Source of the DNA: a phage
Length of the DNA: 64,000 nucleotides
Strand: one strand, 5' to 3'
Assembly (NCBI GenBank): GCA_020773975.1
Contig: GCA_020773975.1_3638.1
Position numbers and translations under genes: made by a program
Shown: positions 1-64,000 of the stretch, one piece after another
How positions within the stretch are numbered: the stretch's first letter is position 1
How the letters are laid out: each line of letters opens with the position of its first letter
Notes under the pieces: generated by a model
The model's input: the letters and a program-made list of their open reading frames with translations, nothing else
What the model was told of the DNA's origin: nothing
The model's database searches: none

Positions 1-9
1 ATCCTAGAT

Positions 10-261
10 TTGAAAACGAATCTGATTGCAATGATTCCTGAAGCTCATCAGGTTCTTAGGGATTTGATGAAGAATGTGAATACAAAAGACAATATCAGAG
101 AAAATATCGCTCGTTATGTTATTGAGAAAGGTGAGCAGATGCTTTCTGATTACTTTGATGAGGAAAACGAAGAGTTACTCGAAAAAGATAACTCAGAAAA
201 AGCTCCTATTAAGGCAGCTAAACCATTCTCGACGGATATTGTTCAATTCAAACAAGGTTAA
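10..261 (+). CDS. hypothetical small acidic protein (83 aa)
   Basis: ORF track; ends just before the tRNA array; no recognisable motif. Confidence 0.35.
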   Translation: MKTNLIAMIPEAHQVLRDLMKNVNTKDNIRENIARYVIEKGEQMLSDYFDEENEELLEKDNSEKAPIKAAKPFSTDIVQFKQG

Positions 262-352
262 TGTGTCGTTAGACCGTAGGGGTAGCTGGGGAGACTGTAA
301 ATCTCCTGTCTCGAAAGGGACTCGGGTAGTTCGACTCTATCACGGCACACCA
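260..352 (+). tRNA. tRNA-Tyr (anticodon GTA), class II with long variable arm
   Basis: Hand fold: acceptor GTGTCGT/ACGGCAC, anticodon stem GGAGA/TCTCC with loop CTGTAAA, T-arm GGTAG-TTCGACT-CTATC, encoded CCA. Confidence 0.6.
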
Positions 353-420
353 ACTGAATCTGTACTGGCTTTGATGTGTGACGATACCCTCCAATCGTGG
401 TTGTTGGGCCAGTACAGTTT

Positions 421-496
421 GGGAGTGTAGATCAGTTAGTAGATCGCTCGACCGATAATCGAGAGGACGTAGGGGCAGAGCCTACCACTCCCACCA
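421..496 (+). tRNA. tRNA-like, anticodon GAT (Ile) with atypical C33 and non-canonical T-loop
   Basis: Hand fold: acceptor GGGAGTG/CACTCCC, D-stem GATC/GATC, anticodon stem CTCGA/TCGAG loop CCGATAA, T-stem GTAGG/CCTAC but T-loop GGCAGAG, encoded CCA. Confidence 0.4.
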
Positions 497-501
497 AATA
501 T

Positions 502-576
502 GCATCCATAGTTTAATTGGGAAAACTACAGCCTTCCAAGCTGAAGTCGAGGGTTCGATACCCTCTGGATGCTCCA
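502..576 (+). tRNA. tRNA-Gly (anticodon TCC)
   Basis: Hand fold: acceptor GCATCCA/TGGATGC, anticodon arm CAGCCTTCCAAGCTGA as in bacterial tRNA-Gly(UCC), T-loop GGTTCGATACC, encoded CCA. Confidence 0.75.
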
Positions 577-687
577 GTTAAAAGATGTCAATGAAATCCG
601 CTTGGGTCAACTGAAGACCGTAACAAATTCCATGGTGTTGTGTTTGCGGTCCAACACCAGACATCTTCTATCTATGTACAGGCTTGA

Positions 688-1251
688 GTGCGTATGAGAT
701 ACTTGAAATATTTATCGTGGATTCTGTTAGCACCTCTTGACCCAATTATGTCGGTTCTATGTGTTATTCTGGCTCCTTTTGTTGTTCCGTTCTATAATGA
801 GAAGACAGGGCATCTACCTTATATTTTCAGGTGGATGGAAACATATGATAATCCTATAGATGGTGACAGAGGACACATAGAGAGATGGGAAGAAGTCCGT
901 AAAATAGGAAGTTTTGGTGTTTACCTACAACGAGTTGCTTGGTTGTGGAGAAATAAAGCCTACAATTTTTCCTATCACGTACTTGGACGTGAAATCACAT
1001 CTGTGACAAAGTGGAAAGGAAACATCCATGTAAGCTCTGATGTGGAGGATAATCAACAAGGCTATTTGTTGATGTGGAATGACAATGCGTGGGGTGTATT
1101 CGCGTTTGTCCCGTCTTTTAGATTGTTTGGAAAACAATTTTACTGGCGAATTTATGTCGGTTGGAAACTGAAGAGTGTGGTTCCTGAAGACAGAGCTTTT
1201 TCAAGAGAGAGAGTGATGTTGGCATTTTTCATAAGTCCTTTCCGAAAATAG
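688..1251 (+). CDS. hypothetical Trp-rich protein with hydrophobic N-terminus (187 aa)
   Basis: ORF track; embedded in the tRNA array; N-terminal hydrophobic stretch; no recognisable catalytic motif. Confidence 0.4.
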   Translation: MRMRYLKYLSWILLAPLDPIMSVLCVILAPFVVPFYNEKTGHLPYIFRWMETYDNPIDGDRGHIERWEEVRKIGSFGVYLQRVAWLWRNKAYNFSYHVLGREITSVTKWKGNIHVSSDVEDNQQGYLLMWNDNAWGVFAFVPSFRLFGKQFYWRIYVGWKLKSVVPEDRAFSRERVMLAFFISPFRK

Positions 1252-1257
1252 TTTTTA

Positions 1258-1337
1258 ATGAGAGTAGCGTAACTTCACTGGGTGAAGGCTGGCCTCCAAA
1301 ACCAGTGACTAAGAGGTTCGATTCCTCACTCTCGTGC
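1258..1337 (+). tRNA. tRNA-Trp (anticodon CCA), atypical D-arm, CCA not encoded
   Basis: Hand fold: acceptor ATGAGAG/CTCTCGT, anticodon loop CTCCAAA matching bacterial tRNA-Trp, T-loop TTCGATT; D region is long and forms a CTTCAC/GTGAAG hairpin. Confidence 0.5.
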
Positions 1338-1340
1338 AAA

Positions 1341-1416
1341 AGGGGATTAGCATAGTGGCCTAATGCAACGGGCTTTGACCCCGTGATCGGTTGTTCGAAT
1401 CAACCATCCCCTGCCA
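1341..1416 (+). tRNA. tRNA-Gln (anticodon TTG)
   Basis: Hand fold: acceptor AGGGGAT/ATCCCCT, anticodon stem ACGGG/CCCGT loop CTTTGAC, T-arm GGTTGTTCGAATCAACC, encoded CCA. Confidence 0.7.
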
Positions 1417-1425
1417 AGTTAAAAC

Positions 1426-1515
1426 GGAGAAGCAAATCGATTGGCGACGAAAACACATTGGAAATGTGCTGACTGGTAAAACGGATTGAGAGTTCGATTC
1501 TCTCCTTCTCCGCCA
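1426..1515 (+). tRNA. tRNA-Ser (anticodon GGA), class II
   Basis: Hand fold: acceptor GGAGAAG/CTTCTCC, anticodon loop TTGGAAA, long variable arm, T-arm GAGAG-TTCGATT-CTCTC, G73, encoded CCA. Confidence 0.6.
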
Positions 1516-1536
1516 GTTTTTAATTACTAAGGTATT

Positions 1537-1630
1537 GGAAGATTAACCCTAATTTGGTAAGGGGTCTCCCTGCTGAGGAGATAGTAACCCAGAAATGGGT
1601 GTGACAGTTCGATTCTGTCAGCCTCCTCCA
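1537..1630 (+). tRNA. tRNA-Ser-like (anticodon GCT), class II, acceptor stem imperfect
   Basis: Hand fold: anticodon stem TCTCC/GGAGA loop CTGCTGA, long variable arm, T-arm GACAG-TTCGATT-CTGTC plus CCA; 5' acceptor pairs with two mismatches, so 5' boundary uncertain. Confidence 0.4.
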
Positions 1631-1857
1631 AGTTATCTTTAATGTAGCTTGTTATTCTTACTTTAGCAGAGTAAATCTTCGGCAAGTGGCGGTAACCACT
1701 TTACCGATACCCCAGAGCAGTCCGCTCTTTACTGGCGTAAGTCAAACACTCATGATGGTCATGTAATCGTAATCTATCATTAGTGTGCCCTCCCTAGAGG
1801 GCTGTTGCGTATAGCTAATTATGTGCGAGTAATTAGCTATTTTAAAGATAATTTAAA

Positions 1858-1934
1858 GGATCTGTAGCCAAATGGTTTAAGGCACTCGACTTTTAATCGA
1901 GGGATTGTTAGTTCGAATCTAACCAGATCCACCA
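1858..1934 (+). tRNA. tRNA-Lys (anticodon TTT)
   Basis: Hand fold: acceptor GGATCTG/CAGATCC, anticodon stem CTCGA/TCGAG loop CTTTTAA, T-loop GTTCGAATC, encoded CCA. Confidence 0.75.
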
Positions 1935-1943
1935 AAATATTCT

Positions 1944-2034
1944 GGTTCTTTGACCGAGTGGTCGATGGTGACGGCCTGTTAAGCCGTTGGGAGGAATCTC
2001 CCCACCGAAGGTTCGAATCCTTCAGGAACCGCCA
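1944..2034 (+). tRNA. class II tRNA (Ser/Tyr-like body, long variable arm, G73) with anticodon GTT
   Basis: Hand fold: acceptor GGTTCTT/AGGAACC, Ser-like D-arm ACCGAGTGGTCGATGGT, perfect anticodon stem ACGGC/GCCGT with loop CTGTTAA, variable hairpin GGGAGG..CTCCC, T-arm GAAGGTTCGAATCCTTC, encoded CCA. Confidence 0.55.
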
Positions 2035-2120
2035 ATTCTTGACTTAATCAAGTCACAGATATCACCTAGCCAGCGATACCAGTTAGTAGATTCTGGGACA
2101 ATTAAAATCTACATCTCTCT

Positions 2121-2198
2121 CTGTCCGTAGCGCAGCTTGGGTAGCGCGGGTCACTTGGGATGATCAGGTCGTTGGTTCAAATCCAACCGGACAGACCA
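2121..2198 (+). tRNA. tRNA-Pro (anticodon TGG)
   Basis: Hand fold: acceptor CTGTCCG/CGGACAG, D-arm GCGCAGCTTGGGTAGCGC, anticodon loop CTTGGGA, T-arm GTTGG-TTCAAAT-CCAAC, encoded CCA. Confidence 0.7.
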
Positions 2199-2240
2199 AC
2201 AAACATATACATATCAAAGCAGAAATGTACAGAGGATACC

Positions 2241-2432
2241 ATGTTAACAGTTAAAGTCGTATCTCCAAATGATGAACAAATTTTTTGTGGCAAAATTGTT
2301 GGGTATTGTGCTCATCAAAAGTCTATAGCTATTTCAGGTATTGACCAAAAAGTGTTTTTGTCTGAGGATCAGACAGCTTATGTTATCAATGCCAATGGGA
2401 AAACTATTTCTGTGTATCGTGGAAAACCATAA
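2241..2432 (+). CDS. hypothetical small protein (about 63 aa)
   Basis: ORF track 2160..2432 trimmed to the internal ATG (MLTVKVVSPN) so it no longer overlaps tRNA-Pro. Confidence 0.35.
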   Translation: MLTVKVVSPNDEQIFCGKIVGYCAHQKSIAISGIDQKVFLSEDQTAYVINANGKTISVYRGKP

Positions 2433-2446
2433 CTGTTGATATAAAT

Positions 2447-2523
2447 GGGCGATTGATGGAATTGGTATACATGTCAGGCTTAGAACCTGAATTTTGGGGG
2501 TTCGAGTCCCTCATCGCCTACCA
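2447..2523 (+). tRNA. class I tRNA with anticodon TAG (would read CUA/Leu) and A73
   Basis: Hand fold: acceptor GGGCGAT/ATCGCCT, anticodon stem TCAGG/CCTGA loop CTTAGAA, short variable loop, T-arm GGGGGTTCGAGTCCCTC, encoded CCA. Confidence 0.5.
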
Positions 2524-2528
2524 ATCAT

Positions 2529-2604
2529 GTGACGGTAACTCAGTTGGTAGAGTGCCTTGCTGAAGACTAGGTGGTCACAGGTTCGAACCCTGTCCGTCAC
2601 ACCA
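2529..2604 (+). tRNA. tRNA-Phe (anticodon GAA)
   Basis: Hand fold: acceptor GTGACGG/CCGTCAC, D-arm CTCAGTTGGTAGAG, anticodon loop CTGAAGA, T-arm CACAGGTTCGAACCCTGT, encoded CCA. Confidence 0.65.
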
Positions 2605-2610
2605 AATTAT

Positions 2611-2689
2611 TGCAGAGTGGTGGAAATGGATTTACCATGTTAGGTTCATACCCTGAAGATTGCAGGTTCGACTCCTGCCTCTGCATCCA
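2611..2689 (+). tRNA. tRNA-Met (anticodon CAT; Met or lysidine-Ile)
   Basis: Hand fold: acceptor TGCAGAG/CTCTGCA, anticodon stem TTAGG/CCTGA loop TTCATAC, T-arm GCAGG-TTCGACT-CCTGC, encoded CCA. Confidence 0.6.
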
Positions 2690-2707
2690 AGAATAAGAGA
2701 GAGTATT

Positions 2708-3133
2708 TTGAAAATATGTGGTTGTTGTAATAAATTAAAGGATTTCTCTGAGTTTAGTAAAAAATCAGCAGCAAAAGACGGTTATGCAAGTAAATGTAAA
2801 GAGTGCCACAATAACTATGTTAGAACTAAATGGTATCCTAGGAATAAAAAGAAGCACATCTCTTCCGTAGCTAAATATAAGAAGCTAAACCCTTATAAAA
2901 TAATTTCACATAGGTATGGTATACCAGAAGATATTGTTGAAAATATAATGTCAAAAGGTGAATGCGAGATTTGTGGCTCAACAGAAAATCTTGTTTTTGA
3001 TCATATACATCTGACAAATACTGCTAGAGGATGTCTTTGTACTCTATGTAATATAATGATTGGAAGATTGGGTGATACGAACGAAGAGATTTTAGAAAAA
3101 CTCCCTAAAATTTTAGCCTATGTAAGTAAATAA
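2708..3133 (+). CDS. HNH homing endonuclease with N-terminal Cys-rich zinc-binding region
   Basis: ORF track 2660..3133 trimmed to in-frame TTG after AAGAGAGAG RBS (track start overlaps tRNA-Met); CxxC pairs and HNH signature ...NLVFDHIHLTNTARGCLCTLCN... Confidence 0.65.
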   Translation: MKICGCCNKLKDFSEFSKKSAAKDGYASKCKECHNNYVRTKWYPRNKKKHISSVAKYKKLNPYKIISHRYGIPEDIVENIMSKGECEICGSTENLVFDHIHLTNTARGCLCTLCNIMIGRLGDTNEEILEKLPKILAYVSK

Positions 3134-3139
3134 AATTTT

Positions 3140-3172
3140 GATTGGTTCGATTCCAATACTCGCAACCAGAAT
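3140..3172 (+). pseudogene. orphan tRNA 3' fragment (T-arm, acceptor 3' strand, CCA)
   Basis: TTGG-TTCGATT-CCAA followed by ACTCGCA-A-CCA; no complementary 5' acceptor strand upstream. Confidence 0.3.
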
Positions 3173-3298
3173 TAAAGTGGACACTAAGGAAGGTCGTGGC
3201 TGAGTAAACGGTAAGACACTCTCGACATGTAAAGGTTCCTTCGCCACTTTTCTCAAATAACTATAATAATAATCCAATCAATCTCCTCTCCTATGCCT

Positions 3299-3324
3299 AA
3301 CCCCGCCTCTTGCGGGGTTTTTCT
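3299..3324 (+). terminator. rho-independent terminator
   Basis: CCCCGC-CTCTT-GCGGGG hairpin followed by TTTTT. Confidence 0.6.
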
Positions 3325-3373
3325 TTATGTGCTAGTCTTTACGCATCTTGTTTTGTACTCAAGGATAGCTAAG

Positions 3374-4711
3374 ATGTTGCATGTTTTCAAAAAAGAAGAT
3401 TTTCAAAGAGAGTACGACATTTTGTGCTCTTTTATACCAAAAGGTGTTTATGATTTATTGTCGAAGCTGGATGTTAAGATAGCTGGCGGTGCAATAACCT
3501 CTTTGTTCTCTAATAGTAAAGTCAACGATCTTGATTTGTATTTCCCATCTTGGGAAAGCCTTGAGATATTCATTGCGTACATGATGGATAAAAATCTCTT
3601 AGGTGGAAAGTATGATTTAGCCGCACAGACAAACGGATGGGGAAATCAAAAAAGAACTTTTAGGTATTTTTATAACCTTGATAATGGGCAGGGTTCTCAT
3701 TTAGGTTTCACAGATCCTTTGTCAAGATGTAAAAATCTTCATTTTGAAGATGAAGATCTTCCAAACCTTACCAGAGTTGGTGTAACCGATAAGAGTGTGA
3801 TGCTGTACTTTGGGAAAGACCCTGTATTACAGTGTGTTGCTGTGGATGTGTTCAAAACAACAGAAGATATCTTTAGCAAAGTTGATTTTACAATCAACAT
3901 GGGCGCTTTTAACTTCAAGGATGGTGTGTGGGAATTTGATAGCAATTTCTTAAAACATATTGCTCAAAGGGTTTTAGTTGTAAATCATAAGACTGAATAC
4001 CCGATTATATCACTTTTGAGATCTGAAAAATATAAATCTCGTGGTTATACAATTTCGAAAAAAGAGACAATGAAACTGGCTATGACCATTGCTAGCCTTC
4101 AGATACAAAGTTGGGAATCGGCAAAGTCACATCTTAGCGGGATGTACGGAATGAAACTGTCTGATATCTTTGATGAGACAAAGCCGTTTTCACTTGATTT
4201 TTTGGTTGAGTGTCTAGACAGATTAGAATCTGGTTGCCAGCAGATAGACAAAAATGTTACCCCTGTGCAACCGTTGCCGTTTAATGATGTGTCCCAAGTT
4301 AATATGTTCAGTATTTTCCAAAGATTAAGAAAAGCAACAGGCAGGAAATACTTTACAAAACTATATGGGGTTTGTCCTGCTGAAGTTTTCTATCTTATGA
4401 TGCCAACAAAAGATACACATTATGTTGGGCTTCACAAAGAAGATATAGCAAATAATTTTCCAACTCTCAGACTTTATGTTGATGAAACGGAGGCAAGAGG
4501 AGAGTACAAAATTCTGTGTGAGAACGGAGAGATAGATGGCTATGGGTTTACAATATATCGGCCAGGTGCAGTTCTGTTAAAGGTTTCTGTAAGCGATACG
4601 TCAAAGATCCAATACGATATAGGTTATTTTAATGATTTGTGTATTTCTGAAAACAGAAAAACAACACTGAAAATTGAAAACATTATTGAGTGTGATGGGG
4701 ATATATCATGA
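3374..4711 (+). CDS. putative tRNA nucleotidyltransferase-like (CCA-adding/poly(A) polymerase family) protein
   Basis: ORF trimmed to ATG after AAGGA RBS; head motif KIAGGAITSLF...NDLDLYF aligns with GGAVRD...DxD, and SKVDFTINMGAF aligns with RRDxTINA at matching spacing. Confidence 0.5.
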   Translation: MLHVFKKEDFQREYDILCSFIPKGVYDLLSKLDVKIAGGAITSLFSNSKVNDLDLYFPSWESLEIFIAYMMDKNLLGGKYDLAAQTNGWGNQKRTFRYFYNLDNGQGSHLGFTDPLSRCKNLHFEDEDLPNLTRVGVTDKSVMLYFGKDPVLQCVAVDVFKTTEDIFSKVDFTINMGAFNFKDGVWEFDSNFLKHIAQRVLVVNHKTEYPIISLLRSEKYKSRGYTISKKETMKLAMTIASLQIQSWESAKSHLSGMYGMKLSDIFDETKPFSLDFLVECLDRLESGCQQIDKNVTPVQPLPFNDVSQVNMFSIFQRLRKATGRKYFTKLYGVCPAEVFYLMMPTKDTHYVGLHKEDIANNFPTLRLYVDETEARGEYKILCENGEIDGYGFTIYRPGAVLLKVSVSDTSKIQYDIGYFNDLCISENRKTTLKIENIIECDGDIS

Positions 4712-5109
4712 TATGGTTTAAAACGCTGTTAACTTTCTTTTCTAAGAACATAAAACAGATAGGTGTTGTTTTGTGTTGTGTGATGCTCGTTTGGGGTGTT
4801 GTGGAGATAAAGCATTGGTATAATGACCAGTTAACATCGTCATACAACGCAGGTGTCAGCGACACTGATCTTAAATGGGAGAGGATTAACCAGCAAGTTC
4901 GGGATCATAATAACGCTTTTAAAAAACAACAGCAGGATAAGATCGATGAGTTGTCAACCATGTTGGTGAAAGAGAGAGAAATTAATAACCAACTGAAAGA
5001 AGACCTTGATAAAAAGGTTAAAAGTTATAGCAAAACACAAGCAGGAAAACAGGTTTGCCTAGATAACCAGTTTGTTGATATTTATAACGATAGTCTGGGG
5101 GTGAAATGA
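4708..5109 (+). CDS. putative i-spanin (Rz-like)
   Basis: N-terminal TM helix followed by charged coiled-coil-like periplasmic domain; overlaps next gene start. Confidence 0.5.
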   Translation: MIWFKTLLTFFSKNIKQIGVVLCCVMLVWGVVEIKHWYNDQLTSSYNAGVSDTDLKWERINQQVRDHNNAFKKQQQDKIDELSTMLVKEREINNQLKEDLDKKVKSYSKTQAGKQVCLDNQFVDIYNDSLGVK

Positions 5110-5399
5110 AAAAGTGTGTCATCATGGTTCCTTTTCTATTATTGATGTTAATAGGGTGCACTTCACCACCTGAGAGAGTTGTTCCTGTTGCAAAAGAGAT
5201 CATAATAAGCGATATCTTAGCAAGACCACCCGCTGAGGCTATGATACCACCGAAAGAACCTGAAAAATTGCCAGGTGGTCTTAGTAATGCAGATGCTATC
5301 GAGGTGATTAAGAAAAACAACATTAAGGCTGCTGAAGATCGTATGAGATTAAGAACGTTACAGCAGTATGTGAAGACAATATTTTCTTCAGATAAGTAG
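5106..5399 (+). CDS. putative o-spanin (Rz1-like), proline-rich signal-peptide protein
   Basis: Signal peptide ending LIGC then Pro-rich mature region; immediately follows the i-spanin candidate. Confidence 0.45.
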   Translation: MKKCVIMVPFLLLMLIGCTSPPERVVPVAKEIIISDILARPPAEAMIPPKEPEKLPGGLSNADAIEVIKKNNIKAAEDRMRLRTLQQYVKTIFSSDK

Positions 5400-5407
5400 T
5401 TGACAAT

Positions 5408-5440
5408 GCCCTTATTTAATGATAAGGGCTTTATTTTTAT
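5408..5440 (+). terminator. rho-independent terminator
   Basis: GCCCTTAT...ATAAGGGC hairpin followed by T-run. Confidence 0.55.
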
Positions 5441-5494
5441 CGTTATTCGTGGTAAACTACCTTCTATGGTAGGAATAGAAAATATGGAGGTCTT

Positions 5495-6841
5495 TTGAGT
5501 AAAGTATTTGGACCTGCCAGTCCTAAACAAAAAATGATTTTGGAGAGTAAAGCCCAAATTCTAATAATTGGCGGGGCCGCCGGGTGTTTGTCTAAAGACC
5601 ACGAGGTGTTGACACCATCTGGCTGGATTAAGATATCAGAATGGTCAGGGCAGGACATTCTGCAATATGATAAAGCCACTGGGGAGGCTAAATTTATCCC
5701 TCCTTTAGAGTTTGTTAAACTCCCTTGCGACAAACTTACAAGAATAGAAGGTAATGGCATTTGTCAAGAGCTATCTGACGAACATACTGTGATTTATAAA
5801 CCAGACTATAAATCACAGCCAAGAACACTTTCTTTTTCTGAAGTGGCAGAAAGACATAACAACTCTGTTAAAAAAGGTTGGACAGGTAAGTTCATAACTA
5901 CATTTAACTATGATGGGCCTGGGATAGACATGACAGAAGGGGAATTAAGGCTTCAGGTTGCTGTCATGGCTGATGGGAGAGTTGTTAAAGAAGGGAAAGA
6001 TAATTATACACAGATGCGCTTTGCTAAAAAGCGTAAATATGACCGCTTAATCGAACTTTGTAAAAAGTTTGGATTAAGATATGAAGACAGAGGATCAAAA
6101 CCCAGTGAAAGATATACCACTGGGGAACAGTACGAGGTCATTGTATGGCCTAAATATCCTGATAAAAAATTTACAGAGAAATACTATCAGTGTTCAAATG
6201 AACAACTGGAGATAATACTTGATGAGATTTTTCATTGGGATGGTTCTTTTTGTAAGCCATATGGCGGTAAAACACATAACAGCTTTACAGGTAGATATTT
6301 TACTGCTCATAAGACGAACGCTGATTTTATTCAGTTTGTAGGATCTTCTCTTGGTTATAATACCACCATAAGCCATGACACAAGAAGTGGAAAGGACAGT
6401 TATACTGTTAATATTATGGCTAGAGGAAAAGGATTAAGGTCACTGGCTAATAAAGACAGAAAAGCTGAGTTTAAAGCGTTTACACCTACGGATGGGTTTA
6501 AATACTGCTTTGTAACACAAACAGGTTTCTTTGTTACCAGACTGGAAGATTGTGTGGTTGTCACTGGGAATAGTGGAAAATCATATCTCCTACAATTGAT
6601 GCCGCTTGCTTATGTCGATGACCCGCAGACAGCATGTATAATGTTTCGTAGGACAACACCTCAATTGACAGGTGCAGGTGGACTTTTTGATACAGCGAAA
6701 AGTATTTATTTGCAACTCGATAAGGAATGGAAGCCGAAGTTCAGGGAGAAAGCTCTGGAAGCAATTTTCCCATCTGGGGCAAAGGTGTTGTGGAGACACA
6801 TGGAGTATGAGAATAACAAATTAGATCATCAGGGTGAATAG
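5495..6841 (+). CDS. terL: terminase large subunit, N-terminal coding segment (P-loop ATPase) containing an in-frame intein
   Basis: TTG start after GGAGG RBS; Walker A split as IIGGAAG-[intein]-SGKSY; lies directly upstream of portal; ORF runs to a stop inside intron-like sequence, real exon end probably 6817-6829. Confidence 0.7.
   Translation: MSKVFGPASPKQKMILESKAQILIIGGAAGCLSKDHEVLTPSGWIKISEWSGQDILQYDKATGEAKFIPPLEFVKLPCDKLTRIEGNGICQELSDEHTVIYKPDYKSQPRTLSFSEVAERHNNSVKKGWTGKFITTFNYDGPGIDMTEGELRLQVAVMADGRVVKEGKDNYTQMRFAKKRKYDRLIELCKKFGLRYEDRGSKPSERYTTGEQYEVIVWPKYPDKKFTEKYYQCSNEQLEIILDEIFHWDGSFCKPYGGKTHNSFTGRYFTAHKTNADFIQFVGSSLGYNTTISHDTRSGKDSYTVNIMARGKGLRSLANKDRKAEFKAFTPTDGFKYCFVTQTGFFVTRLEDCVVVTGNSGKSYLLQLMPLAYVDDPQTACIMFRRTTPQLTGAGGLFDTAKSIYLQLDKEWKPKFREKALEAIFPSGAKVLWRHMEYENNKLDHQGE
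5585..6571 (+). mobile_element. intein (329 aa) with LAGLIDADG-type endonuclease motifs in the terminase P-loop
   Basis: Starts with Cys (CLSKDHEVLTPSGW), ends VVVTGN followed by Ser; internal LQVAVMADG and LDEIFHWDG motifs; removal restores GGAAGSGKS. Confidence 0.7.
6809..6817 (+). repeat. 9-bp direct repeat GAGAATAAC (copy 1) flanking the terminase intervening region
   Basis: Identical 9-mer at 8778-8786; joining the copies puts exon 1 and the C-terminal segment in frame (MEYENN-PDYLAF). Confidence 0.5.
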
Positions 6842-7537
6842 CTTGCCCTTCGTGCCTATAACGGTGGAACTCCCTATGGGAAAATACCGTGCCACAGAAT
6901 ATGGAAATATAAACTCTGGGTGTAACGACTATCTCCGATGAGTGTAGGAGAGTAGAATCACAAGCGATTGGTGATCCAAACGGCACGCCAAGGATGGAAG
7001 ATATAGTCTGTTCCACATGGAAACATGTGGCGGGTGTTTTAGCACACCGCCTCAGTGTAGCGAACTGAGGGGACAATAAGTTGCAATATACCTTTATAGG
7101 TTTCGATGAGGGTAGAACAGTGTGCTCTCTATAAACCCCTTTAATTGACGGGTAACTCTTTATACATATCACCACTAAGTAGGTATGGTAACATATTTAT
7201 GGTCAACGGTAATGACGTTGAGTATAGTAACAGTGTGAATGTTTAGACAATCCGCAGCGAAGCATCCCTACGGGATGAACGTTCAACGACTATCGCTTAC
7301 GGGCGTTAGGGCCAAGCGGTGAGGGAAACCTCCGGTTGATTATCAACCGCCGAAACAGGGGGGTGTGTAATAACACACAAGATATAGTCTGATCTGCATG
7401 GTGACATGCAGCAGCACGTAGTGGTGCGGGATAAGAGTAGCGATCTTATCTGAACAAAAACGACACAATTCACATGGTCACAGATAGATTATCTGATATC
7501 TCGTCTACGTTCAAACTCTAAATATCCGAGCAGGATG
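6830..7537 (+). mobile_element. group I intron-like intervening sequence(s) in terminase, no ORF
   Basis: Conserved core elements: P-like AATTGACGGG (7143), Q AATCCGCAGC (7250), R GTTCAACGACTATC (7282), S AAGATATAGTCTGATC (7379); a second R/S-like pair at about 6926 and 7003. Confidence 0.55.
7381..7430 (+). repeat. 50-nt intron core block (S element to P9 region), copy 1
   Basis: GATATAGTCTGATCTGCATGGTGACATGCAGCAGCACGTAGTGGTGCGGG; second copy at 8674-8723 with 2 mismatches. Confidence 0.7.
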
Positions 7538-7773
7538 GTTATCTCTTGTAACCCTGATCCAGATCATAAGATCAAGGAGTTGATTTCTTGGTATTTAGAT
7601 GATGAGGGATATCCTATACCTGAACGCGATGGGGTGATTAGATGGTTTATAAGACGTGACGGGGAGTTTATCTGGGGTGAATCAGAGCAAGAATTAATTG
7701 AAAAGTATTGGGATGGCAAGGATGAGAAAAGAAAGCCTAAACCACTTTCATTTTCCTTCATTTCCGCAACCAT
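7538..7773 (+). CDS. possible internal terminase exon (or co-converted exon fragment), about 79 codons
   Basis: Open frame between intron-like regions (VISCNPDPDHKIKELISWYLDDEG...FISAT); LISWYLDDE resembles a Walker B strand; begins right after an intron-terminal ATG and ends at CCAT before a GTGG guide-like sequence; frame relation to downstream segment unresolved. Confidence 0.3.
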
Positions 7774-7902
7774 TAAAAGAATAGTGGCTTCATGCAGTAA
7801 TGCATGTCGAATAACTTCGTTAATTGCTGGGAAACCCTTTGTATAAGGGCAATCAGCAGCTATAATTACTTTTCCGAAACTGTAGTAGGGAGAATGTTTG
7901 AG

Positions 7903-8589
7903 ATGAAAAATTTAGGATTTTTAGGGTATTCCCATTATTGTGCGACGTATGATGGAAGAATTTATAGTTTGTATTCCCACAAATTTTTACATCCTAATGT
8001 CCATAAGAAAACTGGCTATGCAATGTTAACGTTGTGTGAGGATGGTAAAAAGTTTCAAGTTCTTGTCCATAGGGTTATTGCTTTTGCTTTTGTCGAGAAT
8101 GATAGCCCTGATACAAAAACTCAAGTGAACCATTTAGATGGAAACAAACTTAATAACGCAGCGTGGAATCTTGAGTGGACAACTGCAAAGGAAAACACAC
8201 ATCACGCACATGAAATAGGGCTTAAGAAGTCTTATGTAAACAGTTACAGGCCTCTTGATGATAACACTGCCCTTGAGATATGCAGATTACTTGAGCAGGG
8301 TGCTAGAGTAAAGGATATCAGTGAGATGTTTGGTATTGGGCAGACTGTGGTTAGTAGTATCAAAGCTGGGAGAGTCTACCCAGACATTTCTAAAGAGTTT
8401 AATTTCAGGATGGTTCCTTCTTCCAACAGAATTAGTGAATCCAAAGTTATAGGGATATGTGAAGATCTGAGAGACGGTATCCTAAGCATTAATAAGATAT
8501 CTAAAAAATGGGGTGTTAGTTTTAATCTTGTTAGAAGAATAAAAGATAGAAAAACTTACATCTATATCTCAAACAACTATGAATGGTAA
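7903..8589 (+). CDS. intron-encoded HNH homing endonuclease
   Basis: ATG 9 nt after GGGAGA (alternative ATG at 7894); N-terminal GYSHY..YDGRIYS NUMOD-like motif, HNH signature VNHLDGNKLNN...NLEW...ENTHHAH, C-terminal helix-turn-helix-like repeats. Confidence 0.65.
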   Translation: MKNLGFLGYSHYCATYDGRIYSLYSHKFLHPNVHKKTGYAMLTLCEDGKKFQVLVHRVIAFAFVENDSPDTKTQVNHLDGNKLNNAAWNLEWTTAKENTHHAHEIGLKKSYVNSYRPLDDNTALEICRLLEQGARVKDISEMFGIGQTVVSSIKAGRVYPDISKEFNFRMVPSSNRISESKVIGICEDLRDGILSINKISKKWGVSFNLVRRIKDRKTYIYISNNYEW

Positions 8590-8673
8590 TGTAGTTCAAC
8601 GACTATCCCGCAAGGGAGTAGATCGCAAGCTAATGGCGTTCGAAAAGCGAAGCACCCATTATGTGTGGGTGGT

Positions 8674-8723
8674 GATATAGTCTACTCTGCATGGTGACAT
8701 GCAGCAGCACGTAGTGGTGCGGG
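8674..8723 (+). repeat. 50-nt intron core block, copy 2
   Basis: GATATAGTCTACTCTGCATGGTGACATGCAGCAGCACGTAGTGGTGCGGG; near-identical to 7381-7430. Confidence 0.7.
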
Positions 8724-8771
8724 GGTTGGCGTTGCGTCCAACCTTGAATACAAGGATTCGATAATCCTCCC

Positions 8772-9557
8772 ATGCTGGAGAATAACCCAGATTATCTAGC
8801 ATTCCTTGAAGGTCTTCCAGAGGTAGAAAAAGCCCAGTTGTTGCATGGGAACTGGAACGCAAGACCTGAAGGGGCAAACTATTTCCAGAGATCTTATTTA
8901 AAAGAGGTTCCCTGCTTACCTCTCGGTGTTGTATCTGTTCGCCCGTATGATAAAGCAGGTACAGAAAGAACATCTGGAAACAGATATCCTGACTTTACAG
9001 CATCTGTTAAGGTAAGTAAAGACAATGATGGCTTTTACTACTTGTCTGGTGATTATTGTCCTGAATTTTTTGATGATGGTAGATATTCGACTCAAACGCA
9101 GGGAAGATTCTGTAAAAAAGCTGGGGAACGTGATGTTATCATTAAGAAACAGGCTTATTTTGATGGTGATGATGTCACTATAATTTTCAGTGTTGACCCA
9201 GGACAAGCAGGAATAAGTGAATTTTTAACAAGCTCTCGTGAACTAATAGCGGAAGGGTTTACAGTAGAAAAAGATCCTACACCAAGCAATAAATCAAAAT
9301 TAACACGATTCACACCGTTTGCAAAACTTGCTCAAGCAGGTATGGTGAGAATAGTTCGTGATAGTTTTGATCCTAAAACTTATGAAGCCCTTATGACAGA
9401 GCTTGAAAAGTTCAATGGGGAAAGGAGTACGACGACAAGAAAAGACGATTGGGTCGACGCCATTTCTTCTGGGATAAATTATCTTGAAAAAGAAGAAATA
9501 GTCAAACCTGTTGTTATTCCAAAAATTGTAGCTCCTACCTTGTATAAAAGAATATAA
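8772..9557 (+). CDS. terL: terminase large subunit, C-terminal coding segment (nuclease domain)
   Basis: ORF track; VTIIFSVDPGQAG and DDWVDAISSG resemble terminase nuclease acidic motifs; in frame with exon 1 across the GAGAATAAC repeats; real 5' boundary probably 8775-8790. Confidence 0.6.
   Translation: MLENNPDYLAFLEGLPEVEKAQLLHGNWNARPEGANYFQRSYLKEVPCLPLGVVSVRPYDKAGTERTSGNRYPDFTASVKVSKDNDGFYYLSGDYCPEFFDDGRYSTQTQGRFCKKAGERDVIIKKQAYFDGDDVTIIFSVDPGQAGISEFLTSSRELIAEGFTVEKDPTPSNKSKLTRFTPFAKLAQAGMVRIVRDSFDPKTYEALMTELEKFNGERSTTTRKDDWVDAISSGINYLEKEEIVKPVVIPKIVAPTLYKRI
8778..8786 (+). repeat. 9-bp direct repeat GAGAATAAC (copy 2)
   Basis: Identical to 6809-6817; see copy 1. Confidence 0.5.
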
Positions 9558-9572
9558 CAGAGGGGATAATTC

Positions 9573-11114
9573 GTGTCAACAAGATTTGCACAACAAGAAG
9601 AGATTTCTAAAGCAGGTAATGAGAGACTTGCTGTTAGTCGTCTTCGCACCGGAGAGTTAGGCTCTGGTGCTCTTTCTCAACTTAGGGCTGAATCAGAGAT
9701 TATGAAAGTTAAGGAGTTGAGATGGCCTAATTTCATCGCCACTGTTGAAGCCATGAAGCAAGACCATACAGTTTCCACAGCCCTTGATACAAAGTATGTC
9801 TTTGTAACTAAAGCATTCAATGATTTTAAAATCTTGTATAACAGAGATAGCAGAAAATCTAAGAAAGCTGCTGAGTTTGTGGAGTATGCGCTGAAGAATC
9901 TTGCTAACCAACAAACTCTACGTGACATAGCCCGAAGCGCAGCAACGTTCAATGAGTATGGGTTTTCGATATTTGAAAAAGTTTATCGTACTGAGCCAGA
10001 GACTTCAAGGTATGCTGGGTATATTACGATTGATAAAATTGCATTCAGGCCACAGTGCAGTCTTTCTAGATCAAAGCCTTGGGTATTTGATGCCGATGGT
10101 AAGACGCTGAAGGGCATTAACCAAAGCAGTTTGGCTTTCTCCAATTTACAAAACGGAATGCTGGGGGATACTTTAAACATTATCCGTAAATTGACTAATG
10201 GTGATGATGTTTTTATTCCAGTTAATAAGTTGATGATAATGAGTTTGGGGGGTACGGAATCCAACCCTGCTGGGTTATCACCTTTGGTTGGTTGTTATAG
10301 GGCATTCCGAGAGAAGATCCTTATAGAAAATTTGGAGACTATCGGAGCATCTAAAGATCTTGGTGGTATCATAGAACTTAAGATACCCTCCCAGATCCTT
10401 AATAAAGCAGCAATAGACCCAACATCACCAGAAGCTGCTATGGTGCAAGGACTAATGGCAGATGCTGCAAACGCACACGCTGGGGAACAAGCCTATTTTA
10501 TCTTACCATCTGACCTCAATAATCAAGGTGGTAAACAATATGAAATGTCCCTTAAAGGGATCGATGGCGCAGGTAAACAATACAGCACACAAGAGCTTGT
10601 TAACTCTCGCAAGAAGGCTATTCTTGATCGTTTTGGTGCGGGGTTTATTAACTTAGGTAACGATGGGCAAGGATCTTATAATCTTTCAGAATCAAAACAA
10701 ACTATTCATGGTCATTTTGTCCAGAGAGATATTGATATTATTGTTGAGGCGTTCAATAAGAACTTAATACCTCAACTTCTTGCTTTGAACGATATAAGAT
10801 TGTCTGACGAAGATATGCCAAGACTGAAACCTGGGCTTATTCAAGAAGTCGATATGGAAGGCTTCTCTAAATTTGTTCAGCGTATTGGTGCTGTTGGGTA
10901 TTTGCCTAAAACACCTACAGTTATTAATAAAATTCTTGAGGTTGGTGGCTTTGACGAAGAAATCCCTGAAGATATGGAGCTTGATGAATTGTTGCAAATT
11001 CTTGGTCAGGATGTAAGCCGTTCTGGAGATGGTATGACACCAGGATCAACAGGTAACGGAACATCAAAAATATCTACTGTCAGGGATAATTCTGTTTCTA
11101 ATTTAGAGAATTAA
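9573..11114 (+). CDS. putative portal protein (513 aa)
   Basis: GTG start after GAGGGGA; size and position immediately downstream of terminase; acidic C-terminal tail. Confidence 0.5.
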   Translation: MSTRFAQQEEISKAGNERLAVSRLRTGELGSGALSQLRAESEIMKVKELRWPNFIATVEAMKQDHTVSTALDTKYVFVTKAFNDFKILYNRDSRKSKKAAEFVEYALKNLANQQTLRDIARSAATFNEYGFSIFEKVYRTEPETSRYAGYITIDKIAFRPQCSLSRSKPWVFDADGKTLKGINQSSLAFSNLQNGMLGDTLNIIRKLTNGDDVFIPVNKLMIMSLGGTESNPAGLSPLVGCYRAFREKILIENLETIGASKDLGGIIELKIPSQILNKAAIDPTSPEAAMVQGLMADAANAHAGEQAYFILPSDLNNQGGKQYEMSLKGIDGAGKQYSTQELVNSRKKAILDRFGAGFINLGNDGQGSYNLSESKQTIHGHFVQRDIDIIVEAFNKNLIPQLLALNDIRLSDEDMPRLKPGLIQEVDMEGFSKFVQRIGAVGYLPKTPTVINKILEVGGFDEEIPEDMELDELLQILGQDVSRSGDGMTPGSTGNGTSKISTVRDNSVSNLEN

Positions 11115-11182
11115 CACTCAACCTTCTGAAATAACTTGCAAAAGAAAAAGAACGATGTTAAAATAACTGTTATGGGGAAATA

Positions 11183-11824
11183 ATGAAATTTAAAAGCATT
11201 AAAGACCTTCCTTCATCAGTATCTGATCTGTCTCTTGTTCAAAAGAGCAAGATACTGAATATCGCTAATGGCCTGATTGCTTCAGGCCATTCTCCAGAAA
11301 TTTCTGTAGAAAAGGCTTCTGAGAGAGTTTTATCTCTAAATCTTAAAAAGAGTCTTAATAAAGAAACATCTGTAGTTAATATCCAAAAAGATGCGGAACA
11401 AATGATCTCTTATGAGGTTATTTATGAGCCAAACACCAAGGATGCCCATGGAGAGTGGATGTCTCCTGAAACGATAGTAAAGGCAAAAGAATCTTACGAT
11501 AAGGCACTCGCTGCTGGTTTGGTGAAAGAAAATTTATTCCATCTTAGCGAGACTGATGCATTCACTATTGAAAAAACTTGGATTCAAGAAGAACTGGATG
11601 TTGTGGTCATTGGGACGGAACAGATAATTAAAGCAGGAACATGGGTAGCCAAGGTTAAGTATAATGATCCTGATTTGTGGAATTTGAAAAAAGCAAATGT
11701 TGTTGGTGGTTTAAGCATCCAGTGCTCTGGGCGTGTGGACACAGCAACAGGAGAAATAACAGATGTTGATTTCGGTATCGAATGTCTGGGTTATCTAGAT
11801 GAAACAGAGGAAGAGGACGAATGA
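11183..11824 (+). CDS. putative head maturation protease or prohead core protein
   Basis: Position between portal and scaffold; acidic C-terminus; call by synteny only. Confidence 0.3.
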   Translation: MKFKSIKDLPSSVSDLSLVQKSKILNIANGLIASGHSPEISVEKASERVLSLNLKKSLNKETSVVNIQKDAEQMISYEVIYEPNTKDAHGEWMSPETIVKAKESYDKALAAGLVKENLFHLSETDAFTIEKTWIQEELDVVVIGTEQIIKAGTWVAKVKYNDPDLWNLKKANVVGGLSIQCSGRVDTATGEITDVDFGIECLGYLDETEEEDE

Positions 11825-12822
11825 CAATTGTAAAGGCCAAAGCCATTAAGGAGAAGGGTATTGCACTGTGTCATGAGCTTCAAGGGTATTCTGCTAATTT
11901 AAGACCAGTATCACTTCTTATGAAGTCTGATCTTAAACCTGAGCAGCTTACTAAAGACGTTATCAAAGCCCTCCAGCAAGTAACTGTTACAATGAGCTTT
12001 GAAGAATTTCTGCGTAGATTCTTCTACATGTGGCATGATGATGCAGAACTGCTGGCAAAACTTCTTGGTTTTGAAACTGAACTTGAATACGATGCGGCGC
12101 AAAACCCTGATGATGAATTTATTGTGGCGTGGAATGCACAACATCAAGAATTTCTTGAAGAACGCGTGCAAGCAATAACAATTGCTAAAGCTGCTCACGA
12201 AGGTAAAGAATTAGATCTCGCTAAACAATATGAGTTGCTAAAATTACAACAATTGTTTGAAAAAGGTGTTGCAGAATTAGGAGTCACTTTCGTAGAGGGT
12301 GATGATAAAGATCTCCAGGTGACTGGGGTCGTCAAAGAAGCAGGTTCAAAACCTGTAGTTGATAAATCCAAGAAAAAAGAGGAGACCTCAGTGTCTAATA
12401 ATGTTGATGTGACCAAATCTCAGGAATATCTGGATCTGGTTAAAAAATTAGAAGAAGCTGAAGCCAAAGCTGCTAAAGCTGATGAAATTATCAAAGCTGC
12501 CGTTGAAGTGGAAAAGAAAGAAGCTCTGAATAAAGCAAAAACTTTCACTTTCGCTGCTGACTCTGATCATGAAGCACTGGCTAACTTTATTATCGAGAAA
12601 GCTAATGCTCCTGTGGTGACTATTCTGGAAAAAGCACAAGCTCGTATTAAGGAGCTTGAAGAAGAAGTTAAGACTGTGAAAAAAGAATTTGCTACCGCTG
12701 AACATGGTTCCGGTGCTGAAGCTACTACAGACGACATTAATAAGTCTGCTGAAGATATTCTGAAAGCCAACGTAGAAAAAGCTCGCGCCCGTGCACGCGA
12801 AGCGGCTGCAATGAACGCGTAA
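11821..12822 (+). CDS. putative scaffolding protein
   Basis: Ala/Glu/Lys-rich predicted coiled coil (EEAEAKAAKADEIIKAA...), located just upstream of major capsid gene. Confidence 0.5.
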   Translation: MTIVKAKAIKEKGIALCHELQGYSANLRPVSLLMKSDLKPEQLTKDVIKALQQVTVTMSFEEFLRRFFYMWHDDAELLAKLLGFETELEYDAAQNPDDEFIVAWNAQHQEFLEERVQAITIAKAAHEGKELDLAKQYELLKLQQLFEKGVAELGVTFVEGDDKDLQVTGVVKEAGSKPVVDKSKKKEETSVSNNVDVTKSQEYLDLVKKLEEAEAKAAKADEIIKAAVEVEKKEALNKAKTFTFAADSDHEALANFIIEKANAPVVTILEKAQARIKELEEEVKTVKKEFATAEHGSGAEATTDDINKSAEDILKANVEKARARAREAAAMNA

Positions 12823-12840
12823 TTCGAGGAGATTAAATAA

Positions 12841-13263
12841 ATGGCTAATCCAATTCAAGGTTTCTACTCTGACATTGTACTGGGTAAAGTTGATTCTTCT
12901 GACCAAGGCTATAGCTTCAAGGAAATGGAGATTCAGTACGCAGCAGGTATGAAAGCAGGTATGATCGTTAAAGAAGATGGTACTCTAGCTGCATCTGGTG
13001 ATGCTGCGCAGGCTTATGGTGTTCTGGTTGACCATGACCTTGTACCTGCATACGAACCTGTTACCCCGTTCAAAGTAGGAACTAAATATAATTTTGTTGT
13101 TGCTGTTCGTGGCCTTACTCTGAATAAGTCCAAGATTGTGTTCTCTGATGGTTCTACTGGAATTGACGAGACTGCTATTAAAGCTCTTGAGGCAAGAGGT
13201 CTGAAAATCACCGATAAATATTACGATGGTTCTGAAGATATTAAAGTAACGGCTATCAGCTAA
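12841..13263 (+). CDS. putative capsid accessory or decoration protein (140 aa)
   Basis: Strong RBS, host-optimised codon usage similar to capsid gene, position between scaffold and capsid. Confidence 0.35.
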   Translation: MANPIQGFYSDIVLGKVDSSDQGYSFKEMEIQYAAGMKAGMIVKEDGTLAASGDAAQAYGVLVDHDLVPAYEPVTPFKVGTKYNFVVAVRGLTLNKSKIVFSDGSTGIDETAIKALEARGLKITDKYYDGSEDIKVTAIS

Positions 13264-13286
13264 TTTGCATCAAGGAGAATTTATAA

Positions 13287-14300
13287 ATGGCAGCAGTACA
13301 GACTAACGACTTTCAAATCGTAAACCTTGGCGCAGCACTGGAACTTGTTCCACGTCAGTATCGCCTGATTACCAACATGGATCTGTTCACCGCTTACCAT
13401 GGTGAAACCACAATTGCTCGTGTTGAGCGTGTTGACGAAATTGTTGCGGATATTCCTGCACGTCGTCGTGGTGGAGAACGTAACTATGTGGGTAGTGAAA
13501 AAGCCCAAATCAAGAACTTCAACATTCCGTTCTTCCCTCTGGATCGTCAGATCACTGCGGCAGATGTTCAGAACTTCCGTAAATACTTCACTACGGACGC
13601 TCCGAGAACTGTTGAAGACGTAGTTGCTCGCGTAGTTAAGCGTATTCGCGTTTCTCATGAACAACTGAAAGAAAAAGCAATGGTTCAGGCAATCATGGGT
13701 AAATCATGGTCTCCACAAGATCCGACCGCACAGTACAACTACTTTACTGAGTGGGGAGTTACCCAGCATACTGCCAATATCAACTTCACAGATGTTGCAG
13801 TTGACCCGTCTGACCTGATTGAGAAAGACGCTCGTGCATACATTATCGACAATGCAGGTGATAACGGCAATAACTACAATATCATTGTTCTGGCTTCTCG
13901 TAAATGGTTCTCTGCTCTGATCGCCCATCCGCTGATCATGAACGCTTACCAGTATTACTCTTCTACCCAAGAGCCGCTGCGTCGTCGTCTGGGTATGGGT
14001 TCTGAGAATGCCAACAACCGTATGTTTGTTCATAAGAACGTAACCTACATTGAAGACATCTCTGGATATATCCCAGATGGTGAGGCGTACATCCTGCCGC
14101 AAGGTATTGATGATATGTTCCAGATCCATTACGCTCCGGCAGACGATGTTCGTGAAGCGAACACTGTAGCTGAAGAACTGTACCTGTGGTACAAATCTTC
14201 TGCATATCTGCGTGAAGAGAAAGTTGAATCTGAGACTTCCTTCTTGACGGTTAACACCCGTCCTGAACTGGTTGTACGTTCTACAGGTACTTTCGCATAA
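13287..14300 (+). CDS. putative major capsid protein (337 aa)
   Basis: Strong RBS AAGGAGA, highly biased codon usage (CGT, CTG, GGT) typical of abundant virion proteins, followed by a strong terminator; synteny. Confidence 0.6.
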   Translation: MAAVQTNDFQIVNLGAALELVPRQYRLITNMDLFTAYHGETTIARVERVDEIVADIPARRRGGERNYVGSEKAQIKNFNIPFFPLDRQITAADVQNFRKYFTTDAPRTVEDVVARVVKRIRVSHEQLKEKAMVQAIMGKSWSPQDPTAQYNYFTEWGVTQHTANINFTDVAVDPSDLIEKDARAYIIDNAGDNGNNYNIIVLASRKWFSALIAHPLIMNAYQYYSSTQEPLRRRLGMGSENANNRMFVHKNVTYIEDISGYIPDGEAYILPQGIDDMFQIHYAPADDVREANTVAEELYLWYKSSAYLREEKVESETSFLTVNTRPELVVRSTGTFA

Positions 14301-14325
14301 GATAGCTTAAATGCTACCTCTAATG

Positions 14326-14355
14326 AGGGGAGGTGATAATTCACCTCCCCTTTTT
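14326..14355 (+). terminator. rho-independent terminator after capsid gene
   Basis: AGGGGAGGTGA-TAAT-TCACCTCCCC hairpin followed by TTTTT. Confidence 0.7.
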
Positions 14356-14431
14356 CACATTCTGACTTTAATAATAACCACTTATCCTGTATTGTAAAGT
14401 GGTTTTTACTAAGGAATAAAAAGGAGAATTT

Positions 14432-14938
14432 ATGGCGAATCAAAATTATCGTATTTTCCCTAACAAAGTTGAGCTGTTTAAATTTTTCGGAGCATATGCA
14501 CCACAATTGAATGCAGCAGTATCTGCAAGACTGCCTTTGAACGGTTTGTGTGTGGGGACACAACACAAGGCATTCCGAAATACGGTTGAATTTTTCACTG
14601 CTCTTGCTGAGATGTCTGGTCTGGATGTTGATGCGCAGCATTCTACCATTCGTATGGGTTCTTATATCGTATTCTTTAATAAAGATATTCCTAATCCAAA
14701 CAGTATGGGTAAGATAGTTGATGCTAAGATTGTTACAGCACAAGAGAAGAAAGATGGAGAGCCACTTTCAGTTGAAGAGATTTTGGCTGAAGCAGAGAAG
14801 TTGAATGACGAAACTGATAAGAAAGGTAGTAAGGATAAACTGGCTGAGTTTGCACTCTCTAAAGGTGTTACATTGGCTAAGAATAAATCTTTTGAGAAGA
14901 TGATTGCTGATTTAAAATCTGAATTAGAAGTATCCTAA
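14432..14938 (+). CDS. hypothetical virion protein (168 aa)
   Basis: ORF track; RBS AAGGAGA; no recognisable motif. Confidence 0.4.
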   Translation: MANQNYRIFPNKVELFKFFGAYAPQLNAAVSARLPLNGLCVGTQHKAFRNTVEFFTALAEMSGLDVDAQHSTIRMGSYIVFFNKDIPNPNSMGKIVDAKIVTAQEKKDGEPLSVEEILAEAEKLNDETDKKGSKDKLAEFALSKGVTLAKNKSFEKMIADLKSELEVS

Positions 14939-14956
14939 TTTTTAAGGAGTTAAGCC

Positions 14957-16234
14957 ATGACAGCAACTACAGGTGTTGGCGGGTTAATTTATGGTCGTGC
15001 ATTAGTTGACCAGAAAACAGGAAAGAAAATAAATTTTGATGAGTTGGGTGGTGGGAATATCCCAGAAGATATAACAGAACTTATTGCATCTAAAGCCCCA
15101 ATAGAAAGCCCTTCATTTACAGGGAAACCTCAAGCACCAACACCATCGGATGATGCGGTAGGGAAGGAAATAACTAATGTAGAGTATGTTAAAAATCTAA
15201 TTGCAAAACTAGTTAACTCAGCACCTGAGACATTGGACACTCTCAATGAGTTGGCAAAAGCATTAGGTGATGACCCCAATTTTGCGACAACGGTCACTAA
15301 TGAACTGGCAGGTAAACAGCCGCTGAACGACGTGCTGACGGCAATCAGTGAACTGAAGCAACGGGCAGATAATCTTCTGTGCTTTAATCAGGACGGGAAT
15401 GCTTCACTGTCCCCGCTGTCAGAAAAAGCCCGGTCACTGCTGGCACTGGACACGACAGAAGCCATGCGCACGGAGCTTGAACTGAAGGCTGCCGCGACAA
15501 TGGATGTTCAGAGCGATATCCGTGACCGCACAGAAGGGCGTCTGGCCCTGCCGGGAGCATATGGTTACGGGCGTCTGTTCGCGTACGATGAGCACCTTTA
15601 CGTGAACGACGAACCCCAGGGCAGGAACTGGATAAAGAGTGCCACGCCGGGACGGTATGCGCTTACTTTTCGCGATGTCTCCTGGCTGCTTCCCGGCGTG
15701 AAAACATTTTCCGGCATTATTGATGTACTCCAGTCACCATTCACCATCAGTGATGATGAGCGTGGTGCCAAAAACATGACACTGGTCTGTTATAACCAGC
15801 GTGGTGATGGTGAAAACAGCATTCATATAGTCAGCTACAGTGTTTCCGGTGATGAGCTGAGCTTCACATCGTCCACTGTTGTCTCAGACGGTCTTTCACT
15901 GGCCCGGTTGATGTCGGTGACGACAGGAGAGGGGCCGTCATCCTGGTACAGGTATCCGGATGTTGGCGCGCCAGTTCTGGCTGTGTATCAGGGAACAGCG
16001 GCCGGAGATAACTCAGTCAAAATAGGCCTGGGAGATACGGTGCCGGGGTCACGACTTGGTCCGGTGAGTATTACCTGTACATTCAGTCAGTCTGGCATAT
16101 CGGAGTCCACACCGTCTGTAAACACAGGAGGTGCAGGTGCATACAGTTTTCCGGGGCGTTATCAGGCGCTGTCCGGGTGGAAGCAGGGAGGGTCAGCCCG
16201 TGGCTGTATCTGCCTGTTCGTGCGCATTGAGTAA
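14957..16234 (+). CDS. tail fibre protein, mosaic (phage-like N-terminus, GC-rich C-terminal receptor-binding region)
   Basis: Conserved fibre motif SPSFTGKPQAPTPSDD...LAKALGDDPNFATT; composition switches to GC-rich at about 15300. Confidence 0.6.
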   Translation: MTATTGVGGLIYGRALVDQKTGKKINFDELGGGNIPEDITELIASKAPIESPSFTGKPQAPTPSDDAVGKEITNVEYVKNLIAKLVNSAPETLDTLNELAKALGDDPNFATTVTNELAGKQPLNDVLTAISELKQRADNLLCFNQDGNASLSPLSEKARSLLALDTTEAMRTELELKAAATMDVQSDIRDRTEGRLALPGAYGYGRLFAYDEHLYVNDEPQGRNWIKSATPGRYALTFRDVSWLLPGVKTFSGIIDVLQSPFTISDDERGAKNMTLVCYNQRGDGENSIHIVSYSVSGDELSFTSSTVVSDGLSLARLMSVTTGEGPSSWYRYPDVGAPVLAVYQGTAAGDNSVKIGLGDTVPGSRLGPVSITCTFSQSGISESTPSVNTGGAGAYSFPGRYQALSGWKQGGSARGCICLFVRIE

Positions 16235-16249
16235 CGGGGTAAATAAGGC

Positions 16250-16825
16250 ATGAAAATCAGAGCGGTAAAAGGCATCAGAAACGCACATTATCTTGAAAAT
16301 GGTGCGGTTGACTGCGAGGTGTTATTTGAAGGCGAAACGGAATTCGTTCCGTATACCGCCATGCGTGACGACAGCGCCCGGACAGGGCGGTATATCTGGC
16401 GGGAGCTGCAAAGCGGCAAATGGGGTGAAGTCGCGCCGTTTACCGTCACGCCTGAACGTATCGCTGCGGCAAAAGCAGCCAAAAAACAGGAAATCGAGGC
16501 ATGGCAAACAGAGCAGGAAGCGCTGGCGTTCACGTTCGAATGGAACGGTCGAACGTGGAATGGAGGTGCGTCCTCAGTATCCCGTCTCACGCCAGCGGTG
16601 ATGACGGCAAAGTCAGAGAGTCGCGAGGAGACAGAGTGGAGTGATGCGGAAAACAGGCGGGTGAAGCTGTCGTTGCAGAAACTGGAAGAGTTGCTTACAG
16701 CGATGGTGCAGGAGCAGGTTATTCGCAACGATGAGATTTATCGCCGGCAGCGGGAGATGAAGGATGAACTGAATAACCTGGAGGATTTAAGCTCAATCAG
16801 AGCGATGACGATTAGCAGCAGTTAG
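16250..16825 (+). CDS. tail fibre assembly protein (Tfa-like chaperone)
   Basis: GC-rich; lambda Tfa-like segments (FTFEWNGRTWNGG, C-terminal DEIYRRQREMKDELNNLEDLSSI); directly downstream of the fibre gene. Confidence 0.55.
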   Translation: MKIRAVKGIRNAHYLENGAVDCEVLFEGETEFVPYTAMRDDSARTGRYIWRELQSGKWGEVAPFTVTPERIAAAKAAKKQEIEAWQTEQEALAFTFEWNGRTWNGGASSVSRLTPAVMTAKSESREETEWSDAENRRVKLSLQKLEELLTAMVQEQVIRNDEIYRRQREMKDELNNLEDLSSIRAMTISSS

Positions 16826-17192
16826 CGGTCAATTAGCCCAGAAAAAAAAACGCGAAGTTACAAAAGAGTGGAGAAAACGGGAAGAAAGCTCTACAACTAT
16901 TGTTTCCTATAATGGTGCAAGGTATGATGTTGATAATGCAACTCTTGATCGTATTTATCCAGTATTATTAGCACAAAAAGCATCCTCGGCTAGGCAAGCT
17001 GTGATTTGGAGAGATGTTGATAACAGACCTGTTGAGATGAGTAGCTCTGAATTTGAAAATCTTGTTGTAGCTATGTCTTCCGAGTTGGCAACCAAGAATG
17101 ATACAATATACACTAGGCAACGAGAGATGAAAGACCAAGTGCTTTCAGCCTCTACAGTTGAGGAATTGCAAAGTATAACAATTGGGTGGTAG
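16826..17192 (+). pseudogene. remnant 3' portion of an AT-rich tail fibre assembly gene (displaced tfa)
   Basis: Frame open from about 16809 with no start; translation is homologous to the C-terminal half of 16250..16825 (DTIYTRQREMKDQVL vs DEIYRRQREMKDELN); ORF track shows only 17001..17192. Confidence 0.45.
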
Positions 17193-17494
17193 CTACGGAT
17201 TATAAGGATAAAGTTGTCAATGCTGAAGTTATACTTCCAGATGGGCATAGTATTGGAGGATCAGGACTCCCAAACCAATCTTTTAAATTATACACAGAAG
17301 ACACCGCGACCATAAAACTTTCAGGTAATGGTGAAAAAGCAACACCACTTAAAGGTGTTGTTGTGGTGGCAGAAGATGAAAATAATGCTCTCCAAGCTGG
17401 AGATAATGGGTTAGCTGGAGTAATACCCGAAGCAGGTGCTGATGAAGCCTCACATGAATTTAATTATGTTGTTCAATATAGTTACACAAGTTAA
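17186..17494 (+). CDS. hypothetical protein (102 aa)
   Basis: ORF track. Confidence 0.3.
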   Translation: MVATDYKDKVVNAEVILPDGHSIGGSGLPNQSFKLYTEDTATIKLSGNGEKATPLKGVVVVAEDENNALQAGDNGLAGVIPEAGADEASHEFNYVVQYSYTS

Positions 17495-17505
17495 AAGGAG
17501 AAAAT

Positions 17506-17763
17506 ATGGCAACAAATGGCGTAGCAGGTAAAGTATATGCATCAAGCCTTATTGATATAAAAACTGGAAAATCTGTGAAAATCGAAGATATTGTTGCTGG
17601 AGGCTCAGATAGCTATGTTCTTCCAGCGGCTACGGAATCAGTATTAGGAGGTGTTAAGAAAGCACAAACACAAGCAGATTCTGTGGCTTCAGATGTCTCT
17701 ACGTTGGTCAACGATTTTAATGCTTTGCTTGCCAAATTGAAAGCCGCTGGTATTATGTCGTGA
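17506..17763 (+). CDS. small protein sharing the N-terminal motif of the tail fibre (85 aa)
   Basis: MATNGVAGKVYASSLIDIKTGKSVKIEDIVAGG aligns with the N-terminus of 14957..16234; RBS AAGGAGA. Confidence 0.4.
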   Translation: MATNGVAGKVYASSLIDIKTGKSVKIEDIVAGGSDSYVLPAATESVLGGVKKAQTQADSVASDVSTLVNDFNALLAKLKAAGIMS

Positions 17764-17765
17764 TA

Positions 17766-17792
17766 AAAAGACCCTTCGGGGTCTTTTATTTT
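17766..17792. terminator. bidirectional rho-independent terminator
   Basis: AGACCC-TTCG-GGGTCT hairpin flanked by A-run and T-run; sits between convergent genes. Confidence 0.65.
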
Positions 17793-18190
17793 AGGATTCC
17801 TTGCACTCCTTTATCCAAGTTTGCATTAATATACACTTCCCGCCCATCTTTGTAAAAAGTGCAGATGTATTTTCCAGTGTAAGATTGTTTTCCTGAGATA
17901 ATTGCGACATCATCAAAATATTGATATGCTTCCGCCTGTTCTGCTATCCTACCCTCGAAACCTGATGACACAACAATAACGCCTGGTTTAAATGCTTCTC
18001 TAAATCTCTTATCGCAAGATAATTGTACAATACGGCTAATTGCCTCATCTTTTTCTTCTGGCGACAACCAACTTGCCTCGACAGATTTATAATCATTAAT
18101 ATCTGGGTTCTTTTTCACATATTGGAAAGTTCCCGCTGCAATAACAGCACAGACGCACAGACCAATTGTAATTTTTAAAATATTTTTCAT
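17786..18190 (-). CDS. secreted (signal-peptide) protein of unknown function, moron-like
   Basis: Only minus-strand gene in the structural module; N-terminal signal peptide MKNILKITIGLCVCAVIAAG; GGAGG RBS; own promoter and terminator. Confidence 0.55.
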   Translation of the reverse strand: MKNILKITIGLCVCAVIAAGTFQYVKKNPDINDYKSVEASWLSPEEKDEAISRIVQLSCDKRFREAFKPGVIVVSSGFEGRIAEQAEAYQYFDDVAIISGKQSYTGKYICTFYKDGREVYINANLDKGVQGILK

Positions 18191-18216
18191 AAATCCTCCA
18201 TAGCAATTGTTGTGTT

Positions 18217-18245
18217 TATCTTACCTACGGAATTTTTCGTGTCAA
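18217..18245 (-). promoter_or_regulatory. putative sigma70-type promoter for the secreted-protein gene
   Basis: On minus strand TTGACA, 17-nt spacer, AAGATA, about 25 nt upstream of the RBS. Confidence 0.35.
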
Positions 18246-18317
18246 GCGTTTTTAATGACAAAAATTGTATTTTGTGATAATATAGTTACTGACAAGTAAC
18301 ATAAAATGGAGAGTTAG

Positions 18318-18836
18318 ATGACAGACCAAGAAATTGTTGATTACATCAGGCTCCTGCTTGGGTCAATATCCCCAGAGGCACTACCTGATGAAGTTATCAT
18401 GGCATTCCTTGAGATGGAGAAAAAAAGAGCAAACTGGCCTAACCCATCATCCACGCCTTGCGACATGTGGAAAGTGGTCTATAACACAATGGTGGCTGTA
18501 TTAAGATGGTTAATTCTTCAAGAGATAAATTCTGGCGAGGCATCCATCACAGAAAGATTGGAAAAGATAGGTGATGAGACAATACAGGTGAAAGGCGGCT
18601 CATCATACCAGAACTGGAAAGATTTTCTGGACTGGCTACTGCAAAACCCTGATTACGTCAATAGTTGTCTGAATGGTGTCTCTGGTTTGATTATTGTAGG
18701 TGGTGTGCGGCAGGATGAGTTTTGGCGTGTCAAGAACAATCCAAACTCCAGAAGCCCGTTTGATGTTTCTGGTATAGTTCCTCAAACAGGAGTCCCCGGT
18801 ATTCCTCGGAGATACCCAAAACACAGGTATTATTGA
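18318..18836 (+). CDS. hypothetical protein, possible head-tail connector component (172 aa)
   Basis: ORF track; position between fibre block and sheath; upstream ATGACA/TAATAT promoter-like sequence. Confidence 0.35.
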   Translation: MTDQEIVDYIRLLLGSISPEALPDEVIMAFLEMEKKRANWPNPSSTPCDMWKVVYNTMVAVLRWLILQEINSGEASITERLEKIGDETIQVKGGSSYQNWKDFLDWLLQNPDYVNSCLNGVSGLIIVGGVRQDEFWRVKNNPNSRSPFDVSGIVPQTGVPGIPRRYPKHRYY

Positions 18837-18901
18837 CAATCGTATTCCTAATTATTGATTTTGCTTGGATAATGTGGTAAAATACCTTAACGGGAGTTCT
18901 T

Positions 18902-19378
18902 ATGAGAACAAAATTTAAATCTCATCAAGATTTAAGTGCTTTGGAGAATTTTTATAACTCTGTACAGCAACTTGATAAAAAACAAGTCTCCTATGGTTAT
19001 TATGATGACCCACACTATTCAGGACTAAATACTGCAACTCTGGCAGCTATCCATGAACAAGGCTGGAATAATCTTCCAGCCCGTACATTCATAACTAGCG
19101 CGGCTGTGTCCTTTCAAAAGGATTTGGAGAAATTACAGAAGGAGTTATTCGGCACGTTAGCATCTGGAAGTAATAATCCAACCCCAATGCTGAAAAAAAT
19201 TGGTAAAGCAGGTGCTGAAAAAATTAAGTTTGTAATAGACTCTGGTCTTTTCCCTCATAATACTGTATCAGATGCATGGGCAGATGTCAAAGGTTTTAGC
19301 GCAGCTATGTATCATTATGGGGATTTAAGAGATTCCACAACTTATAAAATTTCGAACAGAAGAGGTTCAGGGGCGTAA
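18902..19378 (+). CDS. hypothetical virion protein (158 aa)
   Basis: ORF track; synteny. Confidence 0.35.
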   Translation: MRTKFKSHQDLSALENFYNSVQQLDKKQVSYGYYDDPHYSGLNTATLAAIHEQGWNNLPARTFITSAAVSFQKDLEKLQKELFGTLASGSNNPTPMLKKIGKAGAEKIKFVIDSGLFPHNTVSDAWADVKGFSAAMYHYGDLRDSTTYKISNRRGSGA

Positions 19379-19381
19379 ATT

Positions 19382-19816
19382 ATGGCGGGATACAAACTTA
19401 TAGGCAAGAACAAATTGATACCCAGAGTCACCATGAAAGGTAGACACAGACAGTTCAAAAAGACAGACTTAGATAATCCATTTGAAAATGGTGGGTTGGA
19501 TATTGAGTATGTTGAATTTGATGTACCTGAATGTGTCGTTCAACCTATTAGTGGTAAAGCAGCTAGGGATTATACGTCCCAATTAGTTCCTGAAGGTGGT
19601 AGGCAGTATGATTCCTTTACTGTGTATTCATCTGTGATGTTGAAAGGCCCAGTTGAAGGGTCTGATAACATGGCTGATCAGATCCTATTAATGAACTCTC
19701 GTGGTGAGATGGAGTGGTTCACAGTTATTAAATCTGATTTGTATCAGACCACAGGTGTCTCTAGGTTCAGAGCTTATGTGGTGGCAATACCAGAAGGGAC
19801 AAACGGAGGTATTTAA
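19382..19816 (+). CDS. hypothetical virion protein (144 aa)
   Basis: ORF track; tight spacing with flanking genes. Confidence 0.35.
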   Translation: MAGYKLIGKNKLIPRVTMKGRHRQFKKTDLDNPFENGGLDIEYVEFDVPECVVQPISGKAARDYTSQLVPEGGRQYDSFTVYSSVMLKGPVEGSDNMADQILLMNSRGEMEWFTVIKSDLYQTTGVSRFRAYVVAIPEGTNGGI

Positions 19817-20346
19817 TGACTGATTTTATCAGTACAGATGAAATCTTCGATGCTTTGACGAAAACAATAGGTTCTTTTTGTAAAGAAGTTACTGGTAGGA
19901 AAGTCGTGCTGGCAGGGGAAGATGAAATACCTAAAGTTGATGGTGAGTTTATTCTAGTGGATCTTACTGCTGTAGATCAGCTTGACTGGCAATCAGACGA
20001 TGGATTTACTGATGATGGTCGAGCGATGACAGTTCATAACTATGAAATTGTATATACATTGACTGCTTATCGTGGTAAAGCACCAAATGCCCTAAGTCGT
20101 ATTTTACAAGCTATGAACTTACCTTTTATATACGATAAGTATTTCCCAACTAATTCACCTTTTGCATATTCCTCCTCTTCAACAATATCTCGGTTGAGAG
20201 TTCCTTTGAATGTCCAAAAATATGAAACTCGGGCTGTAGTGCTGATAACTTTTAATGTTTGCTTTGCAGAAACAGACACTGGAGTTTTCGAAGATTTGGA
20301 AACCCTCAATGCGCAACTTTCATATCATTTTCCGAAAGAGGATTAA
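19816..20346 (+). CDS. hypothetical virion protein, possible tail completion protein (176 aa)
   Basis: ORF track; overlapping start/stop with upstream gene. Confidence 0.35.
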   Translation: MTDFISTDEIFDALTKTIGSFCKEVTGRKVVLAGEDEIPKVDGEFILVDLTAVDQLDWQSDDGFTDDGRAMTVHNYEIVYTLTAYRGKAPNALSRILQAMNLPFIYDKYFPTNSPFAYSSSSTISRLRVPLNVQKYETRAVVLITFNVCFAETDTGVFEDLETLNAQLSYHFPKED

Positions 20347-20472
20347 AAGAAATATTTTGGTTATTGATAAGCACTGGCTTATTGGTGATCACGATGTGGA
20401 GAAATAACCCACAACACAGCACAAATAAGTGCTGGTCAATAACTGTACGTACAGAAATAAAAGAGGAAATCG

Positions 20473-21885
20473 ATGGCTTATAATGACAAGGTGGTTGATG
20501 TAACAGTCACACTTGGTACTCAACCAATCGACACAAAAGGGTTTGAAACCCCACTGTTCCTTGCGATCCATAATGTCTTCCCAGAAAGAGTTCGTGCTTA
20601 TACCGAACTTAGTCAATTAGTTGATGATGGATTTGCTGTTGGAACACCTGCATATAATTATGCATCTAAGGCATTTTCTGGAACATTCCGTCCACAATAT
20701 CTGATGATTGGTCGCCAAGGCTTCACCAATACGATTGTGGATTTTACAGACCAGACAAACACAGACCCAGAAACACCTGTAGCTCTAAACTTTGTGACAG
20801 GGGCTTATCAAAAGAGCATACTTGTCAATGTAAATGCATCTTCAGAGCCTTCTACAATTGCTACATCTCTGGCTAACGCTATTAATGCGGATACAACGCT
20901 GAAGACTGTACTTACGGCAACAGCAAGCAAGGCTAAAGTAACAATTGCCCCAAAAGATAGTGGCAAGTTTAGTGTTGGTAAAGACAGCGGAAATATGGTC
21001 ATCACCAATACCTCCGATGAGACAGTTTCTTCTGTTCTTCCGCAGGTTATGACCGCAAATGAGAACTGGTATTTTGTCAGCACTGAGTCACACACAAAAA
21101 CATCTATCTTAAGTGCCGCCGCATTCGCCGCTGCAAATTACAAGATGCATGTCTACTCAACTGCGGATGAAAAATCTAAAACTGCTGATAGTGATTCCAT
21201 CGCAGATGAACTGAAAGCTCTGCAATACGACACCTCTATTGGTATGTACGATCCGCTGGCAGACAGTGCCTATCCAGAAGGAGGAATTATCGGGGCGATG
21301 GCCTCAAATGATCCTTCCTATGGGGATTCTATCCACCTGAAGACTATGGACGGGGTTGTTGCTCCAACCTTGAGTGCAACGGAACGTATGACTATCTGGG
21401 GTAAGAATCTGAACTTCTACCGCATGATTAATGGTGTAGGATCCTTCTATGAAGGCAAATGTGCTTCCGGCAATTATGTAGATGTTGTGAGATTTGGTCA
21501 CTGGCTTAAGTTCCGCACCGAAGAAAGTGTTTTCGGATATATGTCCCGCAGATCCAACATGGGACTGTCTGTTAAAATGAGTGATGATGACCTCCCTAAC
21601 CTGAAGTCTGTCATCATGAATAACCCTATCAACGTAGGTATTTCTAACGGAGCTATTTTAACAGGTTATGATGAGGTTAACAAGGTCTTCTTCGACCCTG
21701 TAATCACAATCCCTCTGCGTGGAAGCATACCTACTAACGATCTGGCAGCACGTACACTTAACAACGTGAAAGTGGAACTGGTATACAACACACCACTACA
21801 TTTTGTCAAGATCCGTATGACTGTCATGCTGGACAAAACAGGTTCAAATTCTGGTAACGCACAGACAGTAACAGCAGGAGTGTAA
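20473..21885 (+). CDS. putative tail sheath protein (470 aa)
   Basis: Size, biased codon usage, position immediately upstream of a 157-aa tube-like gene and the tape measure gene. Confidence 0.55.
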   Translation: MAYNDKVVDVTVTLGTQPIDTKGFETPLFLAIHNVFPERVRAYTELSQLVDDGFAVGTPAYNYASKAFSGTFRPQYLMIGRQGFTNTIVDFTDQTNTDPETPVALNFVTGAYQKSILVNVNASSEPSTIATSLANAINADTTLKTVLTATASKAKVTIAPKDSGKFSVGKDSGNMVITNTSDETVSSVLPQVMTANENWYFVSTESHTKTSILSAAAFAAANYKMHVYSTADEKSKTADSDSIADELKALQYDTSIGMYDPLADSAYPEGGIIGAMASNDPSYGDSIHLKTMDGVVAPTLSATERMTIWGKNLNFYRMINGVGSFYEGKCASGNYVDVVRFGHWLKFRTEESVFGYMSRRSNMGLSVKMSDDDLPNLKSVIMNNPINVGISNGAILTGYDEVNKVFFDPVITIPLRGSIPTNDLAARTLNNVKVELVYNTPLHFVKIRMTVMLDKTGSNSGNAQTVTAGV

Positions 21886-21888
21886 TAA

Positions 21889-22362
21889 ATGAATACAGCT
21901 ATTCTAACGCCGTATGCATATGACCCTAAAAAAGTAAAATTGTATCTGATGACTCAAAGAGTAACAGGATTCGCAGCGGACACGAAAATTGTTGTGTCCC
22001 GTAATGAAGACAATATCATCCCCCACATGGGGGTTGATGGTGAGCTATCTGCTGCACTGTCCCGTAACCAATCTGGTGTTATGACGGTTTCTCTTCAGAA
22101 TACAGCATCATGGAATGGTAATTTAGCAAACTGGCAAAAACAAGCATCCGTAACTGGCCTTATTTTCTTCCCTGTTCTTCTGGAAGGTTCTCAAGGTATG
22201 GGCTTGAGTACAATTGGATGGATTCAGAAACAGCCTGACCTTACTTACGGAACGGAAGTTGGTCAGATGGACTGGGAAATTGGTATTCTGGATGCTTGGT
22301 TGAGTCCTGATACTCTGTCCTCTGTTGGCTTCGGCCTCGCTGGACTTTCCGGTATTATTTAA
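21889..22362 (+). CDS. putative tail tube protein (157 aa)
   Basis: Size and position between sheath and chaperone/tape measure genes. Confidence 0.5.
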   Translation: MNTAILTPYAYDPKKVKLYLMTQRVTGFAADTKIVVSRNEDNIIPHMGVDGELSAALSRNQSGVMTVSLQNTASWNGNLANWQKQASVTGLIFFPVLLEGSQGMGLSTIGWIQKQPDLTYGTEVGQMDWEIGILDAWLSPDTLSSVGFGLAGLSGII

Positions 22363-22437
22363 TAATTTCGTGTGCCACATGGATGTGGCCTTTATACACG
22401 TAAGGATAGTTCAACTTCTAAAGACGCAGGAGCGTGC

Positions 22438-22905
22438 ATGAAAATCAGACAAACAACTGAAATTGACCTAGCGGGTCACAACTTTGTTATTACACATTGG
22501 TCCCCAACAAAAGCATTTAAAAATATTCCTAAGATAGGACGTTATATTGCTGTTCCAATGGCATCCATTTCTGGAGCACTTATGTCTGGTGGGCAGAATC
22601 TTTCGGATGCTATTCCAACAGCAGTATTATACCTATTTGACCAGATGGAGCAAGATAATATTGAAGAACTTTTTGCCTTAATTCTGGACGATGTATCTGT
22701 TGATGGTATGGCAGGTAAGGTAGACATTGATGATATTTTCCAAGGGAAGATGATGGACCTTATCAAACTCGTGGCAAAAGTGCTGGAGGTTAACTACGGC
22801 TGTTTTTTCACGAAAGACGGTTTCGCAAGCCTTCAGGATCTTCTGGGACGCCTGGGTCAGACCCATCAACTGAACACGATGGATCAGGCAGAGGAAGCGG
22901 AGTAA
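22438..22905 (+). CDS. putative tail assembly chaperone
   Basis: ORF track 22372..22905 trimmed to internal ATG (MKIRQTTEID); position upstream of tape measure gene. Confidence 0.4.
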   Translation: MKIRQTTEIDLAGHNFVITHWSPTKAFKNIPKIGRYIAVPMASISGALMSGGQNLSDAIPTAVLYLFDQMEQDNIEELFALILDDVSVDGMAGKVDIDDIFQGKMMDLIKLVAKVLEVNYGCFFTKDGFASLQDLLGRLGQTHQLNTMDQAEEAE

Positions 22906-22940
22906 CACCGTCTAATATTTCGAAAGTTGTCCTGAGAGCT

Positions 22941-23183
22941 ATGAACTATGCAAGAAAAAATAGCTCATTGACTTGGTTCGATTATTTGTGGTGTCGTGCT
23001 CTGAAGAGTTTTAAAGGTGAGTCTTATTCCTCACTTGAGTCTGCTGACATGGCCTACCTGCTTAAACTGAACGAATATCTTGATATCGAAGAGTTTATCC
23101 AAGACGTACAGGAGAGAGAGGAACAAAGTGCAGCCAATGCTGCCGCCGCTGCAAATAGGTCGCGCCGAGGTAGAAGAGGTTAA
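22941..23183 (+). CDS. hypothetical small protein, possible second tail chaperone (80 aa)
   Basis: ORF track; acidic, Arg-rich C-terminus; upstream of tape measure gene. Confidence 0.3.
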   Translation: MNYARKNSSLTWFDYLWCRALKSFKGESYSSLESADMAYLLKLNEYLDIEEFIQDVQEREEQSAANAAAAANRSRRGRRG

Positions 23184-23188
23184 TCTCA

Positions 23189-23222
23189 AGCCAGGTTCCT
23201 TCTCGGAACCTGGCTTTTTTAT
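23189..23222 (+). terminator. rho-independent terminator
   Basis: AGCCAGGTTCC-TTCTC-GGAACCTGGCT hairpin followed by TTTTTT. Confidence 0.65.
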
Positions 23223-23234
23223 TGAGGAAAATCT

Positions 23235-25619
23235 ATGGCGAATATCATAGTAACTAAAACCGTAAATGCTGTCGAGTGGTCTGTAGATCGCACCAGTTAC
23301 GGTCGTGCAATGAAAGCTATAAAATCCCTGAAGAAGGAATGGGAAAAGACTAACAGAGCTTTCACTTCTAATAAAAGTAATCCGGCAGCAATTTATAAAC
23401 GTTCTGCGCAAGAGGCTCGTCTTGTAGCTAAAAGATTACACCAAACTGAACGTGCAGAGCAAGCAAAATCTACGGCACATGCTATTGCAATGGCAAAAAA
23501 GGAAGCTCGTGCTCGTGAACAAATAGCCAAAGTTGAGAGCGCGAGAAGAAAGCAAGCAGTAGCCAGACTAACAAACAGAAGAACACCTGAAGAACAAAAA
23601 GAATATAATGCATTAAAATCAAAGTTGAAGCAGATGGAAAAAACAGGTTCTGGATATGGAACAAATCCAGAAATATCTGCTGCCCGTCAAGCAAGATTGC
23701 AGCAAGAACTTGCAGCAAGAAAGTCTTCAGGGTCTGCCTCTGGTATTGTTGGGGATCCTAATAGTCGTCACGATCCAAGTCTTGTGGCTGCCCAGAACTC
23801 TGCTATGGAACGCTATCATAAATCTATTCCGAAAGAAAAAACAGCGGATGAGATTAAGGCAGAAAAAGATGCTAATAAGAAGAAAGAAAGAGAAGCGTTA
23901 AGAGCAGAAAGGATAAAGGCTGCAAAACAATCAACAATTGCTAATGCTGCTGTAAGACTTCGTGCTAAGTATGGTGATGATTTCAGGTCTAAAATTAAAG
24001 GTTATGATGATCTGGAAAAGAGATTTATGCAAAGCCAGACTATGAGAGCTTCTAATTTCCGTGCTGAATTGGCAGCAATGGAAACAGGACTCCGCAAAGC
24101 TAAGGCAAATACACTATCTCTTGATCAAGGATTGAAAAACCTTCGTAGCACATTAATTAGTGTTTCTGCTGCATACGGAGCTTTTAATGCTGCCGCAAGT
24201 GTTGTGAAAACAGGACAATTCTTTCAAGGCATGGAAGCTACCATGTTAATGGTTTCTGATGACTCAGAAGAAGCAGCGAAAAGAATACAGTTTGTTCGGG
24301 AGCAATCTTACAGATTGGGTTTGGATTTAAAAACCGCCGCCCAAGGTTATACCCAAATGTCCATATCTGCCAAAGGTGTTTTGAGCAAGGCGCAAAATGA
24401 CGAACTGTTCAAAGGTTTCTCAGAATATGCTACTGCACTTCAGGTTGATCCTGTAAAATACCAGCGTGGTATTACCGCTATCCAACAAATGATGGGTAAA
24501 GGTCAGATCATGGCTGAAGAATTAAAACAGCAGTTAGCCGAGGGTATTCCTGGTTCTCTTGATGTATTCCTTAAAGCCACACAAGAAGCATTCAATGATT
24601 CATCTATAGACATTGCAAAATTAATGGATATGATGAAGAATGGAGAGCTAAAGGCTTCAAAAATTCTTCCTTTGGTCGCTAAGTATTATGCCGAGGCTGC
24701 AAGAAAAGGTGGTGCACTTACCAAGGCACAACAAAGCAACCGTGTTGCTATGCAGCGTTTACAACAAACATGGATGAACTTTCAAAATAAGATATTCGAG
24801 AGTGGATTCGGGGATGAATTAACTAAAACGTTTAATACTCTAGCTGACGTATTGGATACCAATGGAGAGTTAGCCACTAATCTAGGGGAATTTGTTGCAG
24901 GATTTATACAGGGGTTTAAGGATATATCCCTAACGGTGGTAGATACACTTCTGTTTATCAACTTGGCAATAAAAAATTCTATACCACAGTGGGTAAAAGA
25001 GAGTGAGACATTCCAAAAAGCGACTAACTGGGTAGGTTGGGGTCTCGGTGCTCTATTCTTCGCGACTTCCTTGGTTAGAGTATTCAGAATCTTGGCTAAA
25101 ATTGCTGGAATAACGGGAACATTGAAAGTATTGAAGGATATCTTTGGTGATGGTGACGGCTCTGGAGGTGATAAACCTAAAAATCCAAGAAAACCAAGAA
25201 TACCAAAATTCCTGAGACGCGGGAAAGGTTGGCTCGGTTTAATAGCAACAGCCGCTATAGCAGCAACAGGTTTGGATGTTGATGACTCCGAAGAACCAAG
25301 TTCTGACCAAATACCTACAAAATCAATGCAGGAAGATTTTGTTAAGAATAGGAGTGTTTCAGGCGGCCTTTCTCAATGGTGGGATAGTTTATGGGCTGGG
25401 CATATGCAGGATAAAGCCAACTATCTTCAATCCCATAATCTAATGCCCGGCGGATCTGCTACAGGTCAAACTGTAGCTCCTATGGTTATTCCTACCGAAC
25501 CTGTCAGTGGTGAAATAACAATTAAAATAGATGCTGGAGAATTACGTAATATGATTGATCAGCAAATAGAGACAGCTAACATGGATAACATTAATCTTAT
25601 TCTCGCTGTCCCTCAATAA
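23235..25619 (+). CDS. tail tape measure protein (794 aa)
   Basis: Long Ala/Lys/Glu-rich coiled-coil N-terminal half, central hydrophobic segments, Gly-rich region; position after tube and chaperones. Confidence 0.65.
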   Translation: MANIIVTKTVNAVEWSVDRTSYGRAMKAIKSLKKEWEKTNRAFTSNKSNPAAIYKRSAQEARLVAKRLHQTERAEQAKSTAHAIAMAKKEARAREQIAKVESARRKQAVARLTNRRTPEEQKEYNALKSKLKQMEKTGSGYGTNPEISAARQARLQQELAARKSSGSASGIVGDPNSRHDPSLVAAQNSAMERYHKSIPKEKTADEIKAEKDANKKKEREALRAERIKAAKQSTIANAAVRLRAKYGDDFRSKIKGYDDLEKRFMQSQTMRASNFRAELAAMETGLRKAKANTLSLDQGLKNLRSTLISVSAAYGAFNAAASVVKTGQFFQGMEATMLMVSDDSEEAAKRIQFVREQSYRLGLDLKTAAQGYTQMSISAKGVLSKAQNDELFKGFSEYATALQVDPVKYQRGITAIQQMMGKGQIMAEELKQQLAEGIPGSLDVFLKATQEAFNDSSIDIAKLMDMMKNGELKASKILPLVAKYYAEAARKGGALTKAQQSNRVAMQRLQQTWMNFQNKIFESGFGDELTKTFNTLADVLDTNGELATNLGEFVAGFIQGFKDISLTVVDTLLFINLAIKNSIPQWVKESETFQKATNWVGWGLGALFFATSLVRVFRILAKIAGITGTLKVLKDIFGDGDGSGGDKPKNPRKPRIPKFLRRGKGWLGLIATAAIAATGLDVDDSEEPSSDQIPTKSMQEDFVKNRSVSGGLSQWWDSLWAGHMQDKANYLQSHNLMPGGSATGQTVAPMVIPTEPVSGEITIKIDAGELRNMIDQQIETANMDNINLILAVPQ

Positions 25620-25622
25620 TTT

Positions 25623-25646
25623 GAAGGGGCTTTTGCCCCTTTTTGT
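25623..25646 (+). terminator. rho-independent terminator
   Basis: AAGGGGC-TTTT-GCCCCTT hairpin followed by TTTTG. Confidence 0.6.
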
Positions 25647-25698
25647 TGTTTTAATAAAATATTTATGATAAAATCATACAATAACAAGTGAGGTTTTT

Positions 25699-26550
25699 AT
25701 GGCTTCAGTTTCCAATAACCAGTCAAAACCACAGCAAGGGAAAGCTACAGCAAATGTCGAAAGAAAGGTGAGTAGTGCACAGGAAACAAGTTCCGGCATT
25801 AAGTATACACTTTTCGCAAGTGGCTTGAATTATGGTGGGCGTAATATTGAACTGAAAGATAAAAATTATACAGATGATTTAGCTATAATTTTTGATGTTG
25901 TTGAAGAACACTCCTATACAAGAACTGTGGATAAAACTTCGTATGCAGTTGAAGATAGGGTTAAGTTCAGTGACCACGGTGTAATAGGAGATGGGAAATT
26001 CTCTTTTAGTGCAAGGGTTAGCTCATCACCACTTTCAATTATTCAGTTTAATTATATAGATAAAGATACCGATAATCAGAACCCCGCTGCCTCAAAAAGA
26101 CCAGAAAAAGCTCTGGAAGTGCTTGAGCGTCTCATAGACCAACGACAAATTGTAACCCTTGTGACAGAGGATAGAATCTTAGATAATTATATCCTTACTT
26201 CAATGGAGGCATCTCGTAGCAATTCAGATGGTGCGGCATTAGTTTTTCAATTAGAGTTTACAGAGTTCCGTACATTCACATTAGGAAAGACTGTTTTAGC
26301 TACTATCTACACAGATCCTAAAAAATCAGGTAAAACAAAACAAAAAGGCGCTGTCCAGTCATCTGCTACACAACAAGAAGTTGATATCATGGTGCATAAA
26401 AGTATTTTTAATGGTCCTTGGACAAAAGATGCGTATGCACAAATGGCTAAAGATATGCATTGGGATGGTGCGACAGTATTACGCAAAGCAGGTACATACA
26501 ATCCTACAACAGGCCAATGGAAGGATTTGGATGGTAATCCTATGAAATAA
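25699..26550 (+). CDS. hypothetical tail/baseplate protein (283 aa)
   Basis: ORF track; synteny downstream of tape measure. Confidence 0.35.
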   Translation: MASVSNNQSKPQQGKATANVERKVSSAQETSSGIKYTLFASGLNYGGRNIELKDKNYTDDLAIIFDVVEEHSYTRTVDKTSYAVEDRVKFSDHGVIGDGKFSFSARVSSSPLSIIQFNYIDKDTDNQNPAASKRPEKALEVLERLIDQRQIVTLVTEDRILDNYILTSMEASRSNSDGAALVFQLEFTEFRTFTLGKTVLATIYTDPKKSGKTKQKGAVQSSATQQEVDIMVHKSIFNGPWTKDAYAQMAKDMHWDGATVLRKAGTYNPTTGQWKDLDGNPMK

Positions 26551-26572
26551 TTTTGCAAACAGGAGAATACAT

Positions 26573-26923
26573 ATGTCCAAAATAACTTTTGTGTGGGATA
26601 TAGATGGTTTTGCTGATCAAACAATGAGAGTTGTCTTGGACAGCCAAACATACGAGATGAGATTTCAATGGAATGAGAGAGATGAATCTTGGTTGGTATA
26701 TTTTGGTGATGTTGGAGCAACACCAACAATTTCTTTTAAGTTGACAACTATATTTGATATCTTCGAGCCTTTCAAGTATCTTGAAAATATTCCGTCTGGG
26801 CAATTAAGGGTCTTTTCTTTTAAACAGTCTACAAAACGTGTCGGAAGATACAATATCGGATTTCTTGCAGATCTCCAACTTCTTTATTCATCTCCTGACG
26901 AGGAGTTAACAGGTGAGGAGTAA
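26573..26923 (+). CDS. hypothetical baseplate protein (116 aa)
   Basis: ORF track; synteny. Confidence 0.35.
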   Translation: MSKITFVWDIDGFADQTMRVVLDSQTYEMRFQWNERDESWLVYFGDVGATPTISFKLTTIFDIFEPFKYLENIPSGQLRVFSFKQSTKRVGRYNIGFLADLQLLYSSPDEELTGEE

Positions 26924-26928
26924 TAATT

Positions 26929-27927
26929 ATGCCATCTTACAGAACAAGAACATATAAACTAACAATAGGTAAACCAATATACATTGGAGAGAAGCCAACG
27001 AATATTTCAGATTATACAAATCAGAATAATAAGGATGCTTATGTTGTAAGTAACGAGTACGGTTCTGCAAATATAGAATTTGAAGTTAAAAAAGACAACT
27101 CAAAAGACCCCAACAAAGGTTACGTAACAATTTACAATTTAAGTGATGAGACCGTTAGCTATCTAGATGCTAATCAGAGAGAATCTCTAGCCATAGTGTT
27201 GGAGGCTGGGTTTGATGGTGAAAACCAAATGTTATTCTCTGGGACAGTAGAGTTTGTTCAGGATAAATGGGATGGAAATACTCGCCAAACAAAAATGATC
27301 CTTGGTGATGCAACCACAAATATTATGACTGCTAAAACAGCAAGATCATATAAAAAAGGAACACCTTTAGATACTGTTCTTAATGATTTAATTTCTGATT
27401 TAAAATTACCTATCGGAAAAGTTGTTAAATTCGGGAATAAGACTCTTCAACAATCAATGGCATTCACAGGGAATGCTGCTAATAATCTTGAGAGGTTAGC
27501 TAGAAATACAGGTTCCACATTTAGTGTCCAAGACGGTGCTGTGTACTGGACAACCCAAGGTAAAAGATTTAAGAACGCTGTTTTTGAAATAAGCGCAGAA
27601 TCTGGGATGCATGATTCTCCAACCCCACAAAATCCAGAACCTGCTAAAAGAAGACTTGAGAAAGAAAGCAAAAAGAAAAAAAGGAAACCTAAACCTGGCA
27701 CGGATACAAGACCAAGTAGAGCAAGAATAAAAGAAGACGCTGGGTTGGTTGTAACCACAGAGCTTAATGGGGCAATTATTCCTGAGAGCACAATTTATTT
27801 GAAGAGTCATAAATATACAGGTTTTTATAAAGTAGTATATTTGACACACAAAGGGCAACTTGAAGGTGGAGATTGGATTTCCGAAATTGGCCTTGCTGAA
27901 GCCCGTGGTGGTGTTGTGGAGGAATAA
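26929..27927 (+). CDS. putative baseplate hub protein (332 aa)
   Basis: Synteny; Lys-rich internal linker. Confidence 0.35.
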   Translation: MPSYRTRTYKLTIGKPIYIGEKPTNISDYTNQNNKDAYVVSNEYGSANIEFEVKKDNSKDPNKGYVTIYNLSDETVSYLDANQRESLAIVLEAGFDGENQMLFSGTVEFVQDKWDGNTRQTKMILGDATTNIMTAKTARSYKKGTPLDTVLNDLISDLKLPIGKVVKFGNKTLQQSMAFTGNAANNLERLARNTGSTFSVQDGAVYWTTQGKRFKNAVFEISAESGMHDSPTPQNPEPAKRRLEKESKKKKRKPKPGTDTRPSRARIKEDAGLVVTTELNGAIIPESTIYLKSHKYTGFYKVVYLTHKGQLEGGDWISEIGLAEARGGVVEE

Positions 27928-28628
27928 TGGCAGCAATTCAAAGAATGGACGCAGCATTGAATCAGTGGTTTGCGAGACAAGCTAGAGACATCCACACAGG
28001 ATTAAGGGCGAAGGTTGTTGAGGTTGATTATAGCATACCCTCAGCAACTGTACAACCTTTAGCATCCACTAATTTCGATGACGGAACAGTAGATGCATAT
28101 CCTGCTGTTTTCGATGTGCCGCTTTCGATGCCAAGCGCAAACGGCGGTAAGGCAAGACTTACATTGCCTGTTAAACCAGGTGATATTGTCGGGTTATCTT
28201 TTTCAGAGAGAAATGAGTCAGATGCTAATGACTTAACGACACACGGTTTATTTCCTGGGTGGTCAATCATTGGTGTTCACAGTGATGGGAATGCAATGGT
28301 TATCGACCCAAACAATGTGGAATTATGGAACGACCAAGTTCATTTCTCTCTTGCCCCTGAAGGAGATTTTGTATTAAAAGGCCCAGTGGGAACATTTACT
28401 GTTGATAAAGATGGTAAAATGTCTTTTACCAACGGGTCTGCGACATTGACAGCGAAGCCTGATGGGAATATAGAGATGAATGGGGCGAAGGTTACACCAG
28501 ATGGGAATATCGTGACAGCTAGAGGTGTGAATCTAAATGATTTCTACGACTGGTTTACAAGACACACACATCACTATGTTTGGACAGACCCATCTGGTGA
28601 AAGTGACACAAATGCCCCTAACAAATGA
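27927..28628 (+). CDS. putative baseplate spike/assembly protein (233 aa)
   Basis: Synteny; size comparable to gpV-type spike proteins. Confidence 0.35.
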   Translation: MAAIQRMDAALNQWFARQARDIHTGLRAKVVEVDYSIPSATVQPLASTNFDDGTVDAYPAVFDVPLSMPSANGGKARLTLPVKPGDIVGLSFSERNESDANDLTTHGLFPGWSIIGVHSDGNAMVIDPNNVELWNDQVHFSLAPEGDFVLKGPVGTFTVDKDGKMSFTNGSATLTAKPDGNIEMNGAKVTPDGNIVTARGVNLNDFYDWFTRHTHHYVWTDPSGESDTNAPNK

Positions 28629-28637
28629 GGAGTGTAA

Positions 28638-29165
28638 ATGGCAACTCTCTATTCTGATTTATTAATGGATCCTGTTACTGGGGATCTCGATGTCTCAGAA
28701 GGTCTTAAACTGATAGAATCAAACCAAGTTAGTCTTCGTCAACGTTTGTGGCTAAGGTTTAATGTCTGGCAAGGAGACTGGTATTTCGATGAGACATTCG
28801 GATTTCCATATCGAACATATATTAGCAAGAAGGTTATGAAGACTGTACTTGATAATAAGATAAAAGAGGTAACAAGGCAGGAACCGGACGTTTTGGAAAT
28901 AACTTATTTTCATTCCACAATGGATTCAGGGACAAGAAGCTATCAAGCATATTTTGAAGTGACAACCAAAGAACAAGAGGTTGTTAGGATTGCCTTTATA
29001 GGGCAGGATGAGTATTATTATCCAGAAGCTGATGCAGGGACAACAATCCTTTGCGATGATGATGGCTGGATACTTTGGGCTAACAAACTCTATTACCTCA
29101 TTAATTTCCGTTTACCTCGTACAGGTGACGCAACTTGGTGGAATAAGTGGGCAACTAATGAATAA
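28638..29165 (+). CDS. putative baseplate wedge protein (175 aa)
   Basis: Synteny upstream of baseplate J-like gene. Confidence 0.35.
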   Translation: MATLYSDLLMDPVTGDLDVSEGLKLIESNQVSLRQRLWLRFNVWQGDWYFDETFGFPYRTYISKKVMKTVLDNKIKEVTRQEPDVLEITYFHSTMDSGTRSYQAYFEVTTKEQEVVRIAFIGQDEYYYPEADAGTTILCDDDGWILWANKLYYLINFRLPRTGDATWWNKWATNE

Positions 29166-29168
29166 TGG

Positions 29169-29194
29169 AAAGGGGCTTATGCCCCTTTATTTGT
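29169..29194 (+). terminator. rho-independent terminator
   Basis: AGGGGC-TTAT-GCCCCT hairpin followed by T-rich run. Confidence 0.5.
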
Positions 29195-29270
29195 GTTTAC
29201 TATTTATAATTAAGACATATTGTGGTAAAATAACCACATCTTATAATAATTTACAAGAGGAGGCATAATC

Positions 29271-30764
29271 GTGGCTGCTCAATTTGGATTAAATGACTAC
29301 GGTTTTTCAATTCCGTCCCTTGATGACTTGATAACAGACACTAAGCAATCCCTTATTAGAGCTTTTGGTGAAAACTTTAACACCCAAACTAACTCTGTTG
29401 TTGATAAGATCACTACTATTTTCAACGAAAGGGAATATCAATTAATTCTTTTGGCTGCATCTATTTATGCAGCACAAACGCTAGCAGGGGCAGAAGGTAT
29501 ATATCTTGACGAGATTCTTGGTCGTCGTGGCATATTCCGTAGAGGAAAAGCCAAAGGGTCCGGTACTGTTCAAATGGTAATTAATAACACAGTGCCGTAT
29601 AACATGATTTATGATACCGCAACATACAGTATTGACGGTGGAAATTTTGTGTTAACAGAAGATACCGCCGTTGCTGGCAATATCATAGCGCAGCAAATAA
29701 CCAATCAAGATTGGGTTCTTGGTAACTACACCATCCAGATAGTTAACCAGAATGATGAGACAACAAAGACACTGAACCTATCTCTGAAAAACAAAACTCC
29801 AAACAGTACCGAATTAAACTCTTTTATGATGGCTATGAAAAAGTTTATAGTCGATAATACAACTTATCTGAACGAAGATAAGATCTTTATCGAATCTTCT
29901 TCAGGAAGTATGTTTATAGGTTATGATCAAAATAAGAAAATGATTGGTCTTAATGCTCCTGTGGACTTTAGAACATCACCCCTACTTGGTCAAAGAACAA
30001 TAACCATGGATGTTATTGCTGTTGAAGCAGGAGAAATATCTAGAGAAGCAGAGACAGTTACTAACATAAGCCCGACACCAAGTGGTTTTGTTAGCTTGAC
30101 GAACAGGGAAGCATTTAGTGATGGTACAGATGTTGAGACGGATACAGAATATAAGCTGAGGGCTTCGAACACCACATCAGCGGGCGCTGCCGCAACACGA
30201 CCTGCTATTGTTTCTGCTGTTTTAAATGTGCCTGGTGTAAGTAAGGTTAAAATTTTCTCCAACAATACTGGTGTGACAAACGAGTACGGTGTTCCAGCGT
30301 ATAAGTTTGAGACAGTAGTCCATGGTGGGGCCACAGAAGATATCAGTAAGGCACTTTATAATACTATAGCACTCTCTAATGCTACTTATGGTGATGTATT
30401 CTATGATGTGACTACAGAAGATGACCAAGTAGAAAGAATTTATCATAGCAAGGCAAAAGTAAGGCAACTTGAAATTCGTGTCAGATATAAAGGTAAATTA
30501 CTATCCCTTACAGAACAGAACACGATCAGGGATTCCCTTAAAGCTGTTGTTGATCCTCTTAACATTGCAGATACGTTGTACAATATCCAACTTGTTTCTG
30601 CTGTGGGGTCATCCATCTCATCAGGCAGATTTACTCAACTTTTAGTAGATGTCAAAAACAAAGGTGAGCCAGACAGTACGTACACTAATGATGATATTGT
30701 TGCTACTATGACAGAAGTTTTCGCTGTAGAGTTAAATGACATAACTTTCCAGCAAGTTCTTTAA
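29271..30764 (+). CDS. putative baseplate J-like protein (497 aa)
   Basis: GTG start after GAGGAGG; size and position typical of gpJ/gp6-like wedge subunit. Confidence 0.45.
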   Translation: MAAQFGLNDYGFSIPSLDDLITDTKQSLIRAFGENFNTQTNSVVDKITTIFNEREYQLILLAASIYAAQTLAGAEGIYLDEILGRRGIFRRGKAKGSGTVQMVINNTVPYNMIYDTATYSIDGGNFVLTEDTAVAGNIIAQQITNQDWVLGNYTIQIVNQNDETTKTLNLSLKNKTPNSTELNSFMMAMKKFIVDNTTYLNEDKIFIESSSGSMFIGYDQNKKMIGLNAPVDFRTSPLLGQRTITMDVIAVEAGEISREAETVTNISPTPSGFVSLTNREAFSDGTDVETDTEYKLRASNTTSAGAAATRPAIVSAVLNVPGVSKVKIFSNNTGVTNEYGVPAYKFETVVHGGATEDISKALYNTIALSNATYGDVFYDVTTEDDQVERIYHSKAKVRQLEIRVRYKGKLLSLTEQNTIRDSLKAVVDPLNIADTLYNIQLVSAVGSSISSGRFTQLLVDVKNKGEPDSTYTNDDIVATMTEVFAVELNDITFQQVL

Positions 30765-30774
30765 GGATGTTATT

Positions 30775-31452
30775 ATGGCAGACTATTTAAAAGATGTAAA
30801 TCATATACACACACTGCCAGATTTCGTTGAGGGAGGTATTGATTATCTCCCTGGTGATTTTCTGAAAGAGAAAAAGAATCTTGTAAAATTTCTGACAATA
30901 TACCTTGAAAGATTGAAAGCTATTGATGAGATGCTTGTAAAGCTATCAGAAGGTAGATTATTAAGGAATGCCGCAGGGCTGAATCTTGATGAGATAGGTA
31001 ATCAGGTTGGTATTGAGAGAAACGGGCTTGATGATGCCACCTATAGGGCAATAATAATGATCTTGGCTGCTGGATCTGCAAGACACGGTACAAGACCAGA
31101 GTTTATTGAAACATTAGATCAACTGTTTGGTGTTGGAAATTTTACAACTTACAAAGGGGATAATTACCGTTTTGACGTAAACGTATCGAAAAGCTGTTTC
31201 GACTTAGCAGCAGCGATAGATGAGATACTTGACCTATTACCGTTACCAACTCACCTTAGACTAACAGAGTCTGTGGGTTTGGCGTTTGGTTTTAAGAATG
31301 ACAAACATGCACTTGGATTAGGATCTGTGGCAGAGAAATCAAGAACTGGGGATGGTGGTTTAGCCCATCTAGTTTACGTACCGGATCCACCAAGAACATC
31401 GGATGACATCCTTATTTATGTTGACAATATTTCTGTAGATGCAACAGAGTAG
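30775..31452 (+). CDS. putative baseplate/tail-fibre-associated protein (225 aa)
   Basis: Synteny (gpI-like position after the J-like gene). Confidence 0.35.
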   Translation: MADYLKDVNHIHTLPDFVEGGIDYLPGDFLKEKKNLVKFLTIYLERLKAIDEMLVKLSEGRLLRNAAGLNLDEIGNQVGIERNGLDDATYRAIIMILAAGSARHGTRPEFIETLDQLFGVGNFTTYKGDNYRFDVNVSKSCFDLAAAIDEILDLLPLPTHLRLTESVGLAFGFKNDKHALGLGSVAEKSRTGDGGLAHLVYVPDPPRTSDDILIYVDNISVDATE

Positions 31453-31464
31453 AGGAGACCACAT

Positions 31465-33528
31465 ATGGCAGAGGCTATTTTCACAGCCAGAAGAGAAGAT
31501 GACTCTGTAGCTGTCAGCTTTGACTATGAAACAATATCAAACACAGCTATTGCTGGAAGAGATTATACACCCAAAGTAGGTACGGCAACAATTCCTAAAG
31601 GGGAAAAGTCTGTACAGATACCTGTGAAGATAAAACAACATCCTAAAAACTCATTACCAAGAGAATTTACCTTAAAAATGAGTAATCCGTCTTTTGGTGC
31701 AAGGCTAGACAGGCTGGCTTCCAGATGTGTTATTAGCACCAAGGAGGATATGTCTGAGTTGGGGTGGGGAACAAAAGAAGAGAAAATGTTTCTACCTAAA
31801 TATTGGACAATTGATTCTCAACCCACAGAAAGTTGCTCTATAATATCTAATGGTAATATACTTACAGCTTATATGACTAATAGAACTGTAAGCGGTTTAG
31901 CAGGGGTTATTTGGAGCACAAAAGATAAGTATGATCATAAAGGGATCTCTTTTCAAGATCACGCAGATCTTCGAAACGCTAAACTGTGGTTCGATATAGA
32001 GTTGGGCGACGGAATGCCTGATTTCAATAATGAGAAATTGACCCCGACATTAACCCTTAAACTTTTAGATGGGGCGACCCATTATATCCCTCTGTACGCT
32101 TATGCTGAAAATATCAGCGAGGATTATAAAAGAGCCACAATCAAACTTGATTTTTCAAATTTAAAATCTGGCCCTGATGTGAACGTGCCAGTGGATACCT
32201 CTCAAGTGGATCAGTTTTTCTTTTCTATGATATCTGAGAAGTATGCAGAAGGAGAAGATGTTGTCCCTAAAGAAAATCAGAACCTTATGTTGAAAATAAC
32301 TCTTAAAAAGCCTGATACAGGCTATACAATGATGAGAGTTAATAATTTGACAATTCCTGCACATGATGTGCGTATGTGTACATCCTATGATGACATGTAT
32401 AACCTGACACCTGAACGAGTGGTGGACAACTGCTTGAAACTTGGGTACAGGGATATGATAAACCACTATAATGGTATGTCGCATTATTACGAGTTCTCTT
32501 GGGAAAGCTCTGCATGGAAACTGAACAAAGATGTCCCTGTCAATAATGCAACTCTACAATGGATGAAAAACTATTTCGCACTGACACAAGCAAATGGTTA
32601 TAAGGTTATCAATTCTATTAGTTTTGAGTTGATGAGTACTGTATGTCCGGCAGAATGGGTGCAGCATGATTGGAATGATGCATTGGCTGAAACAGGATAC
32701 ACACCACCAAGTTGGGTATTATCACCTAATATTAATGAGGGTATGCAATATATCCAAAGTGTGATAAATAAAATAGCAGCCACATGCGAACAAGTTAACC
32801 AGGTTGTTATCATTCAGATAGGGGAGCCTTGGTGGTGGTATAATACTGCTACAAATTTACCTTGTGTCTATGATTATACTACAAAAGTTCGTTTTAATGA
32901 AGAGACTGGATTGTATGCTCAAGACATGGGAACAATTTATGACTTTAAGACCGGAACACCCTATGATGAGTATGTAGATTTTCTAAGACAGTGCTTAGGG
33001 GAGCGAGTGGTAAAATTCGGTGCTGATCTTAAAAAATCTTATCCTAATGCAAAAATAACACTTTTACCGTTTTTACCATCCATTATTGGTAATGGTATTA
33101 TGGAAAAGATAAATTTCCCTAGTGGTAGTTATACACCTGAGAATTTTGATTTTTATTGCTCCGAGTGCTATGACTGGTTACTTCAAGGAAAAATGGAAAA
33201 ATCATTCCAGGCCATCACCATTCCGCGAGATGTCTTAAAATTTAAAGAAGATAAGATACATTATCTGGCAGGATTTGTTCCAGACGAAGGGCTAGCACCA
33301 TTATACGGATTTGACCCTAATTCTAATTATAGAGAATATCTTTGGAAAATGATTATAGGGAACATCGTTCTTAATGAGTTTAAGTTTCCAGGTATTTATC
33401 AATACATATGGGCGTATCCACAAGTAATGCATGATTCTATAACAGTGCACAACTCTCAATCCGCAGTCTTTCATATGGGGCATACAGCATTGAAAGGGTA
33501 TTTAAAAGATACCCCACCAGAAGTTTAA
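31465..33528 (+). CDS. putative tail fibre / receptor-binding protein with N-terminal Calx-beta-like segment (687 aa)
   Basis: N-terminal FTARREDDSVAVSFDYETISNTAIAGRDYTP resembles Calx-beta repeats; large Trp/Tyr-rich C-terminal domain; synteny. Confidence 0.4.
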   Translation: MAEAIFTARREDDSVAVSFDYETISNTAIAGRDYTPKVGTATIPKGEKSVQIPVKIKQHPKNSLPREFTLKMSNPSFGARLDRLASRCVISTKEDMSELGWGTKEEKMFLPKYWTIDSQPTESCSIISNGNILTAYMTNRTVSGLAGVIWSTKDKYDHKGISFQDHADLRNAKLWFDIELGDGMPDFNNEKLTPTLTLKLLDGATHYIPLYAYAENISEDYKRATIKLDFSNLKSGPDVNVPVDTSQVDQFFFSMISEKYAEGEDVVPKENQNLMLKITLKKPDTGYTMMRVNNLTIPAHDVRMCTSYDDMYNLTPERVVDNCLKLGYRDMINHYNGMSHYYEFSWESSAWKLNKDVPVNNATLQWMKNYFALTQANGYKVINSISFELMSTVCPAEWVQHDWNDALAETGYTPPSWVLSPNINEGMQYIQSVINKIAATCEQVNQVVIIQIGEPWWWYNTATNLPCVYDYTTKVRFNEETGLYAQDMGTIYDFKTGTPYDEYVDFLRQCLGERVVKFGADLKKSYPNAKITLLPFLPSIIGNGIMEKINFPSGSYTPENFDFYCSECYDWLLQGKMEKSFQAITIPRDVLKFKEDKIHYLAGFVPDEGLAPLYGFDPNSNYREYLWKMIIGNIVLNEFKFPGIYQYIWAYPQVMHDSITVHNSQSAVFHMGHTALKGYLKDTPPEV

Positions 33529-33543
33529 GAAGGAGATACTTTT

Positions 33544-34638
33544 ATGGCTACACCAAGTATACCAATCGAGATTTGGGCAGCGGGGGATGTAATTCTCCCT
33601 AATACTCACGGGAAGAATAAAATAAGACCTATTGACGACCTTTGGTTAAAAGGTTGGGATATGGGAGAAAAACCAGCTTGTGAAGAATTTAACTATGTTC
33701 TTCATATGATGACAAGTTGGATAAAATATGTTACAGAGGATCAAATTCCTGAATTAGATACAAGATTTTTAAGAAGAAGTGAAAATCTGTCTGATTTAGC
33801 TGACAAGGAAACATCCAGAGTCAACCTTGATGTGTGGAGCAGATCAGAGGCCGACAACCGTTACGTGAATGTAACGGGAGATACAATGACAGGAGCTTTG
33901 TCATTGCCGAGATTGAATTTTCAACCTTCTGAAACAGATACTGCGTATATTACAACTACAAATCCGGCTTCTGACTGGACGTACTGGGATTTTGTTCTTG
34001 GAGATAATCCGGGAATAGCAGGGACAAACGGTGTAGATTCTATACGTTTCCGATTCTCTCCTACAGGTAACTCTGGGATGTTCACTATGATGGAGCTTAA
34101 TGCTATTAGCTCCTCAGCGGCTTTGTGTAAAGTAACAGGAAATGTTGTTGCCACAGGAACTGTACAAGGAACAAATGTTAATGGCACAGATGCAACATTC
34201 ACCACAACAAGAACATCCTTTTTGACGGCTACAGGGCAAATTCAAGGTCAGACTGTTGTAGCAACAAGCTCATTAACAACACCATCTGCAAGAGTTAATG
34301 GAACAGCAAACGTAAATGAGTTAATTGTAAATAATAACTTTGCTACGGTTGCTGGGAGAAATATCGTAAGATCTGTTAATGGTGTAGGTGCGGATGGTAA
34401 CGGCAATGTTAATATCCAAACTGGCGGTGTTCAAGATGTTAGATTAACAGGTAACACATGGTACTGGCCTGGTAGTAACCTAGTATCTTGGAACTGGCAA
34501 GCGCCAGCGGGTGCAGTTATGACAGGTATCTGTCCTCAAGATGTTGGTAAAAACTCAGCAGACAACATTGGTGGGGTTTACTATGCGTATATCCAGAAAC
34601 AAGTAAATGGTGTCTGGCACAACGTAAGTAGAGTTTAA
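33544..34638 (+). CDS. putative tail fibre protein (364 aa)
   Basis: Fibre-type motif NVTGDTMTGALSL; Gly/Thr/Asn-rich beta-repeat region. Confidence 0.5.
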   Translation: MATPSIPIEIWAAGDVILPNTHGKNKIRPIDDLWLKGWDMGEKPACEEFNYVLHMMTSWIKYVTEDQIPELDTRFLRRSENLSDLADKETSRVNLDVWSRSEADNRYVNVTGDTMTGALSLPRLNFQPSETDTAYITTTNPASDWTYWDFVLGDNPGIAGTNGVDSIRFRFSPTGNSGMFTMMELNAISSSAALCKVTGNVVATGTVQGTNVNGTDATFTTTRTSFLTATGQIQGQTVVATSSLTTPSARVNGTANVNELIVNNNFATVAGRNIVRSVNGVGADGNGNVNIQTGGVQDVRLTGNTWYWPGSNLVSWNWQAPAGAVMTGICPQDVGKNSADNIGGVYYAYIQKQVNGVWHNVSRV

Positions 34639-34655
34639 TCATTCAGGAGAGTTGC

Positions 34656-35240
34656 ATGAACAAAATATTTGGACCATTTTTCCCTTATTCTCCACTTCCT
34701 GATAATGCAACAGGAGCTACGAAAAGATTGTTGGAAGCTAACCCTTTCGCCCCTTTTTTCTATGAAGAATCTACGGGGAAAGACTATTATGAAATAGCCG
34801 AAGAATTGAAATCCCAAACAGAGCCGGGGAAATATGCTTTTCTTTCGCTGGATCTCGACGATAGGGTTTGCTGCGTTTGCTATGAAGGTTTTGATGGGTG
34901 CACTCCTTTCAGCGGCTGGAAAATAGCGGTTGTTCCGGTAGAAAATTTGCCTAAAGGCATTGAGTATGACCTCGGTGACGTGGCATTAAAAGATGGCAAA
35001 TTTGTTTATACCTATTTCCGATCTATACAAGAGGCAAAACTTCACAAGGATAAGGAAATTGCATGGGCAAGTCAATATATTCAGACATATGAAGACTATG
35101 AGCAGGTAACAGGTAAAAAACTACCAGAGCACATGGCAGATATTCTTAAGAAATTAAAGATTTATCGTTGTGAGGTATTAAGCATTAAAACTGAGGATGC
35201 TCCTAACATAACATGGGCTATAAGACCGTCAGTTGAGTAA
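34656..35240 (+). CDS. putative tail fibre assembly chaperone (194 aa)
   Basis: Position directly downstream of a fibre gene; C-terminal APNITWAIRP resembles Tfa-family ends. Confidence 0.35.
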   Translation: MNKIFGPFFPYSPLPDNATGATKRLLEANPFAPFFYEESTGKDYYEIAEELKSQTEPGKYAFLSLDLDDRVCCVCYEGFDGCTPFSGWKIAVVPVENLPKGIEYDLGDVALKDGKFVYTYFRSIQEAKLHKDKEIAWASQYIQTYEDYEQVTGKKLPEHMADILKKLKIYRCEVLSIKTEDAPNITWAIRPSVE

Positions 35241-35252
35241 AGGAGCTAAGGA

Positions 35253-35567
35253 ATGTCTATTGACCTATTTGCTATCTTAAAAGCCGTATGGGGCGTATTG
35301 ACGTTTTTCTTAGTTGGTGTTCTGAAGCTAACATACTCAGACTATAAAAAGACACAACAACGTCTTGATGAACTTGATAGGGACATCATAAGAATTAAGG
35401 CAGAAATGGTCACTAAAGAAAAACTTGATGAGATTCTTGATAAAAAACTGAAAGCTGTCCGCGATGATGTTTCAGATTTTAGAAAAGACTTAAAAGAGGA
35501 TGTAAGCAGTTTGAGAGTTGATCTTATAGACCGGCTTAAAATTCTTATAGAGAGCCAAATGAAATGA
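35253..35567 (+). CDS. small membrane protein, N-terminal TM plus coiled coil (104 aa)
   Basis: Hydrophobic N-terminus LFAILKAVWGVLTFFLVGVL followed by charged helical region. Confidence 0.4.
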   Translation: MSIDLFAILKAVWGVLTFFLVGVLKLTYSDYKKTQQRLDELDRDIIRIKAEMVTKEKLDEILDKKLKAVRDDVSDFRKDLKEDVSSLRVDLIDRLKILIESQMK

Positions 35568-36040
35568 TAAGTTCTGCACTGTACTTTATATGCTTTGCAG
35601 TGCTACTTCTTGATAATGATAAAGGTATCCGAACCATGTCAGTACTTGGCATGGTTCATATCCTGATAGAGAATATATTGTACTGGTGGTTCAGTTCCCA
35701 TATCTACGCATTTGATTTATCACTCTACCTAACTTTTTGTTGGTTTTTGGATATATCTCTGATTTTCTTTACTGCATGTGTTTTGACAGGATGGAGAAAA
35801 AAGCTAATGCTTGCACTATCTCTACCTGTTTTGTTTTGCCAAATTTTAATTATGCAGTTCCCATTTATTTTACCGAACGCATTAGGCTTCACGATAAATT
35901 CATCATATCCAACATTTATGGAAGTTCTTTTATTATGCGCTGCATACAAAACAGGTACAATAAAAGAATTGTTTAAAACTTCTGTTGTTGTTGTTGGTTT
36001 CATAATTATAGCCAGAATTGTTCCTGGAGTAAATTATTGA
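35564..36040 (+). CDS. polytopic membrane protein (158 aa)
   Basis: At least four hydrophobic helices; overlapping start with upstream gene. Confidence 0.4.
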   Translation: MISSALYFICFAVLLLDNDKGIRTMSVLGMVHILIENILYWWFSSHIYAFDLSLYLTFCWFLDISLIFFTACVLTGWRKKLMLALSLPVLFCQILIMQFPFILPNALGFTINSSYPTFMEVLLLCAAYKTGTIKELFKTSVVVVGFIIIARIVPGVNY

Positions 36041-36055
36041 GGATTCTAATGTATT

Positions 36056-36319
36056 ATGATAAAATCAATATTGAAATTTTTAAAAGATCTTGTCAGATCC
36101 CCAGTAAATCCAGAGAAAGCCTCCCACACAAAATTTTGGAGCAATATCGGATTAGCTGCAATGACAGCAGTTTTTTTGGATTGGGGTTTCAAAGGCACAT
36201 TAACGGAGTGGTATATGTGGGTGTATGCCCCCACAGTAGCTGCCCCGCAGTTAATAAGTAAGTTAATATCTCTACGCTGGGGTGTAGAAGCACAACGTAG
36301 GGAAGAGTCAGACCAATAA
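36056..36319 (+). CDS. small membrane protein (87 aa)
   Basis: Central hydrophobic segment IGLAAMTAVFLDWGF; ORF track. Confidence 0.35.
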   Translation: MIKSILKFLKDLVRSPVNPEKASHTKFWSNIGLAAMTAVFLDWGFKGTLTEWYMWVYAPTVAAPQLISKLISLRWGVEAQRREESDQ

Positions 36320-36329
36320 GGAGATTCTT

Positions 36330-38081
36330 GTGGCGGACATGACTAAATTTGAACAGGCGGTAGATCAGGTTGTAGAAGATTCTGAACGCCTTCATAAAGT
36401 TGTCAATGGGGCAGCTACTGAAACTGTAGTTACAGAGGATGGCAGTCTGATACCTACAGTCAGAAAAGCATTTCTTGACAATTTATTCTTTAAAACACCT
36501 CCACTGCCGTGGGTTGCTGGACAACAGACGACGGTATTTAATCAGTTGTATGCCTATACAGGGGAAAGAGGTGTCCAATGGTGGTATGCACCCGGTGCGA
36601 CAGAGAGTTCGCCTGTAACACTACCTCCTAATCCAGTCAATAATGTTAACTGGAGATTATACAACGATTCAGAATCTATTTCTCAGGTATTTGCGCCTAT
36701 TGACAGCCCTATTTTTACAGGGAACCCTCAAGCACCAACACCATCAGCGGATAGTAACAGTACAACTCTGGCAACAACACAATTCGTTACTAGAGCTATT
36801 GCTACTGCTTTGGCTGGAATTGCGGGTGGCAACGGTACATTCGCGGATCTTACTGTAACAGGTTTAGCGAGTCTTAATACGCTTTCTGTTGGCGGTGTGT
36901 CAACATTTAATGGGCCTGTTAATGCTGAAAATCAAACAGGAAAATTCCAGAATCTTATCTTAACAAAAGATAATTCAAGTCTATCTTTTGCCTACAGTGA
37001 TGATTCTAACCCGACGTTTATGAAAACAAGGCTTGAAGCATACTCAGCGCAGACACATCAGTTACATACAGACATCATCATAAACGGTGTGCCAGTAGCA
37101 GACAATACAACAATGTCTTTCACAGGTCTTGGTAATAATACCTTCGACTATGTTTACATTACAGGTAACTCTAAAAAAGACCCTTCTGAAGCTCGTCTTA
37201 AAGTTTCTGGGATAACAGAACTTGAAAACTTAAAGATTACAGGTACTGTAACAGGACTTTCTTTTTCTGTCAATGGGGAAGATATCTCGCCTAATTCTGT
37301 AACAACGGCACAAGGGATTACTGTAGGTGGTGATTTACAAGTCAATGGTAACACCAATCTCAACAGTACAACATGTGAGAGCTTAGAAGTTACTAACAAC
37401 CTTGTTGTTAATGGACAAGCCAGTCTCAAAGATTTCTCCTCTACAACTGGTAATGTCACAGAGCTATTAACTTTAGGGGAGGGATTCACTGCGACTGGTG
37501 ACGGGTATGTAGGTGGTGATCTAACTGTCAACGGAACTTCAACCCTTGGTAAGATAATATCTGATGGCGATGTGACTTTAAATAGATCTTCTGGCACAAC
37601 AACAGTAAACAACCTGATTGTTAAGGGGACTGTATCTGGTATTACGGTTGATTTGACAGGACAAAACGTAAACGTAGCATCTCTTTCTGCTCAAAGCAGT
37701 GTAACGACAGATCAGTTATTTGTTAACGGCCAGACACAACTTTCTTCCACCAATGTAAGTTTCCTAACTTTACAATCGGAAGAAGTTGACGATCCGACAG
37801 CAACATGGGCACCAAGCGGCACATCCAACATTTATAATGTCACAGTAAATAAAAATCTGACAATCGGAGCATGGCCTGATCCACAGCAACCTTTCTCCGC
37901 TATGATTTATCTGACGCAGGATGCCACAGGTGGGCACAGTGTGACTCTGGATCCTAATTATGTTGTCCTTAACAGTGAAACTGTTAATACAACAGCAAAT
38001 TCAGTCACCATCCTTCAATTAACCTTTAATGGTGTTGAAGGTGGGGTTATCGACACTGTTATTGTCCGTAGACCACAATAA
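36330..38081 (+). CDS. tail fibre protein (583 aa)
   Basis: GTG start; conserved fibre motif SPIFTGNPQAPTPSADSNSTTLATTQFV; long Thr/Gly/Asn/Val-rich repeats. Confidence 0.6.
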   Translation: MADMTKFEQAVDQVVEDSERLHKVVNGAATETVVTEDGSLIPTVRKAFLDNLFFKTPPLPWVAGQQTTVFNQLYAYTGERGVQWWYAPGATESSPVTLPPNPVNNVNWRLYNDSESISQVFAPIDSPIFTGNPQAPTPSADSNSTTLATTQFVTRAIATALAGIAGGNGTFADLTVTGLASLNTLSVGGVSTFNGPVNAENQTGKFQNLILTKDNSSLSFAYSDDSNPTFMKTRLEAYSAQTHQLHTDIIINGVPVADNTTMSFTGLGNNTFDYVYITGNSKKDPSEARLKVSGITELENLKITGTVTGLSFSVNGEDISPNSVTTAQGITVGGDLQVNGNTNLNSTTCESLEVTNNLVVNGQASLKDFSSTTGNVTELLTLGEGFTATGDGYVGGDLTVNGTSTLGKIISDGDVTLNRSSGTTTVNNLIVKGTVSGITVDLTGQNVNVASLSAQSSVTTDQLFVNGQTQLSSTNVSFLTLQSEEVDDPTATWAPSGTSNIYNVTVNKNLTIGAWPDPQQPFSAMIYLTQDATGGHSVTLDPNYVVLNSETVNTTANSVTILQLTFNGVEGGVIDTVIVRRPQ

Positions 38082-38085
38082 TGTA

Positions 38086-38112
38086 AAAGGCCACAGCAGT
38101 GGCCTTTGTTTT
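38086..38112 (+). terminator. rho-independent terminator
   Basis: AGGCCAC-AGCA-GTGGCCT hairpin followed by TTGTTTT. Confidence 0.5.
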
Positions 38113-38122
38113 AGGAGGTTTA

Positions 38123-38731
38123 ATGTATCCAATTCCTTGTTTCTATAATACAATTATTAACAAGATAGCGGCACAATCCATAACTTTACAACCTATAGGT
38201 ATTGCATTAAAAGGTAGTTCTAAAAAGCTGGCGTATGCGGTTTCCCCCGAAGGGGCTGATATATATGATATAACTTTTGAAGCTAATACGCCGGATTCGG
38301 TCTCTGTTAATAAAGATGGGGAAATATCCTTTATTTCAGAAGGTTACTTCAGTATATTAATGACAGCAAAGACAGTTGGAGATATAACTTTATCCGATGT
38401 TATAATTGGAAATGTAGAAGAGTTGAGATTGGACGTTGACCCTATAGGAAATAGACCAATCGGGGACAGGTTCTGGTTTGTCTATAGAGGCGATCCTTCT
38501 TTTGATCCTGGCAACCCATCCCCTAATATGGTTGGTTTTGATGTATTCCCGCCAAAGATCATGGAAGAAGATGACTTCTTTGTCTATGGGTTTGCAGAAA
38601 CACCTAACATCATAAGCATGGCTCCTAGCGGGATATTTACATGCATATCCTCTGGTGAGGCACAATGTGGATTAAAAGGTACATACAAAGATGTTTCTGC
38701 CACCCACAAAGAAACAGTAACGGTGGTTTAA
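38123..38731 (+). CDS. putative Ig-like (BIG2-type) domain protein, fibre-associated
   Basis: ORF track 38099 trimmed to ATG 5 nt after AGGAGG; ITLQPIGIALKGSSKKLAYAVSPEGA resembles bacterial Ig-like domain. Confidence 0.4.
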   Translation: MYPIPCFYNTIINKIAAQSITLQPIGIALKGSSKKLAYAVSPEGADIYDITFEANTPDSVSVNKDGEISFISEGYFSILMTAKTVGDITLSDVIIGNVEELRLDVDPIGNRPIGDRFWFVYRGDPSFDPGNPSPNMVGFDVFPPKIMEEDDFFVYGFAETPNIISMAPSGIFTCISSGEAQCGLKGTYKDVSATHKETVTVV

Positions 38732-38875
38732 TAAAGCTCTTTTATAATTTTGTAGGACATCACTTATTTTTACAAGTAAATATTTATTACAAATAATCCA
38801 CACTTTATAGGAGTATGTAATTATCATAAGATCGCCACTGTTGTATAAATCCCTAATAAACACCTAGACTTTAAT

Positions 38876-38909
38876 CAAAAAATGGAGGGGAGATCCCCTC
38901 CATTTTTAT
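38876..38909. terminator. bidirectional terminator at the switch between late (+) and early (-) gene blocks
   Basis: ATGGAGGGGA-GATC-CCCCTCCAT hairpin flanked by A-run and T-run. Confidence 0.65.
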
Positions 38910-38916
38910 GAGGTAT

Positions 38917-40134
38917 TTACAGGATGTATACCCGATGTTTACCGTACTGTAGACCTACAGGACTGAAAGGGATATCTTCATCATAGTCAAATTCAGGTGC
39001 TGGCGATTCCATATTCGGAATATCGCTATTGGAACTGTTCAAAGGTTCCTCAGCATGCTGTTTGTTCTTTTGTTGTGTCTTCCCATCACCTTTAGATAAG
39101 AACTCGTAAAACGGCTCTGATAGTGTTAGGTAAACATCTTTGGCGGCATTCAGAATACTATCTTCTGTTATTTTATCGGTTTGATGATACAAAGCACAAG
39201 CCACTAAGATAGCATTACCCGCACTAGCGCCCACCGCATTAGATTCCACATCTTTTCCTGTTTTCTCTGCCACAAAAGCCTTCATAGCTACTGTAGCGTT
39301 GTGAACCATCTTCGCGGCAGAGAGACGATCCTCGATCTTAAAACCAGCTTTAATGAGTTCCTTCACACCGTTGATGCCGTGCCCACAAGCAACACCTAAA
39401 GCATCATAGCCGCCAGATGACTTCTTAGTCTGCCCAGCAGGACCATAGGCTTTAAATCCACTTAAGACCGTACCATCACTTAGGTTAACAATCGCAGTGA
39501 CACGACCACCTACTACAACTTGCGCCAATTGCTCATCTGTGAGGACAAGGTTTCCTTGACCATTCTTCTCATCATTAACTGTCACCACATTGCCAACGAT
39601 TGCAGCAATCTCACCATAAATTTTAGTGCCTTTAACTTGGGCATTTGCAGGTGATTGGGTCGAAGATTGCTGGCGAGGAGCACTTTGACCAACTTTACTT
39701 TCATCGAGAATGCTGAAGGTCTTTCCGTTTAAAGTGCCGTTTGTATACGTTTTATCCCCACTCTTAGTAATTTTGAGAGGGAAAGAAACAACCATCCCCG
39801 CCACAATATCTTTGTATCCAGAATCAAATTTCACCTGAATTTTGTCTGCATGGCTTGGGTGAAGTTTTTTCTCACCCATAGAAATCCACTCACCTTGGCT
39901 CTGTGGGTCAATAACGTTGTTATTATCGTCAACCTCTTGCATCAGGAAACTGATTGAGTGCGTAGCCTCAATAACTTTAGCTGGTTGCCCGTTGCGAGCA
40001 GGGATATGGGTACGCCGGATACCATCTGCGTCAGCGTTTTTCACTGGACGAATATTAACATACTTGATAAAACCTTTCGCAAAATAATCAACTTTTCCGT
40101 TGATTGGATTCTTAAATTCATTGATTACGCTCAT
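38917..40134 (-). CDS. hypothetical protein, possible DNA-binding protein (405 aa)
   Basis: ORF track; acidic C-terminal region with DEDIPF reminiscent of SSB tails but not at the extreme C-terminus. Confidence 0.3.
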   Translation of the reverse strand: MSVINEFKNPINGKVDYFAKGFIKYVNIRPVKNADADGIRRTHIPARNGQPAKVIEATHSISFLMQEVDDNNNVIDPQSQGEWISMGEKKLHPSHADKIQVKFDSGYKDIVAGMVVSFPLKITKSGDKTYTNGTLNGKTFSILDESKVGQSAPRQQSSTQSPANAQVKGTKIYGEIAAIVGNVVTVNDEKNGQGNLVLTDEQLAQVVVGGRVTAIVNLSDGTVLSGFKAYGPAGQTKKSSGGYDALGVACGHGINGVKELIKAGFKIEDRLSAAKMVHNATVAMKAFVAEKTGKDVESNAVGASAGNAILVACALYHQTDKITEDSILNAAKDVYLTLSEPFYEFLSKGDGKTQQKNKQHAEEPLNSSNSDIPNMESPAPEFDYDEDIPFSPVGLQYGKHRVYIL

Positions 40135-40148
40135 TCTCTCTCCTTTTA

Positions 40149-40490
40149 TTACTTAACGCCTTCAGCAGTTTCGTTTCCAACGCTCAACATTTTATCTACC
40201 ACTAAATCTTCAACTTGATTTAGCAGGTTCAATGCAAAAGTGGAAGCAGTATTTAATTTCAACAAATTGTTGCGGTGTCCTCGGATCCATGAAATTGCAT
40301 CCTCTACCGTTTTATAGTTACCACTTTGGATGAGCTTTAGCATCTCTTCTCGAATTTCTTTCGACCCGATTACTGTTCCCATCTGGTGACTGGCGCTGGA
40401 CAAGTATACGATTGTTCCAAACTGCCCTTCATCAAGATCAAGAAAACGGATATCCTCTTTATTTTCAGGTGTTTGTTTTTCTTTAGGCAT
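40149..40490 (-). CDS. hypothetical protein (113 aa)
   Basis: ORF track. Confidence 0.35.
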   Translation of the reverse strand: MPKEKQTPENKEDIRFLDLDEGQFGTIVYLSSASHQMGTVIGSKEIREEMLKLIQSGNYKTVEDAISWIRGHRNNLLKLNTASTFALNLLNQVEDLVVDKMLSVGNETAEGVK

Positions 40491-40550
40491 GTCTATTCCT
40501 TACAAGGTTGTTGAGTATCACATCTTACACTATGCATGCATGCATGTATG

Positions 40551-40742
40551 TCAAGATGATTTTTTGTCTTTTTCTTGGAGAAAAGACAGGACAAATGCTG
40601 TAACCGCTATAATCAAAGGGGGCATGACAACAATTGCCCATGGTAGGTATAGAGGGGCAAGAACTAACCACCAAGACCAGTCTATAATCTCACACAACTT
40701 CAACGCTATGAAGAGAATGCTTAACGCAGATAAAAATCTCAT
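40551..40742 (-). CDS. small membrane protein (63 aa)
   Basis: ORF track; two hydrophobic helices. Confidence 0.3.
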   Translation of the reverse strand: MRFLSALSILFIALKLCEIIDWSWWLVLAPLYLPWAIVVMPPLIIAVTAFVLSFLQEKDKKSS

Positions 40743-40749
40743 AAAAACC

Positions 40750-41031
40750 TCAAGAGAAAAACTCTTCTATAACTTCCCAAACCCTTTCCGAACCCCCTCC
40801 TGAAAGGATACTCCAAATAACCATATCTTGATAGCCTTTCTTACACACATCCACTTGTCGAAATGCTTTGTGGAAACCCTCTGGACAACCATATTCCACA
40901 GGGAGCATATCCACATTATCTTCGAAATATTTAAGTAGCAATTCCTCTTCCAAAGAGGGGTTGTTGCGAAGTTTCTCTTTGAGATTCTCAACAAGTTGTG
41001 CACCTGTTAACTTTTTGTTTGTCATGTCCAA
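40750..41031 (-). CDS. hypothetical protein (93 aa)
   Basis: ORF track. Confidence 0.3.
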   Translation of the reverse strand: MDMTNKKLTGAQLVENLKEKLRNNPSLEEELLLKYFEDNVDMLPVEYGCPEGFHKAFRQVDVCKKGYQDMVIWSILSGGGSERVWEVIEEFFS

Positions 41032-41378
41032 TCTCCATTTTTAATTTCCAGTATATCTACGCTCTCTGTTGGTACAAAGCCAACAACAGGCTTCATACAT
41101 TTCTCTTTTACATTATCGAAGACATACATTTCATCCAATGCTTTTTGTGTTGTGCACGATTCCCAGTTTTTTGTGTACTCTTTGTAGCCATCCTCGTAAA
41201 GGAGGAAGTAGTTAATAGTTGTTGCCCCAAGAATAACGAACATAACAAAAGAGACAACAACGTGTTTCCATGTTCCTTTATACGATAAAATGAAAGCCCA
41301 AATAGAACACAACACATAAAACGATAAAGCAGGGAACCAGTTATTATGCACCTGTACCCACTCTAAAAAAGACATCAT
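41022..41378 (-). CDS. membrane protein (118 aa)
   Basis: ORF track; hydrophobic helices. Confidence 0.3.
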   Translation of the reverse strand: MMSFLEWVQVHNNWFPALSFYVLCSIWAFILSYKGTWKHVVVSFVMFVILGATTINYFLLYEDGYKEYTKNWESCTTQKALDEMYVFDNVKEKCMKPVVGFVPTESVDILEIKNGDWT

Positions 41379-41382
41379 GTTT

Positions 41383-41676
41383 CTATCCTTTATTTATATA
41401 TCTCTTCCAGTCAGAAACAATGTTAGATGCAAGCTGGTAAGTTCCGTTGGCATGTCCATCAGTTTTTGCTGCCGCTTTTACATATGGTAGGGATTGTTCG
41501 AGAGCATCCACAATCAAGGGACACATTGCAATAGCCAAAGCTAGATTCCCGTTTTCAGCGGTACAGATTGGGGAGTAGCTCTCCATTCCGTTTCCGTATT
41601 TCTCAAGACTACCTTTAACAATAACTTGGTCTTCACCAAACAAATCCTCATGATGTTCCCACATTTCTTCGATCAT
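41383..41676 (-). CDS. hypothetical protein (97 aa)
   Basis: ORF track. Confidence 0.3.
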   Translation of the reverse strand: MIEEMWEHHEDLFGEDQVIVKGSLEKYGNGMESYSPICTAENGNLALAIAMCPLIVDALEQSLPYVKAAAKTDGHANGTYQLASNIVSDWKRYINKG

Positions 41677-41898
41677 CTAGTTGTTCCTCAATTTTGCCAT
41701 TGCATTATTAAATATTTTTTCGAGTTTCCTGTATTTAATCTTTTGTTTTATGCTTAACTTTTTTCTCTCTCCGGCAACCATTGCGCCATAATACTTAAAT
41801 AAAACAACACGTCTATTGCTTACTTTTAATACTTGGGATTCCCTTTTCCTTGGCAGGAGAAGGATTTTAGCTTTGCGATTTTTCAACTTTACCTCCAA
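41677..41898 (-). CDS. hypothetical basic protein (73 aa)
   Basis: ORF track; Lys/Arg-rich. Confidence 0.3.
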   Translation of the reverse strand: MEVKLKNRKAKILLLPRKRESQVLKVSNRRVVLFKYYGAMVAGERKKLSIKQKIKYRKLEKIFNNAMAKLRNN

Positions 41899-42310
41899 TC
41901 ATCTTATCCAGTTTTCGCCACATATCCCACACACCACCATTACCTATTGTGTTTTTCGATGGAGTCACACAGGCGATAAATTCCAGATCAGTGCCCTTAT
42001 TCATAAGATATTCAGATACCAACCCTGAAGCGATCAGTTTTATATTTTCAAGGTCTTCTTCAAGCTCCTTAATACGAGCCTGTGCTTTTTCAATTTCTTC
42101 CTTATGTCTTTTGTATTCTTGAAAAGCGTGCCAAGATTGTCCTTTATGAACACTTTCACAAATGGCCTCTACTTGCTCTTTTGAGAGCACAGTGAGTGGT
42201 TGAGATGGGAAAATCATTATTTGTCCACTATCCCAATCGAATCCTGCATGTATAGATTGAACATCAACCGAAGGTGTTGCTCCAACAGTACCTGGGGAAT
42301 GAATAACCAT
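41867..42310 (-). CDS. hypothetical protein (147 aa)
   Basis: ORF track; C-terminal coiled-coil-like region. Confidence 0.35.
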   Translation of the reverse strand: MVIHSPGTVGATPSVDVQSIHAGFDWDSGQIMIFPSQPLTVLSKEQVEAICESVHKGQSWHAFQEYKRHKEEIEKAQARIKELEEDLENIKLIASGLVSEYLMNKGTDLEFIACVTPSKNTIGNGGVWDMWRKLDKMIGGKVEKSQS

Positions 42311-42432
42311 CGTTAATTTTAATCAAAGGGAAGTCAGTAATCAAGACATGATTTAAACCAACGGCAGTAACAAGGTATTTCTGCTCTGGATCCCAAGACA
42401 ATTTAGACTTGTACAAACAACCTTGTCTAATT

Positions 42433-43068
42433 TTAAAATCTTCCACACACCCACCCTTCACAGTTGTGATCACGACATCCTTCAAAATCATATGGGCTGT
42501 ACTGCCAGGTTATTTTTCCGCAGTGCGGACAATTCCAGCGCACTTTCCCGCTTCGTGACCTCTTCCTTCTGTTCTGCTTTTTCAACCAATCAGGCATGAC
42601 CAAACCTGCGCCCTGAACCATTGTTCTGCGGTTAAAGTTATTGATATTGAACGTCCGGCGCTTTGCTGCATCAGCAATGGAAAATGGCAACCAAACTATT
42701 CCTGGTTCGTTTTTGTTGGCGACGCTAAAGATGGTCGCTTTACTGAAGTCATCTGTTGGCAATCCACCGTGTTGAAGCCAGTAAACATCGTTGCCGTTCC
42801 AGCTACCTTTTTTGTAGGCCACATACGCAGTGCAATCTGACTCAATCAGGCTTTCTGTAGGGATGTACTGGCAATCAACGTGCCACACAGCCATTGCATC
42901 CACACTATCAGCGCAAACAGGTTGATCGATATCTCGACCACAATTCCAGGCTTTTTGGGCTTCTTCCAGCGTGTAAACATGAGCGCGATCGATATCATAA
43001 CTGTAACCATTGCCGTTATGGCAATGGAATGAGGCGTTATTACCCACAGTTTCACGCAAGCACATCAT
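42433..43068 (-). CDS. hypothetical protein with C-terminal CxxC zinc ribbon (GC-rich island)
   Basis: ORF track 42433..43119 trimmed to internal Met; C-terminal WNCPHCGKITW...CEGWVCGRF; enterobacterial-like composition. Confidence 0.35.
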   Translation of the reverse strand: MMCLRETVGNNASFHCHNGNGYSYDIDRAHVYTLEEAQKAWNCGRDIDQPVCADSVDAMAVWHVDCQYIPTESLIESDCTAYVAYKKGSWNGNDVYWLQHGGLPTDDFSKATIFSVANKNEPGIVWLPFSIADAAKRRTFNINNFNRRTMVQGAGLVMPDWLKKQNRRKRSRSGKVRWNCPHCGKITWQYSPYDFEGCRDHNCEGWVCGRF

Positions 43069-43082
43069 GTAAAAACGGTTGC

Positions 43083-43532
43083 TCACTGGTTGCCTCCGTT
43101 GCGAAGCTGTTCCGCACAATGCCGCAGGGCATCCGTAGCATCTTTAAGCGTAACCATCTCGTCATCATCCAGTCCTGCTCCCCTCGCATCCATGACAAAC
43201 GCTGCGCAAAGGTCGTTAAACACTTCAGCCCGTATTTCAGCCAGAAAAGCATCGGTGGCTGGGGTTTTGATATCATAAATTTCAGGAAGAATCTCTTCCC
43301 ATGTGACGATATCACCATTCAAATGCCAATCGGCAATCCCACTGGAGTTATCAGCAACATCGTGGACAGCTTTAATCGCTCTGTGCAGGGCTATATTCTC
43401 AGCAACCAATTCTGCACAACGAGTCTCCAGTTCTGAGATTTTCTTTTTATTATGGTATCCCTTTTCTAAAAGAGTTGCGCATTTACTACCTAGGCGTTTG
43501 ATTTCATTGGTGTACACTGATTTCTCAGTCAT
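43083..43532 (-). CDS. hypothetical protein, lambdoid-prophage-like (149 aa)
   Basis: ORF track; GC-rich; N-terminal coiled coil. Confidence 0.35.
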   Translation of the reverse strand: MTEKSVYTNEIKRLGSKCATLLEKGYHNKKKISELETRCAELVAENIALHRAIKAVHDVADNSSGIADWHLNGDIVTWEEILPEIYDIKTPATDAFLAEIRAEVFNDLCAAFVMDARGAGLDDDEMVTLKDATDALRHCAEQLRNGGNQ

Positions 43533-43752
43533 GGTTGGCTACCCCTTTCTTCAACAACTTGATGTTAGTTTTAAGTTCTGCAATTTGACACATAGCGTCA
43601 ATATTTGTGTCTTCTAACTTCTTAATTTCATCAAGAAGTGTCAATACAACCTCCGGTGTTACCATACTACGATAATCCGTCACCTCTTGATAAGTACCGC
43701 CATCTCTTGCTATCTCTGCTAACTTACGTAATTCTTGGTAGTCAATTTTCAT
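43525..43752 (-). CDS. hypothetical protein (75 aa)
   Basis: ORF track; GC-rich island. Confidence 0.3.
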   Translation of the reverse strand: MKIDYQELRKLAEIARDGGTYQEVTDYRSMVTPEVVLTLLDEIKKLEDTNIDAMCQIAELKTNIKLLKKGVANHD

Positions 43753-44146
43753 AACTTGATAAGTCCTGCGTTGTTTTATTTACTACATCATATGCCTCTT
43801 TGAGCACCCAGTCAACAGCATCTTTCCATGCTCCGGTTTCGACTGGTGGATTCTCACGCTTAACCTGTTCATAGAAGCGCACTGCTTTAATCAATCCTTC
43901 TAAGGTTACAGGTGTGGTGTATAACGCCTGAATTTCGTAGTTTGGTCTGTCGTTACAATCCTCTTTTGTCGGTACATATTTCCAGTCACCAACCCACGGC
44001 TCCCCCTGAGAGTCCGTAACGCCTTTTTTCACGTAGCGATATCGCCATGCAACTGGTTGTTGGGTTGCTGCTTTAAGGCTTGGTGACGAAGATGGAAGCG
44101 CAACATTAGTCATTTCCGAGATGACAGGTTGATAACCATTGCTCAT
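43742..44146 (-). CDS. hypothetical protein (134 aa)
   Basis: ORF track; GC-rich island. Confidence 0.3.
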   Translation of the reverse strand: MSNGYQPVISEMTNVALPSSSPSLKAATQQPVAWRYRYVKKGVTDSQGEPWVGDWKYVPTKEDCNDRPNYEIQALYTTPVTLEGLIKAVRFYEQVKRENPPVETGAWKDAVDWVLKEAYDVVNKTTQDLSSYEN

Positions 44147-44321
44147 TTAAATCTCCTCCTGCCTCATATGCCACTTGTAACCAATACATAAATGTTTCAA
44201 TAGAAACACAACCACAATCCACATCAATCTGGTCATGTTGTTGTTCCAACCACTGCTGAAAACGTGATTTTTGAGTATCATTCTCTGGTTGTTCTTTTAT
44301 CATTATCACCCCCATCGGCAA
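44106..44321 (-). CDS. hypothetical protein (71 aa)
   Basis: ORF track; GC-rich island. Confidence 0.25.
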   Translation of the reverse strand: MPMGVIMIKEQPENDTQKSRFQQWLEQQHDQIDVDCGCVSIETFMYWLQVAYEAGGDLNEQWLSTCHLGND

Positions 44322-44385
44322 ACTGAGTACACTGCAAAGGCTACAGCCATTACAACCCCTACCGTTGTGAATGCTTCAGGCCAAG

Positions 44386-45048
44386 TCATTGATTCATCCC
44401 CTTCTTTTTGAGCATAGCGGCACGACAGGCATTCCAGCCATCAACATAATCAAACGTATTGCTATCGTCTGGCTCGATTTCATCTGGTACTGCCAATGTC
44501 GGCTGGGCGGCAGCATTGGCAAAGGCTGCACGCAACCCTGTCTTAATCTCCTCTACCTCATCAGCACCTAGCGATGAATCTGACAGTGCATGATGGAATG
44601 CGTATGCCATGTCGTCGTTTACTGTTATCGGTTCCACTTTCTTTACTGTAAGTGTTGGCGGTACATGATACAACGGGATTACACGACGCGGGTCTGTACC
44701 TTTACCTGGTGGGTACGGCATTATCCAGCCTAAACCAATCTGATCAACATCCCGCAACTCCTCTTCGTCCGTCCATCCCACCGGTTCTGCTCTCAACTCC
44801 ACCTGCGCATTAGGGGAGGTGTAGAGTGGGATTCCTTTCCTCCCACCAGAAAATTCATTGCGAGCGTTATACTCACGACCATCTGCGTCCTCACACATCC
44901 ATGCTACAGGCTCTGTTTCCAGCACTGCCAGAGCAATTCGAGCCAGTTCTTGCGCTTCTTCTGCTGGCAGTACAACGTTGCCACCAAGTCCGTATGTTTC
45001 GCGCCATTGCTTGATTGTCAGCAGACGTTCTTTGGTAATAGTGGTCAT
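44386..45048 (-). CDS. hypothetical protein, prophage-like (220 aa)
   Basis: ORF track; GC-rich; acidic. Confidence 0.35.
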   Translation of the reverse strand: MTTITKERLLTIKQWRETYGLGGNVVLPAEEAQELARIALAVLETEPVAWMCEDADGREYNARNEFSGGRKGIPLYTSPNAQVELRAEPVGWTDEEELRDVDQIGLGWIMPYPPGKGTDPRRVIPLYHVPPTLTVKKVEPITVNDDMAYAFHHALSDSSLGADEVEEIKTGLRAAFANAAAQPTLAVPDEIEPDDSNTFDYVDGWNACRAAMLKKKGMNQ

Positions 45049-45050
45049 AA

Positions 45051-45311
45051 CTATTTCACCTTAATCTCAACATTTCTCACATCTAGCTCTACGGGGAGTT
45101 CTGACTTTCCGGTCAGTGCTAATGCAAGATTTTCTGGGGTAACAAGGACAGTTATTGTTTTTCCTCTCTCCAGACGAATAGCCATTCTTATCTTGTCATC
45201 ATCACCTGTGTTAGGTCGAGTAATTGATATTTGTCCGTTCATATATTTATCCTTTGTTATTAATATGCCAATCCTTAACAAATAGTTATGTGAATGAAAG
45301 AAAGCAACCAA
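45051..45311 (-). CDS. hypothetical small protein
   Basis: ORF track; true start may be the internal Met (MNGQISITRP). Confidence 0.3.
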   Translation of the reverse strand: MVAFFHSHNYLLRIGILITKDKYMNGQISITRPNTGDDDKIRMAIRLERGKTITVLVTPENLALALTGKSELPVELDVRNVEIKVK

Positions 45312-45642
45312 AGAATTGACTCAATAGCTGCCCAACCAATAACTGCACAAACAACACCAAGAAACAAGAAAAAACCAGTACTGGGCAAATTATTGAACAT
45401 CCTCACTCCCTTTTTTGTTATTAACACGCTGTTGGAGGTCTTTTAGATGGTCAATATTAGAGCGAACATGCTTAAGTAGCTGCTCTTTTGTAAAGGTTTT
45501 CATGATTCCCCCTCATTGAACAGAATATCTCGTAATACAGGGACGCTTTTATCCATACTTGCTTTAAATTGTTTACTGTTCGCACTTGCCCATGTATACA
45601 CAACCATTTTAGCAGCGTCGCTCAAAGTTTCATACTTATTTC

Positions 45643-45984
45643 TTAAAGCTCCTTGAACAAATCTATGTTGTCTTGTACCCATTGCAAGCGTTCTTTGTTC
45701 TCATGGCAAGCCTTTTTAAACATTTCTCTACTATAGGGACTTGTCTGGTTGAAAGGCAATCTTTTGTCTAGCCCCGCCTTTTCGAAATCATCATGCAGCA
45801 TGTCTAGTAGGTCATCTCTGTAGCAGGACAAATGATTCACATTGCACCAATCAAATAAATTAGCGCACAAACCACAGTCACGAGAGAAAATATCAGAGTC
45901 TGGTGCTCCTCTTTTTACCCAAGCATCGTAAGAAAGGTAAAAACTTTGTAGTAAGACATGTAGCTTTGTAATATCAAAATTCAT
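45643..45984 (-). CDS. hypothetical protein (113 aa)
   Basis: ORF track. Confidence 0.3.
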   Translation of the reverse strand: MNFDITKLHVLLQSFYLSYDAWVKRGAPDSDIFSRDCGLCANLFDWCNVNHLSCYRDDLLDMLHDDFEKAGLDKRLPFNQTSPYSREMFKKACHENKERLQWVQDNIDLFKEL

Positions 45985-46442
45985 TGTTCGAAATCTCCAT
46001 TACGAAGTTGTTCTGCATAAAGAAGGGCTTGCTTTCCCGCATAGATGATGCTTTCTTCTTGCTCCTGCTCTCCGATACGGATTGTGAGCATACCGTACAT
46101 ATGAACACCTTGAGCCATCATCTCTGTAGAAAACTTCTGTGTGGCTTCCAAACCAGGCATTAAAAGTGATTGATCTGCTGGGGTATATGCATCAGAGATA
46201 TCAGATTGTTCCCCATCAAAAACATAACAACTCTCACGAATGAACTTCTTTAGGAGTGCATTTTCTGATGCTACGTCAATGAACATACCCTCCAGTTTCT
46301 TGTAGTCATCGTAAGAAACCATGTCTGTACAGAAGGAACTCCCTTGTACAGGGGGTGATAAATAGTCACTTGGTATTGCATGTATCTTTACATTTCTCAT
46401 AGAAATTCTCCACAAAGTGTCAGGTAGCGAAATGATACACAA
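45981..46442 (-). CDS. hypothetical protein (153 aa)
   Basis: ORF track; overlapping stop/start with neighbour. Confidence 0.3.
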   Translation of the reverse strand: MCIISLPDTLWRISMRNVKIHAIPSDYLSPPVQGSSFCTDMVSYDDYKKLEGMFIDVASENALLKKFIRESCYVFDGEQSDISDAYTPADQSLLMPGLEATQKFSTEMMAQGVHMYGMLTIRIGEQEQEESIIYAGKQALLYAEQLRNGDFEQ

Positions 46443-46466
46443 ACAGATTGCCTATAGCAAGTGTTC

Positions 46467-46838
46467 TTAATTAGCCAATTCAGCATCCAACGACATTATA
46501 TACTCAGGTAGCTTTCGGATGTTCTCATACAGCACAATCTCTCCGTGTGTCAATGGCCTGATTTCTTTATCCACACCAACATTATTATGGTAATCCCAAT
46601 CGGCATCAACATGGACGAAGACCAGTGTTCCTCTATTGCCAGCCTTAGCGTCCTTTCTTACGATAATCTCTCCGTCTATTGAAGGTAGGCATCTTTTGAA
46701 GAATTTGTTTAAAAGTTTTTGTTGAATTGCTTCTGCCAAGATCATTTTGTCTTGGCTATCTACGATTCTTTTGATTTCAGAGTCGTTTACTTCAACATCA
46801 ATAAGTTGTGTTGTTGTCTGGGTTCCTTTTACTTTCAT
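46467..46838 (-). CDS. hypothetical protein (123 aa)
   Basis: ORF track. Confidence 0.3.
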   Translation of the reverse strand: MKVKGTQTTTQLIDVEVNDSEIKRIVDSQDKMILAEAIQQKLLNKFFKRCLPSIDGEIIVRKDAKAGNRGTLVFVHVDADWDYHNNVGVDKEIRPLTHGEIVLYENIRKLPEYIMSLDAELAN

Positions 46839-46883
46839 GCCACCTCTTCTTTTAAAAAGGTGCTTTTCAGCACCTTACCATTT

Positions 46884-47183
46884 TTAGTGAGAATCTGCCC
46901 ATGTGTATCCACAAAGATATTCTCCTGTAATTAAAACTGGAAGCCCCATTATCTTAGATGCTTTTTCTACACATTTTGTTGCAAGCTCTCCTACTGGGCA
47001 ATGCAGTATCCTGTATTTCCCATACACATCAGGTTCAACAATAACTCTACCCGCTTTCACATAATGTCCGTCGAAACGATGACCTTTTTCAAGCATCATA
47101 TCTACATAGCTTTGTGCCGCCTCTAAGTTAGAATGCTCCGTTATTGATTTAAATCTTTCCGGTACTTGTACCTGTATCTCATC
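46884..47183 (-). CDS. DNA polymerase (family A), exon 2 (motif C to C-terminus)
   Basis: Begins DEIQVQV (motif C HDE completed by exon 1 His) and ends ...GYTWADSH like Pol I-type C-termini. Confidence 0.65.
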   Translation of the reverse strand, partial: DEIQVQVPERFKSITEHSNLEAAQSYVDMMLEKGHRFDGHYVKAGRVIVEPDVYGKYRILHCPVGELATKCVEKASKIMGLPVLITGEYLCGYTWADSH

Positions 47184-47492
47184 CATCAGTTCAGAGAGTT
47201 CGTTACGCTCTCCCGCACCATTACGTGCATAGCCACAAGATTTCTCCTGTGGGTCGGACTATCTCATCCTCCTGATATTAAGGAGGCCTCCCGTTTCGAC
47301 CGCACTTGCTGGCCTACTCTACTCGCTTTCACATTACTAGTGTGCTTTCGATAGTCTCTGAACGTTCATCCCATAGGGATGCTTCGCTGCGGATTAGCAT
47401 ATTGAACTTTTGCTACTTTTACGTATAAAAGCCAGCTTAGCCTTCCCGTCAATTAGAGAGGTTTTCGACATGCATTACTGCATGAAGCCACA
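47184..47492 (-). mobile_element. group I intron (about 309 nt, no ORF) in the DNA polymerase gene
   Basis: On coding strand: exon ends CCAT, GTGG guide-like sequence 10 nt in, P AATTGACGGGAA, Q AATCCGCAGC, R GTTCAGAGACTATC, S GAGATAGTCC, terminal G before GATGAG; splicing restores VIYYH-DEIQV. Confidence 0.6.
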
Positions 47493-49913
47493 ATGTTATT
47501 TATGGTAGTAGATAACCCTCCTGACACCTTGGTCGTACCATCCCCATTTCACCAATTCCCAATGGAACAGGACTCCCATGAGGTCAAACAATGAAGCACC
47601 ACCGTTTTGTTGGTAAGCATTCAGCAGAGAATGTTTAGAACGAGTCCAAATTTTACGCCCGTCCATGCCTGGAATATAGCGTCTCCCATTTGCCTCCCAG
47701 AATTTTTCCAACCACTCCCTACGCATTTTCAACCCGAAGTTACTATCCCAGAATGCATCTATTACAGCCTGTGCTCTATTAAGGGGGATACCCAGCATTG
47801 CGGCTATCTTAGGAGCTTGTGCTCCATACATAATTCCATACGTAACCCCCTTTCCTCCAGAGCGTGTTACCTCCTTTCCTGCTGCTATTGTGTATGCTCT
47901 TGCGTTTCGTTCATGGGCATCCTCTTCCATCATGATACGTAAATACTCACCACCATCAAACTCAAAAGCCCCTGCCGCTGCAATCATACCTTCTAAGTTA
48001 GATCCATCACAACCCATCAGGTAGTAGCCTTCAGGGACTGTCCAAAGACCCCGCATTTCTTTTCCCAACAAAACCTTCGGATCAGGCTTGGGCATGTTTG
48101 CGCAAACAGTATGCTTGCACCTGCCCGTGTTAGTGATTCCAGAAAAACGTGCTGGAAGTTTTCCGTCAATGTCTAAACGAGGGTGATTTAATAACCCTGT
48201 ATCCGTCTTATCCTCATCCATTGGGTCTAAAACAGATCGCCTGTTACGAAGTGATAGCCACTTAACAATCTGTTTTGCCATATGCACATCAATTTTCTCC
48301 AAATTTGGACACAGATGCCCAAAATTATCTTTTAATTGAGGAGATGTCGGTAACTGGCGTGCTTTACGCCGAAATTTCTTAAATATCTCTGAATAACCCC
48401 TTTCAGATGCATGGCGATGGTCAAACTTACGCTCTGAAATGTTGAATTTCTCATCTGAATCATTAAGGTAGTCAAGAATAAGAGATTTATACTCAGACTC
48501 TGCCAACTCTTCTATGTACTTCTTAACTAGTACATCAATTTCAGAATCTTCACGAGTCTTTTTAAATTGATCCTTAGTAACATCTTTTACGCGCCACAGT
48601 GTAGGTTTCCAACCAGCATCTTTGATCAAATATTTTTTAATATCATCCTGATTAGAGATTTTCATTGGAACCATTAAATCTGGCATTTTTCTGTTTCGAA
48701 GGTCTTCTTTAGCCTTCTCTAGAAGATCCGGCGGTAAAGGTTCGAGTGTGTTCTCTTTGGTTCGCTGGGAACGAATGAAATCACCGTATAAAGCCGGATC
48801 TTCAATGCCATTCTGGATGCAATATCTCTCCCCTGCTGCACTTACATCCCCATTGCTCTTAAAAGCTGTTTTTGGTGGAGCTTTAAACTCCAGAGCTTCC
48901 CTGTTAACAGGATAGCCAAGTTTATATTCCAACCAATTCCACCCATGATGAGATATATTACCCGCTGTGTCAAAAGGGTTAGCTGGGAATTTTGGTTGTT
49001 GAGATTTCGTCATCTCTTTTTTTGGAAGAAGTGGTTCTACCTCTTCTTCAATTTCTCGCATCATCTTATCTATGCGATCTCTTAATTTTTCTGCCTCCTC
49101 CCGATTAAAGTATACGCCTTGTATTTCTTGCTCTATCATCAAATAGTCTGTGAGCATTCTCCTACGTAATGCATTTTTCCAATTAATCTGGTGCATCCCG
49201 TGAGGTTTATCAGTGTACATAAACTGCTTGTCATCAGGCCATCGCGTACCATTTGACTCATCAATAAGAGCTTTCCACACAAGTTCGTTAATGATAACGT
49301 CTTCCCACACACGGTTTACATATTCCCACAATGGCTGATTACGCCAATCATCAATCTGCACTTTCTTGTTTGCTACACGATAACCCCATGCCAATAAGCC
49401 GTGTGGCCCAACCCTGTCACGTTTTCCTGTTACAGGGTTCAATACAGAATCTGGGCAGCCATTAGGCAATGGGCGATCTGGGTAAAGAACACGACTCATT
49501 GAAAGAGTGTCGTAAAGATTTACCTGTTTATTACCTATCGTCCCCATACATTTTAGGTCTTTGAACATGTCATATTCAATCCCAGAAAGTTTTTTCCACA
49601 GACGTAAATCATAGCCGAACAGGTTATGTATTGCTATCCCTCTTGGCTCGGTCTGCAACCAAGAGTAAAAATCATCATAAGAAAGGATACGTAAATTAAC
49701 ACCTTCTTTGCTGCGTGCAAAATTAACTGCACTCTGGTATTCCTTGTGAGCAGGATCGAGAAACAACACCCAGTTATTTACAGCATATTCTTTAAAAAGT
49801 GTGCAGTGATATTTAGTTGCCTCTTCTAATAATCCGTCAGCTTCGTTATCTCCGACAAAAAGCCCTTTCATACTCCTCCTATTCAAGATGGGCTTGACTG
49901 TATCGTCGCCCAT
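47493..49913 (-). CDS. DNA polymerase (family A), exon 1
   Basis: Pol I-like motif B RSGGKGVTYGIMYG and pre-motif C NAYQQNGGASLFDLMGVLF...RRVIYYH; ORF track stop lies within the intron. Confidence 0.7.
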
Positions 49914-50066
49914 CTCTTAGTTGGTTATAGATTATGTGGAAAACTACCTATTTTTGATTTATGTTTCTTTGCCAAAGGGCTTCTCTTGGCGGGAATGTAC
50001 CCCTCAAGCCCCTTGGCAACACGAATAGCTAACTCATCATATTTTACATGTATCCTCTTTTTTCTC

Positions 50067-53039
50067 TCAAAATGGAGAATCGCTATCTAAATCTTCAGGT
50101 TGCTCAATCACAACAGCAGGTTCTTGTTGAGGAACAGAAACAGCAATTTTCCCCACAGGTGTTTCAAGTTCCAGACTTTGAATCATTGATTTAGGTCTTA
50201 GCATTACCTCCCCGTTGAGTTTAAACATATTGTCTTCCCACACCCATCCTGACGCATCAGAAAACTGACCATTATCATCCATAATCAGGGTATCCGCTAT
50301 GCCTAATTTTTTGTGTGGACGGTTTTTCAAAACAACACTACGAATACGCCCACGAGATCGGTCAGGGAGTTCTTCAGGCTCGACACCTAAGACAACCCAC
50401 GATAACTGTTCGAGTGCTGCACTATTTCCTGTGACAAAAATATGTCCGTTGCGGCGTGCCACCCACATACCGGATGGTAATGTAAAGCAATACTTGCGAC
50501 CATCTGGGGAAGGTACACGTTTAATAGAAGATTTATTTTTCCCTCCTTTACGTATATGCATATACTTTGTGGCACAAACTCTTACTACATACAGAGGTTT
50601 GTGATCATATTTACCATCAAACGCACCATTGCCATTTTTTACAACAGACACAGACGTTCTATGCCCACAAGCACTGTAAGCAAATTGTAGGAAATCTGCC
50701 TCAAATTTGTTAATGGTTGATACCCTGTTTCTGTTTACAGAATCACCATCCCAATACATGACTTCATCACAGATAATCTCCAACTCGTGCTGTTTAAGAT
50801 TAAACCATTCCTTTGTCACCCCTTTATACCCACAAGGGGCTTTAAATTGGTACTCTGTTCTGCCTTCATGCTTCCCGTGCAAATCAAAACTCTTGTAAGG
50901 AGTGTTCGTCTTCTTCAGTAGCATCTCAAGGCGTTGTTTCTTACGTTCTTTTTTGATGCGTACAGCTACCCTTCCCGTTGATTCAGTAAGAACCGTCCCA
51001 TCAGCATTTACAGCTATCTGTAAACGTAGTTGATCATCAGTTAACCCTAATGAACCATCACATCCAGTGGTGAATGTAGTAGGTATTTTACCACGCATAC
51101 CTGATCGTTTATTGGTATGGTCATGAACAACCTCCTGCATAGTTTTCATACGAAAAATATCAGGCGTTCGATCGTTTACATACACAACACGATGTTCATC
51201 GCTCAACATCATGTCTACAACATGGCTATTAGAAAGATGCCACATTTCATTACAAGGTAGATTAATGTACGCCTCGGGATTTACGAAGGTCATTACACCA
51301 TTTTTATCGTGTTGTGCAACCAAATCTCCTTCTACGTATTCATCAATACGTTTCCAGCCTTGCGGGGTTAAGAACTCTGTGCTTGCATCAACACAACCAC
51401 GGAGATCCTCTTTCCGCACAGGATACCAAAACGGTAACAAATTACCTTCTTTATCTTTCGGAATTTGTATATCAACACGCTTCATATGACTGATACTGAG
51501 GATAAACACGTCATATTTTTTGCAGAAGGCAGCCAATTCCGTCATGATGTTATCTAAATCTCTTCGCTCGTTATCGGATTTTAATCCTGATATCACCATC
51601 GATAAGTGATCTAAGATAATCCATCTACACCCATCAAGGAAAACCATCTGTTTCAATTTTTGTAGTAATTGGTCAGTTGGTATTGAACCAAAGTGATCGA
51701 AAATTTTAACCTTATCTTCGGCAATCCATCGTTGGTGTATAGCTAAGTGCTGCTCATCGGTAAGGAATTGTTCTGGGTCTGCAACAAATGCTTTCGGGTC
51801 AATCTTTAGCTCCTCAGCATATAAACTGTTTACAGACTCCTCCTCATCCTCCTCTAGACGAATAATTGCAATTTTCTCGTTCTCTTTCCAACCGTCTAAT
51901 CGGGGAATATCCATGTTACGGAGGTACTCGATAATTGCATACTCAATCTTTCTTGAGAAAGTTGATTTCCCAGCTCCAGATGGGCCTGTCAGTGTCCACA
52001 ATTCTCCTGTTCGTGGGCCTCTTGTTAGTTCATACAAACGAGGAAAGCACGGCAACGGAACGCCATCTTTTTTCTTTTTACGGAGATTTTCAATAGATAT
52101 TCTCTCCAACCCAATCAATTTGTCTGGAACATATTTATCCTGCGCTTTAGCAAACATATTCCAGATATCCATCCATTTACCTTTTTTGTAAATATCCCGG
52201 ATATCTTTAACACCATTTGGGTCATTGCGCTCATTTGGGTATCGTGCAACATAGATGTTGTCAGACAGTAAAAAACCTGCGACATCATCTGTGGCTTCCT
52301 TACCTTTCTTAATTCTGTGTTCTTTTTCCCTTGCTGTGGCTTCATCATTGTCTAAGCCAAGGACAATCTTTTCATATTCCCTGATAAACTTTTCGTTGTG
52401 GGCGAATGTATCCACAGCATTGGCTGTACCACAGTTCAACCCGATAAAAGGTAATGTCGGGCAATTAGAAACCTCTTCCCCATCCTGAATTGCTTTGATG
52501 CCTTTTAAAGCATTGTTTGCCCACTCACGTACTGAACGTGACGTGTTAGGATTGCTATGAAGGAATTTAATATACTCAAACCCAGCTTGCCAGCCAGCCG
52601 TTACATCACCTTCCCCCTCAACAATAAAGATCTGTTTTTTACCAGATCCCATAGAGGCCTCATGTTGACCAAAAAATTGAGAGGAAGCCTTTACTGTGCC
52701 AACAACAGAGAAATGCCCCTTTTTCTCTTTCGGAACAGTCCAGTCTCGTTTTTTGTACCCTGTCAATTTCCCATATTTGTCATAATATGGAAGATATGTT
52801 GCCACCACTGTAGTACCGTCTTTCAAATCTGTTGCAGATCTGATCTTGAAGTACTTAGCTGCATCTAAACTAATATCCATTTGGGGGACAGCCAAGATCC
52901 TTGTACTATCTAGGACAGACTCTACAGTTTCTTCTTCTTTTTTCTGATAATTCACTTTACCACCACTTTTTGTAGGTCGGAATGCTTTTGGGTTCTCACC
53001 TTCAAAGTATGCACCAGCCCCCCATTTTGTCATCTTCAT
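50067..53039 (-). CDS. primase-helicase (TOPRIM primase plus DnaB-like helicase) containing an intein
   Basis: TOPRIM IFIVEGEGDVTAGW, Walker A TGPSGAGKST, Walker B WIILDHLSMV, motif H4 split as DLRG-[intein]-SAALEQ. Confidence 0.7.
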   Translation of the reverse strand: MKMTKWGAGAYFEGENPKAFRPTKSGGKVNYQKKEEETVESVLDSTRILAVPQMDISLDAAKYFKIRSATDLKDGTTVVATYLPYYDKYGKLTGYKKRDWTVPKEKKGHFSVVGTVKASSQFFGQHEASMGSGKKQIFIVEGEGDVTAGWQAGFEYIKFLHSNPNTSRSVREWANNALKGIKAIQDGEEVSNCPTLPFIGLNCGTANAVDTFAHNEKFIREYEKIVLGLDNDEATAREKEHRIKKGKEATDDVAGFLLSDNIYVARYPNERNDPNGVKDIRDIYKKGKWMDIWNMFAKAQDKYVPDKLIGLERISIENLRKKKKDGVPLPCFPRLYELTRGPRTGELWTLTGPSGAGKSTFSRKIEYAIIEYLRNMDIPRLDGWKENEKIAIIRLEEDEEESVNSLYAEELKIDPKAFVADPEQFLTDEQHLAIHQRWIAEDKVKIFDHFGSIPTDQLLQKLKQMVFLDGCRWIILDHLSMVISGLKSDNERRDLDNIMTELAAFCKKYDVFILSISHMKRVDIQIPKDKEGNLLPFWYPVRKEDLRGCVDASTEFLTPQGWKRIDEYVEGDLVAQHDKNGVMTFVNPEAYINLPCNEMWHLSNSHVVDMMLSDEHRVVYVNDRTPDIFRMKTMQEVVHDHTNKRSGMRGKIPTTFTTGCDGSLGLTDDQLRLQIAVNADGTVLTESTGRVAVRIKKERKKQRLEMLLKKTNTPYKSFDLHGKHEGRTEYQFKAPCGYKGVTKEWFNLKQHELEIICDEVMYWDGDSVNRNRVSTINKFEADFLQFAYSACGHRTSVSVVKNGNGAFDGKYDHKPLYVVRVCATKYMHIRKGGKNKSSIKRVPSPDGRKYCFTLPSGMWVARRNGHIFVTGNSAALEQLSWVVLGVEPEELPDRSRGRIRSVVLKNRPHKKLGIADTLIMDDNGQFSDASGWVWEDNMFKLNGEVMLRPKSMIQSLELETPVGKIAVSVPQQEPAVVIEQPEDLDSDSPF
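50424..51395 (-). mobile_element. intein (324 aa) with LAGLIDADG-type motifs in the helicase domain
   Basis: Starts CVDASTEFLTPQGW, ends HIFVTGN followed by Ser; internal LQIAVNADG and ICDEVMYWDG; end blocks closely match the terminase intein. Confidence 0.7.
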
Positions 53040-53048
53040 CTCTTCTCC

Positions 53049-53240
53049 TTAGAAGGGTTTGCTAACTACAGCCATATACCAGCCATTACACACAGATATA
53101 CCACCTGAAATACAGTAACCTTTTCTAAACCAAGTGTTTAGCTTTAATTCTAATTCTGAAATACTAGTTCCTGTGAGAATCTTGACATTTTTATCCACCA
53201 GCCCTCCTAAAATCATTATATAGGAATACAGCTTTGGCAA
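53049..53240 (-). CDS. hypothetical small protein (63 aa)
   Basis: ORF track. Confidence 0.25.
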   Translation of the reverse strand: MPKLYSYIMILGGLVDKNVKILTGTSISELELKLNTWFRKGYCISGGISVCNGWYMAVVSKPF

Positions 53241-53913
53241 ATCCTCTTGGGGTTAACGATCTTATAACCTTTGTCTTTTTTGATTTACCACCCAATTTTA
53301 GGTGCTGCTCAGAATACCCGCTTACCACGGGAACAGGTAATTTCTCAGGCATCCTAAAACCATTGCCTGTCCACAAACAAGTCCTCTTAGGGTAGGCATC
53401 TCTGGGTTTTATGTATTCTGGAAAAAACGGATGAACATCATTCTCTGATAGATACCCGCCGTACTCATAAGGATGAAATGAATGATCTGGTTTACGCCAC
53501 AGAGAAGATAGAACACTAACAGGATTTTCTATCATGTAAGGGCAGTCGTATTCATCTGCCAACCTTGCTGCCACCTTTGCTGTATTTACAGCCTTTATCT
53601 GGAATAAAGGGTCTTTTGCAGCTTTTCTTGCGAAATGCGCTGCACCACTAACAGCCATGTCAGTACATGGTGGAGATGCGAATATAATACTTGGCTTACA
53701 GATCCCTATCTCTGTTGGGTTAAACTGGTCATCTATCCAAACATTAATGTATTCTATATTTTTATGTTTTACTCGGATACTTTCATAACCGCCGTGATCA
53801 GCGCCATCATAGTTAAGGCATATTACTTTGTACCCATTCTTTGCCCACTCATAACCCATGATGCCTGATCCGTCAAACATGTACAAAACCGTATCACTCA
53901 ATACACCTCCCAT
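53191..53913 (-). CDS. putative DNA methyltransferase-like protein (cytosine-5 MTase-like motifs)
   Basis: MFDGSGIMG resembles motif I (FxGxG), FASPPCTDMAVSG resembles motif IV (PPCQ with Thr for Gln), IENPVS resembles the ENV motif; shorter than typical C5-MTases. Confidence 0.4.
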   Translation of the reverse strand: MGGVLSDTVLYMFDGSGIMGYEWAKNGYKVICLNYDGADHGGYESIRVKHKNIEYINVWIDDQFNPTEIGICKPSIIFASPPCTDMAVSGAAHFARKAAKDPLFQIKAVNTAKVAARLADEYDCPYMIENPVSVLSSLWRKPDHSFHPYEYGGYLSENDVHPFFPEYIKPRDAYPKRTCLWTGNGFRMPEKLPVPVVSGYSEQHLKLGGKSKKTKVIRSLTPRGFAKAVFLYNDFRRAGG

Positions 53914-53959
53914 ACCAGAAAACAGGCCCGTAATGTGGGCCTTTTGAGTACACTAGAAA

Positions 53960-54181
53960 TCAATGCAATGCTGTATGGACAGGAGTTCCATCTGCACCGT
54001 ATGGAATGTCTTGCACTTGGGAATGCTTTCTCACTAAAGTATACACCAGCCAACCTTCAGCTTCATGCTGTCCTGCAATGTCATAGCCATCATCAAGAAG
54101 TTCAGCCAGTTTGCTCTCTACTTCTTCTCTTTTTGTTTTGCTAATTTTGAACTCAATGAGTTTAACAGTGTTTTTAACCAT
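53960..54181 (-). CDS. hypothetical protein (73 aa)
   Basis: ORF track. Confidence 0.3.
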   Translation of the reverse strand: MVKNTVKLIEFKISKTKREEVESKLAELLDDGYDIAGQHEAEGWLVYTLVRKHSQVQDIPYGADGTPVHTALH

Positions 54182-54185
54182 AATT

Positions 54186-54470
54186 CTAGAAACCTTCTTC
54201 TCTATTGTAACACCCGTTTATCTCTAGATCTCTTAGGTATTCTCTTAAATGATGGTATAGCACATCATCTGGAATGTCAAGATAGATTTGCTTACCGTTT
54301 TTGAATACAGCGCAATATTCCAGTTCCTGAAAACCGTTGTAATCCCAGTCGCTTTCTTTACTGAAGAAGTCAGGTTTTTGAACAGAAAATAGAGCTTCGA
54401 CAACCACCAATCCGCAATCCTCATGGTCGTATTCGAACTCAATGTCTACCATAGGGGATTTGCTATTCAT
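54186..54470 (-). CDS. hypothetical acidic protein (94 aa)
   Basis: ORF track. Confidence 0.3.
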   Translation of the reverse strand: MNSKSPMVDIEFEYDHEDCGLVVVEALFSVQKPDFFSKESDWDYNGFQELEYCAVFKNGKQIYLDIPDDVLYHHLREYLRDLEINGCYNREEGF

Positions 54471-54937
54471 ACTCCCCCCAACTCTTGTTTTAACTCAATA
54501 TTTTCTTTTAACAGGGCATCCACAAAAGCTAATATGTGAACAAGAGAACTATGACAACCATTAGCATATAGTTCGGCTTCTACACGCTTTTTCAATTCTG
54601 CGCCATAGCCGCCTAAGTTGTCGAGATGCTCTTTAATTTTATCATAAGCATCTCGTTTTCCTCTTAGCTCATTAATAATGTACAGAACATTATCTGGGCT
54701 TGCGGTGGCAATGTAACTGGCATCGTAGTCATTTTGCCAGTGAGATAAATTCCCGGTTCCCTCATGTCTCTTTGCCGGACCCATTTTAGGATCTGTGATG
54801 AAAACAGTTTCTATTTTATTATCATTTTGGAATGATACCATTGCATGTCCATGGCTATCTATCCACCAGTGCCCTCTGGTGGCTTTCTTTGCCAGTTTCT
54901 CAATATCTCCGATTAAGATATCAGCTTTTGTCTGCAT
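54467..54937 (-). CDS. hypothetical protein (156 aa)
   Basis: ORF track. Confidence 0.3.
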   Translation of the reverse strand: MQTKADILIGDIEKLAKKATRGHWWIDSHGHAMVSFQNDNKIETVFITDPKMGPAKRHEGTGNLSHWQNDYDASYIATASPDNVLYIINELRGKRDAYDKIKEHLDNLGGYGAELKKRVEAELYANGCHSSLVHILAFVDALLKENIELKQELGGV

Positions 54938-55247
54938 TGATATCCTCCTTCTTCAAGACTAAACTTGCTCTTGAGATCTCAGAAGAAACATACTCTATGT
55001 GACTAATCACATATGTCGTTACTTCGCTTCCATCGCCAAAAATATTATCAAGATCTACGATAACAAGATCACCATTCTCCGGTTTTTCTACATCCTCGGA
55101 TAAGATGATAACAGCTTCTGCAACCTCACCAGATTGGTTGAGACGCAGTGTAATATCGTGACCATTACCCCTATACTTAGTAAAATCAAAAACTTTTTCT
55201 GCTTTTTGGTGTGGTGGGAAAAACCACTTAAAGAGCTTCTTCAACAT
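54921..55247 (-). CDS. hypothetical protein (108 aa)
   Basis: ORF track. Confidence 0.3.
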   Translation of the reverse strand: MLKKLFKWFFPPHQKAEKVFDFTKYRGNGHDITLRLNQSGEVAEAVIILSEDVEKPENGDLVIVDLDNIFGDGSEVTTYVISHIEYVSSEISRASLVLKKEDINADKS

Positions 55248-55410
55248 TCATTCGCTCCTTAATTTCATTTAGGATGTCTTCGTATCGCTGCCACGACTCT
55301 TCGGCAGACAACTTTGCTTCAAGAAAGTTGTCTCGTGCAACATCTCGTAATTTCAACAATTTCTCAGTTGAAACTTGACTCAAATCTGTAAAGTCTTCGA
55401 CTTTAAACAT
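55228..55410 (-). CDS. hypothetical small protein (60 aa)
   Basis: ORF track 55228..55581 trimmed to internal Met after AAGGAAA RBS to avoid overlap with upstream gene. Confidence 0.25.
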   Translation of the reverse strand: MFKVEDFTDLSQVSTEKLLKLRDVARDNFLEAKLSAEESWQRYEDILNEIKERMNVEEAL

Positions 55411-55774
55411 CTTTATTTTCCTTAAAGTAGTTAAACAGATCAGTGATCTTCTCTTCCACACCTTTATAGAAGAGATACTTTGTGTCTGCCATACGAGAAT
55501 TATATGCGTCTTGGCCTTTTTCTTGTAACCAAAAGAACGCCTGTGCAAACTCACCCTCTCTAAGGGTAGGGTCATATTCAAACCCTATTCGTTTACATGC
55601 TTGCAAACACTGAAAGATAAGAACATCCAATGAGTTTATTACATGTGCAGCTATCTCAACATCCCTTGCCATACGATGCTCTCCTTTTGCAGAGAGTTCT
55701 TTAGAAATCTCTATGAGTCTGCTGTAATTCTCTTCTGCCGCTGTCTTTGCTCTTTTGCTTGTAGATGTGCTCAT
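55403..55774 (-). CDS. hypothetical protein (123 aa)
   Basis: ORF track. Confidence 0.3.
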   Translation of the reverse strand: MSTSTSKRAKTAAEENYSRLIEISKELSAKGEHRMARDVEIAAHVINSLDVLIFQCLQACKRIGFEYDPTLREGEFAQAFFWLQEKGQDAYNSRMADTKYLFYKGVEEKITDLFNYFKENKDV

Positions 55775-55776
55775 AA

Positions 55777-56202
55777 TCAGTCCTCGAACTTAATCCAACG
55801 CTTCTGGGATTTGATCTGCCCTCGTTCACCTTTACCTTTCAAACGCTGGACAGCCACCTGTTGTACAATTTTACTCCGTAAAGCAAAGCTGATAGCGTCA
55901 GGAGCTAAAACACGAGCTTTACAAACACAATTATTATGAAGTGACACAGCATCTTCAAAAGACAGGTTTAAAGGGTGTTTTTCAGAACCCCAAACACGAT
56001 AATATCCAAAACGACCATCCTTAACATCTGGGTAGTTAGGTAGTAAACGAGGTGCATATCCTAATGCAGCCATCATTTCATCAACCGATGCCATCTGGAT
56101 ATGTGTGGTGTCTTTACCATGATGAGATTCTTTATTATCCCACCAACCCTTTAATTCAGCTTTAAATTTCTTCAAAAGTTCACTTTTTGAATATGAGGTC
56201 AT
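55777..56202 (-). CDS. hypothetical protein (141 aa)
   Basis: ORF track. Confidence 0.3.
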   Translation of the reverse strand: MTSYSKSELLKKFKAELKGWWDNKESHHGKDTTHIQMASVDEMMAALGYAPRLLPNYPDVKDGRFGYYRVWGSEKHPLNLSFEDAVSLHNNCVCKARVLAPDAISFALRSKIVQQVAVQRLKGKGERGQIKSQKRWIKFED

Positions 56203-56212
56203 CAGCTATCTC

Positions 56213-57517
56213 CTACTTACCAGGGAAAGTCTCTTCATAAAACTTAACAAGACGTTGATCAACGATAATATCTTTATCCCTGATCCTACGTAATAACCTT
56301 AATCCTTTTGCACTTGTTGCTCTGCTAAAAGCCACGTATGCCATGCCTGGTGCAAAAGTCCCATTGCCAAAGTCAACATTAACTTCCGGTAATGTTAATC
56401 CTTGTGCTTTGTGTATTGTAACAGCCCACCCAAGACGAATCGGCAAAGCCCTGTACTCACCAATGATAATCTTCTCAATTTCTTCAGTTATTGTACCATC
56501 TGGGTTTTTCACCTTTATGGGGTTATACTCAACATTTTCCCACACATAAGGTTCTACGTCAACAATATCACCATTCTCAAGGCGGACTTTAACACTGTAT
56601 TTACGTAGTTCAACAATCTCCCCACGGGAACCATTCACATAACTTGGTTCATCCAGACCTCTGGGGTCATTGACAGTAATCATCACCTGCGCCCCCTCTT
56701 TCAGATATAACTCTTCAGGTACAGGTGTCTGGTTAAATTGCCCTGTCTTTTTTGCCTTGTAAACTGTTGGGATTCCAGGTATTGCATCAAAACGTTTTTT
56801 GTTTATTTTGTCTGCTGCCGCGTTTGTTGAGGTTATTGTTATAGCATCCAAGGGTTTTCCCATGTTGTAGCAATAAGTATTCATAAACTCAACAATCTCT
56901 GGAATACGCTCTCCCTTGCGAAGGCAATTAAGAAGTGTTGAAAAATGAACACTACTTTGCCTGTATATTTTATCAAGAAATACAGGATATGGGTTCAATT
57001 CTTTCCATGTTTTAGAAAAGCAACAAAGTTCTGTGTCGTGGAACTGGTAGTAGATCTCTTTTTCTTCACCTTTCAAAACAGGTGGATTCTGTAAGAAATC
57101 CCCGAACATGCACACCTGCAAACCACCGAAAGGCTCTTTAGGTTTTTTACGTGCCAGACGACATTTCATGTCCATTTCCCAAAGTTTGTCTGCCCTGAAC
57201 ATACTTATCTCTTCAATAATAAGAATCTTCAGTGCTTTACTTTTAAGCAACTTCTTAGCCTTTGCCTTTATCTCTTCTGCATCTTTTTTAGTGGACACGC
57301 CTAATGAAAGTCCGAAAGCTCTGTGTGCCGTCATACCATCCACATTAATGGCAGCAGCCCCTGTAGGGGCCACTGTCAAGACTGAACCTGCGTATAAGGA
57401 TTGGATAGTTTTTATGGTATGGCTCTTTCCAGCACCTGCATAACCACTGATAAACACATTTTCACCGGACATTATAGCGCCAAGAGCTTCTTCAACGCCA
57501 ACCCCGTATTGAGACAT
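56213..57517 (-). CDS. SF1B DNA helicase (Dda/RecD-like)
   Basis: Walker A GYAGAGKSH, GDFLQNPPV, C-terminal AVTIHKAQGLT and YVAFSRA motifs. Confidence 0.65.
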   Translation of the reverse strand: MSQYGVGVEEALGAIMSGENVFISGYAGAGKSHTIKTIQSLYAGSVLTVAPTGAAAINVDGMTAHRAFGLSLGVSTKKDAEEIKAKAKKLLKSKALKILIIEEISMFRADKLWEMDMKCRLARKKPKEPFGGLQVCMFGDFLQNPPVLKGEEKEIYYQFHDTELCCFSKTWKELNPYPVFLDKIYRQSSVHFSTLLNCLRKGERIPEIVEFMNTYCYNMGKPLDAITITSTNAAADKINKKRFDAIPGIPTVYKAKKTGQFNQTPVPEELYLKEGAQVMITVNDPRGLDEPSYVNGSRGEIVELRKYSVKVRLENGDIVDVEPYVWENVEYNPIKVKNPDGTITEEIEKIIIGEYRALPIRLGWAVTIHKAQGLTLPEVNVDFGNGTFAPGMAYVAFSRATSAKGLRLLRRIRDKDIIVDQRLVKFYEETFPGK

Positions 57518-58530
57518 CAGTCCTCCTTAGATTCTTGTAGATAAATCTCTTCAAGAATTTTACCCTGTACACCAATGACAATAATATCTGGTGCACCTGC
57601 TGGTTTTGGTGTTCCTGTCAGAACTTCATAACGACAGCAACGGCATTTTTTCTGGTTATAGTCATAAGGGACACTGACAATATCTGCCGGATCCACAGAT
57701 ACTTCTACAAGTGCCCTTGAAGTCTTCTCAAAGGTAGCGGCATAGTCAATAGATGCAACATGCAAACCTTGGCTACATGTTCTATTGGGATTATCCTCAA
57801 CCATATTACGTGGCATGGAAATCACTTGCCCTTTATAATTAGGAACTTTACCTGTATGACAATCTCGTGGGCCATCTACAGTTATCTTAATTTTCTTGTA
57901 TGCCTTAATATTTCCGTTTTCAAGGATCTCAAGATCATTATGTTTTACAAAATCATAAAGCATTTTAACAGAAGCATACGACGGGTTGTGTAGCAACTTC
58001 TGCATGAATTTGACATATCGTTCGTCAAAGCAATCATTCTCAATATCTTTAATGATTCGTTTAGCAATACTGCTTTCCTGTTTTTGACCGTGCCAATATA
58101 AAACGTTATCTATCAATACTAAATTATCACCAAAATCAATGGTCTTTTTCTTTTCTGCTTCTTTCTCTTCCAAAATACGTTGTACAGCAGCATCTATTCC
58201 TCCTGTCCAAAGGATAACACCAACTTCTTTGAAGATGGGGCTGCTACTATTTAGAGTATATTGTTCACCATTTAACAAAGTGATATGGATATTGTCTTGG
58301 GTAACAAGGACAATTGGTTGTGCAAGAGTATGCACTGGCTTCATAATACCTACAGGATCTTCCTTAGCCTTTTTGGTTGTCGGCATTCCTTTTTTGGGTG
58401 CAACTGTCCAGCGTTTAAGAACATTTAGACCACGATCAACAACCACCATATTATTTTTCTTAGCGTATTCACGAGCTTCACGACGTGACATGAATAAAGG
58501 ATTACTCACCTTTTTCTCCTTTGCTGTCAA
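57517..58530 (-). CDS. putative rIIB-like protein
   Basis: Assigned by adjacency to and co-orientation with the rIIA-like gene, and size (337 aa); no independent motif. Confidence 0.35.
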   Translation of the reverse strand: MTAKEKKVSNPLFMSRREAREYAKKNNMVVVDRGLNVLKRWTVAPKKGMPTTKKAKEDPVGIMKPVHTLAQPIVLVTQDNIHITLLNGEQYTLNSSSPIFKEVGVILWTGGIDAAVQRILEEKEAEKKKTIDFGDNLVLIDNVLYWHGQKQESSIAKRIIKDIENDCFDERYVKFMQKLLHNPSYASVKMLYDFVKHNDLEILENGNIKAYKKIKITVDGPRDCHTGKVPNYKGQVISMPRNMVEDNPNRTCSQGLHVASIDYAATFEKTSRALVEVSVDPADIVSVPYDYNQKKCRCCRYEVLTGTPKPAGAPDIIVIGVQGKILEEIYLQESKED

Positions 58531-60514
58531 TAAATTTACGATACTCTAGCATCTCTGGAGTATTGAAATGCCTAATATTAATGTATTTTAACAATGGGTA
58601 ACGATCTTTCTTAATCTGTAGTAGCTTTTTCCCAATTCTCTTCTTGGCCTCTATCATCCTTAATGCTTTCTCACGACTATCTTCGTAGCCAGGAACTGAC
58701 CAATAACTGGGTATGTTTACCTTCATCTCCCATTTTGGGAAACTAGCTACCATCACACCAAAATAGCTAAGCTCTTTAACAATGTTATGATACTCATGAT
58801 CTTTCCCCACTTCTTGATATAAATGATATTCAAGAAGGTTAGTTTTTGCAAGAGCATGAATATCCTCCTCAGTTATAACCCGTGCCTCATCTGGCAGCCA
58901 ACTTGATCTGTTTAAAGGCACAATATATAACTTACCAGCTACACCAAGATTCTTAAGAAATGTTGGTGGTTGCTTTCTCCAAGATGTTCTAAGATTTGTT
59001 CTAAGATTGGAAACGTATCCTAACGGGCATAATCCTTTCACCTGCCCACCCCAGTAGACCATAGCCGCCTCAATATCTTCAAACTGAGCACGGGAAATGC
59101 GGGTTACATCTACGGAGCCATCTTGGTTGATTATCCAAACTTTATGACCCGGTTCGTAATAACCATAGCCACCATACTTTTTATCTGCTTTTTGCACTGG
59201 TCGTTTTTCAAGTTCAGATAACTTGAAAATCATCCCTTCAAAGAATTTATCACTGTATAAGGACAGAGCGTAATCAGCATCGGTTATAAATGATCTCTTA
59301 CCAAACTTCTCTGCGAGCCAGTTACATTTAGAGCGCACATACTTGTGATCATCATTGTAAACCAGTGGATGACCATTCATCAACTCTGCGTATGAATATC
59401 TCTCATCCTTACCACGGCGTGATCCTTCGCCACCATATGTTTCACAGTAATCTATGTAAGAACCATCAGTATAATTCTTGAACTTATTTGCAATAAAAGC
59501 AGCACCGTACTTTGTAGCGAAGTACCCGCCAATAAACTTCATATGATCAAGAACTGCTTTTAACGTTGGCAGATCGCTTAATTCTTTTGTGATTTCTTCT
59601 CCGCGAAGTCGGATAGCTTTCGTCACAAAACTTTCAAGTTTATCACGAAATCCCCCGTCATTCTTTCCTTCTACTGTCCACTCCCTGCCAGGATCTACAT
59701 TACAATCCCCAATAGGGATAGATACCGTCATCATAGGCAGTTCTTTGCGAGTAGAGAGATAATCAGAGAGATATGGTTGTTGCCCCATGATGACAACACT
59801 ATCAGCGTTTCTTGAAATGCTACTATACATCTCAAGAACCCAGCCAGTCTCCTCATCCTCATACCGATACTGAACAGGATAAGTGCGATCTTCAATCTGA
59901 GTTTTAACAAAAGGATCGTTAATAATATATGGGAATTTGGCATAACGAAGGCATTTTACAATAGCCTGTCGATAAGCTCCTGTTTCCCAAGTGTTTACGT
60001 TAAATTTAACCTCTACACCATTCTCCTCTGTTGTTTCACAACAGAATAAAGGTACAACCTCTGGTATTCCGCTGTTTTTGTGAACAGAGTATGTTGTTTT
60101 CACTCCATCTTTAACAGAAACAACTGTGAACATATCTGTTACTGCAAGAGGCGCTTTTGACCCAATACCTTTCGCGCCAATCAGATCATTACTGTTTCTT
60201 TTTGTGGACTTACCAATCATCATGAATGTACGTGTTACCATCTCATGATCCATACCTAACCCTGTATCCTTAACAGAATACCAAGGTTCCAAGTCTGTTG
60301 GTGAGTGGATGATGATGGGTTTATCAGAACACCCTGCCTCTGTATGAGCATCTACAGCGTTGAAGAGAGGCTCTCGTACTGCTGCCAAAGGTTTATCTTT
60401 ATAAATTCCATCGATAAGAATACTGAAAGTCTCAGGATTCATTGCAATTGATGCTTGGTATCTTTCTACGTTCCCAGTTACCTGAACTTTGTTGTCAGAT
60501 CTTTGAATAATCAT
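58502..60514 (-). CDS. rIIA-like protein with N-terminal GHKL-type ATPase motifs
   Basis: N box LFNAVDAHTEAG, G1 box VKDTGLGM, G2 GAKGIGSKAPLAV; 670 aa. Confidence 0.55.
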   Translation of the reverse strand: MIIQRSDNKVQVTGNVERYQASIAMNPETFSILIDGIYKDKPLAAVREPLFNAVDAHTEAGCSDKPIIIHSPTDLEPWYSVKDTGLGMDHEMVTRTFMMIGKSTKRNSNDLIGAKGIGSKAPLAVTDMFTVVSVKDGVKTTYSVHKNSGIPEVVPLFCCETTEENGVEVKFNVNTWETGAYRQAIVKCLRYAKFPYIINDPFVKTQIEDRTYPVQYRYEDEETGWVLEMYSSISRNADSVVIMGQQPYLSDYLSTRKELPMMTVSIPIGDCNVDPGREWTVEGKNDGGFRDKLESFVTKAIRLRGEEITKELSDLPTLKAVLDHMKFIGGYFATKYGAAFIANKFKNYTDGSYIDYCETYGGEGSRRGKDERYSYAELMNGHPLVYNDDHKYVRSKCNWLAEKFGKRSFITDADYALSLYSDKFFEGMIFKLSELEKRPVQKADKKYGGYGYYEPGHKVWIINQDGSVDVTRISRAQFEDIEAAMVYWGGQVKGLCPLGYVSNLRTNLRTSWRKQPPTFLKNLGVAGKLYIVPLNRSSWLPDEARVITEEDIHALAKTNLLEYHLYQEVGKDHEYHNIVKELSYFGVMVASFPKWEMKVNIPSYWSVPGYEDSREKALRMIEAKKRIGKKLLQIKKDRYPLLKYINIRHFNTPEMLEYRKFIDSKGEKGE

Positions 60515-60534
60515 TCAATACCTCTATGAACTAA

Positions 60535-61080
60535 TTATGCGTCAGGATGCTTGTAAAAAATATGATTCCCAACCTTCACTGTTTTCACCATGACTTTTGC
60601 CCAAGATGGCCTAACAGTAGTTGCATGATAGTACGTTGCTGATTTTGTGTAGTCAAGAGCCTTGTATAAACTTTTGTGGTCTTTATGCAATCTCATCAAG
60701 ATTTTAGCATAAAATTTAGCTCTTAACCACCTATCCTTTTCATAGACTTTAAAGGATTGCCCACCGAATGTCCAAGAGAATTGCCCCGGCTGGTAAACTA
60801 CTTTCTTGATAGTATGCGGGAAATTCTTGTCATCTTTTCTATTCAATGTGACAAAAGCGACACCCATCATTCCATAATCACCTTCTCCTCTTCCCTCTTT
60901 ATACAAGTTACAGGCAAGAATATTAAGCTCTGTATCATTCTTCTTGCAAATGTGAAGAACTTGGGGCTTCTTTGCACTTTCTTTGGCTAGAACAGGGGTA
61001 ATAGACAGAGAAAGTGCACAGCAAACTGCAAATAATAAAGATCTTATTTTCAAAACTAACTCCAGACAAATAAGCCCCAT
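60535..61080 (-). CDS. cell-wall hydrolase (SleB/CwlJ-like) with N-terminal signal-anchor; candidate endolysin
   Basis: ORF track 60535..61155 trimmed to internal Met (MGLICLELVL...); catalytic region ILACNLYKEGRGEGDYGMMGVAFVTLNR...VVYQPGQFSW. Confidence 0.55.
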   Translation of the reverse strand: MGLICLELVLKIRSLLFAVCCALSLSITPVLAKESAKKPQVLHICKKNDTELNILACNLYKEGRGEGDYGMMGVAFVTLNRKDDKNFPHTIKKVVYQPGQFSWTFGGQSFKVYEKDRWLRAKFYAKILMRLHKDHKSLYKALDYTKSATYYHATTVRPSWAKVMVKTVKVGNHIFYKHPDA

Positions 61081-61094
61081 AAAGGGGCTTTCTG

Positions 61095-61436
61095 TTAACG
61101 ATGGGTAATATCTCCAGATACTGTGTTTACACTTCCATGGATTGTATTTGCGCAAACATCGCCAGACACCGAAGACACATTGCCTAAGATATCTTTTTCA
61201 ACATTAATATCCCCAGATGTTGAGATCACACCATTAGAGACATTTCCATAGACATTGATACCACCTGATGTTGTACGTACCTCTTTAGCATCACCTTTGA
61301 TAATAACTGTGATGTTTTTATCGTTTGTGGTATGAACTAAATCACCATTGATATAGACATTATCACCCTTAGTGGTGATAGAGATACTACCATTGGTATA
61401 GTTTCCAGAAATTGTATTACCATTAATCGTAATCAT
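61095..61436 (-). CDS. beta-helix repeat protein (bactofilin-like repeats)
   Basis: ORF track 61095..61547 trimmed to internal Met (MITINGNTISGN); tandem degenerate G-x-[IV]-x-[VI]-x-G repeats. Confidence 0.35.
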   Translation of the reverse strand: MITINGNTISGNYTNGSISITTKGDNVYINGDLVHTTNDKNITVIIKGDAKEVRTTSGGINVYGNVSNGVISTSGDINVEKDILGNVSSVSGDVCANTIHGSVNTVSGDITHR

Positions 61437-61611
61437 TGTTTTGTTTCTCTTTAACAATAGGTGCTTTCTGAACAGAGTATACAAATGTTTTATTGTCTTC
61501 AATAAACTTTCTGCCCTGTTCTTCATCTTCAAAAATAATTGTGTCACACTTTGCCTTTAACATACCACGTTCTACAGTTGTGTGTGTCGTAGAAACAATT
61601 AAAGCCATCAA
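61423..61611 (-). CDS. hypothetical small protein (62 aa)
   Basis: ORF track. Confidence 0.3.
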   Translation of the reverse strand: MMALIVSTTHTTVERGMLKAKCDTIIFEDEEQGRKFIEDNKTFVYSVQKAPIVKEKQNNDYD

Positions 61612-62642
61612 GACACCTCGTTAAGTTGTTCCATGTACCAACTACGGGCTTTATTTGTTGTAAATTTTGCCACGTCTTTCATAGAAAGAGAATTGGCTTC
61701 TAACACATCTGCTTCTTCTTTGTTGATATCGCGGTTAACCCATGCGATAAATGCCCCCAGAGATGCGATGTCCAATCCAATTTCTTGCAACCCTTGTCGT
61801 AAACGGTTCTCAGTAACTGCATACTCCACAAAATCTTTGATAGATTGCAGTTTCACAGGATCAACAGCAGCCAGGGTTTTCACTTTAGAAACAGAATGTT
61901 TTTGCCCTTTCACTTTAAACCAAAGTGCAGAAACATGTGCCAAGTGGCGATCTTTAGGTGTCCATACCACACCCTCACCAACACCAGATACGCCAAAATA
62001 TTTACCTACTGGACACTCTTTTTCCACACCTTCGGTAATCTGTGCAATTTCTGATTGCACTGTCTCTGGCATGTTAAAAGGAATATCCAGTTCCCACTTA
62101 CCAAAAGTTAAAATATTATAAATACGTTGTTCTGGTAATCCAATGCCAAGAATATCGTTTAAAGCTAACCATTTCCGATGGTCATTCTCTTTTCCTACTG
62201 CCACACGGAAAATAGTAAAGAAAGGCATGATTTCAGATACCGCAACACCTTTCTGGATACCTTTCCCTGCAAATTCCCCAGCGATTTCTACTGGGAACTT
62301 AAATTCAATACCACGATCTTCGCAGATCTGTTTGACTTGCTCCAACAGGCCTTTAGGGTCTTTTTCAACCATAAAGGCCATAAACCCATAATTATCTTCT
62401 TCCAGAGACAAAACGCGTTCTTTGGACTGGTATACAACCTCATTTTCAGAATTAAAGACTACACGGCAATTAGTCCCGTGAATTTTAACTGTTCCTACAT
62501 AAGGAATGAGATATTGGTCTGGAGAGGCAACCTTACGCTTTATATTGCCATTCTCATCACGACCATCATAAGTCAGACGGTCATTAACCGCTCGGATAAC
62601 ATTGCGAAATTGACTAGTGCTTGGGTACTTAGTTGCTTGCAT
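61608..62642 (-). CDS. ATP-dependent RNA ligase (Rnl2-like)
   Basis: Nucleotidyltransferase motif I KIHGTN, motif III AGEFAGKGIQK, motif IV EGVVWTP, motif V WFKVKGQKH; about 344 aa. Confidence 0.6.
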   Translation of the reverse strand: MQATKYPSTSQFRNVIRAVNDRLTYDGRDENGNIKRKVASPDQYLIPYVGTVKIHGTNCRVVFNSENEVVYQSKERVLSLEEDNYGFMAFMVEKDPKGLLEQVKQICEDRGIEFKFPVEIAGEFAGKGIQKGVAVSEIMPFFTIFRVAVGKENDHRKWLALNDILGIGLPEQRIYNILTFGKWELDIPFNMPETVQSEIAQITEGVEKECPVGKYFGVSGVGEGVVWTPKDRHLAHVSALWFKVKGQKHSVSKVKTLAAVDPVKLQSIKDFVEYAVTENRLRQGLQEIGLDIASLGAFIAWVNRDINKEEADVLEANSLSMKDVAKFTTNKARSWYMEQLNEVS

Positions 62643-63015
62643 TACTATCTTCCTTATTAATAAAAGTCACACCAAGAGTTGCCTGGGCAAGAAGTTTCGT
62701 GATCTCCTGGCTCCATACAGGACTGGAGATAAAATGTTGTAATTGGAGGCTACCTAAGCGATAGGCGCTGTTCATCGTAATAGCATAGATCTCCCCATCG
62801 TGCATAATCAGACTTTCGACAACAGAAGTCCTGATATTAGAACCACTAAATCCACGCTTTTTGAGGTCATCTGCTAAGTATCCGCAGATACAACGCACAT
62901 CTTTTGTATCACCAAAACCGAAATAGGGTTCAGCACCAAACAGGATACCAGCGTATCTCTTCCCACAGACATAAGTATCTTTAGATACGCCTGTTACAGA
63001 TTTACTTTCCATCAT
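62629..63015 (-). CDS. hypothetical protein (128 aa)
   Basis: ORF track; overlaps RNA ligase start, suggesting translational coupling. Confidence 0.3.
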   Translation of the reverse strand: MMESKSVTGVSKDTYVCGKRYAGILFGAEPYFGFGDTKDVRCICGYLADDLKKRGFSGSNIRTSVVESLIMHDGEIYAITMNSAYRLGSLQLQHFISSPVWSQEITKLLAQATLGVTFINKEDSNASN

Positions 63016-63197
63016 TGTCCCTCCACATCGTCAATATCTTCCATACCATCTTGCCACAGAACTTCATAGCAAGCGTCATAAATTGCGCTCATAGCATCTT
63101 TACGATCTAACACATCTACAATTTTTGGATCAATACTTTTAATTGCTTCCGCAATTTTATCGTAAGCAATATCAGGATGCATGTTCTCTTTTGCCAT
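63012..63197 (-). CDS. hypothetical acidic protein (61 aa)
   Basis: ORF track. Confidence 0.25.
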   Translation of the reverse strand: MAKENMHPDIAYDKIAEAIKSIDPKIVDVLDRKDAMSAIYDACYEVLWQDGMEDIDDVEGQ

Positions 63198-63780
63198 CTG
63201 GGATCTCCTCTTCGTTTAAGACATAAATTGTCACATCACAATCATGGAGAACAGATTCTATCATAGTTTCTATGATTTTCCAATCCCCACCTGCTAGTCC
63301 AGCACCTATTTTTGGCAGCCCGATCTTATAATCAGACATAAAGCCATCTGTGTGCCTTTGCAAACAATCTCGCATTGCTGCTAAAGAATCGTAAAGGGCG
63401 TTATAATTCAGATCCCTCACACCCATTCTACGCCCATTATATCCGTATTGTGTGTACAGATTAAAACCCGCCAGCTTACCTTCGTTCATGACAGCCCAAG
63501 TATAACTGCCCAGTTTTGTTCGATCACCTTTCTCTGTCTTTAAATCTTCAGCATACATTTTTGGGAATGTATTCTTTATTTCTTTAGCAATTCCAGACCC
63601 CATGGTGCAAAATGTATTACAACCATGAGCTATCACATTAACATCCCTTTTAAGTGCTGCCTCTATTAAGCAACCAACTTTATACTTAAGCATTGTCTGA
63701 TACCTCTTCGCATTCGTATGGATAGATATCCAGTCTTTTCCCATTCCATTCGCAAGAGTAACACTCAAGAAAACTACCAT
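63172..63780 (-). CDS. macro-domain protein (ADP-ribose binding/processing family)
   Basis: DVNVIAHGCNTFCTMGSGIAKEI and IGLPKIGAGLAGGDWKII align with macro-domain glycine-rich motifs. Confidence 0.5.
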   Translation of the reverse strand: MVVFLSVTLANGMGKDWISIHTNAKRYQTMLKYKVGCLIEAALKRDVNVIAHGCNTFCTMGSGIAKEIKNTFPKMYAEDLKTEKGDRTKLGSYTWAVMNEGKLAGFNLYTQYGYNGRRMGVRDLNYNALYDSLAAMRDCLQRHTDGFMSDYKIGLPKIGAGLAGGDWKIIETMIESVLHDCDVTIYVLNEEEIPDGKREHAS

Positions 63781-63868
63781 TAAATATTTCTTCTCTTACT
63801 TCAAGAATATCTCCTGTTTTTGGATATCCATCAACATCCGAAAAATCAGAAATCATTTTAACCTTCAT
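63686..63868 (-). CDS. hypothetical small protein (60 aa)
   Basis: ORF track. Confidence 0.25.
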   Translation of the reverse strand: MKVKMISDFSDVDGYPKTGDILEVREEIFNGSFLECYSCEWNGKRLDIYPYECEEVSDNA

Positions 63869-64000
63869 TCACAACTCCTTTCAAGGAAGGCATTCATACT
63901 TTCCAATGCCTCGCTTTTATTTTTAGCACAAACAACAAACACACGCTTATTTTTATAGGTGTATCCTGCCATGACCATATCGGATCTTTCAACCCACCAT

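Follow-up and report, generated by a model that had tools for sequence, protein, structure and literature searches.

The 64,000-nt stretch of phage DNA analysed here, the window, comes from a coliphage of the Vequintavirinae, nearest to phages Av-05 and vB_EcoM_TH18 (TH18), and carries four group I introns in two genes (Table 1). Three of them (A, B and C) lie in the gene for the large subunit of terminase (terL), A behind the codons for HQG, B behind those for the Walker B motif (FDEG) and C within SAT-I-FDN; the fourth (P) interrupts the gene for a family A DNA polymerase within motif C, a catalytic motif, between YYH and DE. All four junctions are exact with respect to intron-less homologues, and removal of the introns leaves uninterrupted reading frames, that of terL comprising 2487 nt; the frames are restored at sites which are contiguous in the intron-less homologues, also at the nucleotide level. 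A scan of the whole window for further group I introns found none. The large terminase should be annotated as one gene with four exons and an intein, and the polymerase as one gene with two exons; in relatives, the annotation splits the large terminase into three or four separate “terminase” ORFs.

Table 1. Features of the terminase and polymerase loci, with positions in the window
Feature	Position	Strand	Description	Basis
Terminase large subunit, exon 1	5495..6835	+		ORF; HQG/LQY junction contiguous in intron-less KE22 and BP9
Intein-like insert	5585-6571		329 aa, within terminase exon 1	
Intron A	6836..7080	+	group I, 245 nt, no ORF	Rfam Intron_gpI 33.8 bits (E 2.3e-6); intron-less homologues
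Micro-exon	7081..7113	+	33 nt, encodes LQYTFIGFDEG (Walker B motif)	comparison with TH18; protein alignment
Intron B	7114..7462	+	group I, 349 nt, no ORF, no P2	Rfam 67.9 bits; comparison with TH18
Block 2 in intron B	7249..7295	+	P4 3′ strand (Q), P6 hairpin, P7 5′ strand (R)	
Block 3 in intron B	7381..7430	+	P7 3′ strand (S), P9 hairpin with GUGA loop, P9.1	
Terminase exon 3	7463..7773	+		spliced CDS; protein alignment
Intron C	7774..8755	+	group I, 982 nt, ORF inserted in P6	Rfam halves; intron-less homologues
Block 1 in intron C	7784..7811	+	guide GUGG and P2 hairpin, GUAA loop	
HNH homing endonuclease gene	7903..8589	+	228 aa, inside intron C	Pfam HNH_3; PDB 1U3E
Block 3 in intron C	8674..8723	+	P7 3′ strand, P9, P9.1	
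Terminase exon 4	8756..9557	+		ORF; spliced CDS; protein alignment
DNA polymerase gene (family A)	46884..49913	-	exon 1 49913-47502; exon 2 47183-46884	
Intron P	47184..47501	-	group I, 318 nt, no ORF	Rfam 81.2 bits; intron-less homologues
Block 2 in intron P	47349..47395	-	Q-P6-R	
Block 1 in intron P	47464..47491	-	guide and P2	

Four introns and their predicted splice sites

All four belong to the IA type of group I introns and to the td/nrdD family, and are predicted to be self-splicing. Each has two extra hairpins between the 5′ strand of P7 and the 3′ strand of P3 (the P7.1/P7.2 type of subgroup IA), and P1 and P10 can be read directly off the sequence. Measured against the gathering score of 50 of the Rfam model Intron_gpI (RF00028), introns B and P lie above it. 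Intron C of the window is found as two sub-threshold halves (21.4 and 31.6 bits) because a 687-nt ORF interrupts it; a natural orthologue without the ORF, found in phage WM, reaches 92.7 bits. The initial annotation had recognized B, C and P as introns, correctly so, but had overlooked A, the score of which lies below the gathering score. The minimum-free-energy fold of intron A (z = -2.56) contains P1, P3, P4, P5, P6, P7.1, P7.2, P9, P9.1 and P9.2; covariation cannot be counted for it because the only copies, those of the TH18 group of phages, are near-identical (98.8%), the intron being missing from KE22, BP9 and rV5.

The fold is best documented for intron P, of which five orthologues could be aligned. 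RNAalifold recovered P1, P2 and P4 to P9.2 unaided; after addition of the P3 pseudoknot, 97.6% of the cells are paired (P3 93%, P7 97% and the predicted P7.2 100%), and 20 of 77 pairs show compensatory changes, as compared to 1–4 when the partners are slid against each other; none of 500 shuffles reached 20. P1 is invariant in all five orthologues.

In group I introns of this kind the internal guide sequence would pick the 5′ splice site by pairing with the last bases of the exon, forming P1 with a U·G pair at the junction, and both this pair and a 3′-terminal G are seen in all four introns. P1 is AGGGU/GCCCU in A and GAGGGU/GCUCUC in B, which thus follow the same exon pentamer, AGGGU; in C and P, P1 is CCAU/GUGG and is short (4 to 6 bp). 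P10 reads ACAC/GUGU in B, AUUC/GAAU in C and GAUG/CAUU in P. As C and P carry the same guide, each needs CCAU at the end of the exon in front of it; CCAT indeed ends the terminase exon upstream of C (...GCAACCAT followed by TAAAAG, 7773/7774) as well as the polymerase exon upstream of P (...TACTACCAT followed by AAATAA, 47502/47501), while B follows GAGGGT. That the homing sites of C and P both end in CCAT had been recognized from the outset, yet not that CCAT supplies the exon side of P1 and pairs with GUGG. Comparison with intron-less homologues, as had been proposed, placed the junctions of B, C and P exactly: TH18 lacks precisely 7114-7462, the SAT-I-FDN junction is contiguous in KE22, BP9, HMD-6 and APECc02, and the polymerase junction in phages F5M1E and nomo. 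At the B site the intron-less alleles read GGA or GGC where the window has GGT, lacking the U at position -1, and at the C site they read ACA ATA in place of ACC ATA; as they differ exactly at P1 positions, they were counted in favour of the P1 pairings. Each of the introns is presumably spliced.

Exon 2 of terL, between A and B, is a micro-exon, delimited with the help of TH18, which lacks intron B, and by protein alignment. Its skipping, in frame and with 6835 joined to 7463, is conceivable: the guide of B, GCUCUC, can form 5 of 6 pairs with CAGGGU, the end of the exon in front of A. Its 33 nt, directly upstream of B, contain six synonymous differences between the window and TH18, as opposed to about 1.5% in the flanks. 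The window and Av-05 have intron B, TH18 does not, and rV5, HMD-6 and APECc02 carry orthologues in the same position; this presence and absence, together with flanking exon sequence that appears to be co-converted, marks B as a probable mobile intron. The insert in exon 1 belongs to no Pfam family, and the search of PDB returned only a weak intein match (E 0.087).

The ORF of intron C lies in P6, flanked by Q and R, and encodes a predicted HNH homing (nicking) endonuclease resembling I-HmuI. It matches Pfam HNH_3 with 30.7 bits (cut-off 24.8), weak helix-turn-helix matches being found besides, and residues 8-102 match PDB 1U3E (“HNH homing endonuclease”; E 7.6e-11), which we take to be I-HmuI of phage SPO1. 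The records of TH18 and rV5 annotate the gene as HNH homing endonuclease as well.

Three sequence blocks shared between the introns

The starting point of the analysis were sequence blocks, read by eye, which the terminase and polymerase introns have in common. String comparison and self-BLAST bore them out, none being shorter or more divergent upon exact alignment. The 50-nt block of introns B and C (block 3) is identical at 48 of 50 positions; the 26-nt block at 7786-7811 of intron C is the exact reverse complement of 47464-47489 in P (26/26), and the exact match even reaches 28 nt (block 1; 7784-7811 against 47491-47464); the core common to B and P (block 2; 7249-7295 against 47395-47349) is identical at 44 of 47 positions. 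Self-BLAST of 6800-8800 against the whole window revealed no other significant repeats between the two regions, and in dinucleotide-preserving shuffles of the window the expected number of matches was 0.00 for both the 50-mer and the 28-mer, also with three mismatches allowed. The structural assignments made initially, S element through P9 for the 50-nt block and Q-R core for the 47-nt block, agree with the fold, on which all three blocks are modules of the ribozyme: the guide with P2; the 3′ strand of P4 with P6 and the 5′ strand of P7; and the 3′ strand of P7 with P9 and P9.1.

In IMG/VR and in the phages fetched for comparison, block 1 occurs only at the C site of terL and at the P site of the polymerase gene, always after ACCAT; its P2 hairpin, however, also accompanies other guide sequences, in viral contigs that are unrelated. 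Block 2 of intron B is identical to the polymerase intron of TH18 (47/47), while it shares 40 of 44 positions with the B introns of rV5-type phages and just as many (40/44, about 91%) with an intron of an Alteromonas phage. As for block 3, the 50-mer is present in 560 phage records and the P9-P9.1 part in 11 diverse contigs of IMG/VR. The copy in B is identical at 49 of 50 positions to the nrdD intron of the unrelated phage Phapecoctavirus nieznany, as compared to 48 of 50 to intron C of the window, 44 of 50 to C of rV5 and 41 of 51 to the orthologous B of rV5; its first 32 nt are identical (32/32) to the td intron region of the T-even phage RB3 and 96.9% identical to the nrdD intron region of T4. 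One variant of P9.1, GTAGTGG, is found in B and C of the window and in C of TH18, and is absent from rV5, WM, nieznany and the 11 IMG/VR contigs which carry the module.

In the GenBank record of Av-05, the stretch between two P9 hairpins is inverted. The terminase region of Av-05, rearranged at these hairpins, was left out as a comparator and TH18 and rV5 were used; with their length and palindromic character, the blocks can mislead sequence assembly.

Conserved modules, with probable homing and possible recombination

From the blocks it had been concluded that the introns are close relatives which have spread within this genome; this view does not hold. With the ORF removed, full-length identity is 54% between B and C, 60% between B and P and 60% between C and P; across the introns of the window it is 50–60%, no higher than to the foreign nrdD intron of nieznany, and in their 3′ halves B and C show 65% identity to one another and 66–67% to that intron. 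The sites of B, C and P are also occupied in phages of the genus Vequintavirus (rV5, WM, HMD-6, JEP1, FV3), by orthologues of 68–86% identity, so that the introns either are old there or arrived by homing between phages. Most of the near-identity of the blocks would be explained by conservation of the modules throughout the intron family rather than by recent duplication. Altogether, it is very probable that these are four IA group I introns, that the blocks are conserved modules of their family and that homing accounts for their spread, with some mosaicism. They would spread by homing between co-infecting phages, for which intron C would supply its own HNH nicking endonuclease of the I-HmuI kind; A, B and P have no ORF in the window, but in relatives B and P also occur in versions with an endonuclease gene. 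Now and then, recombination among non-allelic introns would render them mosaic, most clearly so intron B: conservation is not the whole story, given the match of its block 2 with the polymerase intron of TH18, closer than with its own orthologues, and the GTAGTGG variant.

How much of the block identity is due to such recombination is a matter of weighing. Ectopic gene conversion between non-allelic introns, within a genome or during co-infection, may even be its main cause, a reading which we put slightly below an even chance. The apex of P6 follows the lineage and not the site: in B and P alike, the lineage of Av-05, TH18 and the window has GCAUCCC-UAY-GGGAUG, and rV5-type phages have GCAUCC-GAGA-GGAUG. 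P7.2 of B contains a 26-nt stretch identical to P0, a further intron in the polymerase gene of TH18 and Av-05, while B of rV5-type phages lacks the domain; in IMG/VR, a 24-mer of this P7.2 is found in Av-05 only, in both B and P0. Altogether, P6 apex, P7.2 and P9.1 of B in the window differ from those of B in rV5, GTAGTGG in P9.1 being common to B and C, and P of the window differs from P of TH18 in both strands of P7 and in P8, while the exons are about 95% identical. These lineage-restricted patches, P6 apex and P7.2, suggest occasional recombination between introns. Ectopic gene conversion would be a natural counterpart to the domain shuffling reported for the td and nrdB introns of T4. As the main cause, however, gene conversion is opposed by the family-wide conservation of the 50-mer and of P2, which makes identity attainable without it, and by quartet site patterns, which give no global signal: sites of the lineage type are few (2–4) and comparable with noise (0–6 of the third pattern), as against 35–44 supporting orthology. 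Also, the P2 variants in C and P are discordant in one IMG/VR genome (L018, L019) and in rV5, and a change from A-U to G-C in P2 can arise in parallel via a G·U intermediate.

Two narrower cases were considered and downgraded. The P2 helix of the 28-nt block is CAUGCA/UGCAUG in the lineage of the window and CGUGCA/UGCACG in rV5-type phages, which was at first taken as lineage-specific, indicating concerted evolution; there is, however, a third variant in P of rV5, the L018/L019 pair is discordant and both variants stand behind other guides in unrelated contigs. Conversion of B by C as the source of the 50-nt block lost weight in view of the nrdD intron of nieznany and of the 11 diverse contigs with P9-P9.1; the GTAGTGG variant is what still speaks for it.

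It is possible, if rather unlikely, that C and P descend from an ectopic transposition directed by the guide and that non-allelic recombination, besides, keeps exchanging domains throughout the intron set of these phages. If true, protein-coding genes of phages would offer a natural case of two processes so far backed mainly by laboratory or rDNA data, and the patches in P6 apex and P7.2, together with the guide common to C and P, would constitute a small natural data set on domain exchange and site choice. A literature search for reports of mosaic phage introns found nothing usable.

Transposition steered by the internal guide sequence, taken as the relation between C and P, is itself quite unlikely. 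The intron could have entered an RNA with a terminal ACCAU by reverse splicing, the cDNA then recombining, or it could have been integrated illegitimately as DNA and been kept only where P1 can form. Guide, P2 and the 5′ exon pentamer ACCAU are identical at two unrelated genes, to which the module is confined in IMG/VR and in the phages compared; the bases forming P10 just upstream of the block differ, each matching its own 3′ exon, and A and B, with AGGGU, represent a second pair with a common exon pentamer. On the other hand, C and P are, outside the 5′ module, no closer to each other (60%) than to other members of the family, P1 is short, and the codon contexts ACC AT. and TAC CAT may coincide by chance (about 1 in 256 per pair). 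Moreover, the data fit the RNA route, the DNA route and the transfer of the 5′ module alone equally.

That a single intron was recently copied to three sites in this genome, with the blocks as remains of the common origin, is very improbable. The near-identity of the blocks as well as the guide and the exon ending in ACCAT common to C and P would fit, but full-length identity is about that to the nrdD intron of an unrelated phage, foreign introns match the blocks equally or better, and the orthologues in Vequintavirus phages indicate that the introns predate the window genome; in addition, identity drops sharply at the edges of the blocks instead of decaying evenly. The idea that the blocks are repeated regulatory or protein-binding DNA elements rather than parts of introns can be dismissed with near certainty, as nothing but the repetition itself speaks for it, and the blocks coincide exactly with helices of a covariation-supported group I fold inside stretches missing from intron-less alleles.

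Relation to known phage introns

A close parallel is offered by the td, nrdD (sunY) and nrdB introns of T4 and other T-even phages, which belong to subgroup IA2 (the introns of the window being assigned to subgroup IA) and which have the same group I fold with P7.1, P7.2, P9.1 and P9.2. There, too, several homologous introns per genome have core blocks in common; shared blocks among the three T4 introns have reportedly been noted early on, and recombination between the td and nrdB introns is said to have occurred at such blocks. The T-even introns reside in genes of nucleotide metabolism and use GIY-YIG endonucleases (I-TevI, I-TevII), whereas those of the window reside in terminase and DNA polymerase genes, with an HNH enzyme of the I-HmuI kind, and the window differs further in having three introns and an intein in a single gene.

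Within the subfamily of the window, Kropinski et al. (2013, PMC3606486) described terL of rV5 as a gene in three segments, with a homing endonuclease, and for the Certrevirus CB7 it has been demonstrated by RT-PCR that the introns of terL and of the polymerase gene are spliced (PMC7344957); no analysis of similarity between introns was found in either report. B (68% identity) and C both have orthologues in rV5, inserted at the same codons, and the HNH gene of C is found there too, but rV5 lacks intron A, the 33-nt micro-exon and the intein; intron C is 84% identical to its orthologue in WM, an rV5-type phage, and 85% to the 3′ half of that in rV5. DNA polymerase genes split by a group I intron are likewise known from SPO1-type phages, there with I-HmuI. 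In the Bastillevirinae, terL is reported to contain two or three introns as well as small internal exons and to undergo exon skipping, the latter being reported also for orf142 of Twort (PMC11878797). SPO1, Twort and the Bastillevirinae are phages of Gram-positive hosts, and their intron sequences are unlike those of the window.

With terminase introns published for rV5 and introns in both genes for CB7, the window represents ordinary biology. For the biology of introns it holds a caution: near-identical blocks of 30–50 nt shared by introns of one genome need not mark recent copying but can be ribozyme modules that are conserved family-wide.

Intron boundaries, folds and endonucleases

Intron boundaries were set by aligning conceptually spliced proteins to homologues without introns (uninterrupted terminases of Salmonella phage KE22 and Escherichia phage BP9, uninterrupted polymerases of phages F5M1E and nomo), which defined four exact insertion sites, those of A, B and C in the large terminase gene (terL) and that of P in the DNA polymerase gene (pol). 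After conceptual splicing the terminase coding sequence is in frame at 2487 nt, and phage TH18 lacks exactly the interval of B, reading ...GAT GAG GGA ACA CAA... across the gap. The initial annotation counted three introns; B, C and P indeed exist as group I introns, but A was missing from its list.

Coordinates of introns and associated features (L008 and L009 are comparison sequences of the TH18 and Av-05 polymerase genes)
Feature	Position	Strand	Description
Intron A	6836-7080	+	245 nt, HQG/LQY; spliced-protein alignment
Micro-exon between A and B	7081-7113	+	33 nt, encodes LQYTFIGFDEG = Walker B motif
Intron B	7114-7462	+	349 nt, FDEG/TQF; spliced-protein alignment
Intron C	7774-8755	+	982 nt, within Ile codon of SAT-I-FDN; spliced-protein alignment
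HNH ORF in P6 of intron C	7903-8589	+	Pfam HNH_3 above cut-off; PDB 1U3E at E 7.6e-11
Intron P	47501-47184	-	318 nt, YYH/DE; spliced-protein alignment
P0 (second polymerase intron)	L008 567-1300 and L009 567-1300		734 nt with ORF, at GITYG/IMYG

The Rfam group I model, with a gathering score of 50, detects P (47236-47511, minus strand, 81.2 bits) and B (7086-7411, plus strand, 67.9 bits); at relaxed thresholds the region of A (6780-7030) reaches 33.8 bits (E 2e-6), below the gathering score, the HNH-containing C appears as two halves of 21.4 and 31.6 bits, and no further group I intron is found in the 64-kb window. Phage WM carries C in a natural form without the ORF, which scores 92.7 bits. 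In each of the four introns the preceding U can pair with a G of the guide (internal guide sequence) and the terminal base is G. P1 is AGGGU/GCCCU for A and GAGGGU/GCUCUC for B, while C and P share CCAU/GUGG; B, C and P also have P10 pairings with the 3′ exon (ACAC/GUGU, AUUC/GAAU and GAUG/CAUU, respectively). Two hairpins between the 5′ strand of P7 and the 3′ strand of P3 assign all four to subgroup IA. Unguided RNAalifold on five orthologues of P (window, TH18, JEP1, HMD-6, rV5) recovered P1, P2, P4, P5, P5a, P6, P7, P7.2, P8, P9, P9.1 and P9.2, and 97.6% of cells are paired once the P3 pseudoknot is included. Both sides have changed in 20 of the 77 pairs, compared with 1-4 after sliding the partners by 1-3 columns; none of 500 shuffles reached the observed values. 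Intron A folds into the expected helices (z = -2.56); because it is known only as near-identical copies in the TH18 group, covariation cannot speak for it.

Within the window an endonuclease gene is found in C alone; the PDB entry matched by its product is deposited as "HNH homing endonuclease" and is presumably I-HmuI, the polymerase-intron endonuclease of phage SPO1. Relatives have endonuclease-bearing forms of the other introns: in APECc02 and others B holds an ORF whose annotation is endonuclease VII, and in Av-05 and FV3 P holds an HNH ORF.

Two further peculiarities of the terminase gene were observed. In exon 1, the Walker A motif GGAAG/SGKS is interrupted (GGAAG/C...VVTGN/SGKS) by an intein-like insert of 329 aa (5585-6571); the insert is present in TH18 and absent from KE22, BP9 and rV5, has no Pfam match, and in the PDB only a weak intein match (E 0.087). 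Moreover, the guide GCUCUC of B can pair at five of six positions with the exon end of A, CAGGGU, which makes in-frame skipping of the 33-nt micro-exon conceivable, by analogy to that reported for Twort orf142 and SIOphi terL.

Shared blocks and their distribution

Three blocks had been read by eye from the sequence, and exact comparison bears them out: 7381-7430 (B) and 8674-8723 (C) differ at 2 of 50 positions; 7786-7811 (C) is the exact reverse complement of 47464-47489 (P), the match running on to 28 nt (7784-7811, 47491-47464); and the Q-R core of B (7249-7295) is identical to that of P (47395-47349) at 44 of 47 positions. When 6800-8800 was compared with the whole window by short-word BLAST, no other repeats were found, and in shuffled windows neither the 50-mer nor the 28-mer had a match, even at 3 mismatches. 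In the intron fold, the 28-nt block comprises the guide GUGG and, after it, the P2 hairpin (CAUGCA-GUAA-UGCAUG). The 47-nt block spans the P4 3′ strand, the P6 hairpin and the P7 5′ strand; the 50-nt block spans the P7 3′ strand, P9 and P9.1.

The interpretation in the initial annotation holds in part: its conclusion from these blocks, that the introns are close relatives which spread within this genome, does not withstand comparison. With the ORF removed, full-length identity is 54% (B-C) or 60% (B-P and C-P), and 50-57% between A and the other three; for the 3′ halves it is 65% between B and C, and 66-67% between either of them and the nrdD intron of Phapecoctavirus nieznany, a phage of a different subfamily. 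The 50-mer of B matches that same intron at 49 of 50 positions, one better than it matches C, and is carried by 560 phage records; over its first 32 nt it matches the td intron region of T-even phage RB3 without a difference and the nrdD intron region of T4 at 96.9%, and 11 diverse IMG/VR contigs, whose flanking exons differ, contain its P9-P9.1 part. Likewise, the P2 hairpin, in A-U and G-C variants alike, stands behind other guide sequences in unrelated contigs, and the Q-P6-R block is matched at 40 of 44 positions in an Alteromonas phage, equal to the orthologous rV5-type B. The sites themselves are occupied in Vequintavirus phages, with same-codon orthologues of B, C and P in rV5, of B and P in HMD-6, of C and P in WM, and of P in JEP1 and FV3 (identity to the window: B 68%, C 84%, P 77-86%). 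Low overall identity, foreign block matches and occupied sites together indicate that B, C and P are long-standing or horizontally homing at their sites, and the blocks are best read as those modules that are most strongly conserved across a large family of phage introns.

Homing may have left a trace at B, which the window and Av-05 have and TH18 lacks: the 33 nt just before the insertion site (window 7081-7113, TH18 L001 2182-2214) hold six synonymous differences, flanks differing by about 1.5%. Such density is expected of co-conversion in homing, and the stretch looks like a co-conversion tract.

Possible exchange between introns, and the guide of C and P

For the residue beyond conservation, occasional recombination between non-allelic introns is a serious possibility, although we stop just short of favouring it. 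The P6 apex follows phage lineage rather than insertion site: in the window/TH18/Av-05 lineage B and P have GCAUCCC-UAY-GGGAUG, and in rV5-type phages the apex of B and P is GCAUCC-GAGA-GGAUG, both of these being carried in one genome by HMD-6. The 47-nt block of B is identical to the TH18 polymerase intron at 47 of 47 positions. The P7.2 domain of B shares a 26-nt identical stretch with P0, an intron of TH18 and Av-05 absent from the window; rV5-type B has merely a short hairpin there, and a 24-mer of this domain has no IMG/VR occurrence outside Av-05, where both B and P0 contain it. The P9.1 variant GTAGTGG is common to B and C of the window and C of TH18; rV5, WM, nieznany and the 11 IMG/VR contigs lack it. 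P differs from its TH18 counterpart in both P7 strands and P8 despite about 95% exon identity. Against such exchange, quartet site-pattern counts give no global signal, and the P2 variants of C and P disagree within rV5 and within one IMG/VR genome. In T4, core blocks common to the three introns were reportedly described by Shub et al. in 1988, and recombination at them by Bryk and Belfort in 1990, both classical results.

C and P have the same guide, GUGG, and hence both homing sites end in CCAT, as the initial annotation had noted. In every IMG/VR contig and GenBank phage examined, the module of GUGG plus P2 is confined to two places, the C site of terL and the P site of pol, and ACCAT precedes it each time; the P10-forming bases just 5′ of the 28-nt block differ between C and P, each matching its own 3′ exon. 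Intron-less alleles differ at exactly the P1 positions: the B site reads GGA or GGC, not GGT, with A or C as last exon base in all of them, and the C site reads ACA ATA or ACA ATT (rV5-type) or ACT ATC (KE22), not ACC AT/A. The shared guide, together with the exon pentamer AGGGT common to A and B, would fit colonisation of guide-matching sites. That C and P are linked in this way, via reverse splicing, for which direct evidence is lacking according to a review (PMC3984707), or via DNA-level insertion kept only where P1 can form, is nevertheless improbable and a minority reading, since C and P are otherwise no closer to each other than to other members of the family.

Relatives and known intron loci

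The window derives from a Vequintavirinae coliphage whose nearest public genomes are vB_EcoM_TH18, 18-1-2, 19-1-2 and 24-2-1 (about 98.7% identity) and Av-05 (about 99%); none of the public genomes compared has the same set of A, B, C and P. Upstream of the lysis and terminase region lies a cluster of about 11 tRNA genes (421-2686), on which spurious antisense Rfam matches to plastid UTR families fall. The Av-05 record (KM190144, L003 1-1579), which begins inside B, has the stretch between the two P9 hairpins inverted relative to window 7114-9700 (junctions at about 7400/8695 and 7409/8687, window coordinates), and lacks the portion with the HNH ORF, probably a misassembly at the palindromic shared block. 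In the rV5-type terminase-intron region, many GenBank MG0656xx "Campylobacter phage" records are as close a match as true rV5-type coliphages (about 75% to the window); they resemble Vequintavirus genomes, and mislabelling or contamination is probable.

In rV5, terL is in three segments with a homing endonuclease (PMC3606486); splicing of terL and pol introns has been shown in Certrevirus CB7 (PMC7344957), and Bastillevirinae terL genes have two or three introns, small internal exons and exon skipping (PMC11878797). The terminase of the window combines three introns and a putative intein in one gene; the locus is nonetheless of the same kind as known terminase and polymerase introns and its biology is ordinary, of modest specialist interest for the mosaic of intron B and the guide sequence common to C and P.

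Follow-up and report, generated by a model that had tools for sequence, protein, structure and literature searches.

Apparent replacement of the fibre tip and chaperone of an Avunavirus-like phage by an Escherichia coli prophage cassette

Introduction

Within the 64,000-nt stretch of phage DNA analysed here (the window), a tail fibre gene switches from AT-rich to GC-rich partway through its coding sequence, the chaperone gene behind it is GC-rich as well, and an AT-rich frame without a start codon follows directly. What produced this arrangement, and from which parents? The original prediction was a swap of the receptor-binding module that left the 3′ end of the resident chaperone gene behind. 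Both parental sequences were found, which bears this proposal out: an Avunavirus-type phage very probably swapped its fibre tip and chaperone for an E. coli temperate-phage cassette, and the 3′ end of the old chaperone gene was left in place. Both parents, both junctions, the intact hybrid open reading frames, and the recency of the transfer are established. The exchange of receptor-binding modules has been a textbook principle since the 1990s, and the present swap is a very clean, but ordinary, example of phage host-range change, of a kind that is already well known; its effect on host range is predicted from the sequence. The features discussed below are collected in Table 1.

Table 1. Features of the fibre and chaperone locus, in window coordinates.
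Feature	Position	Strand	Evidence
Hybrid fibre gene, 425 aa	14957..16234	+	ORF; phrog_2636 tail fiber, E = 3.5e-78
Resident Avunavirus-derived 5′ part of fibre gene (virion-attachment end, shaft start)	14957..15265	+	82-84% nt identity to Av-05, 19-1-2
Left crossover interval, within codons for GDDPNFATTVTNELAG	15266..15306	+	Five-way alignment, informative sites
Imported GC-rich segment (fibre shaft end, receptor-binding tip, chaperone gene, 36 nt donor 3′ flank)	15307..16861	+	
Imported DUF4376-type fibre chaperone gene, 191 aa	16250..16825	+	PF14301, 46.9 bits; phrog_1141, E = 5.6e-76
Donor-derived non-coding 3′ flank, A9 run at 16842-16850	16826..16861	+	Donor comparison
Right junction, donor flank joined to codon 81 of resident chaperone gene	16858..16864	+	2-4 bp microhomology (CAA / AAA)
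Fossil, last 109 codons + stop of resident 189-aa DUF4376 gene	16862..17192	+	Ungapped vs Av-05 (L001) 4490-4820
Remnant of second fibre gene, 102 codons	17186..17494	+	Av-05 protein and junction comparison

The recipient phage and the GC-rich island

Judged by its similarity to known genomes, the window is that of an Avunavirus-like phage (Vequintavirinae), a subfamily that we take to be virulent. Its tail module was found to be ~96% identical to those of Av-05, 19-1-2, and TH18 over 90-93% of 24 kb, and the gene order around the locus is the same as in 19-1-2. The wider Avunavirus genus carries an ea22/eaA-like tract of temperate-phage origin.

A plot of GC content in 200-nt windows revealed the discontinuity that had been predicted within the fibre gene near 15300: values of 0.36-0.41 at 14800-15299 rise to 0.55-0.59 at 15300-15699, stay at 0.46-0.58 up to ~16800, and then return to 0.39-0.41. 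The same switch is seen at third codon positions, with a GC3 of 0.243 for fibre codons 1-103 and 0.552 for codons 129-425, and the GC3 of the chaperone gene (0.599) is the highest among 67 long ORFs (mean 0.352, SD 0.063, z = 3.9). Positions 15340-16861 contain 53.8% GC, compared to 40.1% for the remainder of the 64 kb, and form the strongest island of the window; on the 1.5-kb scale, nowhere else does GC exceed the mean by more than 3 SD. GC-richness through the end of the chaperone gene at 16825 was confirmed, with the amendment that the imported segment runs on through 36 nt of donor 3′ flank to 16861.

Similarity to the resident allele, as represented by the Avunavirus relatives Av-05 and 19-1-2, extends to 15339 in the window and resumes at 16862; this allele flanks the island at 84% and 92-95% identity and is absent within it, and 15340-16861 gave no match to either phage. 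Between the two matching parts, Av-05 and 19-1-2 have a fibre tip that is homologous and AT-rich and a chaperone gene that is intact (189 aa), and an intact AT-rich tip and chaperone gene are present in five of five known relatives. The resident and imported proteins are true homologues, with identities of 30-48%. A search with the resident chaperone returned Av-05 itself as the only match.

The hybrid fibre gene

By protein comparison, the N-terminal third of the fibre is of Avunavirus type, and the remaining two thirds, up to the C-terminus, group with the side tail fibres of E. coli prophages. Residues 1-122 are ~93% identical to the Av-05 fibre, and the remainder is colinear with it but only ~30% identical. 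Residues 160-425 share ~96% aa identity with the E. coli prophage Stf protein P0002, which is also the best full-length match (85% overall), and the C-terminal receptor-binding region is homologous to the lambdoid side tail fibre (Stf) of E. coli prophages. P0002 contains both PF08400 (prophage tail fibre N-terminal domain) and PF03406 (Phage_fiber_2 repeat); a Pfam search of the window fibre gave no match at E ≤ 10. On these domain assignments the window fibre is a chimera, with an Avunavirus-type N-terminus and neither PF08400 nor PF03406, and not a full Stf member.

Recombination had been proposed to have taken place at a conserved fibre motif. In a five-way alignment, informative sites are mainly of Avunavirus type up to 15265 and all of stf type from 15307, which confines the left crossover to a 41-nt interval inside the GDDPNFATT motif common to both parents, as proposed. 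The crossover would have made use of a short stretch of similar nucleotides within LNELAKALGDDPNFATT...AGKQP, a motif widely conserved in fibres; a crossover there would leave the frame unchanged and presumably the register of the trimer as well.

The imported chaperone

The classical Tfa family, to which lambda Tfa, Mu U, and P2 G belong, is defined by Caudo_TAP (PF02413). The DUF4376 chaperones described are ~190-240 aa long, with a C-terminal DUF4376 domain and a gene immediately downstream of the fibre gene; in their alpha-helical body with beta-hairpins they resemble the intramolecular chaperone domains found in receptor-binding proteins of T5 and K1F. In the window, the chaperone gene begins 16 nt past the fibre stop, and the DUF4376 domain is C-terminal in its product (residues 73-176). 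Scores against PF14301 (DUF4376; gathering cut-off, 25 bits) were 46.9 bits for the new chaperone, 48.0 bits for the AT-rich fragment, and 46.0 bits for the resident Av-05 chaperone, and a search with PF02413 gave no match to the new or the resident chaperone, even at E ≤ 10. Caudo_TAP is carried by a neighbouring gene in L006, a locus that shares the donor 3′ flank (see below). The prediction of a Tfa-like chaperone was thus right as to position and role and wrong as to family, which is DUF4376 instead of Caudo_TAP. The new chaperone differs from the E. coli protein P0121 by a single residue change (Q86R), is 38% identical to the resident Av-05 chaperone, and gave an AlphaFold model with a pLDDT of 89.7. 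In Alteromonas phage V22, the fibre chaperone was shown experimentally to be a DUF4376 protein whose gene directly follows that of the fibre (PMC7289586; PMC10579305), and the DUF4376 chaperone is needed for an active fibre in the case of V22 gp27 and not in that of A5 (PMC10579305).

The prophage donor

That the GC-rich segment would be of the enterobacterial prophage stf/tfa kind was borne out by an E. coli prophage carried on a draft contig (L005), to which 15619-16834 is 99.34% identical (8 mismatches in 1216 nt). On this contig, the same fibre tip and DUF4376 chaperone are found in place of the K-12 Rac genes stfR-tfaR, beside uspF-ompN-ydbK, and the genes beside the cassette match K-12 uspF-ompN-ydbK-ydbJ-hslJ-ldhA in order, strand, and size. 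From this identity and gene context, the donor is an E. coli temperate-phage side-tail-fibre cassette of the type found at the Rac (ttcA) prophage site. The L005-type prophage is represented in GCA_021105315.1 and related isolates. The transfer is recent, with 0.66% divergence from the donor. Because L005 stops at the position matching 15619, the donor comparison upstream, and with it the placing of the left crossover, relies on more distant stf sequences, and the first ~310 nt of the insert are matched only at 80-84%; this is the best identity of 15270-15618 to prophage stf genes, and none of those sampled contained a locus above 84%. Homologous cassettes were found in ~80 prophage-sized IMG/VR contigs and in 104 complete E. 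coli genomes, and a search of IMG/VR with the chaperone protein returned prophage-sized contigs only, all at ≤ 78% identity.

The donor contribution continues past the chaperone stop. Positions 16828-16863 match L005 1257-1290, L006 10525-10558, and SerU-LTIIb 4019-4049, each time downstream of the chaperone stop, and the flank in the window lacks a 47-bp hairpin-containing piece of the donor, the gap being bounded by a 7-bp GTCAATT repeat. The peptide QLAQKKKREVT, read from 16830-16861, was considered as an older DUF4376 remnant and rejected, as the L005 version has an in-frame TAG and sits downstream of the hairpin in non-coding DNA.

The right junction and the displaced chaperone gene

The right junction was read from the window compared with the donor (L005, SerU-LTIIb) and with Av-05, and by this alignment the right-hand join is illegitimate, with microhomology only. 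A 20-nt right-junction word had no match in IMG/VR; three metagenome matches and one in a Campylobacterota MAG have nothing in common with the window beyond the seed. A single phage-sized contig, from a single E. coli draft assembly, is the only known source of the recombinant.

Beyond the join lies what is left of the resident chaperone gene, without its start codon and its N-terminal 80 codons. It differs from Av-05 at 25 of 331 nt (92% identity) and from 19-1-2 at 24 of 331, and matches Pfam DUF4376 (E = 1.9e-12) and positions 74-191 of the 194 in the phrog_1141 profile, in agreement with the proposal that the AT-rich frame encodes the C-terminal part of a homologous chaperone; compared to residues 74-188 of the intact new chaperone, it is 30% identical. 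The frame had been described as start-less from 16809 to 17192. It is indeed open, with 127 sense codons directly behind a TGA (16806-16808), and its earliest in-frame ATG, GTG, or TTG is GTG 17001, but the true remnant begins at 16862. That 16809-16861 is open is due to chance: the frame first passes through the end of the new gene in a different register (16809-16825) and then through donor 3′ flank (16826-16861). The fragment had no match in complete E. coli genomes, and is therefore not bacterial or prophage in origin.

No stop codon or frameshift was found inside the fossil. It shows 11 synonymous and 12 non-synonymous codon differences from Av-05, the corresponding counts between two intact relatives being 8 and 9, and after so recent an event the changes are too few for a dN/dS comparison. 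With no disruption of the frame and a substitution ratio like that of intact relatives, the case for inactivity comes solely from the lost start and the lost N-terminal domain. A promoter and terminator scan of 14300-18300 gave nothing informative near the fossil, which is presumably not expressed.

A working fragment appears improbable. It would be translated as a 63-aa peptide from GTG 17001 or, through a +1 shift ahead of the new chaperone's TAG at 16823-16825, as a fusion that yields a chaperone with two DUF4376 domains. The length of the open frame, its 17-nt overlap with the end of the chaperone gene, the retention of nearly the whole DUF4376 domain, and the lack of detectable relaxed constraint would suit such a product. 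However, the first 64 codons contain no in-frame start, no convincing Shine-Dalgarno sequence was seen by inspection ahead of GTG 17001, and a slippery motif is absent from 16809-16822. The stretch 16809-16861 is, moreover, non-coding in the donor, whose L005 version has a TAG in that frame, and an open frame is expected anyway given such a recent transfer.

Origin of the mosaic

The swap can be pictured as follows. A virulent Avunavirus-type myovirus would have exchanged the distal ~300 codons of its fibre gene and the adjacent chaperone gene for a homologous cassette that is 30-38% identical. The right end would have been sealed by the microhomology join of donor non-coding flank to the middle of the resident chaperone gene, and because the join falls there, the last 109 codons and the stop would survive as a promoterless, start-less fossil. 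A homeologous crossover combined with an illegitimate join suggests homology-facilitated illegitimate recombination while infecting a lysogen. The chimeric fibre would have a native virion-attachment end and a foreign receptor-binding tip, probably folded by the co-transferred DUF4376 chaperone; with such a tip, the phage would be expected to bind the receptor used by the donor prophage instead of the one used by Av-05-like phages.

It is very unlikely that the mosaic was created during assembly, by the joining of phage reads to prophage reads of the same E. coli isolate. The source of the window is a 133,857-bp contig of the E. coli draft assembly that includes EIM2934208.1, and a chaperone paralogue (P0241, 95% identical), whose accession number is only 819 away from that of the window's chaperone, may share that assembly. 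Nevertheless, a chimeric contig needs two independent misjoins that return exactly to the phage backbone, and the near-identity at the junctions (~20 nt at the left, 2-4 nt at the right) is far under assembler k-mer sizes. Relative to the closest prophage copy, the insert also shows 8 substitutions and the 47-bp deletion, and both hybrid ORFs are intact and in frame.

Exchange by a Din-family invertase (Pin, Gin, or Cin) at crossover sites in the fibre genes is less likely still. The gene pinR adjoins stfR-tfaR in K-12 Rac, and PMC3945230 quotes exchange by invertases to account for old stf mosaics. Yet a gix/hix-like core (AAACCNNGGTTT, one mismatch allowed) is absent near both junctions, the lone match in the window, at 10827, is fewer than chance expectation, the left and right junctions are unlike one another, and in L005 the interval from the chaperone gene to uspF contains no gene for an invertase.

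A reversed direction, in which the GC-rich cassette is ancestral and was replaced in the relatives, or an origin of the fragment from a tandem chaperone duplication, would accord with the true homology of the resident and imported proteins, but has a negligible likelihood given the GC3 of the cassette (0.55-0.60, against a phage mean of 0.35), its 99.3% identity to E. coli prophage DNA, compared with 82-96% between the phage backbone and relatives, the 92% nt identity of the fragment to the Av-05 gene as opposed to only 30% aa identity to the adjacent intact gene, and the AT-rich version in all five relatives.

The second fibre gene

The swap of tip and chaperone has a neighbour in a second fibre gene, of which only a remnant is left. 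The intact second fibre has 593 aa in 19-1-2 and corresponds to Av05_0078 plus 0079 in Av-05. In the window, ~494 codons are missing in frame: 16862-17417 matches Av-05 4490-5045, and the match then skips to 6710. The ATG used by the relatives reads ACG at 17195-17197. The missing part holds two modules that are ~30% identical to the resident fibre tip. A tentative joint reading, which we hold to be possible and rather doubtful, is that the event was a forced host-range switch and not an expansion, and also a documented recent transfer from a resident prophage to a strictly virulent large myovirus. Since the two tip-like modules are homologous to the old tip, truncation of the chaperone may, in a forced switch, have left the 593-aa second fibre without its folding partner, the gene then being lost. 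If this is true, the dependence of fibres on chaperones ties together the fates of receptor-binding genes that lie side by side.

Significance and comparison with known systems

The locus records a natural exchange of a receptor-binding module with unusual completeness: the parents are identified, the breakpoints are mapped, the event is recent, and the leftover piece gives its direction. For engineered fibres it suggests a design rule, in that a join inside the GDDPNFATT...AGKQP motif kept the ORF of the predicted fibre intact and the DUF4376 chaperone travels with the tip. It also bears on the safety of phage therapy, as a phage of a subfamily used as lytic therapeutics took up host prophage DNA.

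In the mosaics of lambda (stf-tfa), T4 (gp37-gp38), P2 (H-G), Mu (S-U), and P1, the distal fibre and the downstream chaperone were likewise exchanged together, between unrelated temperate and virulent phages and with crossovers in short conserved motifs. Those mosaics are ancient and diverged, whereas the present one is recent (99.3% nt identity) and its junctions are resolved to a few nucleotides. Unlike them, it has one illegitimate junction, keeps a piece of the displaced chaperone gene, and involves DUF4376 and not Caudo_TAP. Homology-facilitated illegitimate recombination was reportedly described by de Vries and Wackernagel in 2002, for natural transformation in Acinetobacter. There too, foreign DNA is integrated by being anchored through homology at one end and joined through microhomology at the other, and by analogy the process may extend from Acinetobacter transformation to phage-prophage exchange.

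The Alteromonas phages V22 and A5 resemble the window in that a DUF4376 chaperone is encoded directly downstream of the fibre gene, and the two travel as a host-recognition module that is common to unrelated phage families (PMC7289586, PMC10579305); V22 gp27 and A5 gp9 have the same layout as the new chaperone. They differ in their hosts and fibre tips, and those papers identified no parental sequences or junctions and described no gene fossil. Closest in setting is the work of De Paepe et al. 2014 (PMC3945230), who measured how infecting lambda recombines, across diverged homology, with Rac and Qin at their stf-tfa region, and who reported finding no recent acquisition of resident-prophage DNA by strictly virulent phages. 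That work and the present proposal have in common an incoming phage and a prophage resident in E. coli that recombine at the side-tail-fibre region of the latter; the recipient in that study, lambda, is temperate, whereas the recipient of the present cassette is in a subfamily regarded as virulent.

GC-rich island at the fibre locus

The GC content in 200-nt windows was found to rise from 0.36-0.41 to 0.55-0.59 at about 15300 and to return to about 0.40 at about 16800, which agrees with the switch from phage-like AT-rich to GC-rich sequence described in the original prediction. The interval 15340-16861 has a GC content of 53.8%, compared to 40.1% for the rest of the window, and is alone in the 64 kb in exceeding the mean by more than 3 SD at a scale of 1.5 kb. 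GC3 changes within the fibre gene from 0.243 (codons 1-103) to 0.552 (codons 129-425), and at 0.599 the new chaperone gene ranks first among 67 long ORFs (mean 0.352, SD 0.063).

Directly after a TGA at 16806-16808, a frame of 127 sense codons is open to 17192, with GTG 17001 as its earliest possible start. The translated frame matched Pfam DUF4376 (E = 1.9e-12) and positions 74-191 of 194 of phrog_1141, and showed 30% identity to residues 74-188 of the intact upstream chaperone. The initial observation is correct, its coordinates included, and far beyond chance.

A second GC-elevated tract (GC 0.47-0.53) consists of small genes whose counterparts, 93-96% identical at the nucleotide level, are the ead/Ea22-like, EaA, and DUF551 genes found in E. 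coli prophages and in lambdoid, Stx, and P1-like temperate phages. All Avunavirus relatives carry the tract (92-95%), which is thus an older acquisition from temperate phages.

Features of the fibre locus and of the second GC-elevated tract
Feature	Coordinates	Strand	Description
Major capsid gene	13287-14300		upstream neighbour of the locus; the tail-sheath region lies on the other side
Hybrid fibre gene	14957-16234	+	425 aa
New chaperone gene	16250-16825	+	191 aa, DUF4376 (PF14301)
Remnant of resident chaperone gene	16862-17192		3′-terminal 331 nt of the Av-05 gene (109 codons + stop), ungapped, 25 mismatches
Second-fibre remnant	17186-17494		102 codons: N-terminal 76 and C-terminal 26 fused in frame; ~494 codons missing
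85-aa gene	17506-17763		end of the locus
Second GC-elevated tract	42400-45100	-	small genes

Resident and donor parents

The locus surroundings and 24 kb downstream matched Escherichia phages Av-05, 18-1-2, 19-1-2, 24-2-1, and vB_EcoM_TH18, of the genus Avunavirus, subfamily Vequintavirinae, which is regarded as virulent. The tail module is ~96% identical to these relatives (90-93% coverage), and the gene order at the locus is the same in the window and 19-1-2. The exact fibre and chaperone proteins are on record only from one contig, labelled E. coli; the window is phage genome sequence that was assembled together with an E. coli isolate.

Alignment of the window with Av-05 and 19-1-2 extended as far as 15339 (82-84% identity) and resumed at 16862 (92-95%), whereas 15340-16861 had no match in either phage; in that interval both carry an AT-rich version of the fibre tip and a chaperone gene that is intact (189 aa). 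Over residues 1-122 the hybrid fibre shares ~93% identity with that of Av-05; beyond them the two stay colinear but are only ~30% identical, and the new and resident chaperones share 38% identity. By tblastn, the AT-rich chaperone allele was confined to five Avunavirus genomes, and was intact in all of them.

The flanks of the locus (14939-15339 and 17416-18399) are far more diverged from the relatives (82-84% to Av-05) than the downstream tail module, and the right flank is nearer to 19-1-2 (93%) than to Av-05 (82%), a divergence that suggests older, additional mosaicism around the fibre locus. Upstream of the fibre gene, Av-05 (NC_025830, 1-2966) has minus-strand DprA-like, methyltransferase, and protease genes, where the major capsid gene and a gene for 168 aa are found in the window (13287-14938) and in 19-1-2; this contrast reflects a rearrangement or else a difference in how the 120.9-kb Av-05 record (TH18, ~134 kb) was assembled.

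Searches with the GC-rich segment revealed weaker relatives (70-80% nucleotide identity), annotated as side tail fibre and DUF4376 protein, in the lambdoid phages Rac-SA53, SerU-LTIIb, and phiP27 as well as in 104 complete genomes of E. coli. A large protein search further revealed a chaperone differing by one residue (P0121) and a 626-aa prophage Stf (P0002) ~96% identical over fibre residues 160-425. The E. coli locus carrying P0121 (L005, GCA_021105315.1) has 8 mismatches in 1216 nt to window 15619-16834 (99.34%); the L005 contig then ends. Among the sampled sequences, nothing closer than 84% was found for 15270-15618. Downstream of the L005 cassette, gene order, strands, and sizes match uspF, ompN, ydbK, ydbJ, hslJ, and ldhA of K-12. 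This arrangement marks the right-hand edge of the Rac prophage, the place of stfR-tfaR-pinR in K-12.

A Mu-like prophage of E. coli GCA_019079105.1 (L006) has two tandem fibre/chaperone pairs at 6397-10475: Phage_fiber_2/Collar with Caudo_TAP, then an Stf-type fibre with DUF4376. The second fibre shares only its tip with the window (96-100% identity), the shaft and chaperone being only 55-85% identical; among prophages, too, the tip therefore travels on its own. The accession numbers of the window chaperone (EIM2934208.1) and a 95% identical, 189-aa paralogue (P0241, EIM2935027.1) are 819 apart, so that a related prophage cassette may be present in the very isolate from which the phage contig came.

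The displaced chaperone gene

The 3′ end of the original chaperone was indeed left behind, although the frame open from 16809 overstates its length, as the real remnant begins at 16862. Positions 16809-16825 are the end of the new chaperone gene in the +1 frame, and 16826-16861 are donor flank, which is non-coding in L005 and has a TAG in that frame there. The remnant is without the N-terminal beta domain (residues 1-65 in the predicted model of the homologous new chaperone). No start codon was present in its first 46 codons (16863-17000), and inspection revealed no convincing ribosome-binding site before GTG 17001. With no early start, no such site, and a leading part derived from a non-coding donor flank, expression of the fragment as a protein is unsupported and very improbable.

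The remnant contains no stop codon or frameshift, and its codon differences from Av-05 (11 synonymous, 12 non-synonymous) are similar to the 8 and 9 seen between intact relatives. This lack of visible decay is expected if, as a donor divergence of 0.66% implies, the transfer was recent.

Left and right junctions

The left breakpoint was mapped in a five-way alignment by sites distinguishing Avunavirus from stf sequences. Informative sites were predominantly Avunavirus-type to 15265 and all stf-type from 15307, which places the left crossover inside the 41 nt that code for GDDPNFATTVTNELAG, where a motif shared by the two parents has its nearly identical core, and upholds the predicted recombination at the conserved fibre motif.

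On the right, donor identity runs beyond the chaperone stop, with 16828-16863 matching the non-coding flank of L005, L006, and SerU-LTIIb. Donor-type sequence ends ...GAAGTTACAA and Av-05-type sequence starts AAAGAGTGG..., with an overlap of 2-4 nt, indicating that this end was joined illegitimately to the resident chaperone gene within its codon 81. A 47-bp piece that the donors have just after the chaperone stop (L005 1210-1256) is absent in the window; it contains an inverted repeat (AATTCCGGGC...GCCAGGAATT), and a 7-bp direct repeat, GTCAATT, bounds it. An A9 run occupies 16842-16850, where donors have A5-A6. No copy of the recombinant junction turned up in IMG/VR, the metagenome collection, or GTDB genomes.

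For the contig to be an assembly chimera, two misjoins would have had to pass through stretches of identity of 2-20 nt, and no prophage copy is identical to the insert; such an artefact is highly implausible. Exchange by an invertase deserves even less credence, since a sequence search found no Din-invertase crossover core near either junction. Reverse polarity or duplication is contradicted by composition, identity pattern, and relatives, and can be virtually dismissed.

Neighbouring genes

In the relatives, the chaperone gene is followed by that of a 593-aa fibre-like protein (peg81 of 19-1-2; annotated in Av-05 as two ORFs, Av05_0078 and 0079), with two modules ~30% identical to the resident fibre tip. 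The window has only a remnant of this gene, in which the ATG of the relatives is ACG (17195-17197). Similar short sequences (GGAGA..GG.TTA.C.GGAG) border the deleted part in Av-05. Because the long second fibre is present in five relatives, deletion in the window is the parsimonious reading; one may speculate that this loss followed from that of the resident chaperone.

The product of the 85-aa gene corresponds to the C-terminal end of Pfam Phage_head_fibr (the phi29 head fibre) at E = 3e-17, and its first ~30 residues resemble the N-terminus of the 425-aa fibre (14957-15060; BLASTP E = 2e-7). Together with the place of the locus right after the major capsid gene, these similarities raise the question of whether the fibres attach to the head or neck and not to the baseplate.

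Proposed mechanism and comparison with known exchanges

The junctions at which the prophage cassette replaced the resident fibre tip and chaperone show a pattern of one homeologous crossover on the left and one microhomology join on the right, and the exchange could have taken place during infection of a lysogen. The pattern fits homology-facilitated illegitimate recombination, which we infer to be the probable route. Recombination of infecting lambda with the Rac or Qin stf-tfa region, through homology that has diverged, has been quantified (PMC3945230). It has been established for decades that lambda, T4, P2, Mu, and P1 exchange fibre tips together with their chaperones and that T-even phages undergo motif-guided swaps. 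Compared with these, the recency and direction of the present exchange are less usual, in that the phage carrying prophage DNA at 99.3% identity belongs to a subfamily considered virulent. The locus is a very clean case of an already known kind of exchange.

Follow-up and report, generated by a model that had tools for sequence, protein, structure and literature searches.

A putative short head fibre and a longer fibre with a common N-terminal anchor in the head block of a Vequintavirinae phage

Head fibres of described phages

The closest described counterparts of the short protein considered here are three proteins of solved structure, phi29 gp8.5, crAss001 gp21 and B2 gp45, each of which is a capsid-bound homotrimer (PMC7602432, PMC10172136, PMC11654681). 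The trimeric gp8.5 is dispensable for capsid stability and infectivity, is linked to ordered interaction with the host cell wall, and binds quasi-three-fold sites of the shell through a separate beta-tulip base (PMC7602432). In crAss001, residues 1-38 of gp21 (7QOF) occupy a hexon pocket and the C-domain faces outward (PMC10172136), while gp45 of the Shigella podophage B2 (PDB 9D82) stands as a homotrimer on the quasi-sixfold, or hexamer-centre, axes (PMC11654681), the same geometry that we propose for the fibre described below. Hexamer centres also carry SPP1 gp12, a trimeric collagen-like adhesion spike (PMC7602432). In phiTE, whose T=13 capsid has been solved, DEC trimers occupy the three-fold sites, a density termed 'Pagoda' is unmodelled at the hexamer centres, phiTE_217 was assigned to that density by its abundance in mass spectrometry and not by modelling, and a 'third putative fiber' near the baseplate is unplaced (PMC11972413).

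The window, by which we mean the whole stretch of 64,000 nucleotides that was analysed, is part of the genome of a Vequintavirinae (rV5-like) E. coli myophage, and its closest records (Escherichia phages TH18, 18-1-2, 19-1-2, 24-2-1 and Av-05) share about 87-88% DNA identity with it here. Two of its genes concern us, one encoding an 85-aa protein at 17506-17763 (+) and the other a 425-aa fibre at 14957-16234 (+). We favour, with a probability of roughly 0.7, the reading that the 85-aa protein is a short head fibre and that it shares with the 425-aa fibre an anchor which places both on the capsid, at the centres of hexamers. The short fibre would then be a small, probably trimeric capsid appendage composed of two modules about a glycine-rich hinge, of which residues 1-33 would bind the capsid and residues 37-85 would form a widespread tip of the phi29 gp8.5 type. 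The longer gene combines an old paralogue of the anchor with a shaft resembling lambdoid side-tail-fibres and an exchangeable receptor-binding tip, for which it appears to have its own DUF4376 chaperone.

The resemblance of the 85-aa protein to each described system is partial. Like B2 gp45 it is small (85 aa, against 99 aa) and stands alone, and the C-terminal modules of the two are homologous (family profile E 8.4e-15); B2, however, is a member of the Schitoviridae with a T=9 shell, and the match is limited to the C-terminal two-thirds, the capsid-binding part being without detectable homology. The likeness to crAss001 gp21 extends to its length (97 aa), a plug of roughly 38 residues, a GG hinge and a YVLPAAT...GGVKK tip, and crAss001 likewise carries a second and different head fibre, gp29, on another class of hexon; yet gp21 and gp29 have unrelated anchors and differ in oligomeric state, whereas the anchors of the two genes in the window are homologous. 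With gp8.5, a protein of about 280 aa built from a beta-tulip base, a long helix-turn-helix shaft and a tip, homology is restricted to its last ~60 residues (E 9e-10; Pfam 3e-17), and the 85-aa protein lacks both base and shaft. Although phiTE_217 comes from the same phage subfamily, occupies the same locus and bears a diverged form of the same anchor, its distal domain (164 aa) is another one and contains no PF11133 module. By its description, SPP1 gp12 is analogous to relatives in which the anchor is followed by collagen (P8734, AV124, P0137 and P0141); collagen repeats are absent from the 85-aa protein.

The short gene and its tip module

The 85-aa ORF extends from ATG to TGA at the position and with the sequence given in an earlier, sequence-only reading, which also credited it with its own ribosome-binding site and terminator; these descriptions proved accurate. 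A Shine-Dalgarno motif, AAGGAG, can be read directly at 17495-17500 (+), separated from the ATG by 5 nt. Downstream, an intrinsic terminator (17766-17792, strand-neutral) consists of a hairpin at 17766-17787, with a 9-bp GC-cored stem, AAAAGACCC-TTCG-GGGTCTTTT, and a T-tract, ATTTT. A consensus terminator scan did not report this hairpin 3' of the ORF, but direct folding finds it, at -14.8 kcal/mol and z = -3.05, with none of 200 shuffles as stable (0/200). Beyond it lies a convergent membrane-protein gene (17786-18190, -), and a hairpin situated between two convergent genes should be able to terminate transcription of both. With its own Shine-Dalgarno motif and terminator, the short gene appears to be expressed as a unit in its own right.

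The similarity of its product to head fibres is consistent across methods. Pfam PF11133 (Phage_head_fibr) matches at 63.4 bits (curated gathering cut-off 24.6; E 3e-17), with residues 19-85 aligned to profile positions 212-277 of 277; several PHROG head-fibre families are also matched, and a database protein that is 100% identical across the full 85 aa carries the UniRef name 'head fiber protein'. Among PDB sequences, phi29 gp8.5 (6QVK/3QC7), crAss001 gp21 (7QOF) and B2 gp45 (9D82) are matched at E 1e-9 to 9e-9, or 8e-15 to 3e-10 with the family profile, in each case over the last ~60 residues of the solved protein. As the match is confined to the final 66 positions of the profile, and the N-terminal beta-tulip base and helix-turn-helix supercoiled shaft of the full gp8.5 architecture are absent, the protein is by sequence a carrier of the gp8.5 tip module and not an orthologue of gp8.5. 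It does conform to the pattern of small fibres of ~85-100 aa, in which a short N-terminal segment and a hinge precede an LPAAT..GGVK..helix tip, and on these comparisons we place it among the small head fibres with a gp8.5-type tip, a known family whose members are already annotated as such.

The tip module itself comprises residues 37-85 (YVLPAATESVLGGVKK ... DFNALLAKLKAAGIMS; 17614-17760, +), and is supported by the matches to PDB sequences, by the AF2 model and by Foldseek. The AF2 monomer, built from an alignment of 76 sequences, is of moderate confidence (mean pLDDT 75, pTM 0.34), with a C-terminal helix at 64-80 (pLDDT 93-95) and, in the N-terminal part, strands at residues 14-16 and 23-25 (pLDDT about 80) that form a short beta-hairpin. 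When this model was compared with the PDB by Foldseek, 3QC7/6QVK was the best match (prob 0.95), though a weak one (E 0.05, TM 0.31), as may be expected when one chain of an intertwined trimer is modelled as a monomer, which makes a poor query; the same search returned no match for the N-terminal anchor. Given that the solved counterparts are trimers, the 85-aa protein is probably trimeric too. In the 76-sequence alignment, which includes very distant phages, the tip is the best-conserved part of the protein, with an invariant L78 and 14 more columns that are at least 90% conserved. In distant phages the PF11133 tip is preceded by quite different N-termini, which fits the combination of a lineage-specific capsid adaptor with a universal tip.

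The sequence-only reading had offered, as one of two explanations, that the ORF is a remnant of a second fibre gene, and had envisaged as a refuting case that relatives show it to be the N-terminus of a longer conserved gene which a sequencing or assembly artefact has disrupted here. In its full form this explanation takes the ORF for what survives of the N-terminal end of another long fibre gene, cut by a deletion or by an assembly error, and two observations might be thought to favour it, namely that only the N-terminus is common to the ORF and the long fibre, and that genuine debris lies directly upstream. The conservation data refute it. The alignment with related phages that had been suggested as a check finds the protein in 147 phage records (tblastn), and in the 65 of these whose matches span 80% or more of the query the genes encode 83-99 aa and are mostly annotated 'head fiber protein'. 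Such orthologues, among them Av-05 gp80, PVP-SE1 gp67 and those of SSE121, KB57, Mydo and Hena1, are spread through several genera of the Vequintavirinae. At least 23 independent public contigs encode the identical protein, in each case as a gene of 85 aa. The dN/dS ratio of 0.16 against TH18 and 0.15 against Av-05 shows the gene to be under purifying selection; neither truncation relative to orthologues, which are of the same length, nor relaxed selection is seen. The protein stops where the Pfam profile does (277/277) and where the solved chains do (280/281 in phi29, 99/99 in B2 gp45), and none of the relatives' loci compared has a longer gene at this position, whether as the source of a stump or as the intact form of a disrupted gene. 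In the eight loci displayed, the order is instead a 413-416-aa fibre, a 189-190-aa DUF4376 protein, a third fibre of 529-651 aa, and then the 85-aa gene. We accordingly attach a negligible probability to the remnant explanation.

The real remnants are the two neighbours upstream. The first, at 16862-17192 (+), is a scar that retains the C-terminal part of a previous DUF4376 chaperone, and includes a 63-aa ORF (17001-17192, +) matching the last third of DUF4376/phrog_1141. The second, at 17186-17494 (+), is a 102-aa ORF, the part that an in-frame deletion has left of the third fibre gene, whose counterparts in relatives encode the 529-651 aa noted above; the ATG of the relatives reads as Thr in the window, and the ORF possesses a second, different N-terminal module that matches the N-terminus of phiTE_215 (E 1e-8). 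Both result from changes that can be traced by alignment. Window positions 14400-15339 are collinear with TH18 (the Av-05 alignment begins at 14939), 15340-16861 is a replacement relative to TH18 and Av-05 that spans the fibre tip and the chaperone, and collinearity with both resumes at 16862 (blastn) and continues to 17417, a stretch that holds what is left of the former chaperone, its C-terminal part, and some 75 codons from the start of the third fibre gene. Between 17417 and 17453 the window then lacks about 1.5 kb of the TH18 and Av-05 sequence.

An anchor common to two fibre genes

The N-terminal module of the short protein, residues 1-33 (MATNGVAGKVYASSLIDIKTGKSVKIEDIVAGG; 17506-17604, +), is recognised by profile match, contains the predicted beta-hairpin described above, and may act as a plug in capsid hexamers. 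Its homology to the N-terminus of the fibre encoded from 14957, which the sequence-only reading had already pointed out, is well supported by BLASTP (E=6e-7, 13/33 residues identical) and by profiles. A profile made from the N-termini of relatives matched just these two ORFs among the 1052 six-frame segments of the window (E 6.6e-21 for the 425-aa ORF and 3e-19 for the 85-aa ORF), and one made from four distant short fibres alone recovered both, at 4e-11 and 1.3e-9. A separate match of the anchor profile at 59033-59218 (+), with E 0.007, was dismissed as chance, being antisense inside a 670-aa gene and having no ORF of its own. At the nucleotide level the two copies, at 17506-17604 and 14957-15055, are 50.5% identical and agree at 8/33 third codon positions; with such values we reject a recent duplication, or conversion of one N-terminus by the other, and regard the two as old paralogues.

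Against PDB sequences the anchor profile produced chance-level matches alone, none better than E 0.64, and against crAss001 gp21 it scored about 0 bits, with no detectable similarity. On the basis of these comparisons the anchor appears to be lineage-specific, and not homologous to the capsid-binding parts of the solved small fibres.

Among relatives, the anchor behaves as a module with many distal parts. When 1.84 billion representative proteins were scanned exhaustively with the profile, the yield was 24 anchor clusters with members of 59-587 aa, in all of which (24/24) the match begins within the first 8 residues, and in 18 of the 24 at residue 1; a 46-aa anchor alignment run against a word-indexed database of 5.8 billion returned eight short fragments. 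The distal parts in the clusters include the PF11133 tip, collagen repeats, the Sf6 tail-needle knob (PF16532), tail-fibre tips, P2/Mu-like fibre repeats, and mosaic fusions with the C-terminus of the third fibre. As judged from these alignments, the anchor is thus strictly N-terminal, with a wide choice of partners. Partners of these kinds, like the EPS depolymerase described below, are known to form trimers, and with such partners the anchor is most simply regarded as a trimerising attachment module. It heads a 210-aa collagen protein in Klebsiella phage P8734, a 379-aa collagen 'tail fiber' in Escherichia phage AV124, a 183-aa protein in LNA4, and the 858-aa EPS depolymerase gp219 of Erwinia phage Hena1 (E 2e-10 with a leave-out profile), and in all four phages the anchor protein adjoins a short fibre of the PF11133 type. 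In all carriers examined, the anchor genes come after the major-capsid/Inh-like genes and before the head-completion (adaptor) gene, an order common to the window, Av-05, TH18, P8734, AV124, Hena1, LNA4 and phiTE. Our search, which covered a library of open-access papers, found no paper on a common anchor, or on a head-locus cassette of fibre-like, knob, collagen and depolymerase modules.

In the window, the head block contains a 140-aa head decoration protein (12841-13263, +; phrog_2680, 8.7e-48, with the same PHROG label as the W70 head decoration protein) and the 337-aa major capsid protein (13287-14300, +; Pfam Phage_cap_E, 2e-43), which is the presumed docking partner of the anchor. An Inh-like protein gene (start 14432, +) follows, then the 425-aa fibre gene, two genes after the major capsid protein; on the far side of the membrane-protein gene, the head-completion/adaptor gene starts at 18318 (+), with neck and sheath genes next. 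Behind its anchor the 425-aa protein has an Stf-like shaft and an exchangeable tip, both of which match PHROG tail-fibre families, and its gene is followed at 16250-16825 (+) by a DUF4376 fibre-assembly chaperone gene (Pfam DUF4376, 4e-12; phrog_1141, 5.6e-76) that belongs to the swapped-in tip. Window positions 15970-16820, within the replaced tip and chaperone segment, are 78% identical in DNA to E. coli prophage genes for a tail-fibre end and DUF4376, and no exact copy of this 425-aa variant was found in the public collection. The name 'tail fibre' for the gene at 14957 is a database-style label that reports no observation. Our preferred view of the 425-aa protein is that of a long head fibre whose bona fide receptor-binding tip was acquired, with its chaperone, by horizontal exchange.

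The second explanation in the sequence-only reading was that the short protein competes for the attachment site of the long fibre. This comes near to our preferred reading, in which the notion of a mere blocker gives way to that of a complete small fibre and the two proteins may either compete for sites or partition them. A stricter version, in which the short protein caps anchor sites so as to limit or pattern the long fibres, and its own tip has little function, gains some credit from those same anchors, from the transcription of both genes in one direction ahead of a single strong terminator, and from the stronger-looking Shine-Dalgarno motif of the short gene. We consider it unlikely nonetheless, for no other part of the protein is as well conserved as the tip, and this conservation suggests that the tip itself is under selection. 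In some relatives, moreover, the short fibre is accompanied by quite different partners, such as the depolymerase of Hena1, and the two subtypes of anchor have stayed distinct: over about 28 positions, long-type anchors share 62-73% identity between genera and just 38% with their short-type counterpart in the same genome. The persistence of these subtypes across genera hints at specialisation, or at different sites, more than at simple competition.

Proposed docking on the head and its implications

Where the anchor docks can be approached from four sides, and docking at the hexamer centre relies on analogy and synteny. The tip of the short fibre is homologous to the outward part of solved capsid fibres, and this leaves the N-terminal 33 residues for binding to the particle. 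The location of all carriers examined in the head block, together with baseplate-linked fibres that are devoid of the anchor, points to the capsid. The kinship of the phiTE_217 anchor, combined with the position of the Pagoda density, points to the hexamer centre. Lastly, the asymmetry reported for the Pagoda density would fit a trimer seated on a quasi-sixfold site.

In the slot of the window's fibre genes, phiTE encodes phiTE_217, whose N-terminus, MAAIGGTSLGLVTGYAIMDQETGQVKTISELFEGG, appears to be a diverged copy of the anchor. A leave-out anchor profile applied to 23 kb of phiTE gave phiTE_217 as its single match, a weak one (E 0.003, 12 bits), and hhalign comparison of the canonical with the phiTE_217-type anchor gave a Prob of 94.4% and E 8.8e-8 over 32 columns. 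In the relative P0144 a canonical anchor is joined to the C-domain of phiTE_217, and phiTE-type anchors also head collagen spikes that resemble those behind canonical anchors. The major capsid protein of the window is 58% identical to that of phiTE.

A competing possibility is that the shared N-terminus docks on the tail, neck or baseplate, in which case the 425-aa protein would be a genuine tail fibre and the 85-aa one a small whisker bound to the tail or neck. In databases the 425-aa protein and its relatives do go by the name of tail fibres, relatives of its tip and chaperone are found among prophage tail-fibre genes, and, being tail-fibre-like over about 390 residues, it could sit elsewhere on the virion; the unplaced 'third putative fiber' near the baseplate of phiTE (PMC11972413) offers a conceivable counterpart. 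We nevertheless judge this even less probable than the capping role considered above. All three solved homologues of the tip are capsid-bound, with the 33-residue N-terminus as the part left for attachment, and the family link to phiTE_217 favours the hexamer centre. The genes belong to the head block, and in particular the 425-aa gene is not encoded with the baseplate and tail-fibre module, from which it is about 15 kb away: baseplate wedge and tail-fibre genes extend over 29.3-38.7 kb, and no anchor was detected by profile, in a six-frame search of the window, in the baseplate-linked tail fibres at 31.4-38.7 kb. As regards the attachment site proposed in the sequence-only reading, a site shared by the two proteins remains the best supported arrangement, but it is most likely to be on the capsid, at the hexamer centre, and not on the tail.

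If both fibres do stand on the head, their anchors would plug into the centres of major-capsid-protein hexamers and, should the shell be T=13 as in phiTE, would share or partition up to 120 sites. The 120 hexamers of a T=13 shell are of two classes, and the two fibres might either compete for these or divide them between themselves. We give even odds to a broader proposal, that the anchor is a portable hexamer plug of ~33 residues which displays interchangeable receptor-binding modules, that Pagoda is a member of this family, and that the fibres of the window divide the two hexamer classes. With respect to function, analogy with phi29 gp8.5, Hoc, pb10 and SPP1 gp12 (PMC7602432) suggests that the fibres are likely to serve in adhesion, raising the rate of encounter with host surfaces, and that stabilisation of the capsid is a less likely role; they would promote reversible attachment to cell surfaces and not DNA delivery.

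Taken alone, the 85-aa gene changes nothing, as it falls within a known and already annotated family of small head fibres. Its possible importance lies in the finding that one anchor heads very different distal parts in a single, recombination-prone slot of the head block. Were this interpretation correct, genes of the Vequintavirinae now annotated as tail fibres or depolymerases would encode capsid-displayed adhesins, and heads of these phages would present tail-fibre tips, Sf6-type knobs, collagen spikes or an EPS depolymerase in up to about 120 copies per particle. Since candidates for therapy or biocontrol occur among these phages (Av-05, relatives of PVP-SE1, and Hena1), the consequences would extend to host-range prediction and to the engineering of receptor-binding proteins, and the anchor would constitute a naturally occurring, exchangeable scaffold for display in high copy number on a T=13 head. 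The unmodelled density at the hexamer centres of phiTE would also acquire an identity based in sequence.

Mosaicism in the head-block fibre slot

The head-block fibre slot looks like a hotspot of recombination, and natural mosaics of this locus are found among public proteins. P0007 (77 aa) joins the head-fibre anchor, the N-terminal module of the short head fibre, to the chaperone C-terminus; P0124 (122 aa) joins it to the C-terminus of the third fibre, a 529-651-aa protein of relatives; P0126 (587 aa) fuses the long fibre to the distal half of the third fibre; and P0144 (200 aa) combines a canonical anchor with the phiTE Pagoda domain. Within the window, fibre tip and DUF4376 chaperone have been swapped as one cassette (15340-16861, +), part of which (15970-16820) shares 78% DNA identity with tail-fibre-end and DUF4376 genes of E. 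coli prophage origin. The C-terminal third of the earlier chaperone persists as a scar at 16862-17192 (+); cassette and scar together span 15340-17192 (+).

The third-fibre stub and its N-terminal module

A 102-aa ORF at 17186-17494 (+) derives from the third-fibre gene by in-frame internal deletion, retaining the N-terminal ~75 aa and C-terminal ~25 aa of the relatives' 529-651-aa protein. The relatives' ATG reads as Thr in the window's translation, and the sole remaining start is a GTG overlapping the preceding chaperone scar; the ORF probably lacks function or represents a minimal stub. At this locus the large third-fibre proteins are headed by a second conserved N-terminal module, M-DYKDKVV..V.LPD...GGSG...TEDT..L.G.G...PL, located at 17186-17410 (+) in the window, at 4022-4250 of the Av-05 locus L001 (Av05_0078), and at 4386-4600 of the phiTE locus L007, in the collagen-rich phiTE_215 (1099 aa; BLASTP E 1e-8).

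The head-fibre anchor elsewhere

Erwinia phage Hena1 gp219 (858 aa; 5330-7906 of locus L005) carries an EPS depolymerase annotation; the head-fibre anchor forms its N-terminus, and a LPVATADTLGGVK motif comes next. As its gene also lies within the head block, immediately after the short head fibre, this arrangement suggests a depolymerase mounted on the capsid. A weak match to the anchor profile at 59033-59218 (+) in the window (STGNAGYIYGAILVD, E 0.007) lies antisense inside a 670-aa gene (58502-60514, -), and was judged a chance match because the + strand has no ORF there.

Neighbouring genes

A convergent 134-aa gene at 17786-18190 (-), assigned to phrog_11434 ('membrane protein', moron category), lies as an insertion after the head-fibre gene and before the head-completion gene; it and the head-fibre gene have a terminator in common. 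The 'adenosine deaminase' label carried by its orthologue in the TH18 record looks like a misannotation. Downstream of the capsid gene, a 168-aa protein (14432-14938, +) is kept in all relatives; towards its C-terminus it shows a weak match to a PHROG of prohead-protease inhibitors, and its counterparts on related contigs contain PF26097 (Phage_Inh_N).
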